Source: Sphaerodactylus townsendi (lineage: Eukaryota). From it: a stretch of 64,000 nucleotides of DNA. The stretch covers positions 23,002,001 to 23,066,000 of the forward strand of contig NC_059433.1 of NCBI RefSeq assembly GCF_021028975.2. Reading direction: 5' to 3'. Shown here one piece after another: positions 1 to 64,000 of this stretch. The notes beneath the pieces were generated by a model that was given only the letters and a program-made list of their open reading frames with translations, ran no database searches and was not told the DNA's origin. How positions within the stretch are numbered: position 1 is the stretch's first letter; each line of letters starts with the position of its first letter. The translations under genes and the position numbers were made by a program.

Positions 1-239
1 CCTAAGCCAATCTGAAATGTCTCAGAGTAGATTACTGCATGGCCGTTCTAAAAAGATGATTGTGAAGACTGCCATCTGGCGTACAACAGAATGCTGTAAC
101 CAGAACAATGACTGGAATTGGTTACAGCAGTGATGAGCCTGGGAACCTTTGGGTGCTCGAGTGGCAACCCAGCCTTGGCAGCAGCCTTACTAAAAGCCCA
201 TTTACCCTTATCGCAAAGACACCAACAAGGCAATTAGAA

Positions 240-600
240 CCAACCTGGGCCACTTTGGGGTTTTAGTTTAGAAAGAAAAACAGTTGAAACAGAGTCGCAT
301 GCGTTACTAGGGAGTAAGCTTGGTGGTAGTGGGTGGCACTGGCATTGAAGCAGGTGCAGCTCCTTCCAACAGGTGAATCCCACAACCCTAGGAGGGTTTA
401 ATACTCATGAAACAAACCCACATTACCAACAAACCAAGCTTGCACCCAGGTAAAGGATCATGCTTTAGTTTTTCAGAGATGAAAATCAGTGGGGTTTAAC
501 AAGCGCTATAACAGAGTTACCTACACTGCTTACCCCCCAAAACTAGGTGCTTAGGGTTTAAGCTGCTAATAATCAGAGGCCAGTGAACTGACCAAGCTAG
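240..600 (+). mobile_element. Partial hAT non-autonomous element (same family as 61357-61864)
   Basis: Collinear similarity to the internal part of the 61357-61864 element. Confidence 0.7.
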
Positions 601-1016
601 ATGTGTGTGTGTGTGGGGGGTGGGAGTAGGGATGCAGTGGGGTGGTGAGGACTCCTATTTTACACATGCCTCCCTTGAGGGAGGACTCCCTTGATTACCA
701 ACCTCACAGCACCTGTATGCCATAGAGTTCACCTCACCACTAGGGTGCCACTGGGATCAATATCACTTAACTTCGTTTTATCTACAGTGGCTTCCAATAC
801 AAAGTACTATAAAATGAAACTCTGTTCACTGTGGTAGATGGGGAAAGTTTGGAAACTCACATAAAATGTCAAGGACTCATCTGGAAACTGACTACTAGTT
901 TTTAAAACCTAATCATCGAGAAGCAAAGTCTTTGGCCTTTCCTTAAATACATCAAACATCATACAAACATCCCAATTATTTAAAAGAATAAAATAATTGG
1001 ATTTAATATGTTTAAG

Positions 1017-1320
1017 AAGAAGAGTTTGGATTTATATCCCCATTTTCTCTTCTGTAGGAAACTCAAAGGGGTTTACAATTTCCTTTTTTCCTTTCAATCC
1101 ACAACAAACACACAATGGTGAGAATTAGTTGGGAGACTGAGAAACTCAGAAGAAATGTGAGTAGCTGGTTTCAGCTGGCTGTGGTGTTGGAGTGCACAGA
1201 CACAATCTAGATTCCCCCAGATGATCAAGCCTCCACAAATTCAAGCGGCAGAGCTGGAAATTAAATTCAGTTTCCTCCAGATCAAAAAATGCTGCAAGTT
1301 ACATAACCACTATGCCACTT
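1017..1320 (-). mobile_element. SINE (noisy copy of the 37531 family)
   Basis: Reverse-complement similarity to SINEs at 10791 and 37531, with (CTT)n tail. Confidence 0.7.
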
Positions 1321-1456
1321 CTACTCCATAAAAGAATGTATTCAGATTTCAAGAATGTATTCAGATTTCAAAAGGAACACTGTAAACTCGGAAGAGGGCT
1401 GATGGGTTCTCATAGAGGTCTTTAGAAAAGCTTAATAAGAAACATTACGTCACTAC

Positions 1457-1526
1457 ATTTCTGCCTCTCTTTGCCTTGATTTCTCTGTAACTTTGTTCAT
1501 GACAGAATCTGCAAAACGTAACTCGT
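1457..1526 (-). CDS. RIOK1: RIOK1 coding exon 4 (DELRFADSVMNKVTEKSRQREAEM)
   Basis: Peptide matches recalled human RIOK1 DKLNVTDSVINKVTEKSRQKEADM; polypyrimidine+AG acceptor and GT donor; 70 nt. Confidence 0.92.
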
Positions 1527-1999
1527 CTAAAGAAAAAAAATGCAAAAGGAACAGATACTCAAGATGTCCTCCCCAAGCACATGTCCCACATGTCCCACCA
1601 GTTTCAGCAATGCAGTCTGAAAACACACAAACCATTCTTTAATAGATGCAGTCCAAGGGGAAAAAAAATCTGTAAAATAAGATCAGTTGACCAAATATAA
1701 GCAAACTGGTGAACAGAGCTCTGACTGACGAAAGATCAGGCCGGAATAAACTGTATTATCTCTCAACTTGACACTGGAGCTCTCGTTTTATTTTGCTGAT
1801 ACAGACTAATAGGGGCTACCAATCTGGAATGATATAAGTTTATATTGTATCCAAATGCTTTAGAATCAGTGAATGAATTTCTTCTGATGTCTAGAGGGGT
1901 ACGGCCTATAGGGACATGGGGTCACCCATGTCCCCAGCGCATGCCTTTTGGTCACGTGGAGGACAATCAGGACTCATTAGGCAGGAGACACTCAACCCA

Positions 2000-3110
2000 C
2001 TTGAGTGTTGCCTCTACAGATAAAGAGGAGGAATGCAGTGGCTGTGTTTTGAACTATATGAAAAATGTAAAGGGAAAATTTTGGGACATATATATAAATA
2101 CATGGTTGATGACAAAGACTTTATGATAAGAACATTGAATCAAAATGCGAGAAGGAAGGTTTTCAGAACACTGGGAAAACTGAAGAAATTTAATAGACAG
2201 CGTTGGAAAAAATATAAAAAGATTAAGAGAAATATATGGAGTTGGAAAGAAAAGTTATATTGAAATGGTATAGAACACCAAAACAACTAGCATATAGTTT
2301 TAATGTTCTTACGCCATCTGCACTTTAAATGGTTCAGGAATTTGAATTGGTACATTTTAATTTAATAACTTAATATTTAATATTTAATATTTTTATCTAT
2401 CCGCTTGTTTGTATAAATGTATTTTAAACTCTGAGCCCCTTTGAGGGAGAGGGCGGTATATGAATGGAACAAATAAAATAAATCAATAGAAATAAATATG
2501 TGATTAAAAGGGACTCAGTCCTAATTGCTGACCTCTTGGGTGACCAGGAGGGCATATTATAAATTCATATGTGGACGGAATGTAGAGAAGTGAAAGTATT
2601 TTTGGGCAACTCAATGTTATATATCGAGAAACTGAACAGAGAGTTAATACTTGGATTAAATAATGATTTAATGTTCATGTGGGTGTAATGGAGGATAGAA
2701 GGGTACATAAAAATATAGCTATATGTATAAAATAATGATCAAAGCAGCACATGCAACAATAGCTTTAGGCTGGAAAGAAAAGAAAAAATGGACAATCCAG
2801 GGAACAAGTGACACTGGACATTTTCGATATAATAACAAAAAAAATAGCTTCTTAGCAAAGATAAAATGAAGAAATTTTGAAGATATGGACAATATATGCG
2901 GACTGGATGAAAGAAGCTGGAGTCCAATGAGGGAGATATGGGAGGAAGAGATTAGAAAGAGTGACATTAGTGCTGCTTGATAAAATTATGAAGAAAATCC
3001 CCAAGGGGAAAAAGTGGAACCGTATTGTTTGGCTTAGTGAAGAAGAGTATTAATATAAAATGGAACAGTCAATTGATACAATTAAAAATTTAAAAAATAA
3101 ATAAAAAGGC
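2000..3110 (+). mobile_element. Degenerate L1/Tx1-like LINE 3' region
   Basis: Purine/A-rich broken ORF remnants with W-rich C-terminal-like motifs; A-rich tail ~3090-3108. Confidence 0.45.
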
Positions 3111-3930
3111 ATGCGCCCCAGCCAAATGCCACCAAGCCCTGCCCCCTTTGGCTCCCTGCAGGCTGGCCGAAGAGCTGACCTACCCAGGGGAGAGGCAGAA
3201 GAGAGATCGTGAGTGGATGACTGCCAGCACCAGCTTGGAGTCGCCCCGCCACACCGCCAAGCCCCTCCCCCCAGCCTCCATACAGGCCGGCTTTTGCCCT
3301 TCCCAGGCCCTGCCAACCTGCATGGAGACTGGGGGATGGGGCTCGGCCTGCATGGAGCACGGGGTGGGGGTGTGTGAGGGCACCTGGAGAAGGGGTTGTC
3401 TCTGGCCACCATTTTCCCCCCAATAAGCCTCTGCTGACATTATAGATATTTTCCTTGTGAAAGCTAGGCGGCAAGACTTGACTAGCTATTATTCTCCTTC
3501 TAACTTCTTCCATACGAGTTCGAGGCAAGAAGGGAGACCTTTGATCACTTCAAAATACCTACAGGAACTGTAAGCCAAATCCCTAGTGTAGATGTGACCA
3601 TGCTGAACAGCACAATAAAAGTAACATGAAAACTTGTTTTGCATGGAGATGAACAAACTGAGAAGACACTCAGTTCAAAGATAATTGATACTGCCATTCT
3701 GAAGCAAACATTTTTCAACACACACTCAGAAAGGAACTCAGTCGGTCTAGCTTTGACTACTCTATAATCATTTTTCAAAAACATGGAACACCACTATCTG
3801 AGCATGTGCTGTAATCCTCTAAGAACAATTCAACACACAAACCCAATTCTACGCTTTCAAACTGCATCAATTAAGCTGGTCCTGTTCAGTCAGCACTGTC
3901 ACAAAAGAAGGCCGAAAAGATTCTACCCAC

Positions 3931-4030
3931 CCTGAATTAATTTTAGTTACATAAATTTTTCTTTAGTTCACTGTCTGTAAATTGGGTTGTTTTGATGCAT
4001 TGCAAGCTAGCTGCGTGCCTGTCTCTTTGC
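3931..4030 (-). CDS. RIOK1: RIOK1 coding exon 3, apparently corrupted (frameshifts/stops)
   Basis: Minus strand starts GCAAAGAGACAG (AKRQ vs human ANRQ) and ends ..AAAATTAATTCAGG|GTGGGT (KINS-like vs KINL); correct position between exons 2 and 4, but no continuous frame and no AG acceptor. Confidence 0.6.
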
Positions 4031-4211
4031 CACCAAGAAACAATTTTGCAGAGATATCATGGAGCTTCACACCAAAACCCGTTCGTGCCCATATTAGTGC
4101 TGGCATAACATCATGCTCTCTGTGTTTTAACCATAGTTAAGCAGTCTCAGCTATATGCTTCCAGTTCCGCATTCTATTAATTCTCCGGTTCAAATTCCAC
4201 TCACTCTAGTT

Positions 4212-4414
4212 CAGTGGTTCTCAACCTTCCTAATGCCGCGACCCCCCTTGCACAACCACCAGTTTCTCATGTTGTGAACATTCCCCCCAACCCTAACATT
4301 TATCTAGCCACGGATGGACAAATTACTGATACAGAAAGAGTCTTAAAGCGACCCTAATGAAGAATTAGATTCGCTCGATTCAAAGGGTCCCGACACACAG
4401 GTTGAGAACCACTG
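4212..4414 (-). mobile_element. SPIN-like hAT MITE
   Basis: TIR CAGTGGTTCTCAACCT; end CCTAATGCCGCGACCC matches recalled SPIN/URR1 terminus; 8-bp TSD CTCTAGTT. Confidence 0.8.
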
Positions 4415-5864
4415 CTCTAGTTTTAAAACCAATAGTTTGCATTAACAATTTAAAGCTTTCATATACCTTATGTGTGCGTTAAGTGCTGTCAAGTCACTTC
4501 TGACTTGTGGCAATACTATGATGTAATGACCTCCACAATGTCCTAGCTTTGATTGTGGCGGCACAAGGCAGGAACCTAACTTCCCCTTTTATGGGAGTCA
4601 ATTAATCTCTCATGTTGGGTGCCTCCCTGATGCCTTCAACCTTTCAGAGCATGGTGACTCACTGTGCTCATTATGTGAGAGTATGACAACCCCAGTTTGT
4701 AGGCTTTAAGCTTCCAGGGACGGAGTTCTGGAGTTGAGTTGATCTGTGAATACCACTGATTTTTTTTTGCTGCGGTCCACAGTGTTTATGAAATTCTCCC
4801 CCAATCACCGACTCCAAAGGAATCCACTTTTCTTCCTGTTGAAAACTTAACTTGTTGTCCAACTTTTACACCCCATACATGAAATAGGGGGGAATATTAT
4901 GGCTTGTGAACAGTTAAATGTTGGTTGCCAGGGCCCTTATCCTTGCGCCCAAGACTCTTTTGTTTAGCTCCTCCTTCATTGCTGCCACCCACCGAAGTGT
5001 TACATGCCTGGGCGACCTTCAATCATGGTTCAGTAAGTGGGGAGAATTTGCACAAGGGCACAGAAAGAATGGCCACTCCAGATCCCTCAGTCACACTCTG
5101 GAAGCATTGCTACCTTTTCTACTTCAAAGAAGCAACACGGCATGCAATCAGTAACTGCGAATGGTAGACAGAACAGAAGATAGTAACTAAGAGAAGTGGC
5201 AAAAATTAGGTGGTACTTCTAATTTTTAGAGGACACCACATAAATATTTGTTAAAATAAATATAAACTGTCGTTACGAAATGTATTGTTGAAGGCTTTCA
5301 CAGCCGGATTCAACTGGTGGTTGTCGGTTTTCCAGGCTGTGTGGCTGTGGTCTGGTAGATCTTGTTCTACAGATGCAGACAAAACGTTAAGAACAAGATC
5401 TACCAGACAGTGGCAAAGCCACCAGGGGACGGGGGAGTGCGCAACGCAACGGGTGCACCGATTCTGGTCACGTGGGGGGTGGAAAAATCCCCCCGCCTCC
5501 CCTTCCGTGGCGCCCCCCGTCCCTCACGGAGCACCCCCCACACAGCGCACCCCCTTACTTACTTTTAGGAATGGAACAGCTCAGAGAAGAAGCCTGCCTG
5601 CGTTGCCTGGGCCTGGTGGGAACTACACTTCCCAGGGGCTCCTGGGAAATGTAGTTCCCACCAGGCCCAGGCAACTGTTCATGTGCAGGCTTCTTCAGTC
5701 TGCCTCCTTCCCTACAAAGCATGGAAAAGAATTGCCGATGGGGGGGGGGCTGCCGCAGGGGGGGCCGAGGGGGCGCAGCACAAAAACCAGCGTGTGCACC
5801 GGGGGCACTCTGACCTAGCCTCTGCTACCAGACCAAAGCCTGGAAAACCCACAACAACCTATCG

Positions 5865-6001
5865 CAGTGGTGGCGAACCTTTGGCACTCCAGATGTTATG
5901 GACTACAAGTCCCATCAGCCCCTGCCAATTGGCCATGATGGCAGGGGCTGATGGGAATTGTAGTCCATAACATCTGGAGTGCCAAAGGTTTGCCACCACG
6001 G
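5865..6001. mobile_element. Palindromic hAT MITE
   Basis: Near-perfect hairpin; 8-bp TSD ACCTATCG. Confidence 0.88.
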
Positions 6002-6237
6002 ACCTATCGCTATGAAAGCTTGCACCATAGCAAAGCAGTTAAGTTGTCACAGCACTTTCCTGCTATTACAGAAAAAAACTGGATTCTTTATTCAATTATG
6101 GGCTCTCCTGATATACAACAGATGTCTCCTGACAAAGTATTTTTAAGGCTCAAACCCAGATACCGACTGGTTAAGATAGGATTTAAATGAATGATAAAAA
6201 ACTAAGACCTATAGCACCAATTCTTTCCACATCGTAC

Positions 6238-6430
6238 CTGTGTGTTTCTTCCTCCAGAAACGAGATTTCGCTTTGTAACTTTCCCAACAGAATCATCCCA
6301 GTCCCAGTCATCTTCATTGTCTTCACCACTGTCGTCAAATTCATCCACATCAGCTTCCGGGTACAAATGTGATGGCTGCATTTGAATGATTCTTTTCTCT
6401 TGCTGAATGACTTCAATTTGTTCCTGCTCA
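6238..6430 (-). CDS. RIOK1: RIOK1 coding exon 2 (acidic DDWDWDD segment)
   Basis: Translates EQEQIEV...DEFDDSGEDNEDDWDWDDSVGKVTKRNLVSGGRNTQ, matching human DDDWDWDEGVGKLAKG...GGSNPQ; CAG acceptor, GT donor; phase fits exon 1. Confidence 0.92.
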
Positions 6431-6518
6431 CTGTTTATTTTGTAAGAAAAAGAGTTGGTTTTATATCCTTTTCTCTACCAAAAAAGTCTCAAAGCAGATT
6501 ACAATTGCCTTAAATTAC

Positions 6519-6549
<31 letters not shown>

Positions 6550-7648
6550 CACAAGCACCTTGAGAGGTAAATGGGGCTGAGAGAGTTCTGAGAGGACAGA
6601 AAGACAGCCCAAGGTCACCCCAGCTGACTTCAAGTGGAAGAGTGTGGAATCAAACTCACTTCTCCAGATTAGAGTTCATTGCTTTTAATCACTATCCATA
6701 TAATAAAGACTTCATTAGCTATCAAACAACAATTATCTTGCAAGTCAGCAACAAACCCCATTTAGCTCTCTCCATACTTTGTGCTTCATTGAAAATGTAG
6801 GATCAAATAATTGACGCTGTTCCATTCCAGGGGTCCGCAACCTTTTTGAATTTGTGGGCATCTTCGGAATATTGATGAAGGGTCGTCGATGCAACCATAA
6901 AACAACTACCATGAGAAGTGGAACCAACCACAAAATGTCAGAGTGAGGTTCCATAATTCTAATAGTGACTCTTCAACATCTGCTTAACAGGATGCTTTTT
7001 CAAATGAACACATTGTTTAAAATCCTTCTGCTGGGGTGGAAGCAGCTGCCAAAGCAAGTTTTCAAACACCTGCAAAGCCAACCAGAACTTCAATGGCCAG
7101 TCAAAGTCCTGTTAGGCAAAAGCCTCATCAAGCCACACCCATGTTCCAAAAACACTTTGTGGGCACAAGGAAAAGGAACACCCCGTTTCTGTTCTACGTG
7201 ACTTGAGACAAGTTTATTTATAATACTTTTTAATTAATCTATTTAGTGGGCCAGAGGTTCTCTCCTCTTCCCATAAAAAGATGAAAGAAATTGAGAAGGA
7301 ATTAAGGAGGTTTAATTACCAGGCAGTCGAGTCTGTTGACAGGTACAAGCATTTTAATAAATAAGCCTATTCATAAATGAACGTGATACAATTGATAGAA
7401 GCTTTTGGCGAGACCAGATCAATCCATGACATTCTTAGAACAAGGGAGGGAACTGAGACAAAGATGTTGCTTTCTTATGTTAACAGTGCAGTACAATTCA
7501 CTAATTCTCTCCACTTTCTAAAAAGCCTACTGAGAAAGTTAATTAAAGTTCACAAAATATGGAAAGTGGGCAGCGTGCTAATGGAGAAAGAGCACTGCTT
7601 TGTGTTTAGATATTGTCAAAATCATCTTAATGGCACGTTTTGTTTTAC

Positions 7649-7719
7649 CTGTCAGACAACTCAGCATCATCAAATTGCCCTGGAACTACCCGGCTCATGA
7701 TTTTCTCCCTGAAATTCAT
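7649..7719 (-). CDS. RIOK1: RIOK1 first coding exon (MNFREKIMSRVVPGQFDDAELSD)
   Basis: MSRVVPGQFDDA motif of the RIOK1 N-terminus; 71 coding nt; AG|GTAAAA donor. Confidence 0.93.
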
Positions 7720-8836
7720 TATTGCTGGTAGGTGGTCTCCAGTGCACACAATCTGTGCTGTTTTCTCTGTTTCCTATAAGACATATTTATAGGCAGAATA
7801 ATAAGGTAGCATATTATGCATTGTGGTTTCTATCAACACATTGTGCGGAAAAAAATATAACTGTACTTTGTTATATAAATTATGTCTGTCACAATATGCA
7901 TTAACAGTGCTTTCTAGTACCATGTCAATGAAAGTTATGTTGTGCACTTATATGAAGTGATCATGGACAATTGTGCAATACAATAAGACACACAAGAGAA
8001 AAACTGAAAACTGCCTTGCTGCAATTAGCACACCTTGGAGCATGTAATGTATTCCATTTGATCAAAAGACAGACAACCATATCATTTATTAATCATCCAC
8101 CTTATCACAATTTTGGTAGCTATCAGTATGCCGAAGTGGTGGGTTTTATTTCAGTCCTGAGATCCTGCAGCAAAGGACAGAAACTATTACAAAGTAACAA
8201 AAAGTACAAAATTGCAGCCTTGTGCATGTGCTGCCAGAGTTGTTAATAACACTACAAGCGCAACTACATCAGAATGGCTACGAGGAATTGGCAGTGGCAA
8301 AGAACCCACCATTCAAATGTCTCCTCAGGCAAGCCACCTTTTCCCATCCAAAATGTGTGGGAAACAATATTTGCCTACTTTACGACATTGCTGTAGCAAT
8401 GACCGAAAATATACACAAAGCCCGATAAGCTTCAGTATCAATCAATAAACATTATCACTACTAACAAACAGGGGCAGGTTATTTACAGCTGCCCCATGAA
8501 CTGCACTCGATTCATATCCTCATTCAGCCATAAAGCTCGCTGGGTAAGCTTGGGGCAGTCTACCTCAAAGGGTTGTGAAGAGGACATAAAACAGGCAAAG
8601 GAAAACCCACGTAAACTGACATGAACTTCTTGGAGAAGTCTTGGAGAAAGGATAAAAATGCAATGGTCCCAAATATCTTCTAGAGCAGCGGTTATCATCC
8701 TTTAATTTATATACTAGTGTCTCTCTGCCACCCAGTTAACATGAGGATATGTTCTGTGCGTTTCAGACACTGCCCAAGGATATATGTCTCTTGGCTGCCC
8801 AAATTTTTCCCAGCAAGATTTATTTATTTATTTTAC

Positions 8837-9200
8837 CTACCGACGGCAAACACGTAGGAGCCCCCCCTCCTAATTGAGCGACGCGCTCAAGCTCCTGAGA
8901 CACGAGGGGCAAAGCAAACACCTTCCGGCACACACAAAATTACGTCATACGGCTCCCGGGAAGGGTCAGAGTGAGTCGTCCGCGAACACGCTTTCTCCAG
9001 GCGGACTCGCGATGGAAATGGCTGGGGAGAGCGTTGCGTGGCAACTCGAGGACGCGCTTCGTGGGCGTGCATTGAGGGCATGGGGGAGACGACGAAAGCC
9101 TGCCAAAGTGGACAAATGTTTCTTGCCTTGCTTGCAAATGCGCATGTCTTTGCGTGCCTAAAACTTGCAGCTCTTTAGTCTTGCTTATATTTACTTTTTA
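8837..9200. promoter_or_regulatory. CpG island; RIOK1 promoter with probable non-coding first exon (shared RIOK1/CAGE1 divergent region)
   Basis: CpG-dense; ETS-like CTTCCGG ~8922, TTACGTCA ~8940, NRF1-like TGCGCATG ~9139; minus-strand donor candidates GTAGGT/GTAAAA at 8840/8836. Confidence 0.7.
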
Positions 9201-9727
9201 AAAATAAAATGCAGACCATACGCCATATAGTGAGCCGACCGTTTATCCCTTTAAAATACTGTCCCATGTCTTCTGTCTCCGAAGTCTGCCCCAGTTCTAT
9301 TAACTAATCCTTTTAACTGGAGATGCTGGTTAATAAACCTGGAAGCGCCTTGGATGCAAAAGCTTGTTCAGCACCAACTCTTGAGTTCTGGCCCTTTCGC
9401 TGCTTGGATCTTACTGGATTCAAGGTGAACTGATTTACGTGGCTGCTTCTGGGTTCTTCAAAGTCAGTATGCACTGGATTGCCTAAAGACAGCTGTCCTC
9501 ACTTGGAGTACGTCTGACTTCCGAGGAACAGGCACTGGATTGAATTGGAGGAAGTGGAGTTTGCAGGGTGAAAAAGAAGAACTTTCATTCTCCAAAAACA
9601 GCATGTCTCTGAGCTGCCTCTCAATGCCTTAACAGCGCGATCCTCCAGAGAGTTACTCCAGTCTAAGCCTATGGAAACGAATGGGCTTAGGCGGGAGTAA
9701 CTCTCTTTAGAATTGCACTGTCAGAGT

Positions 9728-9891
9728 CTTTGTGACGTCAAAGAGGTGACGTCACAAAGGTACTGGCCGGTTGCAGATTGACCGTTAAGGAGTTCTCATC
9801 GGTTGCTTTAGACTGGAAATTGTTGCGGGGAAAGAAGCGGCTGACTCCTGGCGGGAAACCTGGGAGTCTCTCAATGGATCCAGGAGGCTGT
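9728..9891 (+). promoter_or_regulatory. Putative CAGE1 (testis) promoter / first exon with tandem CRE sites
   Basis: TGACGTCA at 9733 and 9747 within a 13-bp perfect inverted repeat; MYB-type CCGTTA 9782; X-box-like GTTGCTTTAGAC 9802; E2F-like GGCGGGAAA 9850; donor-like GTGAGC 9890. Confidence 0.5.
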
Positions 9892-10790
9892 GAGCATTTT
9901 AGGCATTTTAAAAAGTCGAAATAAAAACGCTGAATAAGGAGAGGAAAATTATGGAAAGGCTTCAGTTTGTCCTCGTTAATAAATCCCCCCATCCCAATAA
10001 TTCCTATTTGCTGATGGTCCTTTGGAAAAGGGTACATTTGGAAAAGAGTTTGAACAGATGTGTCTCTAGACAATAATCCCAAGATCCCTTTAGAGACAGA
10101 CAGGATAGGATATTTAACTACAGTGGCTGCTATTATTTGGCAGTTTTATTGATCTTCAGATGATAAACACAATGTATGTTGAAGGAGAGAATTGATAGGG
10201 TGAGGGAGATTACAATTGACCTAGACTTCCCTTGCTTTTAGTTTAATTTTTTTAAATCCTCTGATAGATAATTACCAAGTTCAAGCAAGTGTTATAAGTC
10301 TCTGTTTCATCTTCCTTGGTCAGTATCCTCATGTGATTAAATGCTTCAGTTGCCTATTTCCATGCATTATGCCTCTATTAAAAGGATGGAACAGGACTTT
10401 TTCCGCCAGATTAGATAAAAAAAATGGAAGGGAACCAATTCTGCAGGGCCTGTAAGACAGAGATGTTCCATCGGGCTTTTGGTTGAGGTCACCCGCTGTC
10501 CCCATTCCATCTGGACGACCTCCCAACCATCCACCAACTGTCTCCAATCCACCCATCTAGTAGCTGGCATTTCAATCTGAGCATTCTTCCCCTCCTTGTT
10601 TTGTTTTAACATCATCTAGTCTCAGCAATTTCTCCCATCGCTGTGATGACAACAGTATAGGATTGCTGAAAGGTGGGAGAGGTTGATCACAGACTAAATG
10701 AGATTGTTATATCGTTGCCATCTGTTGGATATATGTTAGATGTTTAGATTTTTAGGATTTTAGTTTTACTTGAGAGCTATATTTTTACAT

Positions 10791-11143
10791 GAGAGCCAGC
10801 GTGATGTAGTGGTTAAGAGCAGGTGGGTTCTAATCTGGAGAACCAGGTTTGATTTCCCACTCCTCAACCTGAATGGCAGAGGCTTATCTGATGAACCCAG
10901 GGGCGGAGTAAGGGGGAACTGCGCCCAGGACACGTGCGTGCCCTGTGCCCCTGCTGCGGTGCCGCCCACCCCGGAATGCCCCCCTCCCAGTGACCTTGGG
11001 CTAGTCACTGTTCTTTGGAACTCTCTCAGCCCCACCTACCTGACAAGGTGTCTGTTGTGGGGAGAAGAAGGGAAAAGAGCTTGTAAACCACCTTGGGTCT
11101 CCTTACAGGAGAGAAAGGAGGGATATAAATCCAAACTCTTCTT
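10791..11143 (+). mobile_element. tRNA-derived SINE with internal insertion
   Basis: A/B-box-like head (GTAGTGGTTAAG...GGTTTGATT); body shared with the 37531 copy. Confidence 0.75.
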
Positions 11144-11499
11144 ATATTTTTGTGATCCACCCCAAGCCCAATCATGATCAGAAAGGGGCGAGGTACCAAT
11201 TGTGAATTTTTCCTTCTTTTCAGCATCCTTTTAATATAAATTGTTACCAAAAAAGCCATTTTGGGTTTTAGATTATAGGTTTTACATTGAAATGTATTAG
11301 ATGGTTTTATTGGTTGTTGTGTATTGTGCTGTAACGATGTTGTTTGCTGCCCTGAGCTTGGGCTGCTGAGGTAGGGTGGGGTATAAATCAGAAATAAAGT
11401 AAAATGGTTGCACAGCTAACCACAAAATGGCTGCTGTGAGGACTGATTGTTGGGAGGTTCTAAGACAATCATCCCCCTAGGATGGAAGTCTAATAGGTG

Positions 11500-11780
11500 T
11501 AGTGGTGGGTTTTCCAGGCTGTGTGGCCGTGGTCTAGTGGATCTTGTTCCTAACATTTCACCTGCATTGTCGAAGGCTTTCACGGCTGGAATCGCTGGGG
11601 TCCTCTGAAGATGCCAGCCACAGATGCAGCGAAACGTCAGGAGAGAATGCTGCTAGAACTCGGCCATACAGCCTGGAAACTACACAGCACCCCATTTCAC
11701 CTGCATTTCACCTGCATTTCACCTGTGGCTGGCATCTTCAGAGGTGTATCACAGAGGGAAGTCTGTTACACAGTGTGTCC
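11500..11780. mobile_element. Rearranged Penelope-like terminal fragments (hammerhead at 11601-11642)
   Basis: Inverted pieces homologous to the end of the 52554 element. Confidence 0.75.
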
Positions 11781-12591
11781 AGTGAGATTTATACCCCACT
11801 ACTAGCTCCCATTGGAAACAGCAAGGATCGGGGCACCCCCTTTGGAAGTCCATAACTTTGGACCCCCTGAACCAAACCTCACCAAACCTGGGTAGTATCA
11901 TCAGGGGAGTCTCCCAACAAATTCCTGAAATTTTGGTGCTGCTTGCCTAAAAACATCGCCCCCTGCAGGCCAAAAACCAAAATAACATTTTAAAAATACA
12001 CACAAAAACACAAACGGGGAGGCGGCGCTTCAGACATGTAATGGGGGGGTTTGAACCCAAGAACCCTCCCTTACCTACGTCCTTGTGTAGAGGCCAAGAC
12101 ATTCCCCTGATGTTGCCTCCTGGTTTACTGCCTCTGAATGTGCAGGTCTGTACTGCAGTGACCCATACCCTTGTCTGATTAGCTTTCCCATGTATTGCCC
12201 CTCCCCTTATAAGAGCTCCTTGTGCACTAGACATTGCGTATTTCAACGATGGAACAGATGATACATCTTCTAATATCATGGTTCCAAGGTACCTGTATGT
12301 TTTCTTCCATGGGATAAATAGCCACTGTTGGAATACTGCCGTCTGGACAATGATGTGCAAGTGTGTGTTTGGGGTGGGGGTGGGGACCCCTTTTCCCACA
12401 ACTGCTGTTCCAGTCTTTGAGCCTTTTAAAAAGATACATTATTATCACACCCATTTATTTAACCATTCTAATGTTTAGAGATTTTCTTGTATACAGCCGT
12501 TTAAAATAAAGACTCTCCAAATTTTGTCATTTCCCTTTAGAAGCCGGAACACTGGAGAAGGATCTTGGAGCTTTTGACTATAAAAAATATC

Positions 12592-12696
12592 ATGAGTGAA
12601 GCAGACATTATTTCCATCAGCTGCGTTTCCCTGGAGCTGATCCATAAAGATTCACTCAATGCTGAAAGCTGCAGTACTGCTTTGGATACCTCTCAA
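12592..12696 (+). CDS. CAGE1: CAGE1 first recognisable coding exon (exon acceptor at 12541)
   Basis: MSEADIISISCVSLELIHKDSLNAESCSTALDTSQ resembles recalled human CAGE1 MSESDTMNVS...TTCDLPQ; phase-0 GT donor; frame is open back to the acceptor, so the true start may lie further upstream. Confidence 0.7.
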
Positions 12697-13229
12697 GTGT
12701 GTACACTTTGAAATATTATTAGTTCTCTCCTGCGAGTTATGGGAGGGCAGTACTTTGGACTGTTAACCACATCTATTTGTTAAAATTTATTTAACACTCC
12801 ATAGTAATCGCTCTATAAACATTTACCATTTCAATACGACTTCCTGCAGTAAATCAAACTAACAAAAGCTCTCCCACCAAACAAAAACTTTTTACAAACA
12901 GCAGCCACAAATACTGAAGGCAAAAACATCCAGTTCAACTGTACAGGCTCAGAACGACGACTATTTTCTACACAGAGTGACCAGTTTTAAATTTTATGGT
13001 AATTTGCTGCATCTGAGGGGGTAATCATACATTAACTTTTGCACCCGTCTTTTCTCAGGTCCACCACAAAATCTTCGGATCAGATTTCCTTCCAAGTTCT
13101 GTATTTGGAACTGAAATCCCAGATAAACTGCCCCAAACAAAATTAGAACCACAGTGCACAAGAAGAAGGGCCTGCCTTAACCCCTTCCTCACAGTTTTCC
13201 TTAAATAGCCCTGTGAGTTGTTTGTCCCT

Positions 13230-13458
13230 AAGAACATAAGAACAAGCCAGCTGGATCAGACCAGAGTTCATCTAGTCCAGCTCTCTGCTACTCGCAGTGG
13301 CCCACCAGGTGCCTTTGGGAGCTCACATGCAGGAGGTGAAAGCAATGGCCTTCTGCGGCTGTTGCTCCCAATCACCTGGTCTGTGAAGGCATTTGCAATC
13401 TCAGATCAAAGAGGATCAAGATTGGTAGCCATAAATCAACTTCTCCTCCATAAATCTG
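13230..13458 (-). mobile_element. CR1 3' fragment
   Basis: Highly similar to 21128-21360. Confidence 0.88.
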
Positions 13459-14030
13459 CGGAATCTTTCATGTCCCTCTGGGGAATCTTTCATGTAGCCA
13501 TCAATACATGTAAGTTGGCCCAATGGGCATTAGCAGTTCACTGAGGCCGCCTGGGGCAAGAGAGTGATGCAGGAGCAAGGCACCCAAGCCCCTTTCCCTG
13601 TGGTCCTGATCCAAGTAAGTGCCCTGAGAGTAGATCTCTCCAAGCACGGAATTTTTAAGGCACAGCTGACTGCAAATTATTGTGGTGGGCCTGGAGAGGA
13701 CACAAATAAGAAGTAATACTCAGATCAAATGTAGTTAGGGCTTCAATGGACAGGCACTTGCAAAACAGTATTGAAGAGAAAGCCTGGTCATGCAGCAATG
13801 ACAGACAGAAAAATGGACCCATTTTCAATTCAATTGTGATTCATATCCTTCTATAAGATTTCCTTTTTTTTTCTTCATTCATCTCAGACTTCCCAGTATA
13901 TTCACACAATGATCATTTACCATAATTGTTGTCTGGAAACAATAAGACTAATCTATTACCATACCTGTAGGTCTTCATTTAACAGTTGCCTTGAAGATGC
14001 GTCCGCAGCAATAATCAACTTATGCCTAAT

Positions 14031-14185
14031 GTATTGTCGAAGGCTTTCATGGCCGGAATCACTTGGGTGCTGTGTGGTTTCCGGGCTGTATCCTCTGAAG
14101 ATGCCAGCCACAGATGCAGGCGAAACGTCAGGAGAGAATGCTGCTAGAACACGGCCATACAGCCCGGAAACCACACAGCACCCAA
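14031..14185. mobile_element. 155-bp Penelope-derived insertion with inverted halves
   Basis: 14-bp TSD AACTTATGCCTAAT (14017, 14186); homologous to the 52554 element terminus. Confidence 0.82.
14091..14133 (+). ncRNA. Minimal type I hammerhead ribozyme motif
   Basis: TCCT-CTGAAGA-(t)GCC...GGC-GAAAC-GTC-AGGA: core boxes, stem I TCCT/AGGA, stem II, GUC cleavage triplet. Confidence 0.7.
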
Positions 14186-14717
14186 AACTTATGCCTAATT
14201 GTTCATTTACATACAGGCTCTCCTTTTGCAATGGCACTGAAGGACCTGAAGAGGTCAATGGACATGGGGCAAAGGGATAGAAGCAGTCTGTGTGTTATGC
14301 TGTGTGAGGCTTTGATGGCCCACACCAATGTGGTATAGTGAGTAAGAGTCTTGGGCTAGTATCTGGAAGAGATTCAGGTTCAAACTGTGCCACGGGTCAG
14401 TCACATTTTCTCAGTCTAACCTATCTCCCAGTGTTGTTGTGAGGATAAAATGGAGGGCAGAGGAATCTTGTGAGCCACCTTGGGATCCCATTGGGGAAAG
14501 AAGCAGGACATAAATTAAATAAATAAATAAAACTTGAATTCCATTGAGAAACCAAGGGTAATTAACAACAATGCACATGAAACTGCCTCATACTTTGGAC
14601 TGTTAAGGTCAATGCATTTGCTCTGACCTGCATATTCTTTCAAGATCTCAAGTAGAACTCTTTCACATCATTTAATCGCTGATCTTTTAAACTGCAGGTG
14701 CTGGGGATAGTTTATGA

Positions 14718-15136
14718 CACTGATGGCGAACCTTTTTGAGACCGAGTGGCCAAATTGCAACCCAAAACCCACTTATTTATTGCAAAGTGCCAACCTGGCA
14801 ATTTAACCTGAATGCTGAGGTTTTAGTTTAGAAAAAACTGGTTGGCTCCCTCTTCTTCCACCCCACCTGCTTGAGCAAGGGCCAGCCTGCTGTAGCCTCC
14901 AGCAAGTCCTGTGCACACTGCTCTGTGCCTCTCTAGCATCTCTGCCTCCTCTGCCCCCCCCCCCCCAGACAGCAGCCACCCGGAGCACAGGCACCAGGCC
15001 CACCAGCCGAGTCCTCCCTGCTCACCGTGGTGCGCGGATTTTCTGCCCCCCACATGACGAACTCTGTGTGCACGTGCCCACAGAGAGGGCTCCGAGTGCC
15101 ACCTCTGGCACCCGTGCTATAGGTTCGCTATCACTG
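14718..15136 (+). mobile_element. hAT non-autonomous element
   Basis: TIR CAsTGATrGCGAACCT; near-TSD GTTTATGA/GTTTAGGA; ends shared with the 61357 element. Confidence 0.85.
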
Positions 15137-15992
15137 GTTTAGGATTTGTGTTGTGTGACCTAATCAAATGAAAATTTTGGACATTGCATTTTGAACCTGT
15201 TGTATTTTTTTTAAAAAAAATTCAAGGTCCACCTCATGTTTTATATGAGTTCAAATGGAAAATCACTAGAATCAAGCAATATTAATAGGTTCACAGACCT
15301 CATGGGGTCAGAATGCTGGCATCCGAAACTGCACTAAAAATGGTCATCCTGTTACAGGATTAATAGTGTCCTGTTTTACCAAAGCAGTCTTATTCCAATA
15401 ATGCAGATCAAACAAAGATTGTATAATGTCCTTACTTTGCATAATGCGTGCCTCACCAACTTGTGACCAACCAGTCTGCATGCAGCCCACAAGTCATATA
15501 TGACTGCATTCTAAGGACTTAATAAATTTTCTGTTTTTGCTACCTGCTTGGGACTGCAAAAATAAAGAGTAAAAATATTCATACTTGGCTAGTGACTGTG
15601 TTCAACCTTAGGAGTCACAAATTGAGCAGGACAGTCGAAAGAATTAGGTGGATTCAGCCAGCTTTCCTTGCTGGGGAAATGGAAAAGAAACATTCCCTTT
15701 GACCTCTGAAAATACTATTCTGTCAATTGGGAAACTTGAATGGACAAATTGTGTAGGTGGAGGCAGTGACAAATAGCTGGATCTAACCCAGTAATTTTAC
15801 AATAATGTACGACTGGCTACTTGATGTCCACAGTTCATACATTCCTCAGCAATCGGTAGTTTATATGCTAACATTCTTTTAGTCATTTTGACTGCGTATT
15901 TACTACATAGGTTGTTTTGTGCCCACAAATGCCCTTTTCCCATAACAGTCAATTGTTTTTTCTTTTTCTTTTCTTTTTTGGTGTGTTTGTAG

Positions 15993-16089
15993 GATGAAAT
16001 GCTGGGCACAAGGATGAGAAGTGAATGTGACCACACTCTTTACAAGGGGGACCACCTTTCTGAGCCACTGTTTGAAGATTTCTTATATG
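15993..16089 (+). CDS. CAGE1: CAGE1 exon (DEMLGTRMRSEC...LFEDFLY)
   Basis: Long T-rich acceptor; phase 0 in, phase 1 out; weak similarity to human [22 protein letters not shown]. Confidence 0.7.
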
Positions 16090-16389
16090 GTAGCTACCTT
16101 TTATGAGCCTATCCTATAAACCAAAAAGGACTTGAACTCTCATTGCTTCCTGTGTATTGGAATAATGGTTGCATATTTTATAAAAAGCGGATGGGTACAG
16201 AGGTGTCCAAGTTGACTAAGAAGCAGCCTCTCTTGAAATTGCAGCAACGTTCTGGAAGCCAACATGAAAAGATTCTATGTTTTGTGATGCCACCATGGAA
16301 ACCATTGGCAGGTTTAAATAAACAGGAGTCTTGTGACACCTTAAAAACAAACAAAATGTTATTCCAATATAAGGTTTCATGGACTAGAG

Positions 16390-16535
16390 CAGGGGTGTCC
16401 AACTCTGGCACTTCAGACGTTCATGGACTACAATTCCCATCAGCCCCTGCTGACATGGTCAATTGGCAATGCCAGCAGGGGCTGATGGGAATTGTACTCC
16501 ATGAACATCTGAAGCACTAGAGTTGGACACCCCTG
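16390..16535. mobile_element. Palindromic hAT MITE
   Basis: Same family as 5865; TSD GACTAGAG/GACTAAAG. Confidence 0.85.
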
Positions 16536-16895
16536 GACTAAAGCGTACTTCTTCAGATGCAACGAGCAGATCCTCACTATGCTCTCTTTTTATGTAAGGT
16601 GTATGAAAACAGGGACAAGGTATATGAAAACAGGGACAAGGAGCTATGACATGCAGGAAGTACAGGAATGTAATTATTAAAGATCTAATGACAAATATAG
16701 ACATCATTCATTACTTAACACCTGTCATGGGTACTATGTCCCAAATTTTACTGAGATAGTTAACATTTTGTTATGAGATAACAATTCCAACTCCTGGTTC
16801 AACACACAGTTGAGAAAAGAGAAGAATGTGAAACCACTTAGTTAATTGAGCAGTCTCCCTTTGAAGTTTGTTGCTGAAAGATGGAGACTTTCAGG

Positions 16896-17292
16896 CAGGG
16901 GTGTACCGTTGTAAAGTGGCGGCCACTCCCCCCACCCCACAGCTGCACCCATCCCACAACTGCGGCCCAGGGCCCCTCCCGTCACTTACCCAGCTGCCAC
17001 ACTGCCACAGGAGCCCACAGTGGCCCTGGGTCTTCCCCTGACGTCAGACTGTGCGCTGCCGGCATGTCCTGATTGGCGGTGGAGGAACATACAGTGATGA
17101 GCAGTAGCAGTGGTAGCAAGGTGGCCAAAGAAGCAGCTGGTGAGCAGGAGTGCAGTAGGTGGGTAAGTTGCTGCTGCTTGCTCCTGGGAAGAGGGCAGGG
17201 GAATAACCCAAGCGCCCCCCCCCCCCACATGATATGTTAGGGTGGCGCCTGGGTCGTATGACCCCTCTGGCCTCCTCCTAAATCCACTACTG
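16896..17292. mobile_element. hAT-like MITE
   Basis: CAG...CTG termini; TSD CTTTCAGG/CTTTCAGT. Confidence 0.6.
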
Positions 17293-18360
17293 CTTTCAGT
17301 TGGTTCTGGGATACTGAAATGTTCTCTCACTGTTTTCTGAATATTGTAGTTTTTAACATCAGATTTCTCTGGTTATTCTTTTTCATAGAAACTGGCCAAT
17401 TTGACCTTAGAGAAAACAGAAGGCATTATTGCCCTATGCAGTAGTATATATCATACTGGAGCATAAGCAAGCAGAGAAGCCTAAGATGGTTTAATTGATT
17501 TAACCGGGTCCTGAAACAGCATTAGCCAAATGTACAAGAGAGGGGGAAAGTTGTTATCTTGGCTGTGATTTCTGTAGAATTAGTGGCAGGCTGAAAAAGA
17601 ATGGCTTTGGCCATGAGACCTGAGCATTAGCCAATTAGTTGTTGTGAACTTGGAGATGTGGTAGGAACTGTTTTATATGGAGAAGTAGAAGATGAGGAGC
17701 TTCCTGGAAGTCACTTGAGTATGATTTCTTGTACAAGTTGACTTTCACTATTAGGGTTGGATTGAGGATTTAGAGTTGCAGATTCTGCCTTTGGTCCTAT
17801 GACTAGTGGCTTTGCCGTAGGTAGGAAATCAGTGTTCAATTCAGGCTCAACTGGAAACTTTCATCTGCCATCTCATCCATATGTTCAAAAATTGGGATCG
17901 TTTTAAAAGTGAACTGACCCAAAGAATCAAAGATGTATCACGACAGTCTGATCTGGCAAGATATTCAGATTTTCCTCTATGCTATACACAGAAATATATC
18001 ACTGCCCCTGCTCCTTACTTAACTTATCTGGATAATAAAGATCTAAGGAGAGCTTTTACTCTTGCAAGAAGTGCGCATTTACCTTCTGCTGTCTTAGAAG
18101 GGAAATATCAAAAGATACCTTGTGCTGCAAGGTTATGTTCTTGCTCTCTGAATTCTGTAGAAACTATAGAGCATATGTTATTAAAGTGTCCCCTTTATGA
18201 GGAGGCAAGGAAAAAATGCCTGTCACATCTACTACACAAAATGACATACTGTTCTGATAAAGTTTGTTGTGAAAAACTATTACAAGATAAGAAGGAGAAT
18301 ATTACTAAATGGGTAGCAAAATTCTGTCTATTGATTATGGAAAAGAAAAAATGATCTGAA

Positions 18361-18835
18361 TATTTATTTATTTATTTTATTTATTATTTGATTTAATATA
18401 CCGCCCTATCCCCGAAGGGCTCAGGGCGGTGAACAATAAAATATAAAAGCATACATATAAATTAAAACAGTTACAGTCTAAAACGATGCCCCACAAAACC
18501 CATATGCAACCCTCCCAGGAGTAAAGTAGTGGGTCCTGATGTTGGTAGGGACCCCTGTAGAGCAGGGGGGGCGGGGGCGGGGGCATCCTCAGCGGCTGGT
18601 CTCTCCGAAGGCCCGGTGGAACTCGGTCTTACAGGCCCTGCGGAACTCTCCAAGGTTCCGCAGGGCCCGGATAGCAGGTGGTAGAGTGTTCCACCAGGCA
18701 GGGGCTAGAGCCGTAAAGGCCCTGGCCCGAGTGGAGGCCAGCCGCATCATTGAGGGGCTAGGAATCTCCAGTAAATTGGCCTCTGCTGAGTGCAGAGGTC
18801 GACCTGGGACATATGGGGTAATGCAGTCCCGAAGG
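18361..18835 (-). mobile_element. L2 LINE 3' fragment forming the 3' end of the BMPR2 cassette
   Basis: ORF end RAFTALAPAWWNTLP...FRRACKT typical of L2; (TAAA)n tail at 18361-18390. Confidence 0.85.
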
Positions 18836-19580
18836 AACTCAAGGAGGCTTACAATGTAAATTAAACAACCATAAGAATACATAGAAGGTCATAATTGAAA
18901 AACAATTCAGGACTGCCGATAGAAAAGTTAGTCAAATGTTGTCCTAAATAAACTGCCAGCCATTCAGAAGGAAGGAATTTGAATCCCTAACACTGCAATT
19001 CTAAGCAGAGTTGAATGCGCTTCTAAGCCTATTGAAGTCAAGTCTGTTTTTGGTTTTTAATACTGTATTTTAATCATATTGTCAGCTATTTTGAGCATGA
19101 AGAAGAACTGGGATCTAATTTTTAAAAAATAGGTCAGCAGTACCTACTCAAAGGAAATCCTTTCCCACTGCTTGAGTGTTTTATCGTGCTTTAAACCAAA
19201 GGCCCCTAAAATAACCTTGGCAAGAAACAGTCACGATGTCTCCAGTGATACAAATAAAATTGGAAAAAAGACGATGGTGCAAATGAAGAAGAATCCTTTC
19301 TTATTCTGGTAAAAAAAAATCCTACACGTTTTGCAATAAAACTTTTCCTGGGGAAGAATCTGTTAGCCCGTACATATTTTACATCAAGAATGCAAGATCT
19401 GTCAACCTGGGCCACACCATTCAGAAAAATGGCCACTGCACCCATGGTTTGTACTGAAGGCACATTTGCAAAGTCAGCATGGCTGCAGAGAAGTGTGCAG
19501 CTGGATAGAAAGCAAAGCAACCCGGAGTCTTCTGCCAGAAGGCCTCGTGACCTTGGTTTCTCTTGATAAGTGGCGGGTCC

Positions 19581-20255
19581 TTATCGTATCTTCCTGACCT
19601 CCAAGTCAGCCGCAAAGGAATCCTCCAGCATCTTCAGATTGTCCAGGTCTAATGAGGGTTCTGATGTTGCTGCTTCCATCATGTTCATACTGTGCAGACC
19701 CTGCTTTCGGTCCCCTGCAAACATCCTGTATCCAAAGAAAAGAGCGATCACCAAAACAGCCAGTACAGATACTGATGCCAGAGCTATGGCAATTGTTTCA
19801 TCTCGGTGATATGAATGAGATGAATTGAAAGGCATCGCATTGGTGGGATCCGGTGGAAAGTTCTCTGTGAAGTTGACATTGCACAAGTCGGTGCTGCAGC
19901 AGCAGAATCGATATGTCTCATTCTGAACTAAAGATGGGGTGGTGGTTACGATGCACTCTTCCGAATGACAGTCGTGGGGGTCGCCTAAGTGAGACCAGCA
20001 TCCTTGCTTCACAAGATGTATGTCTCCTTCTCGTGTCTTCTCCCAGAGACCATAGCAGGTGCTGCCTTTCATACACAGGACGGTATCATTCTCTTGAGAA
20101 ATCCGACTTTCGTTAATTCCATGATCATTTTGATAGAAGTCCCTAGAAGCGCACGTTGTCTCTTCACTCTGAGCAGCCGCCGCAATGCCGAGCAGCAAGG
20201 TGGCACTGGCGAAGAGCAGCACCAGCAAAAGGTGCTGCTGCAACGAGGCAGTCAT
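19581..20255 (-). CDS. BMPR2: Intronless truncated BMPR2 retrocopy: signal peptide + ectodomain + TM + juxtamembrane, no kinase (224 aa; in-frame upstream ATG at 20276 adds 7 aa)
   Basis: [73 protein letters not shown] are BMPR2 motifs; four exon junctions crossed without introns; homology ends at 19623; no stop or frameshift. Confidence 0.93.
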
Positions 20256-21054
20256 ATTTGGGAGGTGGGGGGACATCAGGGCGAGGGAGGTGTATAATAA
20301 TAATTTTTAAAAAAGTAACGATCCCGACAAGAAGAAATCTCCTGTCTCCAAAGCGTCTTTTTCTGTTTTAAAAAACCCTCTTGGTTTGCAGCAATCCAGT
20401 CTGAAAGGGCAAATGGCAGACGAGCGCGGCTGCCTGAGGTCTTACTCCATTACGCGAGTCCGTCTTCATATTTCAAAAGGCCCAGGTTTCCCAGGAAGGG
20501 GCGTGGCGGGAGGAAACACCGCCCCACCCAAATAATAAACCCCTTTGAGTCACTTCGCATTTAAAAATAACCAGGCGTCGCCTCTTTCGAGAGGAATGTC
20601 CAGCGCCCGTCGCCCCATGTTGGGTCTGGGAACGGAAAATAATGGGGAGGCACGATGCGATGCTGGGGGCGGACCCACTTCGGCCTAGACGGGGGGGAGG
20701 GGGCAGGAAAAGAAGGGGGGGAGAGCTTCTCGGAGTCCCCTGACGAAGCAGCATCCACCGGGGAGGCCCTTTTCCCTCTGCAGCCGAGCCCCTCTCGCTC
20801 CCCCACGGCTGCGAAGGGGGGAGCCTCCTCTCGCCGCCCGACCTTCCTTCACGGCGCCTCGTCGGAAGGGCGCTCCGGCTCCCCCGCCTTGTGGAGCCGC
20901 CTTCCTCGCTTCGCCCTGCGGGCAAGTGTGTGGCAAGAGAGGCGTCTGGGCGGGCGAGGAATGAAGAAGGGGGGGGGGGGTTCTCTCGCCGCCTCCCCGT
21001 CCCCGGCGCTCCCCTCCCTTTCCCCTCAGCCCAGACACAAAGGGGAGTCGCCGC
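20256..21054 (-). other. Retained GC/CpG-rich BMPR2 5' UTR of the retrocopy
   Basis: ~800 bp GC-rich, contiguous with the ORF, ending abruptly against AT-rich LINE sequence; 5' end GACTCCCCTTTGTGTCTGG resembles the recalled start of human BMPR2 mRNA. Confidence 0.8.
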
Positions 21055-21126
21055 TTATGGTATCCCCCCTTAGATATTTTTGTTTAGTTTAGTATTTTTA
21101 TGATGTTTGGTGTGTATAATGATATA

Positions 21127-21881
21127 GTAAGAACATAAGAACTAGCCTGCTGGATCAGACCAGAGTCCATCTAGTCCAGCATTCTGCTACTCGCAGTGGC
21201 CCACCAGGTGCCTTTGGGAGCTCACATGCAGGAGGTGAACGCAATGGCCTTCTGCTGCTGCTGCTGCTCCTGAGCACCTGGTCTGCTAAGGCATTAGCAA
21301 TCTGAGATCAAGGAGGATCAAGATTGGTAGCCATAGATCGACTTCTCCTCCATAAATCTGTCCAAGCCCTTTTTAAAGCTGTCCAGGTTAGTGGCCATCA
21401 CCACCTCCTGTGGCAGCATATTCCAAACACCAATCACACGTTGCGTGAAGAAATGTTTCCTTTTATTAGTCCTAATTCTTCCCCCCAGCATTTTCAATGA
21501 ATGCCCCCTGGTTCTAGTATTGTGAGAAAGAGAGAAAAATTTCTCTCTGTCAACAATTTTCTACCCCATGCATAATTTTATAGACTTCAATCATATCCCC
21601 CCTCAGACGTCTTCCTCTCCAAACTAAAGCAGTCCCAAGCGGCTGCAGCCTCTCCTCATAAGGGGAGAGGATTGCTCCAATCCCATTCAATCATCCTCGT
21701 TGCCCTTCTCTGCACTTTTTCTATCTCTTCAATATCCTTTTTGAGATGTGGCGACCAGAACTGAACACAGTACTCCAAGTGCGGTCGCACCACTGCTTTA
21801 TATAAGGGCATGACAATCCTTGCAGTTTTATTATCAACTCCTTTCCTAATTATCCCCAGCATAGAGTTTGCCTTTTTCACA
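21127..21881 (-). mobile_element. CR1 LINE, 5'-truncated
   Basis: RPHLEYCVQFWSP...EKVQRRATRMI motif; TTCTTATG tail; 13-bp TSD GTATAATGATATA at 21114 and 21882. Confidence 0.92.
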
Positions 21882-22060
21882 GTATAATGATATATAGATG
21901 GATAGTGCTGGAATACGGGAGAGAGATCTGCATTCTTGTTTTGTTGTAGATATTTTGGAGATTTGTAATATATCTGGTCATTGACTGTAAATAAAGTCTT
22001 CTTCTTCATCTGCCATCCATCTTTGATTTATTTATGAATATTCTATCTGATTACATGCAG

Positions 22061-22539
22061 ATTCTGAAGATGCTTCAGAAAAACTAATGACACCACTCAA
22101 CACTCTGAGAACTTGCCCTGTAGATAAAGATTGTTCCTATACTAGCGAGTGGAAAGACTCCAATGAAGAATTATCATCCCAAGAAGAAGCAACGCAACAG
22201 TGCAGAATACTGGATAAGCAAAAGGAAAGCTGTGGAATGGCAAAAGACCATGGTCAAGAGGCAGCCTGGGAACTCACGACTGAGGAAGCTTTACCAGGCA
22301 AGGACTTATTCTTGGATACATTGGCCATGCCTACCCAGGAAGATCCATTGGTAATCATGGGGGAATCATTACTGGACAGCATTGTGAAGGACTCCCCCAT
22401 CAAAGAAGTATCAAGTTTTCTCACTCAGCCCACCAGCTCTTTATTGAAGACAGAGGAGTCTTTTGCAGATGAAGATTTCCCTATTACATCGGAAGTTTCA
22501 AATGTGGCTGAAAAAACATCTGATCAGGATGGAAATGTG
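22061..22539 (+). CDS. CAGE1: CAGE1 exon (acidic N-terminal region)
   Basis: In frame with ORF 22087-22662; CAG acceptor phase 1; GTG|GTAAGC donor. Confidence 0.8.
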
Positions 22540-23616
22540 GTAAGCTTCTCTTTAACTCTGTGCAAAAAAAATTGGAACAAACGTGATGAAAATGAGACTT
22601 CTTCCACCAGAAATGAGCAAATGTACATCAGCTATGGCTTTGTTTTCCATTTGTACAGCTAATGGCCCCATCCAAAGGGAGGAGCCCAAATCCGTCTGTG
22701 GAGGTGGCACAGGCCTAGATCTGCAGACTTTCCCCGGCAGAGGGGTGGGTCTGTTGGTGGGTGGCCACTGTAGCCAGATGAAATGACCAGACATGGGTGC
22801 ACAAGCCACACCAGTTTTCCTGTGCATTCCCTGCCTATGGCAGTGTCGGATGGAGGTTCGGGGGGGGGGGTGGTTCTGGGGGTCATGGCTGGGGAGAGCT
22901 GATGTTAGTCAGCTTCCACCTCCGCTTTGCCACCAGAAATGTTGGTGCCTGGCTCCTGGACTTACACCACCTTTTCGGTGGTGTAAATCCATGGCAACCC
23001 TATAGAAGGCTTTATGCCAGTGGTGGAGGAGTTGTTTGCCTTTTTGGCTCCCTGTGCTGCAGTAAAGCTGTACTGGGAATTATGGGAATTCCCATCAGCC
23101 CCTGCTTTTCTTAATAGCAACTGTAGCGGGGAAAGCACAATCTTTCTGTCAGGAAAATAAAGTAATTACAGCGGTGAGCTGACTGACAAACATCTCAGTG
23201 ATATGTGTGTATTTGGCCTTTGAGTCTTTGGTAATCACATGTGACCACTGGGAAGTTAAGAGGTCATCTCTCCCAACTAACATACAAACTAGAACAGTGG
23301 TCAGACATACCACAATGTTTAAGAATCCTTGGATTCTCTAAGGGCTTTAAGCGTCAAACGGCAGCTTGCTATAATCAAGTTATTGCTGTTTAGTGATCCT
23401 TTAAGTTTCCTCCCTACTCTTCCTCTGCCTGAAAACAGAATTGAAGGTAAATGTAACAGACTCATTGAGTTAGACCCCTGTAAGCCCATTGTCTTCAGTG
23501 GATTTAGAAGGGTATAATTCTGCTTCAGATTGCATTGTGTATCTCTAAGGTGAAAACACTATGTTCCATTAATGAAGTCATGTTGAACAGTTTTGGATGC
23601 TACCAATCCCCAAAGG

Positions 23617-23805
23617 ATGCTACCAATCTTGATCCTCCTTGATCTCAGATTGCAAATGCCTTAGCAGACCAGGTGCTCAGGAGCAGCAGCAGCAGCAGAA
23701 GGCCATTGCTTTCACATCCTGCATGTGAGCTCCCAAAGGCACCTGGTGGGCCACTGCGAGTAGCAGAGTGCTGGACTAGATGGACTCTGGTCTGATCCAG
23801 CAGAC
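23617..23805 (+). mobile_element. CR1 3' fragment
   Basis: Reverse complement of 21140-21330. Confidence 0.85.
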
Positions 23806-23808
23806 TGG

Positions 23809-23875
<67 letters not shown>

Positions 23876-23878
23876 TTT
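23809..23878. repeat. (TTTA)n microsatellite
   Basis: Seen directly. Confidence 0.95.
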
Positions 23879-24198
23879 GATTAATTATTTAATTAGTTAC
23901 TTTGTTTATAAACTGCTCCCCCCCCCCCCCCAATAGTGCTGATTATAATTGTATCTCACTTTGGGAACAACACGCTTTGTGCTTAGGGGCTATCAAGAGA
24001 TCTTCCATCTAGAGTCTAGACACTGACAAGACTTACTTCCCCTTAGAATCTGCAAGGTTTTTTGCTCTTTTATTCGTTTATTTAATCACCCATTCTTCAA
24101 CCACAGTTGGCTCCCAAAGTGGCTCACAACAATTTATATTCAGTACAAACTGTGTTTTCATTCCCAGTCAGTGAACAAACTCTGAATCTTTTTGATAG

Positions 24199-24390
24199 GT
24201 GGACACTGAACAACCCACCAAATCAGCAGACGCAGGGCTCACTGTTTCTCCAGATACTTTGGACGAAAACGTCAACTATATTTGCACTCTCATGCAATCA
24301 AACAGACACTTAAAAGAACGTCTCAAGAGGAACCTGGCATATTGTACCAATCAAGAAGAAGCGGTTAGCAGCCCTTCTCCACCAGAAAGT
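24199..24390 (+). CDS. CAGE1: CAGE1 exon (VDTEQPTK...SPSPPES)
   Basis: TAG acceptor, AGT|GTAAGA donor, 192 nt phase 0/0, open frame. Confidence 0.7.
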
Positions 24391-25199
24391 GTAAGACGCC
24401 TTTTTATTTCTTCATTTTATTCATGGGGGGGGGGGGGCGCTATGGGAAAAGGCAGCACTGCTGTGAAAATATGTAAATGCATCAGTAAAAAAGAAAGACA
24501 AAACAGATTATTTTCTTATTTAAAGGAAGACTTGTTCTTAGAAGATTAGTCATCGCTTGATAAAGTGAATGAGTGAATGAACCATCACTGATGTTATATC
24601 ACAGATAGGACTTTTGTATCTCATGAACCACAACTGAGGCTGAAATTTCTAGAGATTTGGGGATGAAACCTGGGGAGAGTTGAGTTTGGGGAGGGGAAGA
24701 AAGGGAAGGAAACACCTCAGTAGGATATAGAGTCTCTCCAAAGCAGCCATCTTCTTCAGGAGAACTGATCTCTGTTGTCTGCAGATCAGTTGTAAATCTG
24801 GATGGTCTCCAGGCCCCGCCCAAAGGTTAGCAACCATAGACACATTGGGTTTCAGGAAATTTACATAATGTATTCAGTTAACAAGTATCAAGAGACTGTG
24901 GAGGAGCTGCAGCTTAGCAGTTACAGTAAGTTGTGTTTACAGAAGGTGGTCACCTTTGTGAACCGGGACGGGGGGGCGGGTAGGTGGTCTCGCGCAGGGG
25001 AGGCTGCCGCACTGCCTTGTGCCCCAGAAGGCAGTGCGGCAGCCTCCCAAAAATCGGGACAATTTGAAGAACCTGCAGGATGCGGGACAGATTGTTTAAA
25101 GGCGGGACTGTCCCGCCAAAAGCGGGACGTCTGGTCAGCCTATCCTAGACGCAATCCCATTGAAAATATAACTGTTAAATAGATCTGTTAAGAGTAAAC

Positions 25200-25735
25200 A
25201 TTTATTTTATTTTATTTTATTTTATTTTATTTTATTTTATTTTATTTTATTTTATTAGACTTGGTGTGCTTCAATTAGACTTCAGTATCACCATTAAAAT
25301 ATTTAAAATGTTTTAAGAAGAATTCAGTAAATTACATTTCAGTACTTTTATACAATTTTCAGATAGTGATAAATAATAACATCCAATGAGGGTCAGCTAT
25401 GGGTTTGATGGAAAAGAGGGAAGGCTAGATGTTCCCGTAGCTGCTTCAACCATCTGTCTGGTAGAACAGCTCTGTCATACAGGTCATGCGGAATTGCCCC
25501 ACAGGGCCCTGGTCTCATGGGACAGAGTGTTTCACCAGACTGGGGCCAGGGCAGAGAAAGCCCTGGCCCTGGTTGAGGCCAGCCGGACTTCCTTAGGGCC
25601 AGGGACCACCAGCAGATTACTGTTTGTCGAATGAAGTATTCTTTGGAGAATGTACCAAGAGAAACAGTCCCAAAGGTACGCAGGTCCCAGACCTCTTAGG
25701 GCTCTGTACGTAAGTACCAGAACCTTGAACTGGTA
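25200..25735 (-). mobile_element. L2 3' fragment with (TAAAA)n tail
   Basis: Similar to 18361-18835; (TTTTA)n at 25200-25256. Confidence 0.75.
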
Positions 25736-26204
25736 TAACTCTGCCTAAGACCTTGATGACAATCAAAACAGACAATGCAAGGCTAGATAATTAATCAACT
25801 CTCTGTGACCCAGTTTCAAATCCGCACTCTGTCCTGAAACTTGCTGAGCTACCATGGGTGAGTCACTCTTTCTCAACCTACCTTAAGGGTGTTGGTTGTG
25901 AAGATTAAATGGGGAACAGAGGATCATATGCAACATATGTTGCACTCTGAGTTCCTTGAAGGAAAATCCAGGATAAAAATGTACTAGATTGGTAGTAGAT
26001 TGAATAGTCCAGAAAGAGCAAGTGTTGGATGCCCAGAAATGCAGCCATAGCAAAAGGACGTCTCTTGAGGTCAAATTATGGAAATGTTCCCACTTTAGTT
26101 TGAAAGCTATCAAGTCACTTTCTAACATCTTCTAAAAATTGTAAAATAAACAAATTGATTATTTCCGATCAAGTGATTTGAGCTTCCTTTTTAACTTGAA
26201 AAAG

Positions 26205-27419
26205 GTTGGAACTGTATCCAAAAGAGAACATAAAGCAGAAAAGAAATTAACACCTCTACAAGCAGAGATGGCAAAAGACTGTAGGCAAGGGGATGTAGGA
26301 GACCAAGGCATTTCTCCTTCCCACGTTACAAGGAGCTGCTGCCTGAATCCTTATGAAGCATCCCTAAAACTCTATGAGAGAAACACCTTGGAATTTAGTT
26401 CAAAGCAACTGCTGCTTCAGGAAGGTGACATGGACTTCTATGGGACAATTAATGGCTTAGGGCACAACCAGCAACAGCAGCTGACCCACATTTTGGATCT
26501 TCAGCACTGCAGTGTGGTTTTAGAGAAGAAGATTAGTGAAATGGAGACACTGCTGCTTCAGGAAGGAGATATGGGCTGGGACAAAGCCATCCAGGAACTC
26601 AAGCAGGACCAAAAGAAGCAGCAGACCCAAATCATGGATCTCTACTACGATGCTGTTTCCATGGGAACCAGGGTTAAAGAGTTGGAGGTGGACGTTCTCA
26701 AGCAGCGTGACTTCTTTGACACCATCAACACCTTGAAGAGGACTGTTGCTGATCTCACAGAAGCCAAGAACAGGGCCACAGAGGAGAAGGACAGGGCAGA
26801 AAGTTTCCTGAAGAGCAGAGAAGAGGCTTTCGCCAGCACTAATGGTCATCTTCAGGATGTTGAGGCGGAGAGATCAACTCTGATGCTGCAGCTGAAAAAG
26901 TTTAAGGCTGATGTGAGTGCCTTCCAGGGAAAGCTTCAGGAAGAAATGGAACAGAAGGCCAAATACATGGACCAGTGTGTGGAGCTGGACTCCATTTTCC
27001 ACAGGAAAGAGCAAGAAATACAAGAGCTGAGGAACATCAAGCACCAGTTGGAACAGGAGGTTGGAGGCACTGTGTCAGCTCTGCAAAAGATGAAGGAAGA
27101 AAAGCACACCCTTGAGAAGCATGTCAAATCCCTGCAGGCAGTGCTGCAGAGGCAGAAGGACGAGCGGCGGGCTGAAAGGAAAAGGCTGGGCTCCAGATAC
27201 AACAAACTGGTCGCTCAGATCAAAATCTTGCAGGTGCAGTCTGAGAACGAACAGGCGGAGATGGAGAAAATGCAGCAGCAGGTCCACATGTTCAGAATGG
27301 AGAATGACGGACTTCAGCAGCAGGTGGCAAAGGGCAAAAATGAGAACCAGTTACTACAGGCGGAGTCTGCCAGGTGGAAAGAACAGTGTGACCAGATCAG
27401 AGAATCACAAACACTGAAG
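26205..27419 (+). CDS. CAGE1: CAGE1 large coiled-coil exon
   Basis: 405-codon open exon; RVKELEVDVLKQRDFFDTINTLK, LQLKKFKA, SENEQ, LQQQVAK motifs match the recalled human CAGE1 coiled coil; AAG acceptor, AAG|GTACCT donor. Confidence 0.9.
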
Positions 27420-28072
27420 GTACCTGGGGATCTGAAATGGCTGAATAGAAAGATAATTTTAGGGGTACAACTATTCAAGGGATGCCATAGTAGATTACAG
27501 GTAGATTCCCAACTGGCTCCCATAATGGCCAGCCAGATAATTTTGAAACTATGGTTCGATGAGGACTTCTACCTTGTTCATGTCCTCCTTAGGCATGTCT
27601 GGGAGGGAGGGAGGAAGGGAGCGAGCGAGCGAGCAACTGCAGTAGACTGCCTTCAGGGGGACACTTGGCTTATAATGGAGTAGCAAAACCCTGTCCTTTT
27701 TTTTCACTTTAGTGCAAGTTCCTTAAAAAATCTGCCTCAGTGTTTTCAGCTTACTGGGAGATGTCTTTTGACTAGCATTTAGCATGTATGGTATTGTTGG
27801 ACCCCACAAACCTGGGGTCCATTGTACTTAACCCTGGAGGGCTCCATTGATTATAATAATTCAAATGGTACCCCCAACCCATTTCTCCCTACCCCCAGTC
27901 TCCAGACTTGAAATTTGTGAGAACCGTTTGATAAGAAATTTCAAAGCCAGTTTCAGAACCCTCAACGGAAGGAAATCCCCCCCATCTGTACCTCAAGACA
28001 GTAGTGAATATTAGTGATGGAAGGATTTAATAAGCCTCCGTGTTCATAAAATACTGTTCTGTTTTTGTCTAG

Positions 28073-28195
28073 GAGAAGATGCAGTACCAGATTATCGAGG
28101 TACTCAGCTATAAGCTTCAACTACAGCAGGAAGAACTGAGGAAAAAAGAAGAAATAATCGCATGGAAGATGCACATTTTGGGAAGGCTTCATTTG
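28073..28195 (+). CDS. CAGE1: Candidate CAGE1 exon (EKMQYQIIEVLSYKLQLQQEELRKKEE...)
   Basis: Good acceptor, coiled-coil-like open frame, phase 0/0; no human counterpart recalled. Confidence 0.5.
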
Positions 28196-28383
28196 GTACA
28201 TTCATTTTTTGGGGAGGGTATATTCTTAGAACAGTACCAGGGGGTGGGGGATTGTGTAGGACTGAGCCACAATCAGCACAAAATTACATATATGCTTAAG
28301 CCATTGATTTCAGTGTGCTACAAGTATAACTGAAGCTGAAACTATACGATGAGTATTCTCTGTTTTGTCACTGTTTTCAGTAG

Positions 28384-28409
28384 ACTATAACAATAGCAGC
28401 ACGCACATG
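28384..28409 (+). CDS. CAGE1: Candidate 26-nt CAGE1 exon
   Basis: CAGTAG acceptor, TG|GTAAGG donor; phase 2 out fits the next candidate exon. Confidence 0.3.
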
Positions 28410-29325
28410 GTAAGGATTCTCCATTATACATTAATTGCAACCGTGGAGATCTGTAGAGAATTGTTGCAACTGTGGAAATTCTTATGTTCTTATGTTCTTA
28501 AACCGGGTGGATGCATTGACAGCAGAGTCTACGCATGAGCTTTCTGCTCTTTCCTGACAGCTGCAATTTCACCCTGCATTTCCCCACCCCTCCCCATACC
28601 ACTAAAGAATTTTTGAAGGTTTTAAAAAACAATGGTATGGCATTATAATGCCGCAGTAGTTTGTGTTATAAAAATCCCTTAAAAGTTATCTGCAGGGATG
28701 GTTACAAGGACCTGGCGGAAGGACCTGGTTACAAGGACCTGGTAGAAGGAAAACAGTGGTCGTTTCCCCATTTACCTCGACCACCATTTGCTGCGCGCTA
28801 CTCTCAGCCTTGGCGTCATCTCTAGCTCGGGATTCCCCGACCCGAGCCGCGGTGCATCAAAAGGCACCGTTTTGAGGAGAATGGCAGCTGAGAGCCTTGG
28901 CAGCGATGAGGAGGCTGACAACGTTGTGGCTGCCTAGCAGTGGGGAAGTGCTGGGACCCAGCTGCAGGAGAGTAGCATGAACTGATGCGGTGGGGAAACG
29001 ACCAGTATTGATGTGGGTGGGATGTGCAAAAGTGCCCTACTTCCTATCCATTCCACATTCTAACACTCTTGGGCTTCATTCTTCCTGAAAAGATCAAAAT
29101 AGAGCAGGTTTGAGAATGACAATCATGAGGGTGGGGAAAACTGAAAAAGGAAAAGATTAGAATACAGTATTGCACAGATGGTCCCAAAAAAGCAGCACTC
29201 TGGTTTGGAGGCAAATTGGAGAAAAAAATGGGTGTGGCTTTGGGCTGCTATCGAACATCTCAATAAACTATGGTTTGTCTAAACCGTGAATTGTGCAGCA
29301 ATACCCCCTTCGGGGGTAGGACGGT

Positions 29326-29479
29326 NNNNNNNNNNNNNNNNNNNNNNNNNNNNNNNNNNNNNNNNNNNNNNNNNNNNNNNNNNNNNNNNNNNNNNNNNNN
29401 NNNNNNNNNNNNNNNNNNNNNNNNNNNNNNNNNNNNNNNNNNNNNNNNNNNNNNNNNNNNNNNNNNNNNNNNNNNNNNN
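29326..29479. other. Assembly gap (154 N)
   Basis: N run. Confidence 1.
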
Positions 29480-29613
29480 GCAGACAGCTTAGGGGGGAAA
29501 GGTGCACTTTGAAGTGTTCTCGAAAAAAGATACCTTGAGCAGAAATAAGGTGTCCTGAAGACTTCTTGGGGAAAAGGCTGTGTGGAGTTCCTCCCCAAGA
29601 TTCCTTTTTTTAG

Positions 29614-29701
29614 CATCCTCAGGATGTCTTATTTGTGTTGTGCAGAATGGACCGATAATGAGGAAGATCTCTGTGGCATACAAACTGGTCTGACTTTCTG
29701 T
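29614..29701 (+). CDS. CAGE1: Candidate CAGE1 exon (ILRMSYLCCAEWTDNEEDLCG...)
   Basis: T-rich TAG acceptor in phase 2; GTAAAA donor in phase 0 restores frame to the 30075 exon. Confidence 0.3.
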
Positions 29702-30074
29702 GTAAAAGGTTTTGTAGCTGTGCCAGAAGATGATTGTAAAGCCAACCATTTCCACCTAGATACTCAACTGGAAAAAAGTAAAAATAAATAAGTTCCCCTA
29801 AAGTATTTTACCCCTTTTCTCTTTTAAAAATGCACATATTTTAAACACTCCCCCTTAACCCTAAATTTAAATGACATATTGAAATATTGAAATACATTTT
29901 GCATTCATTATACTTACAGTACAATCTTAAGCAGAGCTACATCCTTCTAAAAACTCATTAAAGTCAGTGGGTTTAGAAGGGCATAACTCTGTTTAGGATT
30001 GCACTGTTACAGTTCTAATGATCACAGTTACCAAACTAATTCATAATCTTCAATGTATGCTCTGTTTAAAACAG

Positions 30075-30224
30075 GACATGAAGTCAGTGCAGTCTGATTT
30101 GTCCACCAGAAGCCTCCACACTGAAGAAAACCATTCCAACTCTCCCTATGTCCAGAAAGCATCCAACCTCTTGACGAAAATTCGCAGTCTTTTGGCTCTA
30201 ACAGAGGGCTTACTTACCTGTCAG
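30075..30224 (+). CDS. CAGE1: CAGE1 exon (...KASNLLTKIRSLLALTEGLLTCQ)
   Basis: Matches human [32 protein letters not shown] donor. Confidence 0.88.
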
Positions 30225-32540
30225 GTAATGCAAAACAGCCCCTTCAATACCAGTCTAAATAATAACTAAAGAATTAGTTCTATGCTCCATCTGGACCTAC
30301 TAACCATCTTGGCATTCACTGTATTGTATATTTCCAACACGAATGAAATAAATCTTGCTTCTGTGCCAGGAAAACAAATCGGTCTTATTGTAGTCCCTTC
30401 CCTCCAACATTCATCAATCATGATTGTGTAGGCAAAGCCCGTGTATGTTTTATCTGCTGAAGTAATTTTGAAGGCTTTAAATGAATAGGCAGCCAGGGCA
30501 GTGACAATCAAACATGACCCAAAATCAACATTCACTGCTTGTTTATGGTGGTAGTGAAAAGCACCTTCAAGTCACAGTTGACTTTCCTATCAACTGTGAC
30601 CTTGTAGGGTTTTTACAGCAAGAGATGTTGGAAGGTGGTTTGCCTTTGCCTTCCTCCCCATGGGCTGAGAGAGTTCTGAGAGAACTGTAGCTGGCCCAAG
30701 GTTAACCAGTAGGTTTCATGTGGAGGAGTAGGGAATTGAACTCGGTTCTCCAGATTATAAACTGCTGCTCTTAACCACTATATGCTGCCTCAGTGCCTGT
30801 TTATAGGAAGAGCCATTAAGCAGATCACAAAGGCAAGCACCTATACTGCTATGCAAGGGCTTCCTGCCCAAGCTGTTATGGGATTTTGTTCACATCTGCA
30901 TGTAAGGCACGGATATCACCGGCTGCTTCTCATCTTATTGTGACCTCTTTCTTAAACATTCTTGGATATTGCTACAATCAAGATGCTTTCATAAATTCAC
31001 TGAGCCTTGGAAAACAACAACTCTCTAGATATTAATGCGTCATCCAGACATACATTCCCTCTGTTGTGGTTTCATTATTAGCTTATGGAGCTTTCTCATA
31101 CACCTAAACCGCTTACCTGTGATGAGGTAACGTGATAACAAGAAAACTCTTTTTCGCGCATTATTTTTTATTTTATTTTATTTATTATTTATATTTATAC
31201 CCTTCTAAAGAGGCTCCAGGTGATTGTCCATCTTACTAAAACAATTTAAAACATCAAATATATACTTTACAATAAAATAATATATAAAATACTAAGCTTC
31301 TAGATGGCTGTACTTCCTTTATAAAATACTAAACAACCCTAGTTTGCCCCTTTATGTACCCGGAGGCCAGATGTTCTTATGGTGGAGTTGACATCCAGCT
31401 GGCCGCCTGTGAGGAACAGGATGATTTCCACAGGCGCTGACATTATCTTAGATCCAAACTTTCACTGCACAACTAAAAGAGTACTTCCACTTGGGCAAGA
31501 AGGGGAATGATTTCTGCTGATTTCCCATTCCCACTACGGACTCCCCACACCACATCGCATGCTGCTCTAAGAGTCCCCTGGAAGGATTACAAAAACTGGG
31601 CACATGCACAGACAGGTTGCACACTATGTCACACAGTATACTGTATACCTAGTTGACGGGACATGCATGCGGGCCTCTTCTGGACAATGGCAGTATTAAC
31701 CAGGCCAGACTTCAGAGCGTTGCAAAGCCTGTGATCGCTTTCAGGTGACTCATTCGGGCCAATGTTCTGTCACTCCAGTACAATGCAAAGCTGTACAGGG
31801 AGCTAGGGAACACTAAAGTTTCAGAGTTTGTACGCAGGCTCCAGCGGGAGGAATTTCTGTCAGTAGAATGGGACTTCCTTTTCCCGCACCCATGTTGCTG
31901 CAGCCCAAAGTGCTCTCCCAAAATGCTACTTCTGTGGGACAGGAAACCCCAAGGAACAGCATGAGGGATGAGTCTACAATGAAACTAAAGACTCAGGGGA
32001 AAAAAATCTACTCGTTGAAATCTATCACTGGATCCAACCCACTGACGACAATCCTCCAAGTATTATTTGGGTTTCACCCTGTAGGGCTCTGTGAGAGCTA
32101 GGATTGTCAACACTGGGTTGGGAAATTTGGGGGGTGTTTGGCTAATTTTTATACATGATGTTCAGTGAAATGGACAGTTATTTGAATTTTAAAAAGTACC
32201 CCTACTTAACCTGGGAGGCATGAATAATTTCTTGACCAACTGCTCAGGGAATGGAATATTTGTGGCTTTGACATCATTGGTGCACTCGGGACTATAAAGA
32301 AGAGTTACATGACGAGAGTGTCGTGCTGTGGTTCTCCATGCCAAGACCAGCATGGACTTGCAACTCGGTTGCTGTTATAGGCACTTGCGGTTGACAAAAT
32401 CACAAGGGCAGAAGAAGAACTTCATTGAGACTGGTCAGGAGAGTGAACCAATCAAAGCATGATTCATCCCTGCACACTGGAAAGGCAACTTATACATATC
32501 TTAGGCAGCCTGGTGTCTTTTTCCTGTTCTCTGAGTGAGC

Positions 32541-33091
32541 CACTGGCGTAATGACCATTGGGCAAGGTGGGCAGCTGCCCAGGGCATCACCTTGTCGGGG
32601 GCATCAAAATGCTGGGTTCGTTTTTGGGTATTTTAGTGGTTTTCCATTTTTGGCCTGCAGGGGGCGCAGTTTTTAGGCTAGCGGCACCAAAATTTCAGCG
32701 TATCATCAGGAGACTGTCCTTCTGCTACCCCCCAAGTTTGGTGAGGTTTGGTTTAGGGAGTCCAAAGTTATGGACTCCCAAAGGGGGTGCCCCTATCCCC
32801 CATTGTTTCCAATGGGAGCTAATAGGAGATGGGGCTACAGTTTTGAGGGTCCATAACTTTGACCCCCCTGAACCAAACTGCACCAAACCTGGGGGGTATC
32901 ATCAGGGCATTCTCCTGATGATATGCTGAAATTGTGGTGCTGATATGTCTAAAAATGCACTCCCTAAAGGCATCAATGTCCCGGTGCCAAAAAAAAATTG
33001 GTTGTGGTGGAGTGGCCGCCCATGGGGGGGCATCCAACTCAGGTTTTGCCCAGGGCTACAGTTTGCCCAGGGCTGCCTCGTTACGCCCCTG
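32541..33091. mobile_element. hAT non-autonomous element
   Basis: TIR CAsnGGCGTAA; 8-bp TSD GAGTGAGC; internal units shared with 11780-12085. Confidence 0.85.
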
Positions 33092-34255
33092 GAGTGAGCA
33101 TAGCACTAGTAAGAGGTTTGGTGAGCCATTTCAATATTTAAAACACATTAATAAAGTTAGCTTTGCCTGCTGATAATGCGTATGTGTCTTTTTTGTTGTT
33201 GTTTCCAATGAGCTGTTTTTGAAGCTATGGAGACTCGATATGAGAATTGGCAGTATGTGCAGATTTCAAGTCTCCGCTAAATGTTAGTAATTTCAGATAT
33301 CAAATGGGTTACCAAGTGTATCTGGTCGTATGGGTTCCTTTTTTAAAGTGTTGGCGGTTGTGGGAACAGGTGTTTAAGAAATGAGTTATGCTTTTCCTGT
33401 ATTATAAACTGTTTGCCTGTTTTACACTCGTGTTGTAATTCTTTAAGAGATATTACTGCTGCACTCACAATGCACCAAATGTAGCATAATGGGTGAACAT
33501 TTTTCTAGGGAACTGTCATCCTGATTTTCTTATGGTATTGTGTGATTCTATTGTATTGGGGTTCATTATTATTGGATTATTGTACTGTACTGAATTTTAT
33601 TATAGTTTGTAAGCCACACTAAATATGGACTATAGAATAAATAAATTTAATAATAAATAAAAAGTACTAGTCTCAAAGGGGGAAATATGGTGGAAATTTA
33701 CAGAATCGAGACTAGGTTTGGTTGTCGTCTTGGGGTTGTCAGCTTGCTTCTTTTACCCGTAATCCTTTTCCAGCATACTGCCTGATCTGCAAGAATGCTA
33801 CGCCTAGGAGTTGCCCTTTGGTCAAGATCAGTGCAGGCATTCCAGAGTCTAATTGTGCCATCCCTGAAGTCTAAACATCCAAGAGATAATGGTATCTGAG
33901 ATTACCCTTGATGGAGACCTGATGTTTTCATCATGTTTTCATCATGTTTTCATCATGTTTTCATCATGTGATGAGTATGCTCCCCACAGCCATATCCTCT
34001 TGGAATGCCTGGATACTGTACATTCTTGATTGACATATATTATCTCTTCTGTCAACTATAAAGGCATAAAACTTGGTTGTTTCTTTTATTTCATACTTCA
34101 TGCCAATGCTACCAGTGGTTTGTGTGGGCCTTGGTATGCAGATGGAATATATTCCTTATTAATCTTATATTAAGCAGTATTGGGTTTTTTGGGGTTGTAA
34201 CTGCTATGCATGTTTCTTTTTAATATGTTATATGGTGTAATATATTGTTTTAGAT

Positions 34256-34896
34256 CAGTGTTTCCCAACCTTTTCGAGTCAGAACTCTTGACCTCGAGGT
34301 CAGGGTCTCTCATATGACCTGCACTACCCTCACATCTCACGGTACCCACCTTCCCCGGCCATCCCATTGCCCTGCGCCACACCCCCCACCTTCCCCTCCC
34401 AGGGTGAAGGGAAGCACGGGGGGAGGGGTGGCTGCTGACCTTGCGGCAGGCTCTGCCCCATGGGCCAGCTCCATGTCCTTGCTGGCGCCGGTGGGAGACA
34501 CCACAAAAATGAGGGGGGGGGGGCGTTAGTGTTGCCACGGTACCCCTGGGACATGCTCATGGCACCCCAGGGTACTACGGAACCCTGGTTGAGAATGGCT
34601 GTTTTAGATTGTTCAGCTCTCTCTCTCTCTCTCTCCATTAGTTAATATTAATTCCCCCCCCCCCCACCTTCCTCCCAGGGTGAAGGGAAGCACGGGGGAG
34701 GGTGGCTGCTGACTCCATGGCAGGCTCCTTCTGCCCCATGGGCCAGCTCCATGTCCTTGCTGGCGCCGGTGGGAGACACCACAAAAATGAGGGGGGGGGC
34801 GGGTGTTGCCACTGCACTCTGGGACATGCTTCATGGCACCCCAGGGTACTACGGAACCCTGGTTGAGAATGGCTGTTTTAGATTGTTCAGCTCTCT
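34256..34896. mobile_element. hAT MITE whose right ~240 bp plus flank is tandemly duplicated
   Basis: TSD TTTTAGAT; 34380-34625 repeated at 34660-34896. Confidence 0.75.
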
Positions 34897-35044
34897 CCTG
34901 CAGGTGGATCTGAACTTTCAGCCACTCACTCCATCCAGCCAACAGACTCAGGGAAACTTGGAGCTCCAGGAAGCTCCTTCCTGGACCCAGGATTCTGTGA
35001 CGGTAGTGCACACTCTTCATTTTATATCACTGTTTATTTGATAG

Positions 35045-35140
35045 GACAGCAAGACAGTTGCTGACAGTTCCAAGAAGAGTCAAACTGGTATCGAACAAAA
35101 TGAAGAAACCAAGAGCTTCTCAATTAAAAATAAAACCAAG
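35045..35140 (+). CDS. CAGE1: CAGE1 exon (DSKTVADSSKKSQ...KNKTK)
   Basis: TAG acceptor, AAG|GTAGCA donor, 96 nt; weak similarity to the next human exon. Confidence 0.65.
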
Positions 35141-36972
35141 GTAGCATCCCTCTACCCATCCTGTTCTTGATCTATGTGGGTGGTTAACAGTTGCATCCTA
35201 AATGGTTAGGACTATAGAAGGTGCTTTTCACGTACCATTTGTACGATATGGGAATAGAGCATGCTGTTGGAGTATTTAATATGAGAAATTATCTTTTTTA
35301 AGTTGATTGGTACAAGTGAAATGACTGTCACAGAGAGGCCATGTTAAATGCCAAGATACCATTTTCTCCAGGATAACTAATTTCTATAGGCTGGAGATCA
35401 GTTATACTTCCAAGAGAATTCCAGGCCTCACCTGGACATAGGTAACCACAGAGTGAACTGTGACTTCAGTATTCTGCTAAGCAAACTGGTTCTCGCAGAG
35501 TCTACTAATAGAAATGTGGACATTGAGTAGAATCATTTCTGATTAGAACAATTCCAGAAACCTTAGAAGGCCATGACAGCAGTGTTTATTTTTTAAAAAA
35601 ATTTCTCTTGTGGCTTACAGTTTCAAATTTTAATACGCACAGAATACAGTGGTGGTGGAAAGCGTTATCAAGTTGCAGCCAATTTAAGATGACTCTAGGG
35701 TTTTCATTGCAAGAGACATTCAGAGGTGGTTTGCCATTGCTTTCCTCTGCATAGAAACCCTGGAATGCTTTTGTGGTCTCCCATCCAAGTACTAACCAGA
35801 GCTGACTCTGCTTAACTTCTGAGATCTGGCAAGACTGGCTAGCCTGGGCCATCCAGGTCAAAACACAAAACACACTAAAACCCCTTTCATAAGTATAGGG
35901 GATATGATAATTATTGAGCACATGTACTACAAATATTGTGGTATGAATCAGAAATGGTGGGGGTGACCAATTTGCAGCTATTTTTTGACACGTGGGAAGT
36001 GAAGGTCTGCTCCTGACAAGCCAACATGATGTAGCCAGTGCTCAGGAGTCTTTGTCAGAATTCAGGACAGGTGTGGCGAGCAACACGGCTTCCATTTCAT
36101 ACCTAGTTAGTGGACTACAGTGAATTCCCATCAGCCCCTACCAGCTCTGAAGCCAGGTGAAGCCATGCTGGCAAGAGCTGATAATTCACTAGTCCCCTGT
36201 CATCAAAAAAAAAAAAAAATGCCAAAGGTCAACTTCACTCGGAGGTCAGATCTGTCAGAGAGGTCACTGGAGTCAAATCCACACACTCTTGCCATGCAAA
36301 GCCAAGTTGCTGAGGTAACTCCAGGAGGCGTAGCTTCAAGGGGGAAGGGGCATGTGGTGAGGGTTGCCAGGGACGCAGTAGGCGGGGGGGCATTTTAGGG
36401 TGGGCAGGCAGCACTTTCCAGTGCACCAGGCGCTTTCCCCCTTGCCTCTGGGGTAACCTTGGGCCAGTCACACACACAGAGCCTAATCTATTTGACAGGG
36501 TTTTTGTGAGGCTGAAATGGAGGAGAGGAAAGTTATGTCAGCTGCTTTGAGTCTCCACTGGGGAGAAACGCAAAATGTAAATGAAGTAAATAAGTAAATT
36601 CCAACAAAAGTCTTATTCATGAAAATGCATTGCATCAGCAAATGGATTTCAGAATATTCTTCAAACTAGTAATATATACCAATGATGATACATTTTGAAC
36701 ATTAAATTCAATCCACATCTGTCATTCAGAATCAAAGAAAACTGGATGTGTCCTCTGGGGTATAAGTGAAAGTTCATTTATATAACAGAAGTTACTTGAT
36801 ACTATGTGCAAATTTTACTTCTGTGGGAGGAGATACATATACCGTACCTCCAAGCTTTGTGATTTATAGTTACTGTAAGACTGATTAAAAACAAAGCACA
36901 ACTGAATGAAATATATATTTGTCTTTCCCGGTGTCCCATGGATTATTTATCTCTATTAATATTTACTTGCAG

Positions 36973-37047
36973 AAACACAAGAAGAACTCAGCAGCTACAC
37001 GGGAGTTAATAATTAAGGAGAGATCTTCTGAAGGCCACCACAGTCTG
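36973..37047 (+). CDS. CAGE1: CAGE1 exon (KHKKNSAATRELIIKE...)
   Basis: Matches human KHKDRITTFRELIAKE; CTG|GTGAGT donor. Confidence 0.8.
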
Positions 37048-37364
37048 GTGAGTTCTATGGAAAGAAGAGAACATATATGTAAAAGAAAAGCTAAGGAAAA
37101 GATTTGGGGGTTTTGCCGAATATTTTTGCAGACGTTTCCAAGAGAAACAAGGCATCCTAAGCATTCTTCTATCCTTTAAAGTGTGTTGAAGTCAATAGGC
37201 CCATAAGGGTGTAACTCTGGTTTGGGTGCCATTGAAGGTGTTTTACATAATTGTACAGTGGCGTGCTGACACTAAATAGCTACTGGGGGCAAGCAGTGAA
37301 ATTGTGTACACACACACACACACAATTTAATTCTGAATGTCCTGATCCTGCCCTCTCTTCACAG

Positions 37365-37475
37365 CTAACTGGAACTGGGCAAGAGGAATCTCCCCATGGT
37401 TCAGATGATCTGCCTGATCTTCTACGAACAAAGCTGAGAGAAAACCACAACCTAACAGACGATAACTGGAGTGTG
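37365..37475 (+). CDS. CAGE1: CAGE1 exon (...DDLPDLLRTKLRENHNL...)
   Basis: Matches human DVPTLLGAKLDKYHSL; canonical splice sites; 111 nt. Confidence 0.8.
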
Positions 37476-37530
37476 GTGAGGAAACTCGGAGATGGGAAAG
37501 AGGAGCTTGGGAATAAGTTCAGTCGGGTCA

Positions 37531-37830
37531 GGAGCAGCAGTGGGGTGGTGGTTAAGAGCAGGAGCATTCTGGAAATACCGGGTTTGATTCCTTGCTCTGC
37601 TGCTTGAGCTGTGGAGGCTTATCTGGAAAATTCAGATTAGCCTGTACACTCCCACACACGCCAGCTGGGTGACCTTGGGCTAGTCACAGCTTTTTGGAGC
37701 TCTCTCAGCCCCACCCACCTCAGAGGGTGTTTGTTGTGAGGGGGGAAGGGCAAGGAGATTGTAAGCCCCTTTGAGTCTCCTACACGAGAGAAAGGGGGGA
37801 TATAAATCCAAACTCTTCTTCTTCTTCTTC
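37531..37830 (+). mobile_element. tRNA-derived SINE, (CTT)n tail
   Basis: Head boxes plus tail; several copies in the window. Confidence 0.82.
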
Positions 37831-38106
37831 AAATGCAGCGGGGAGATCATTTGTAGTTTATGCATTAAGTCATTAAAGAGCTGTTTACTTTTCTAAGAGA
37901 AAAGGATTGAAGCTGGCATATTTGGGACAAAGTGCAAAAAAAAAGTAAGTAGTAACAGACTACTCCTACTCAGCACTTTTAGGACCAATGATGAGCTAGG
38001 CACTGCAGGAACCCCAAAATGATGTGGGTCTGATCCCAGAAGACCTGCAGTTTGTTACAGGTGACCAACACTAGGATGGAGGGACAGTGAGTTAGACATA
38101 AAAGAG

Positions 38107-38429
38107 CAGGGCCGTCTTAACATGTGGGCATGCTGGCCATTTGCCCAGAGACTTCACGAGCATAGAGGTCCCATGCTAATCTACGCATGTTGTGACTTGC
38201 TGTCAATAAATAAATAAATACCACACTAAACTATAAATATTTGATATTGGAAAATGTATGTTTAGCACGTGTTTTACTAAAGGTAATGAACAATATTAAT
38301 GTTAATTTTTATGATAACAAGTTGTCATTGACATTCATCTCCGATTTAGAATGAAGGCCACCTCTGCAACCACACGTGTATCATGCACTGCTTTGCCCAG
38401 GGGGCTATAATGCTGTTAAGATGGCCCTG
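38107..38429. mobile_element. hAT MITE
   Basis: TIR CAGGGCCRTCTTAACA; TSD TAAAAGAG/TAAAACAG. Confidence 0.85.
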
Positions 38430-38470
38430 TAAAACAGTGAGAAGTAATTATGGGGAGGGTTAGGTAGGAG

Positions 38471-38862
38471 CAGAGGTGGGATCCAGCAGGTTCTTACAGG
38501 TTCCCGAGAGTAGGTTACTAATTATTCGTGTGTGCCGAGAGGGGGTTACTAATTGGTGATTTTGCCACGTGATTTTTGTCTTAGTTACGCCCCTCCTCTC
38601 AGCAGTAGCCCGCAGAACTTGAAGCAGTCTAGCAGGAGACGCACCGACGTGCGTGGCAGCCTACGCCTGCGTGCATTTGTTTCCCGCCCAAGGACTGGCA
38701 CAGTGCCTGCGTCCTTGCCACAGCCCCGCCCAGGAATGCCCCGCCCCCGGAATGCCCATCCACACCCCCGTTGTGCCCCGCCCAGCCCCATTGGCGCTAC
38801 GCCACGGTTTGAATCCCACCACCATGGGAACCTGTTACTACAATTTTTGGATCCCACCACTG
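38471..38862. mobile_element. hAT MITE
   Basis: TIR CAGwGGTGGGATCCA; TSD GGTAGGAG. Confidence 0.88.
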
Positions 38863-40357
38863 GGTAGGAGGGCTGGTGTAGGAAAGGATGTGTTTTTCTT
38901 GAACATAAGGAGAGCAGGAGGTAGCCATATAAACTCAGAAGGGAATGCTGTTTGAGACAGAGAGGGCCGTCAGTGCCACCATGGGATGCCACACACAAAT
39001 ACAGCCACTACAAACTTAAACAAAGGGTTCCTAAGTGGAATGACTAGTTTCTAGAGCCTGAAATGCAACAAGTTAAAGGCAATTCTTTATTAATCAGGCA
39101 AATACAGAAACCAGATTGCTAACATTTATACCAGTCCCAGCCAGTTCACAGGCTCCGAACTAGCTGCTAATCGCGGATGTCAATCAGAGCCCACCAAATT
39201 AGATTCCAGACTCAGGGCCAAAACTACATTTTTTAAAAAGAGTTGCATCCAGATTCCCTGCAGCCACACAACAGTTGTGCCAGGGAATGGCTTTTAAAAA
39301 TCAGGATGGGCCCGATGAAGCTGGAGATGCTATACATAGTAAAGGGAGGAAGGGCTCTTGTTTTTTTCCTCCCCAATCCAGGGTTTCTCATACCAAAAAC
39401 CCAGTACTGAGGGCAGGGAAATAATTTCTCCATTTTTTGTGAGAAGTGTTCTGTGGTTGAGGGAACAGCAAAAAATAGAGAAAAATAACCCCTTCCTGAA
39501 TAGTTTTGGCAAAGGAAAATGTCTTGGGGAGAAGGCAGCAGCCCTTCTCCCCCCTATGGGCATTGTTTCAAGCCCATTTGGGCTTTATTTTTCAAAAGCC
39601 ATTCATTTCAGAGGCTGTGTGGCTGCGGAAAACCAAAGGTGTGTCCAGGGAAACCAGACCCAGCTCTTTAAAAGCACAAAGTACTCAAGCTTGGCCCCTC
39701 AGATCTCAAGGTTCCTAGCTCATGTTCCACGGCCCCTGAGAAGGAGCAGCCTGACACAATACATAGAGCAAGACAAAATGAAGAGACCCAGGAGCAACAG
39801 TTTAGTAGTTTTACAATCTGCTTCTAGGCTGAACTATGTTATGAGGATTATTTAAACTGCCAAATTATTTATGCTTCAGGATTTTGTGGCTGGGTTTCAA
39901 AAGGGTATTGATTTGAATAATTTTATGTGTGTGTTTTTAAATTTATATTTGTATGGTGTAAGCTGTCTCGAGCATGGCTCTAAAGATGTAGAATAGAAAG
40001 GTTTGAAATAAATAAAAGATAGGGGTCCAGCTGCCAGTAGCATCCATTGGGAATCTGGAGTTTCTTTACGCCAACTATAATCACAACCTAGGTAGGGAGT
40101 GGTTCAGTTCCATTCTGTGTCTCTGGACCATCACAAGTATTTATAGCAGGAAAAATCAGAAGTTATTTGAATGTGACATGTGCCCAGATGTATACAAACT
40201 TCATAAGAAAAAGGGGGCCATTACACCAACAAGTCAAAAGTTAGATAAATGTTTCACTTTAGTATTCAGATTTACTCAAACAGACATAGCAGCCAATATA
40301 ATGTTACTGAAAAACAATTATTGCCTTGACAGCTAAATAACCTCATTGTTTTTTAAG

Positions 40358-40462
40358 TTTAAAGATTTGGAAACTAATTTGGCATCCAAAGAAGAACAGT
40401 GCAAAACTGTCACTGGGGACAACAGAAAGCTTCAGAATGATTTTGGTAGCTTGGCATGTAAG
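40358..40462 (+). CDS. CAGE1: CAGE1 exon (FKDLETNLASKEEQCK...LACK)
   Basis: Similar to mammalian LESKEDHCNRLIEENDKYQ; AAG|GTATGA donor. Confidence 0.75.
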
Positions 40463-40571
40463 GTATGAATATGTGTTAATATTATTTTGACAAGTTTAGT
40501 TACACTGATAGCTTTTTCTGCAATCCAATGCTCAGAACACTTGCATTATTGGATCAGGTGAAGGTCTATGT

Positions 40572-40710
40572 CAGGGGTGGCCAACCTATGGCACTCCAGA
40601 TGTTCATGGACTGTAATTCCCATCAGCCCCGGCCAATTGGCGATGCTAGCAGGGGCTGATGGGAATTGTAGTCCATGAACATCTGGAGTGCCATAGGTTG
40701 GCCACCCCTG
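40572..40710. mobile_element. Palindromic hAT MITE
   Basis: Same family as 5865; TSD not matching. Confidence 0.82.
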
Positions 40711-41975
40711 GATGTAGTACAGCATTGTTTCTGCATCTAGAAGTTTTTTCATGAGCTTCAAGTTTTTTTGAAACAAAACTTAGTACTGGAAATCCCACTA
40801 AGGCACTGCTTCAGATGACGTTCAGGCTGCAACATCAGTTATTCCCAGCATGCCCTGGGACAGATTACATCTGGAGGAGAAACATCTTTGTGTGAAATTT
40901 CCCCATGTTTGTCTCAGTTTCTTTCTATCTGAGAAGTTATATTAGAAATAATTATTCCTGAGCATGAATAAAGGAATCTTGAGAGTGTAACTACCCAGTT
41001 ATTTCAGCCCTAAATATTGGAACCATCCATACTAGTTGAAGCTGAGAAATCGCTGTAGAATCTTCCACTGGTAACTAATAGCAGTATCCTAATACTGGGT
41101 CCAATGAAGTCAATAATTTTAAAAGGGGGTTACTATGTTTATAGTCTGCACTTTATGTTGGATATAACACCCACAAAACCCAGTGATAATCCTTTAAGTG
41201 GTGAGTCTTTTTCCAGTCATCAGCTGAAGCGCAAAGCTATACTACAAAGATTGTTTGAAATGGCTTCAGTGAGACTATTTGTGTCTTGTAAAGTCACTGG
41301 CACATAAATTTCTGAATGTATTGAACTCTCCACATACTGATCTCAATAACTGTACAGAGATTTTACACTTTTATTTCAGCTATATTCTCCTTCCACTGCA
41401 CACCATCAACTCCCCCATGCTGTTTCTTGGTGTTTCCTGTCTCCCAGAAGCAGAGGGGTTTTCTGGGGGGGGGGGTCATTTTTGGCTGATGGGGGAGTAT
41501 TTCCTTAATGATTTTCTGTTTTCTCTTAAAGGGTAGGGTTGACAGATGCCATGTGTCCCACTCTTCATTCCTCAGCTCACTCCAGTTGAGTAGGAGGAGA
41601 TACAAATGCAGGAAGAATCCAACAGAGTTGATGGTGTGACATCACTTCCATGTGATTACTCTGAAGTGACATCACAGCCACTACCACCTCATGATGCTTT
41701 AGGAATTGAGCCAGTCTCGATGAGGTTGGGTCAGTTTTAGAGCATCATGGGAGAGTGAAAGTTATCGCAGCACTGACACATACCCTCCCAAGCTCCACCC
41801 CCAACAGCTCCTGGGAATAATGGGGACAAGGTCTATTAAAAGGTGATCTTGCATGAGAAAGGATTAAATATGCTGACCAAGGACTAGAGATAGCCAGTTC
41901 CAAAATATTATAGTAGGTTTAGTGAATTTTATCCGTTGTCATTTTATTATATTATATTTATACTTTATCCTACAG

Positions 41976-42062
41976 GCTTCAGGTGCCTTCCAGCAATTTC
42001 ATCATATCTATCATGGTACCCAGCGGCTTCACAGTCTACCTAATGGATATGGACGGTTTTGA
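41976..42062 (+). CDS. CAGE1: Candidate CAGE1 terminal coding exon
   Basis: Strong CAG acceptor, 28 codons to TGA, AATAAA at 42085; no recalled homology. Confidence 0.5.
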   Translation, partial: ASGAFQQFHHIYHGTQRLHSLPNGYGRF

Positions 42063-42999
42063 GAAAGGATGATAAAACAGAACAAATAAATACATAATTT
42101 CAATTCCCTAGCATTTTCATGTCTCTTTTATGGATCCTTTCCTAAATGTAATATATAGTTTGTCAAAACAGGGCAAATATATGTTTAGGGTAGTCCTAAG
42201 GGTCGTCCTCCCCCGTACATGGATACCACCATGAAATATACTACAAGGCGCACAAGAAAGCAGAAGTCCCATGGGACATCATCAATGGTTGCCTTTTTAG
42301 AGACTTTTGTCAGTAAGAGGGTCTCACCTGTCATTTTTCTGCACCGGATAACGAAAATCAAGCCATAAATAAATTGAGCCCAGAGATCATAATACGGGAA
42401 AGCAAATATGAATATGATATAGATATTTGTTTTAATTTAAACCATTTTGGGGCCACCTTTCCACCCAATCAGGGTCCACAACAATGAAAATAGAGTTAAA
42501 ATTATTATTATAAAATGTAATTAAAAACGCATAAACACATAGAAGGGGGGGCAATAACTATTATGGGGGTATGCCAGACAAAACAAAGAAGTGTTCACTT
42601 GCTGGAGAAAGATGCTGACAGAGGGAGCCAAACAAATCCCCCTAGCATGAAAGTTCCAAAGTTTTGGTGGCATGGCTGAGCGGGCCCTTTCTTGGGTGGC
42701 CACCCATCTAGCCTCAGATGGCAGGAGCAGGATGAGTAGAGGGAGTAGGGAGGTTTACAAGGTGATTACAATGCTTTCCCTCCTTTTTCACTTTGCTGAG
42801 CTGCTCCTTTTTCTTCTCTCCCCCCCCCCTCCGTCATTCCCCCCGATATTAAAATGTATATATTCTGACCCAGCCTGGGATGCTAAGGGACTGAAGCACC
42901 CTTTGTTGATCTTATGTGGCTCCTAAGAGACTAATGTGAATTCACATTGCATAAACTGTTTTATTTCACTCTTATGGGGAAAGACTGTCAGGGAGGTTT

Positions 43000-43700
43000 C
43001 AGTTAAAAGGGCAATAGGAATGTGGGAAACTTCATATAACAATATACGACAAATAATGTATTGAGGCTGGATCAAGGCAGGTTGGTGCTATTACTATTAG
43101 ATCTTTCAGAAGCGTTCTATGCGGGTGATCAAGATCTGCTGGTCCACTGCCTCACCAATGTGGAAATTTGAGCCTGACAATGGCTGATCTTTTTCCTCCG
43201 TGGTCAAAGACAAAGGGTGATGTTGGGAGAGAAAATGTCAACCCAGCACCCAATACGTGAAGTGCTTCAGAGTGATTCCTGATGTTCCATCATCTATATG
43301 TGTCTCCTTGCCCAGCTGGTCTGGAGTTTTGGGCAGAGTTGTCATCAATATGCAGATGACACCCAGCTCTTTCTGTTGGTTGACGGCTGGCTGAGTACTC
43401 TCCCAGCACTCTGACTAGGTGCTTGGAGGCTGTGGTGAGATGGTTAAAACAGAGCCATCTGAAATTAAACTCCTCTAAGATTGAGGTTCTGTGACAGCCA
43501 GGGAGGCCCAGGTTAGGCAATCGAACTCCCCGCTCATGACAGGGTACAATTTACACACTCTTCCTTTGTCAGGAATTTGGGTGTGACTTTGGATGTTTCT
43601 TTTTCATTATGGACCCAAATTCATAATTTTGCCAAAATGGCTTTTTCCCCATCCAAAGGCCACTTGGCTATCCTAAACTAGGACCACAGCCTTTTTGGCT
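43000..43700 (+). mobile_element. Degenerate L2 RT fragment
   Basis: TATGCAGATGACACCCAGCTC (YADDTQL) at ~43349 and LKLNSSKIEVL downstream. Confidence 0.75.
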
Positions 43701-46700
43701 GTATCCTCTGCCTGATGGAACTGTTGCATGAGACCTGGGTCATAAAAGACCTGGTCCAGTTCTGCTGGGCCTGCAAAACAGAGATATTGTCATGAGGCAA
43801 CTTTCTGGGCACTAGGAGCCCATGGAAGAGGAGCCAGAAGCAGATAAAATAAATCAAATGCTGGAGGCTCTGGATACAGCTGAGGCAGTAAACACATCAC
43901 AGCCAGATAAGCCACCAGTGCAAGCAGATACACTGGAGGAAGGTCAGCAAGAGCTAATGAATCATTCGAGCAGAGGAGGCAGAAACAAAGACAAGAACTT
44001 AGTAATGAAAGAAATGCCCGCATTGCAGCTCGATATTGCAGAAAACTCTGTGAACTAGAAACATTGACGTCAGAGGATGACTGAATGCAAAATTAAGTCT
44101 GCAGGATTCTGGTCTCTTTAGCAATAGTGTCTTATATAAGCCTTTCTGTCTGGGTGCAACAAGTATGATTCCCTGAGAAGTACTGTGTGCCTGGATTCCT
44201 CATTAGCCATTGCCCCCATGACTTCTGGACTGCCTCGACCTCTGGACTGTTTAACCTCTGCCTATAAACACTGCCTGTCTTGATCCCTAGACTGCCTGAC
44301 TTAGATGTTACCTGCCTGGACCTCTTTGCTGCTTAACCTGTGCAACTACTGCTTTGGCTGTCTGCTAGCCAGTCATGCTCAGACCACTGAGGCACAGGTA
44401 TTCCATCAGGCCTGTAGCTGAGAACAGCAACAATTTATATGGCCTATTTGGTTAACATTCTGCGCTCACCTGGATCATGAAACTCCCTCTGCTGTCTTGT
44501 CATCTTTGGTTGCCGTCCACTCTCTCCATCTGTTGATTTCCAGATTATACCCCCCTTGGTTCCCCATGATTTTACTTCATTCTGAGATTTAAGTGCCATC
44601 ATATTGTTTTAGGTATTGTTAAATTATAGTTCTGTTTTTTCACACTTTTACATTATATTATGCTTATCCTATGAGCCACCCTGAGTCCTGCTATGCAGGG
44701 GGAGGGGAGAATACATGTGTAAATAGATAAATACATAAATAGGCATAAATGCCATTAATTTTTCCCTTTGTGTGTCTGAAAAATACTTTGCTGATTAGCT
44801 CTGAAAAAACAGTGAAATGTTGACCTGTGAATACCTGTGACCTGTGAACACACATAGCTTCAAGTTCATCAAGTGGGGTTGTTCAATGTACTAAAGAGAA
44901 ATAGTACATTTCTCCCTCCTGGCCCTAATATTACACATATTATTTATATTCAGATGAAAGAATTTCCCCTGTAGTTTGACCCAATTAAATTCTGATACTG
45001 AACAAGAAACAGCTGTGATCATGCATTGGATTAGGGGCAGCACAATTCTCAGAGGGTCTGTTCCAATTAAAACCAAATAAAGATTTTAAAGTGGGATAAG
45101 ATAAAACGATTACAATTAAGGCTGTGAATTTTTGCAGATTTGTTTGGGAATCACTTCAATTCAGAGAATGCCCTTCCCCCAATTAAATAAAGGTGCCTGC
45201 GTTACATAGCTGCAGTCCCATGTATACTTGCTTAGGAATAAGTCCACTCAGATTCATGGTTTCGATACAAAACCAAGGACAGGGTTGTTAGCTTGAACCA
45301 GGCTAAAGCCAAATGCAGAACCAAAGCAAACTCCACCCTGTAATATAATCATGCATATGAGTCTACAATCCTAGATCCTAAGGAGAAAGTCCTATTTGTC
45401 AATAAGACTTTTCTGAGTAAAAAGAATGCATCAAATATGAACACTTGTGTATGGAACTATTGCTACTTACATACGACATAGCTACTACTAGAAGCAAACG
45501 GGATCAAACCATCTATCCCAGTGTTATGCCTCTGACAGCAGTTAACTTTTGACAGTAGCTTTGAATGGTAATGTGGAGCGTACTCAGGTACTTACGGTTT
45601 ATTACTAGCCCGCAGGCATTGAAGTGATGTGGATACTCTAGTAGTAGCTCTATATCATTATAGTCTTGAGATGATTCCTGGTTAACAAACTAGTAAAATG
45701 AAGCTGGATACTGGACTATTTTATTAGAAAGTACGATGGATTAACTATCTTGTACATGCTACAGATGTGAGAATATTGTTGTACCAAGGACAATTTCATG
45801 ACAGTTACTCCATGATTATACAGCTCCATCTCCCCAGAGAGGCTTCCATAAGTCTGAGAACCAGGTCAAATGGGACAAAATAGCCAAATGGAATGTTGTA
45901 TGCATTTCATGAAACATTTCTGCTTTTATTCCCAAGGAATAGTTTTGAGAACTGAATTTTCATTCAGATAAAAACAGTGGCCATTCATTTTTTTTTGCCG
46001 TACATTCCTTTGTCCAGTTAGCAAACAAAGAAGTTCTACTTGGTTCCCCACCAATTCCTTGGCACTTATCCTCCTTGGCAACTGTCTTGCAGGAGGAGTT
46101 CCAAATGCCCATGTGCTTTCATTCTCACAGGGCTTTTCCCTCCCAATGTGTAGTTTCCAAGGCAAAGTGTCATGTTACTCAAACAGATCATGTTGATATG
46201 TTGTGTTCCAATGTTTGGCACACTGATCTAGAAAACAGATATGGTACCTATTTCTGTTTGACTCCATTCTGTTTGACTCCATTCTGTTTGACTCCATGCA
46301 TGTTTGCTCAAAAGTATGTTCCTCTAGTCTATTCAATGACATTTCTTTCCCTATAAGTGCACTAAGTATTGAAAGTCTGCAATGAGTCCTGTATGGTTAG
46401 TCAGAAGTAAGTGGAATTTAGTCCAAAACACACATACGCATATACGCATAATTGCATCCTAAGACATTGACCCTGTTCTCTTATTAGTAAGCCTATTGAA
46501 CGCAATGTACTTTTGTGTAAACCTACATAAGATGATGACATTAAACATAGTTAAGTAGCAAGCTTTAGGAGTTTGTTGCAGGTTTTACTTTCTTACTGTG
46601 CAAGTCCATGCAAACCATTACTCACTACAAAGGGGACCATACTGTTTTCTTCCTTATTATGCATTTAACTGTAATCACTGACCACCGGTGAACCTCATGT

Positions 46701-46999
46701 GCCTCAAATGTTGACAGGGAAAAGAATTCTTACAGACAAAAATCTATGGTATTTTTGAAGAAAAGACACACTCCTGCTTTACTTCTGTTCCTCCATATGC
46801 TCTCCAGCAGTGGTTCCCAACCTTTTAACCCCCTTGGCAACCTATTTCCCTAAAACTGCACCCCCATATTAGCAAATCCACTATGTAATTTTTTTTCACG
46901 TGCCACCAACCACACTGGCGTGTACCGCAGGTTGGGAACTCTTGGTCTACAGAAATCTAAAACAGGAGAATTTCACCTGAACAACACCAGGACAGTTAT

Positions 47000-47950
47000 A
47001 ACACTTAAGGGCGAAACGTTGCGCATGCGCCCTAAGCACCACCCCGATCGGGGAAGGAAAGCCTTGCGTCCACAACAGCGCATGCGCGTTTACCCGCAGC
47101 GTGCACTTTCAGAAGGAAGGAGGAAACCGGACTGGAGGGCCGCTAAAGAAAATCACGTGACGGCTCTTTTTCTTCCCCCGGGAAGCCACGTACTCCATAC
47201 GGAAGGCGAAAGGGGCGGGGCCAACAAGCCACGTGTGACGGAGAGGTGACGTAACAGACTTAGGAGGGCGGGACATCGGCCGGATGGAAGCTTCTCGCCA
47301 TTAAAGTAGCGGCCGCCGTTGAGAGCGCCCGTTGGCTCGCCACCATGACGAGGTCGCTGCCCCGGCTGCTGCTGCTCGCGCTTCTGGCCTTTCCCGCCGC
47401 CTTGCTCCTCGGAGGCGGCCGCGGCGGTTCGGGTGAGAGAAGCAAGCGGGGGGCGGGGCGGAAACAGGCGCGCGCCCGCACGCGGAGCGGCGGTTGGCGG
47501 CGGTTGAAGGGTTCGAAATTTTGAAACGCGGTCGGTGCCTGAAGGGTGACGTTTTTGGTTGGGGGGGGGATGCCAGAGAGCGCGGGGAGCGCCCCGTTTT
47601 GCTTCTGTCTGGGGGAAGGGGGCTGCGCTTCTCCCTCTTTCCTCCTCCTCCTCCTCCTCCATGGGGCTGACGTGTCATTTCGCCGCCTGCCCCCTGCATA
47701 AATCCCCTCGCCTGCCCTTATTTCTCCCGGGCTCTTCGGTCGCCCTTCCCCTCCCTTGCACGGCACGTGGCAGCCTCTGGTGCTCCTTCGGCTTCTTTTC
47801 ACTCCCTCCAAAATCACGCCTGGTTCCTCCTCAGATTGCTTCGTAGCTGTCCTCAGAAGGCGTTTCTGCCAGGCGAGCTGCAAATATTGAGCGTGCTAAG
47901 AGGGAAACCACCGGGAAGTTTCTGTTTTAAACGTGAACTTTTGGGATTCT
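47000..47950 (+). promoter_or_regulatory. SSR1 CpG-island promoter
   Basis: CpG-rich; NRF1 GCGCATGCGC twice (~47021, 47078), TCACGTGA 47153, CCACGT 47186 and 47229, GC box 47212, TGACGTAA 47247, YY1-like CGCCATT 47296. Confidence 0.85.
47345..47432 (+). CDS. SSR1: SSR1 (TRAP-alpha) exon 1, signal peptide
   Basis: GCCACCATG Kozak; MTRSLPRLLLLALLAFPAALLLGGGRGGS; G|GTGAGA donor. Confidence 0.93.
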
Positions 47951-48124
47951 TTTTGAAAGGTGTCCCACATTGTCGTGATCATGGAACACAACTTCTAGTG
48001 AGTCGAGCTTAGTGAGTTCCATTTTCCGGTTGAGAGGAAAGGGCGAAACTCACTGATGCTGGTCTGTGCGATTCACACTGGTTCTTACAAATAGTCATTG
48101 GCTAGTGAGAGGCATTTTCTCAAA

Positions 48125-48535
48125 TCATAGAATTTTCTCATATAGAATCATAGAGTTGGAAGATACCCCAAGGGCCATCAAGTCTAACCTCCTGCAATAG
48201 AGGGACACACAATCAAAGCACTCCTGACATATGATCATCCAGCATCTGTTTAAAAACCTCCAAAGAAGGAGACTCCACCATGCTCCAGGGTAGGGCATTC
48301 CACTGTCAAACAGCCCTGACAATCAGAAAGTTCTTCCTAATGTTTAAGTGGAATCTCTTTCCTGCACCTTGAATCCATGTCCTATCTCTGGGACAGCAGA
48401 AAACAAGTTTGCTCCCTCTTTGACATGACTTCCCTTCAAATATTTAAACATAGCTATCATGTCCCCCTTAACCTTCGCTTCTCCAAACTAAACATCCCCA
48501 GCTCCCGAAGTCTCTCTTCATTGGGCATGGATTCC
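48125..48535 (-). mobile_element. CR1 3' fragment
   Basis: ATTCTATG-type tail and CR1 3' UTR/ORF end. Confidence 0.8.
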
Positions 48536-48871
48536 ATTTTTTCATAAGTCATATTTGTGGAAGGCTGTAATGATTGTGGGTATGTGAACTGGAACAGGCT
48601 GACAAGATTAAACAATGCAGAATTAAATAAGTTGGTATATAAAGGTCATAAAGTACATAGCTAGAATACTTAATGATCTAAGTAAATTTTGTATGTACAC
48701 TCCAATATCACATGGTAGTCTAAATGAGCATGTAGCAATAAAAATCACGTTCTTTTGCCTCTTGAGTTTTCTTTTAATCAACACTTGTGTGTACCCAAGT
48801 GTTACCCAAGGTGAAGACACAGTCTCTCAATAATGTGGGGAATATTAGCACAGAGCAGACTGCTTATTAAT

Positions 48872-49631
48872 GTTGCAAGAGGCTGGGTAAGGAATCTTTA
48901 ATACCAGTATATACGAAGATCAGCTCTCGGAAGAAAATCCACAGAGAAAGATATGATTCAAATTTGACAGTCTTTATTGTAGGGATAAAGGGTTTACAAT
49001 CACTTGATTCAATGCAGCAAACATACACAGAGTTCCTAAGATATAAATAGATTGGAAAATAGATTTGGAATAGAAAAGGAGTATGGGGTATATGGGCAAC
49101 ACAACCTGATCACGACATGAAGAGGATTCAGTGTTCAGAGCCAAATGACCAGCACTTGGTTCCAGGGGGCAATGCATTGGCACAGCGACAAAGATGGAAA
49201 GGTGTCAGTGGCACAGGAGCAATTGGCTCTTTGGAGGGTGGGGTTTTTATAGGTTGAGAATCCACCTCTGGGGGTGTCAGGCCTTTGGGGGGTGTTAGGA
49301 CAACCTCTGGGAAGTGTCCAGATGGATTGTTTGAGAAACAATCGAGTGCACTGTAAGGTGATCAGAAGAAGTTAGTTACAGAAAAGAGTATCTGGGTTAA
49401 GATAATCAGGTGAGGCAATGACATCAGAGGTCTTCTTGTGGCTGGACATGAGTATCCATTCAGTAGGATTACTGTATCTTGTTGAGAACATATTCTTCCT
49501 TGGCTGTGGAGCTGAAAATGTGCTGGTATGGGAAACAAGCTGAGAGCATGAGAACCAGAAAACAGTTTCTGAAAGTTTCTTATATGTAGACCTGGCTGTT
49601 TCCAGAGAAAGGGCTCTCCATCTCTGCAATA
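48872..49631 (-). mobile_element. Putative solo LTR
   Basis: Inverted termini TGTTGCA/TGCAATA; minus-strand TATAAAAA ~49250 then AATAAA ~48978; no TSD found. Confidence 0.4.
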
Positions 49632-50188
49632 CCAGCATCACTCTTTAGGCAGGCATATGAGCAGGGATATCTGTGAATGAGTACCTCCCCCCCCCCCCCC
49701 CCCCTGCTATGCCAGAGTGGTATGGTAACAGTTGCTTGCTCCTGGCAAGTGGTAGCTATTTTCACTTGAAACAAATTTATACACATTGCACTTGTTTTGG
49801 AAGAATTCTGACGCATAAATTGTGGATGCCAGTTAGTTTGATTAAAGCTGGCATGCTTTTAACAACACAGAGGGCCAGTGGCACCTTAAACGTTATTTCA
49901 GCATAAGCTTTGCTCAGTCAGAGTATGCCTCATCAAAGGCAAATACCATGCATCTAGAAGTGTGATAACATTTATATTCACAATATTAAGATGGGATGGG
50001 TGGAGAGGCTACAAAGAGGTTCGAAACTGTAATCAGTATCTCTTTTTATTTAGAATTTGATTAAGTATATCATAGTGAATTTGTCTTTTCATTTATACCT
50101 ATCCATGCAACTGGATGCATGTTTGTGTAGTAGTATTACCCAAGGTAATACTTCTACTCCCCATGCAGCTATACTAGTTCTTTTAGAG

Positions 50189-50324
50189 CAGGGGTCTGCA
50201 ACCTGTGGCTCTCCAGATGTTCATGGACTACAATTCCCATAGCCCGTGCTAGCATGGCCAAGTGGCAGGGCTGATGGGAATTGTAGTCCATGAACATCTG
50301 GAGAGCCACAGGTTGCAGACCCTG
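50189..50324. mobile_element. Palindromic hAT MITE
   Basis: TSD TTTTAGAG; same family as 5865. Confidence 0.88.
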
Positions 50325-52553
50325 TTTTAGAGGTTTCATGTTGTACTGTAAGCTCTTTTTCCTCGTTTGACCCTATTAGTGCCAGGACAAGATTATATCT
50401 TCCATCAAGCTAAAGTTCTGTATGTGAATATTGTGGCTGTCCAGTTTGTTGAAGGGATTTGTGCCTGTATCCCAAGTTTGCATAATCTGTGGAGCAACAG
50501 TAGCGCACTCTTGCTGCTTTGGCCAGTGAGGTGTTCTGATTGGGAACTGCAATGGTATTTCCACGGATTGACACAGATGAGGAAATGTGCAATTGAGTGA
50601 GTTCTCATTTACAATATAGTAGTTGTTGCAATAATGTTAGTGCAAAGCAGCTTTTCTTAATTTTTGATTGCTTATCTGACTGTTGAAAACATTTTTGTCC
50701 CAAAAGAGAAGCTTTCCTCTTGCCCACCACGATGCCACATCATCACTCCCTTTAAAATATTTAGGGGAGATCAAAGAAAGCTGGAAAACATTGATGCTTG
50801 GAACAGTTCGGATATTTGACTGTATTGACTGTTAACATGATGAATATTTGCTTCTTAAGGAAATAATGAGAGACTTTTATACCAGAGGTATTTCAATTAG
50901 TGAAACTGCTTAAGAAAGGAAAGACTTTACATATTTTCTCGTGAACATGTGCTTAAATGCCAGATATTAACTTCATACTCCTTTAATATTCCTTTAATTT
51001 CCACAATAGTCACATTAAGTCCATATAGTGATAATAGTGCTAAGGAGCACACACATCCCCTTTCCTCCCCGCCAAAGAGTGTTTGGTGATATTCAGTGGA
51101 ATTGAGCGGAGTAGGAAGCACGAAACTCTTCCTCTATGAGTTCATGAACAGTTGGATACATGGTGATATCATCAGTTACTTGGAGGGTGGTAGTAGGCTG
51201 GATTTGAGCCACTAAACCGAAGCTTGATCCAAATAAGAATGAATCACTGTTGGCTGATTATTGCCAATCAAGATGCGGAGTTGGTCTCTGCAAGATGGGC
51301 TATCAGTCCCCTTTAGAATATGTTTGAAGGTGCTCTTAGGTTCAGGTCTGCTTGGGAAGCCTCCTGTCAGGTTAATAAAACTTTTAGCCAACCTGGGTAG
51401 GAGAGCTAACCATGGACTCTTCCTTGAAATACATGATTTGGGTCCGTGGATAACACCCTAACTGCATTACAGTAATATACTCGATATATGATTCCCTGTG
51501 AAAGCTATTTGGAAGCTTCAAGTGGTACACAATACAGTAGGAATTGCACCAGTTTTAAAATCTGTAGTGATTCCATTGATAGGTTGTTTCTGAGCCCATT
51601 TCAAAGTGCCTTTGATGTCCTAAATATAGCCAAGTAACATAGTATGTATGCTTACTCCTATATGAACTTGCTCTGAGTTCAATTCATCTAGTTTCAGTGG
51701 AGTTTCTTTACTTAAACTAAGTAAATAAGCTCCACTGAAATCAGCTGAATTGTTTAGCATCTCTAATGGACTGATTTTTTCCCCTCTTAGGAAATGATTA
51801 AGCATGTTTCAACTGAAAGTTTGTCCTTGTCTTTTGTTTCAAGGAAGAATATTGAGATATTTTACTATAACTTTTTCATGTATTGCTGTATGCAGTACAT
51901 ATGCATATAGCTCCCAAGTTGTGGAATGGTTGTGGGTGGTATATATTATACTCTGTTCAGGATAGAGATGACAGAATATTTGTGAATCATCCATCATTCC
52001 CTGGACCGTCTTTGTTCTAGAATGCTTCACTTGGGTACTAGTGCCTTGGGAACAGAACTAGGTAGAGACCAGGACCCAAGTGGAGCATTCTAGAACAAAG
52101 ACAGTCTAGGAAACAGCAGATGAATTAAAAAATCTCCTGTCATCTTTATCCTTAACAGCGTGTAGCAGTAGATGTAATTCCACCACTTGCTGCCTTGAAC
52201 CTCTGTCTGTTTGATCTATTTACAATTATATTGTAAAGTTAATTGTCATTATGCAGCTTCAACTCTACCATTTGTCAACTCGGCCCACTTTCCTGATCAT
52301 AGGAATTCATACCTATGACAGATTTTTAACTACTTCTCTACCCACCCACACACAAAGAGAACATTTGGTAAATACAGACATCTAGTGAGGAAATCAAAAC
52401 ACACATAATATTTATTACTTGGCAAACCTAAAGTTATTAAATTATATGCACTGCCAGTTTGAGGCAGTAGTGAAAACATTTCCCCTGTCCTTGCCTTCCT
52501 GAAACAGCCCTGTGAGAGCACCAAAAAAAGGAGATGCGAATATTGAGGGAACA

Positions 52554-53285
52554 TGTATTGTTGAAGGCTTTCACGGCCGAAATCACTGGGGTGCTGTGTG
52601 GTTTCCGGACTGTATGGCCGTGTTCTAGCAGCTTTCTCTCCTGATGTTTCACCTGTATCTGTGGCTGGCATCTTCAGAGGATCTGATAGTAGGAATGGAA
52701 AGCAAGTGGAGTATATATACTGTGAGGTCAAAAGGTAAAGCCCTCTGAATAGGATAGCCTGGTATGTGAGTCACAAAGAAGTCTGTAGCCTGGGAGTAAC
52801 AATGAAGATAGCAAGGTCAATAGGTGAATGCATCTGAGTAGAAGTATCCTGGTCTTTGTTTCCTTTGGTTGCTATTGTCTATAGTTGTCCTGTGTGTGCA
52901 GCTGGTTATTCACTGTCTTGATTCTAGAATTTTTCAACACTGGCAGCCAAATTTTGTTCATTTTCATGGTTTCTTCCTTCCTGTTGAAGTTATCCATGTG
53001 CTTGTGAATTTCAATGGCTTCTCTGTGTAGTCTGACGTAGTGGTTGTCAGAGTGGTCCAGAATTTCTGTGTTTTCAAATAATATTCTGTGTCCAGGTTAG
53101 TTTATCAAGTGTTCTGCTGTTGCTGATTTTTCTGGCTGAAATAGTCTGCAGTGCCTTTCGTGTTCTTTAATTCGTGTCTGAGCGCTGCGTTTGGTGGTTC
53201 CTATGTAGACTTGTCCACAGCTACATGGTATGCGGTAGACTCCTACAGTAGTTAGAGGACCCCTCTTATCCTTTGCTGAACGTAT
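52554..53285 (-). mobile_element. Penelope-like element 3' part (GIY-YIG endonuclease + hammerhead at 52639-52681)
   Basis: Minus translation GVYRIPCSCGQVYIGTTKRSAQTRIKEH...REAIEI; hammerhead core downstream of the ORF. Confidence 0.88.
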
Positions 53286-53510
53286 TCAACAAATGCTACG
53301 TATTTGCAGAATGTATTCAACAAATGCTACTGAAACGCTTGGGAACAGTATGGTGGGTGGTTTGGGTGTTCTGCAGTAAAGAATAAAGGCAGAAATCCCC
53401 TCAGCCTGTTCTTTTGGCGGAATTGTGCCTTTAAATTCAAGCTTTTGTAAATAAATTATGTAATAATTCTAAGGAACGTCTGTTCAATTTCCCTCTAAAC
53501 TTTTCTGTAG

Positions 53511-53638
53511 GTTCTAGCTTGCTAGTAGCAGCTCAAGATGCCACAGAAGATGAGGAAACATTGGAAGCAATGGAAGATACGGTAGTTGAAGATGAAGATG
53601 ATGAAGCAGAAGTTGAAGAGGATGAACCCACAGAGTTG
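53511..53638 (+). CDS. SSR1: SSR1 exon 2
   Basis: AQDATEDEE...[17 protein letters not shown]; canonical splice sites. Confidence 0.95.
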
Positions 53639-54079
53639 GTACGTTCCAAAGGGTTTTTCAGTTCCTGAAACTAATGTGCTGAAGTAGATGGTTCTTCCCA
53701 AAATGCTCCAAGTGTCACGGTTAGCTTCCATATATCAAAATATTTGTACCACTTCAAAAGTAAATGTAAATTGACAAAGCCAATTCACCTAGTAAATGAA
53801 CCAAGAACTGCATTGCTAGAGGAACAGAATTGGTGTTTACAAGGAGAGAAATGCACACTAATTTGGAGGAAAGAAATCTGCTGGGAGGTTGGCATGACCC
53901 TGTTAGCATGGCTTTTATCCCCTGCCTTATGAATTATTGGATTTTCATATTATTTCTCATACTGTGTGCTACCAAAATGCCAGTTTCCATGTTTGTATGG
54001 GTGGATAGCAGAGTGTCCAAGCTGAAAGCAAGCCTAAGGCAAAACAGTCTGTTTGCAGAGATTAGATCTATGAGTTACT

Positions 54080-54980
54080 CCAGTGATACCATCTGGACGC
54101 CTCATAACAAGGACATGCATCTTTGATTATCCCACCCTGCCAGAGTACTCCGTTAACATAATGGAATCTCCTGAACACCACACCTCGCTAAGCTGTTTTT
54201 GGAAGCCCCTGATACTGTGCTCTTGAGAAAACATTTCTCCAAACCATTGCCTCTTCCATGCATTTCCCCCACCTCTCAGATACAATCTCCCCAACAACAA
54301 GATCCCTTCCTGATTCACTCAAGCCTCAGCCAAATTTGAATACTTAAGGCAGAGACTTTAGGAAGCACCTCTGCATAAACCATTCAAGGTATCACTGATA
54401 TAATCTAGGACCAATTGACCCCAATGTTCTGGGAAGTAGAGATAATAGCTAGAGCTGCTAATTAGCTCAACCCCGCAAGTCCAGCAAGGAAACCCCAAGC
54501 AGTTGCAGAAAAACGAAACCTACGTTTGAATTTCCCGCCTTACCTGCCCAAAGGGGTATAAAAGTTCTGCTCACCAGAGCCTCAGTGCTCATTACTAGCC
54601 TGAACCTCCTTGGTCAAGTTGGTATGAGACACGGTATATCATCCTTCGCTTGGGTCCTTATGCTGGCATAGAGATCCTTGCCCTCTTCTGGAACTTCTCT
54701 GCAGATTTAGGTAACGTATAAGTCCCCTGCTTCCCCAACTCCCATTCTATCATCCAACTCTATCCTTTTCCTCCCTATCTATATATCTAGGAACTGTGTG
54801 TATGAGTCTTAACGTCTCACTGTGTGATGGTTTGCAACCAAAATTTATATAAACATATTTGAACTACAATTTGGTCTCTTTTGTGAATTCTCTGCAGATA
54901 CGTTTCTGGTATATCTGTCTAAAAAGATTCCCCTCCCAGCCTACCTCTTGCATTGCCAAGCCGAGTAATTCCCCGTTACT
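54080..54980 (+). mobile_element. Putative solo LTR
   Basis: Compositionally distinct block with GGGTATAAAAG at ~54554; termini not clearly resolved. Confidence 0.35.
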
Positions 54981-56885
54981 ATATAAAAATAAGTTTGTAT
55001 ACTGTTAAGCTGGGTAACAACCTCCTGGCTTGATTATGGATGGGCCACACTTCAGAAAACCTGTCATTTGATGTGTGATTTGTTGCTTTCAGTATTGGTG
55101 TGACGTTGCTCCTGAACTAGAGTAGGTTTTTCATCTTTTACATGGTATGTAGTTTGCATATATAGTTATTTGGTTCTGGAGTGTCTGATATTTTAGTATA
55201 GGTTATAGACTATTGCAGGAGAAATAAAATCATGCATGAAAATATAAAGGACGTGGGTTCATAATGATGGCATTTTCCAAACAGGTGGTAGCAGGGTGCG
55301 TTTGACTTAAATCAAATCAATTTAAATCACTAGTCAGTAAGACTAGATTTAAATAATTGTTTTTTTCCATAACGACTCATTCTTGGTGATATAATCTTAA
55401 TATTTACAGCCAGATGAAGATTTTATTTTTAGAATAGTAACTTTTCAGATTACTTTTTACAGTTTTAACAAAAATTACTGATTTGGTTAAAATATTAGAA
55501 ATACATAGGTAGATAATTATGAAATTATTGTGAGGTGAACTATCTCCAGTTTCATTTAGGCCACTAGGCCTTGCATTTCTTTGTTGTAGTCTTTTCATTT
55601 TGAATGCAGGCCTGCCTTACCTTCAGGTAGAGGAACTTCATTAAAACATTCCCAAACTGAGTCCTTTTACGGCCTGTTGCCATTATAGATTTTTTCATCC
55701 CTTGTGGAGATAAATCTTAGATTTGCAAAGGAAGAATAGAGTAAGGTCTCTTCTCAACTCTGTGTCTTTATAACATTTTTGCTGTGAAGAAGAGACATGT
55801 TCACAGTTTTGAGAACTGCAAAACCAAGCATTTGTAATATTAGATAGAAAAATTGGCTGAGATAATCATGCTGTGAATTGTTGCTTTGGAGATATATATA
55901 TATATATTTAGGACAGATCTACATGGAGCATATTAGAATAGTTCAACGTGTAGGTTATGGTAGCATGACTCCATGTGGCTAGTTTGGCAGAGACTAGATA
56001 AGGGACCCACTTACACGTTTGATGTCATTGAAAGAAAGCACTCAACAGCACTAACTTGTTTATCCATTAACAGAGATCCAAAAAGCAGAGATCCAAAAGC
56101 AGTCCAAGCAACGGAAAGCTTAACCCTTTTTATATAGCGGATCATATCACCCTGTGTTATCCCGGCATAGTTCAGAGAACCGGTTGTTACCTTTGAGACT
56201 CTAAATAAGGGCTTTTTGAAGGACCACTTTTTTCCATACTGTACAGCCTGCCAGTTAAGATTTCTGTATCTTTCTATTTGCAGAGATGTGGTGGATGTCA
56301 ACCAGGGACAGGGACCTTTTCTTTGGTGCCCGGGCACTGAAATGCCTTCCCCCTTGAAGCCTGTTTTTTACCTTCTTACTTGCACATTTGTCTGAAGGGT
56401 TCCATTTTTTAAAATCTGTTTTCTGTTTCCACTCTTAAGGGCTGTTTTACCAATATTATTTTAAGGTGTTGAATGTTCTGTTCTCTTTTTATGGACCTGC
56501 CTTGTTTTATTAGCTTCAACTAAGTTTTTTACTTCATTGTATGGCTTTTACTTTGTGAACTGACTTAAGTAGTCAAGTTCTGTCTTATAAATATTTTTTA
56601 TTAATAATATGTAGCAGCCAGCACCTGAAGGATCCCATTTTGGACTGATTCTTAAAAGATTATTGTTAAAAATTGGAAATGTTTTCCCATCTGTGGTTAT
56701 TGTAATACTTTTTAACTATCCTGTCCGCTTTCTGCTCCATTAAGCATTCAGGGTTTAAGATTATGGGGGAGACGGTGTGTTTTTGTGGAAATACTTTGTG
56801 GGCATTTGGAATACAGTGACCTATTTGAAAATTCATTGCTTCACTGTTCATCATAGGGTTTTCAAAAAGCCTTCTCTTGTCTTAG

Positions 56886-56973
56886 ACAGAAGATAAAGAG
56901 GAAGAAGACCTATCAGGAGAACCTAAAGCATCACCCAATGCTGATACAACCATCTTATTTGTGAAAGGAGAAG
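56886..56973 (+). CDS. SSR1: SSR1 exon 3
   Basis: [29 protein letters not shown]; 88 nt. Confidence 0.96.
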
Positions 56974-57020
56974 GTAAAGTGTGGCCGAGTTCAACATCAA
57001 TGCAGCATCCTTTTTGTTGA

Positions 57021-57428
<408 letters not shown>

Positions 57429-58067
57429 TAGTATTTGTTGGTCATCCAAATGGTGCTCATCAGCATGTCATCTTGACGCTGGTTAGGGCTCTGGTTACTA
57501 TTCTGTTTGTCCTAATCTATAGTTGCATTTCTGGACAATCTAGAAATAGGTGGTTTAAGAATAATGTCATTATAGTTTAGGATCTGCATTTTAAACTGTT
57601 TTGCCTCTATACTTTTTTCCAGTGACATTATTCAAACTGTGAATTGAAATTGGGTGGGGGAGGGGGGAGGCATAACTCTGTCTCAATTACGCTACCGGTA
57701 CTTGTATTGTTAACATACTTTTTATCCCTGGTATTCACAATGTTGAAAATTTCTCATCTCTTGTGTGTTGGGATAAAGCATTGACTGCCGCGTGTATACA
57801 TACCGGTAGCATCTAGGCCCATTTTCTAGTAAACTGACATACTGTTACTTATTTATGTTGCATAAGGAATTGAAGAGTTGTAAACAGATACAGAGTACAG
57901 GTCATCCTGAATACCTACAGTATCATTACTGCCATCTGCTGGGCAGACTTCATTATTGCATTCAAGTGGTGGTTAAAAGTTAAGAGGGCCTCTTAGTAAT
58001 CTGGCCTACTTATTGTTAAATTAAATCTTATCAGAAGAGTTCACTGTGGGTCTGTTTTTCATTTTAG

Positions 58068-58144
58068 GGGAACTTTTTCCAAGATGCTGTTTTCAATCAA
58101 ACTGTTACAATTATTGAAAAAGAAGATGGATTGGATGGTGAAAC
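58068..58144 (+). CDS. SSR1: SSR1 exon 5
   Basis: GNFFQDAVFNQTVTIIEKEDGLDGET; 77 nt. Confidence 0.96.
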
Positions 58145-58645
58145 GTAAGATTAATAATATCTTATTTGCTCATTTATAGCTATCTGCTAGTGTTTTAAAA
58201 GTTGTGGGTTTGGTTTTTGTTTAATTTTTTCCCATTAGGACTAGTAAGCACTGTTCTCATTTTAGCCATCAAAGCTTTAGGAAGGATAGAAAAAAATTTG
58301 TTCTCTCCATTAGAAAATTAAATGATTATTTCTATTAAAGGTCACAGTAACAAATTAAGTGGGCTATTAGATGAGTTACAGCTTAATCCGACTATGAATG
58401 TAAATTTTAATCCGGATGTGCATTGGACTGTCTGTCCAGTGGATGGGACTGGTGTCTCATGATTCACCATCATCTGGTTCCTGCCATATGGGGATGAATT
58501 TTAGCAGTATTCATAATATTGTAGACCAATATTGCAAAACTTGTTAAGATGCTCCTTTTTAATTTGACCAATGTTGAGGGATAACTGCTATTTTTATAGC
58601 TTTCTGGTTTAAACAAACCAATTCACAAGACTTTTTTCTCTTTAA

Positions 58646-58738
<93 letters not shown>

Positions 58739-60465
58739 TGATTTTACATAGCCACTTTCTTTGACTGAAAGATTAAACACCCCATCCAGGGTGTGTGGTG
58801 TGTGTAAATCTGCCAGTGGATTTGCCCTCCCTGGGGCACTTTCCCCAGTAGAGCGACAATTCCGTTGGTGTACTGCTGCCACCCCCCGGCACTGGGATGT
58901 AGTGCCAGTGTCCCAGTATTCCTATCACTACTACTGGCATAGTGGGGCGGGCCGATAACTCAGCTGGAGAGGAGCCAATTTTAGATGGCACCTCTCCTGG
59001 CCATTTGTGGCATTACATTGGTGGCCAGGGATTCAGATTTACGCCACCCTTTTGGGTGGCATATGTTTATTGAGCTCCATAGAGGCTTCTTGGAAGTGGG
59101 GAGACTTTTTCACTTTTTGAGCCTCCCCCATGCTGCTGGAAAGACGGGGAGAGGGTGGAGCGGCCAGCTCTTGGGTGGGGCTGCCCATGCTGCTAGCCCT
59201 GTTAGTTCATAGATGATCAGAAAGTGGTGAGGAAAGCTATGTGTACAATCTGCACTCTTGAATTGAAAGGTCATATATGGTAGGGAGAGTGGTCCTTAAC
59301 CCAAAATCAAGTGTGTAACTAACACATTCTTTAGATCAATGGCACTGTTTCTGTTTATCTTAGGAATTATCTGTTCAACTAACAACTTCATGCTAACTCT
59401 GTAACTAAATGATTTTAAACTGCGCTGCATTATTTTACTAATGAATTTAAGCTGTACAATCATGAAGTCTAAAGGCAAGTCTGAACTTAGTGACAGGCAT
59501 TTAAAAATGCAGATGTTCATTATGCCAGAAAAGTGAACTATAGTTGTGAAATGGGGAACGTGTGGCGTTCCTGCACATCGTCAAGCTCTGCATGCCAGGT
59601 CTGTACCTGATCTTCAGACATGAGTCATGTATCAGGCACGGCTTAAGCCAACACTACAAGTGGCAAAAACATGTAGACAAAACCAGAAAAATCCTGTGAT
59701 AGATCTCATTCTACTGAAAATGTTCTTAACCATTTTATATAGATCTTTAAATGTGCGCTGCCAAAGTTAACTACTGTTAAAATTATAAAATCTTTGAAGA
59801 TTCTGTTTTGTGGTCGAAGTATCCTTTCCCCGCCGTCTGAGGCTAAAGGCTTTCTTGATCACATTGCTGAAATTTACGAACTCCCTCTTCAGGGAGATTC
59901 ATCTGTCTGTCTTCTACAAGTTGGGGAAGATGTCTTTGTTGTGTTTGATGTTCCTCACTAACTCTTATTAGTGCATTTTTATTTGCACCTTCTTATTTCT
60001 GCATTTTTATGTTACATTTTATTGTTCTACATATTTTGCATATATTTTAATGCCTTTTAAGGTCTCAACATTTTTAATGTTTGCTGTCTTTAGGACCCTG
60101 AATTGAATGGAAAAGCAGCACAGAAATGTTAAGTTATGAATAAATAAAGCATACTGGTTAAACAGCTTCAGTTGCTTGCTGTAGCTTTAAACAACTTTCT
60201 TTTGTTGTACAGTTGACATGTTTTAATCGTTTAATAGCTCTTGCTATAATTGTGGAGCAAGAAAGGTGACAACGATTTAAAGAGCATTGATGTGCTGAAA
60301 CTACACTTCAGTTACGTGAAGTTAGTTGGTTATTGTTTCTGAACATATTCATGAACAATGAAAGTTTTATTTCCTTTACATTTGCAAATTAACTTGATAG
60401 TTGTGGCACGTGCCCTTTATAGTGTAGAAAATCTCATTCTCCAGAGGAAATAATGTCGTTTCTGA

Positions 60466-60576
<111 letters not shown>

Positions 60577-61356
60577 TAAAACTTCCATGGACTGATAGTT
60601 TAACAGATTGAAAAAATTCTTCCATGTTCTTAGTACACTTGGAAAAAGGATTGCTATAATAATCTTCCTGATTTTGCTTTCTGAAAAGATTGACCTTGTA
60701 ACAGCTTGTGTCTTTTGTTGAAATTATTAAAGTTGGTGTCAAAGCCACAATTTTACTAGAAAGTATTTTGCAGAAAGAGTTCTACTTTTACTTCTAGATT
60801 GCTTTAACTTTTTTTATCAGCAAGCCTCAATCCAAAATTGAGATTGCAAAAGAGCCTGAAGAATTTACAGCTCAATCCACAGCCTTGGGACAGCCAGGGA
60901 TGGTGCCATTGCAGCTCCACCCTGCCACCTTCAGAGGGCTTTTCGGCAGTGTTGGAATGCAAAACAAACACACACACATCCAACCCTTCCATTAGACTCA
61001 GTGGATCTACGCCACCCCAAGCCCAGGCCACTGCGTATCTGGAGACAAAGCCAGGGTGGAAGCCAACTAAGGTTGGCTCCATCCCTGGTCGTGCCAGCGT
61101 TTCAGCAGGCTGCAGTGGCTGTCCACTGGTGTATTTGCCCCTCCACTGGTGTAAGTGCACTGGGGTGGGCAGATCCACTGGCTTAGGCCCACTCCACTTC
61201 CTGACAGTGATTCTCTCACACACACACATTCTCACACACACACATTCTCACACACACACACACACACCACCACCACCACCACCCCCGACTGGGCTGTTAA
61301 TATTGAAATGTTTGAGTTTTCATGTTACTTAGACCAGTGCTCCCCAACCCCTATGA

Positions 61357-61864
61357 CAGTGATGACGAACCTTTTCGAGACCGAGTGCCCAAACTGCAAC
61401 CCAAAACCCACTTATTTATTGCAAAGTGCCAACATGGCAATTTAACTTGAATACTGAGGTTTTAGTTTAGAAAAAACGGTTGGCTCCGAGGCATGTGTTA
61501 CTCAGGAGTAAGCTTGGTGGTAGTCGGTGACTTTGCTTTGAAGCAACTGTGCAACTTTTCCAACACGTGAATCACGACCCTAGGAGGGTTTACTCAGAAG
61601 GAAGCCCCATTGCCAGCAACCGAGCTTACTCCCAGGTGAAGGATCACACTTTTCTTCTTTGCATGAAAATCAGTGGGGTTAAACAGCACTTAACAGGGTT
61701 ACCTACACTGCTTCCCCAAAACTAGGTCTTAGGTTTAATGCTAATAATCGAGCCCAGCGGCCTAGGCCAGCCTAAATGTGTGGGGGGGGGGCACTCTGCG
61801 CATGCCCACAGAGAGGGCTCTGAGTGCCACCTCTGGCACCCGTGCCATAGGTTCGCCACCACTG
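61357..61864 (+). mobile_element. hAT non-autonomous element nested in another hAT
   Basis: TIRs CAGTGrTGrCGAACCT; exact TSD CCCTATGA; host element begins CAGTGCTCCCCAACC at 61335. Confidence 0.88.
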
Positions 61865-62412
61865 CCCTATGAGCTTTTAGGTACCTTTGGAATTTTGAGA
61901 GGTGATGGCGAGTGCCACTCCAAAATGGCTGACACAGAAGGCAGAACCAAACTGGGTACCTCTTTCCTAACACCTCCTGGGAAGATGGAAAGTATGAAGG
62001 GGGATTGGAACCACACACTGACTAAGGAAAGCCCAGATGCTTGTCGGTCGTTCTGATCCTTCAGTGGAAAACCCTTTAAGAACATTTCATTTGAATGAGG
62101 GTGGCAATGACAAGTCCTTCCTTACAATGGACCCACCTACTTTCTGGAAAGCTTAATTGGTGCCAAGGGAAATTCTGGTGGACACTACATTGAGGAACTC
62201 TAATTTATTTGTAATTTGTAGAGTCAGAGACAAAATTATGACTAGTAATATTATATCATGAATCTTTTTTGAGGAAGTATAGAGATTTAGACAAGGAACC
62301 CAAATTTTGCAGGCTTCAATTCAAATATGTGGTATTAAATCTTTTATCTACTTTGTGGACTTCTTCTAACATCTCTGCTGTCTCTTCTGTTTCGCTTTTC
62401 CTGTGGCTTCAG

Positions 62413-62427
62413 TGCAAAGTAGAAGAG
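62413..62427 (+). CDS. SSR1: SSR1 15-nt alternative microexon (MQSRR)
   Basis: TTCTAAC branch point, ~40-nt pyrimidine tract, CAG|TGCAAAGTAGAAGAG|GTGAGA; frame-preserving. Confidence 0.85.
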
Positions 62428-64000
62428 GTGAGACAAACTTTGTTAGAATGAGGGTTACTTCTGAAATATATAATTTGTATTGATTTCTTCATTGAACTTC
62501 CCATTTGGCAGTTGGTATACTTCAAGTAACTACGTACAGTATTAAAACTTTTCACATCAACTTCAGTGATCTCAAATGTGAGAGGAGAAACCAGATGAAA
62601 CACTGCTCACATTTTAAGGGAAGAAAGGTTCAAAGACAGACTTAATGCTGAATACGTATAATATCATTAGTGCCATCTGCTAGGTTCAGTCTCCAGTTGC
62701 TAAGCAACTTGTTTTGTTAAAACAGCAGCATAAAACATGTTAAGTGTAAAAGGCATAAAAACCTCAGCAGGTTAAAAAAAAGCCAAATCAAAGCACAGCG
62801 ACGGGACGAGTCTTGAAGATCTGCCTACGGTTGGCAGGGGTGAGGAACACTGCGAAGGCAACAGCAGTGTGAAAGTCTGTCCCATCACGGCCAAGTTTGT
62901 GATGGTGCTATCTGAAGATCACTGACTGCTTCATTTATTTAATTCATTTACGATCCTTTCTTGCTTAGACTGAAGGCACATTGAAAAACATTGTAATAAC
63001 AAACAGTATAATACATATACTCATTGATAGGCTCATAACATTAGAGAATGCAAAGGTGACAATAAAACAACTGCAAAATTAGAAGAGCAATGCAATAAAA
63101 GTATAATATATAGAGCAAACAATGTAATAACACCGGATTTATGATGTGCTATATCCAAAGAAAGCATGTGTGCAATTTTTGTGCCTGAGATGGGCAGAAC
63201 AGTAGTTAGCTTATAGCCAGAATACTCTGGCTATAATCAGTTCTCTTCAGTCAAATTCTACATCATTCAATATGTTTCCTGTGTTTGCTTTAGTGCATGT
63301 CCTGCACAAAGTTAAGCTACTTAAATCCCAATAAAATGAACTGACTTAGCCTAACTTTTTCGGAGTTACTCAATTCGAGTCCAGTAGTACCTTACAGACC
63401 AACAAGATTTTTGGCATATGACTTTTGAGAGTCAAAGCTCCCTTTGTCAGGTGCTTTGATTCTAGAAAACTAATAACTGCAAAAAAAAATTGGTCTCCAG
63501 TTGCTACTGCACTTGAGTCTAGCTGTTCTACAGCAGACCAACACTGTTACCTTATGAAACTATGTCAGGATTGCAGGTATATTTAAGCAAAAGATAATGT
63601 AGAAGGTGGAAAAGGAGTCTAAAGTTTGTGGCACCTTCATTATCCTAAATACTAATTTCAAAAAGGATAAGCACCAAACGCATCAGCTTGTAATTATGCT
63701 TTAGAACGATGTTCCAGTTCCAAATCATTGGAACCATTACTACAATGACCTTCATTTCACTAGCTCAAGTTGTTACTAATTTTAGCCTACAGTCTCCTAT
63801 TTCTAAACTTTACAGCCATGAGCCAGAGGGATGTCATGTTACTTTCTCCAAAGAGTATAAGTTTTTCTGCAAGACTGGTCTGTTCTTGCTTTATTCATAT
63901 GTCAAAAATAAAACCTCGTGTGAATGAGAGGGATGCTGGCATAGCACTGCCTACACGTTGGTGTTAGCAGAAGTAGAAGTAGATGCATTTTATATCACAG

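Follow-up and report, generated by a model that had tools for sequence, protein, structure and literature searches.

A processed BMPR2 copy with scrambled exon order and an L2-derived 3' end in an intron of CAGE1 in Sphaerodactylus townsendi

How can a spliced host mRNA be copied into a new genomic site when the copy ends in the tail of an L2 element instead of poly(A)? This question is raised by a cassette of about 2.7 kb in the window analysed here (C9:23002001-23066000, 64,000 nucleotides in all), which runs on the minus strand from 21055 to 18361. The initial annotation, made from the letters of the window, had read it as the BMPR2 5'UTR, exons 1-5, a foreign exon, about 475 bp of L2 3' end and (TAAA)n, and had proposed that the L2 machinery mobilised a host mRNA. 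Alignment to the parental gene, with GT/AG boundaries at the joins, bore out this order of parts, and the cassette is a real single-copy processed insertion. The features of the locus are collected in Table 1.

Composition of the cassette and its insertion site

The parental BMPR2 gene on C2 is single-copy and full-length in the assembly, and its relatives of closest identity are those of Euleptes and Gekko (92%). The 5'UTR and exons 1-5 at C2:19693489-19593542 align to minus-strand positions 21055-19623, where the introns are gone and all four colinear exon-exon joins fall at canonical GT/AG boundaries. Within the cassette 5'UTR, 276 bp are missing at 20476/20475, between GCCTT repeats; the ends of this gap are not GT-AG, so an intron was rejected and the gap was regarded as a deletion. 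The remaining part (19622-18361) forms one unbroken alignment to C2:19700190-19698943 (94.6% over 1,269 columns), the L2 and its 5' junction included. This source shares the strand of BMPR2 and is found 5.5-6.7 kb before its exon 1. On the other side of the source, about 30 kb further upstream and again on this strand, follows a gene that we take to be NOP58-like from its translated exons. The exon that had been called foreign therefore comes from the gene's own upstream region. Since the block lies upstream of exon 1, the template RNA had a scrambled exon order. Substitutions between cassette and parent amount to 2.5% and 0.9% in the two parts of the 5'UTR, 2.5% in the coding sequence, 3.3% in the upstream block and 2.8% in the L2; this divergence of 0.9-3.3% over all parts (2.5-3.3% in four of the five) is consistent with a single event.

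Because the block, the L2 and its 5' junction align without a break to the parent, the young L2 predates the cassette. A check of the parental locus, suggested in the initial annotation, found the same L2 joined at the identical junction, CGAAGG/AACTC. This finding refutes both a template switch of the L2 reverse transcriptase (RT) onto BMPR2 mRNA at that junction and a later insertion of the L2 into a finished copy. The other route that had been proposed, termination of the mRNA in an intronic L2, is wrong in position, since by coordinates the L2 is upstream of exon 1. At the parent, the young L2 (C2:19699420-19698900) sits in the loop region of an older tail, presumably L2-like by its motifs, and only the left half of this older tail was copied.

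In 23 of the 24 other host-LINE copies the sequence is contiguous across the insertion point, and both flanks of the cassette are therefore parts of one interrupted LINE, in agreement with the earlier reading. Co-insertion with the host LINE by double switching was rejected on the same empty-site comparison, as it would require an exact return in the opposite orientation. The host LINE has a 13-bp target site duplication (TSD; 17860-17872 and 22005-22017). Its family gave 40 scored matches at 95-97%, with TSDs of 10-18 nt in 11 of the 17 measurable copies; it has (CTT)n tails and open frames of up to 659 aa and was recently active. A further insertion in the host-LINE 3'UTR, which we take to be CR1-like from its motifs, has a duplication of 13 bp. 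This exceeds the 3-5 bp at which duplications of the CR1 clade are reported to peak, so that TSD length is no absolute guide to the clade.

The 3' end of the cassette falls inside (TAAA)n, and inspection of this end found no poly(A), as had been stated. The target is not T-rich, and its duplication is 0-3 bp; the earlier statement that there is no TSD thus holds in that the duplication is short or absent, and the exact value of none should be replaced by this range. The candidate is a TAT triplet, and chance may easily produce three matching nucleotides next to a tail of A and T. Neither a TT/AAAA site nor a TSD of 10-20 bp, as expected of L1, is present at the insertion.

Table 1 Features of the locus (positions in the window)
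Feature	Position	Strand	Description and basis
CAGE1, coding exons intact	12592..42059	plus	tblastn of CAGE1 homologues; Pfam CAGE1; 100% match to Sphaerodactylus townsendi CAGE1 entry
Host LINE, 5'-truncated	17873..22004	plus	Retains ORF2 end (CCHC-like motif), 3'UTR and (CTT)n tail; cassette and CR1-like copy inserted in it
Presumed CR1-like insertion	21128..21881	minus	In host-LINE 3'UTR; 13-bp duplication
GT donor	21059..21060	plus	Lies 4 nt beyond the cassette in the host LINE; used with acceptor 22060/22061 of CAGE1 exon 3 in an X1 contig
TAT triplet	18361..18363, partner 21056-21058		3-bp target duplication or tail microhomology; junction and empty-site comparison
BMPR2 5'UTR with CpG island	20256..21055	minus	5' end directly joined, 1,074 nt above parent ATG
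Predicted 224-aa ORF	19581..20255	minus	Signal peptide, ectodomain, transmembrane and juxtamembrane parts of BMPR2; no kinase
ORF exons 1-5	20255-20177, 20176-20003, 20002-19826, 19825-19715, 19714-19623	minus
Non-colinear junction	19622..19623	minus	Exact exon-5 donor to upstream AG; G at 19622 in excess of what canonical splicing of the present parent gives
Non-L2 block, terminal exon	18836..19621	minus	From C2:19700189-19699401, 5.9-6.7 kb above exon 1; supplies 13 codons and stop
Older tail, presumably L2-like, left half	18836..18854	minus	Split by young L2 at parent, where right half follows young tail
Young L2 3' end	18361..18835	minus	RT C-terminus, 3'UTR, stem-loop, (TAAA)n; 475 bp; copied from L2 at C2:19699400-19698943

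The L2 tail and the candidate enzyme

The tail element was filed as L2 on sequence features, not on an RT tree; it is 97.2% identical to the parental L2. Its 3' hairpin has a computed stability of -23.3 kcal/mol (z -2.94, 0 of 200 shuffles as stable), and (TAAA)n-type tails occur in copies of the family, for which a first look gave about 5,900 candidates in the genome. Open RT frames of 500-620 aa are present in the family, and RVT_1 was found in three of the four fragments scanned, the fourth covering mostly the region upstream of the RT. No AP endonuclease was seen within the recovered fragments; it is found in many of their closest database relatives. Four L2 relatives are 96-97% identical to the cassette L2, about equal to the identity between cassette and parent, so a cognate L2 enzyme was available at that time. 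One relative (96%) is located at C2:19738705-19739165, on the opposite strand, 39 kb above the acceptor and within the presumed NOP58-like gene. Another copy, at C5:5924626-5925400, directly follows an exon of a gene that we take to be Lon-protease-like, and looks intronic rather than chimeric. An N gap at C2:8562139-8564068 is flanked by two equal L2 copies pointing in opposite directions, which may be an artefact of assembly.

Recognition of the tail by L2 ORF2 has been established for zebrafish L2s (available text of PMC4176376). Compared by eye with that text, the copies L095 and L106 have P, W, E and W at offsets 0, 1, 17 and 20, matching positions 324, 325, 341 and 344 of ZfL2-2. It has also been reported that TSD lengths peak at 3-5 bp for L2, 13-15 bp for L1 and 10-12 bp for RTE (PMC4245944, parts available). 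In the present L2 family the longest word shared by the two flanks was 3-7 nt at all 27 loci compared and reached 8 nt at none of them; these were 27 of 30 loci, two beside an N gap and one used as the reference being excluded, and two tails were mis-parsed.

Processed pseudogenes of the same genome were used for comparison. Searches for three ribosomal-protein families gave two of them, neither with an L2 tail, and no processed copy of RPS3A was found in the genome. The RPSA pseudogene (C7:54644300-54645500) has a 12-bp TSD at a TTTTT/AA site and lacks poly(A), while an old pseudogene at C1:138789000-138789700, presumably RPS12-like, has a short A-run. Since RPSA also lacks poly(A), it is the shortness of the footprint and the position of the end within the tail that speak for L2, and not the missing poly(A). 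The end within the tail repeat, the 0-3 bp duplication, the lack of a TT/AAAA site and the activity of the family make it likely that L2 mobilised the cassette. The mobilisation proposed at the outset is thus supported indirectly, and both routes proposed for it fail as they were stated. BMPR2/L2 is one single case, and we infer the identity of the enzyme from these footprints.

Origin of the scrambled template

In the cassette, exon 5 continues into a sequence that is found 107 kb upstream in parental coordinates. Its acceptor is the AG nearest downstream of a branch-point-like motif, CTGAT; the context of this AG, GAG, is weak. The extra G at the junction requires that 1 bp was gained in the copy or lost in the parent; both the extra G and the weak acceptor count against splicing here. 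A SINE in intron 6 has 20 matches in the 110 kb upstream, the best of which is inverted (92% over 315 bp) and lies 577 bp above the acceptor. The score of this pair was reached by one of 73 tiles, the observed one, and by none of about 300 random pairs, with window sizes picked post hoc and the pair already known. Its downstream member stands beyond exon 6, 2.3 kb from the donor, which also counts against this reading. Inverted repeats are reported to favour both trans- and back-splicing (PMC6283421, parts available).

Intron 5 is 537 bp, and no repeat common to it and the upstream 110 kb was found. In mRNA/L1 chimeras ascribed to trans-splicing, donors mostly precede long introns (according to the available part of PMC13174262), so the short intron 5 counts against trans-splicing. 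The 5' end of the cassette lies below a GC box and is joined without microhomology or extra bases. Direct 5' joining accompanies full-length inserts in the available text of PMC4245944, and a linear RNA is therefore favoured over a circle. Such a TSS-like end would be expected of a full-length linear RNA from a putative BMPR2 start. The scrambled template was probably of spliceosomal origin. As the source RNA, a trans-spliced product has about even odds and one from a lost duplication is unlikely; a circle is slightly less likely again, and a junction made by an RT jump is very unlikely.

The reading that we prefer, at a probability of roughly 0.45, is that a processed BMPR2 copy was joined to the L2-tailed upstream block by non-colinear, most likely trans, splicing and was reverse-transcribed by the cognate L2 enzyme via the tail. 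A young L2 was inserted 5.5 kb upstream of BMPR2 in the orientation of the gene. An upstream RNA, probably read-through from the gene presumed to be NOP58-like, may then have crossed the weak AG and the L2, and the inverted SINEs may have paired it with BMPR2 pre-mRNA, so that the exon-5 donor could be spliced to the upstream AG. L2 ORF2 would have bound the tail stem-loop, primed in (TAAA)n at a nick in the LINE of CAGE1 intron 2, and copied to the 5' end of the RNA.

The main rival is a lost tandem duplication or DNA circle that put the block downstream of exon 5, so that a linear RNA reaching the L2 was spliced in cis and retroposed by the L2 RT, the allele being lost later or collapsed in the assembly. 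Normal splicing by itself would then explain the TSS-like 5' end, the exact donor and the L2 end. However, no second copy of BMPR2 or of the DNA above the acceptor was found in the assembly, which leaves ancestral or collapsed alleles; the breakpoint must fall in the 537-bp intron, where it has no repeat shared with the upstream 110 kb; and the inverted SINE pair is left unaccounted for. We consider this rival doubtful. A back-spliced circle from a read-through precursor, from the upstream AG to exon 5, with reverse transcription starting at the L2 tail inside it and ending early near the BMPR2 promoter, appears a little more doubtful. It would account for the non-colinear junction, the lack of poly(A) and the inverted repeats around the would-be circle, and the upstream gene, presumably NOP58-like, is on the same strand. 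Circle-derived pseudogenes are also described from mouse and human (available text of PMC4897178). However, such a circle would contain a further 5.45 kb, from the L2 to exon 1, and the copy instead stops with a direct join at a promoter-like position.

The enzyme is questioned in another alternative, by which the chimeric RNA was retroposed without L2 protein by another LINE, L1 or the host-LINE family, that primed on the A-rich end of the L2 or on a poly(A) that has since disappeared. L1-like retroposition does occur in this genome, as the RPSA pseudogene indicates, and the L2 tail contains AATAAA; the 0-3 bp duplication, the lack of a TT/AAAA site and the end inside the repeat speak against it, as do the longer duplications (10-14 bp) of the host-LINE family, and it is improbable. 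Most improbable is that reverse transcription began on an upstream L2-ended transcript and that the RT moved to BMPR2 mRNA at a point 787 nt into the block, where the end of exon 5 offers a GAG microhomology. The two sides of the junction do have GAG in common, and RT jumps typically leave an extra G, but meeting an exact exon end and an AG by chance is unlikely (by our rough estimate about 0.1%), and the inverted repeats point to splicing. An extended form of the preferred reading, in which an intragenic germline RNA trans-spliced via the inverted SINE pair was captured by a stringent L2 RT and fixed as an expressed gene making a BMPR2 decoy without a kinase together with a new CAGE1 promoter, is rather unlikely as a whole.

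Consequences for CAGE1 and relation to known systems

The cassette lies antisense in CAGE1 intron 2 (16089-22060); a break of a CAGE1 exon by the host LINE was rejected, since the LINE is in this intron. An exon of SSR1 (TRAP alpha) is found downstream of CAGE1, at 57021-57428. Among the sequencing runs containing the cassette, none was listed as RNA. In two runs from one organism and one study (X1 and X2), contigs join CAGE1 exons across a GT..AG intron and thus behave as spliced RNA, the kind of run not being on record. Record 4 of X1 joins 19623-21058 to CAGE1 exons at 22060, 24198 and 26205 with plus-strand splice signals, and its two mismatches and one gap to the copy indicate that it derives from the copy and not from the parent. 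Record 3 (X1) and record 7 (X2) span the scrambled junction with 30 letters on the exon-5 side, one short of the bridging rule applied, and reach 18731 and 18806. Since contigs give neither strand nor start, they may come from a single antisense RNA or from overlapping transcripts that leave the island in both directions; contig depths and the low cover over CAGE1 exon 2 were kept out of the expression evidence.

None of 45 CpGs has been lost in the island of the copy, against 10 of 57 elsewhere (Fisher p=0.002), which suggests that the cassette island is unmethylated. It is likely that it acts as an unmethylated, possibly two-way promoter. No in-frame BMPR2-CAGE1 fusion is present, the strands being opposite and no in-frame upstream ATG being found; the most that a plus-strand RNA could encode is a CAGE1 shortened at its N terminus. 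The upstream block at the parent (C2:19700189-19699404) has lost one CpG against seven in the copy, hinting at a low-methylation element 6 kb above BMPR2. DNA run X8 from organism C has the copy letters at four diagnostic sites, with the parent letters also at two, which hints that the insertion is shared with organism C. Run X5 from organism B has only parent letters at four diagnostic sites, and the runs of this organism contain 0.42-0.55 of the sampled words, against 0.34 expected from the parent of the present genome.

The 224-aa ORF is intact. No signal of purifying selection was seen in it, with seven amino-acid changes on the side of the retrocopy and three on that of the parent against four synonymous changes in total. 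There are no indels in 633 bp, against 13 in the non-coding alignment, which is about 2 kb long; this difference is not significant (rough P about 0.13). Parental exons 2-3 have the own changes Y68F, S88T and S98L at sites conserved in 6/6, 6/6 and 5/6 outgroups, and the retrocopy keeps the ancestral residues at these positions. Dominant-negative BMP type II receptors that lack the kinase are known. The predicted ORF resembles them in having the ectodomain and transmembrane segment without the kinase; if a sense RNA were translated, the product would be a putative kinase-less decoy receptor. The ORF differs from them in being a prediction with no signal of selection.

Each ingredient of this case has a precedent. 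SINEs are known to use LINE tails (PMC3747384, PMC7983390), and in the SINE-LINE pairs of stringent LINEs with L2, CR1 or RTE tails, such as Squam3 with its L2-derived 3' end, a non-autonomous RNA likewise carries an L2 stem-loop and a short repeat and leaves little or no TSD (available parts of PMC4176376, PMC3747384 and PMC7983390). Here the passenger instead occurs once and is a protein-coding RNA made by pol II, spliced and about 3 kb long, with a tail from a genomic L2 near the gene. Like processed pseudogenes made by L1, the cassette has lost its introns, has a full-length 5' end and is inserted elsewhere; unlike them, it lacks poly(A), a 10-20 bp TSD and a TT/AAAA site, and its exon order is scrambled. 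Pseudogenes derived from circRNAs share a non-colinear splice junction fixed in DNA and the lack of poly(A) (PMC4897178), but the acceptor in the cassette lies outside the gene, upstream of exon 1, and its 5' end is like a linear mRNA start; the L2 tail also offers a priming mechanism, which the available text of PMC4897178 leaves open. In the mRNA/LINE-1 chimeras ascribed to trans-splicing (available part of PMC13174262), exons similarly end at a donor and were joined to LINE-bearing RNA before retroposition. The cassette differs from these in that its LINE is L2 and not L1, its acceptor falls in unique DNA, 787 nt before the LINE, and its partner comes from the gene's own upstream region, with five exons and a short downstream intron. 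In the literature searched, to which most subscription papers and the supplements did not belong, neither this locus nor a spliced mRNA mobilised by L2 was found described, and no case combined all the ingredients.

It is held that stringent LINEs such as L2 and CR1 make few retrocopies because their own tail is needed; CR1-type recognition limits retrocopy formation, and retrocopy counts track L1 and not L2 (PMC5470649 and PMC3136929, as far as available). An LTR route to retrocopies has also been described (PMC5131818, parts available). The preferred reading would cross this barrier, since any RNA ending in a young LINE copy can become a substrate, and would add a route to new gene copies through L2, which is thought rare. 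It predicts a searchable class of LINE-tailed retrocopies with short TSDs in reptiles, fish, birds and the platypus. Furthermore, a non-colinear junction in inherited DNA is not a library artefact, the standing objection to trans-spliced RNAs, provided that a past duplication is excluded. In Sphaerodactylus townsendi, the copy brought a CpG island into CAGE1 and carries, as a predicted ORF, a ready-made truncated BMP receptor.
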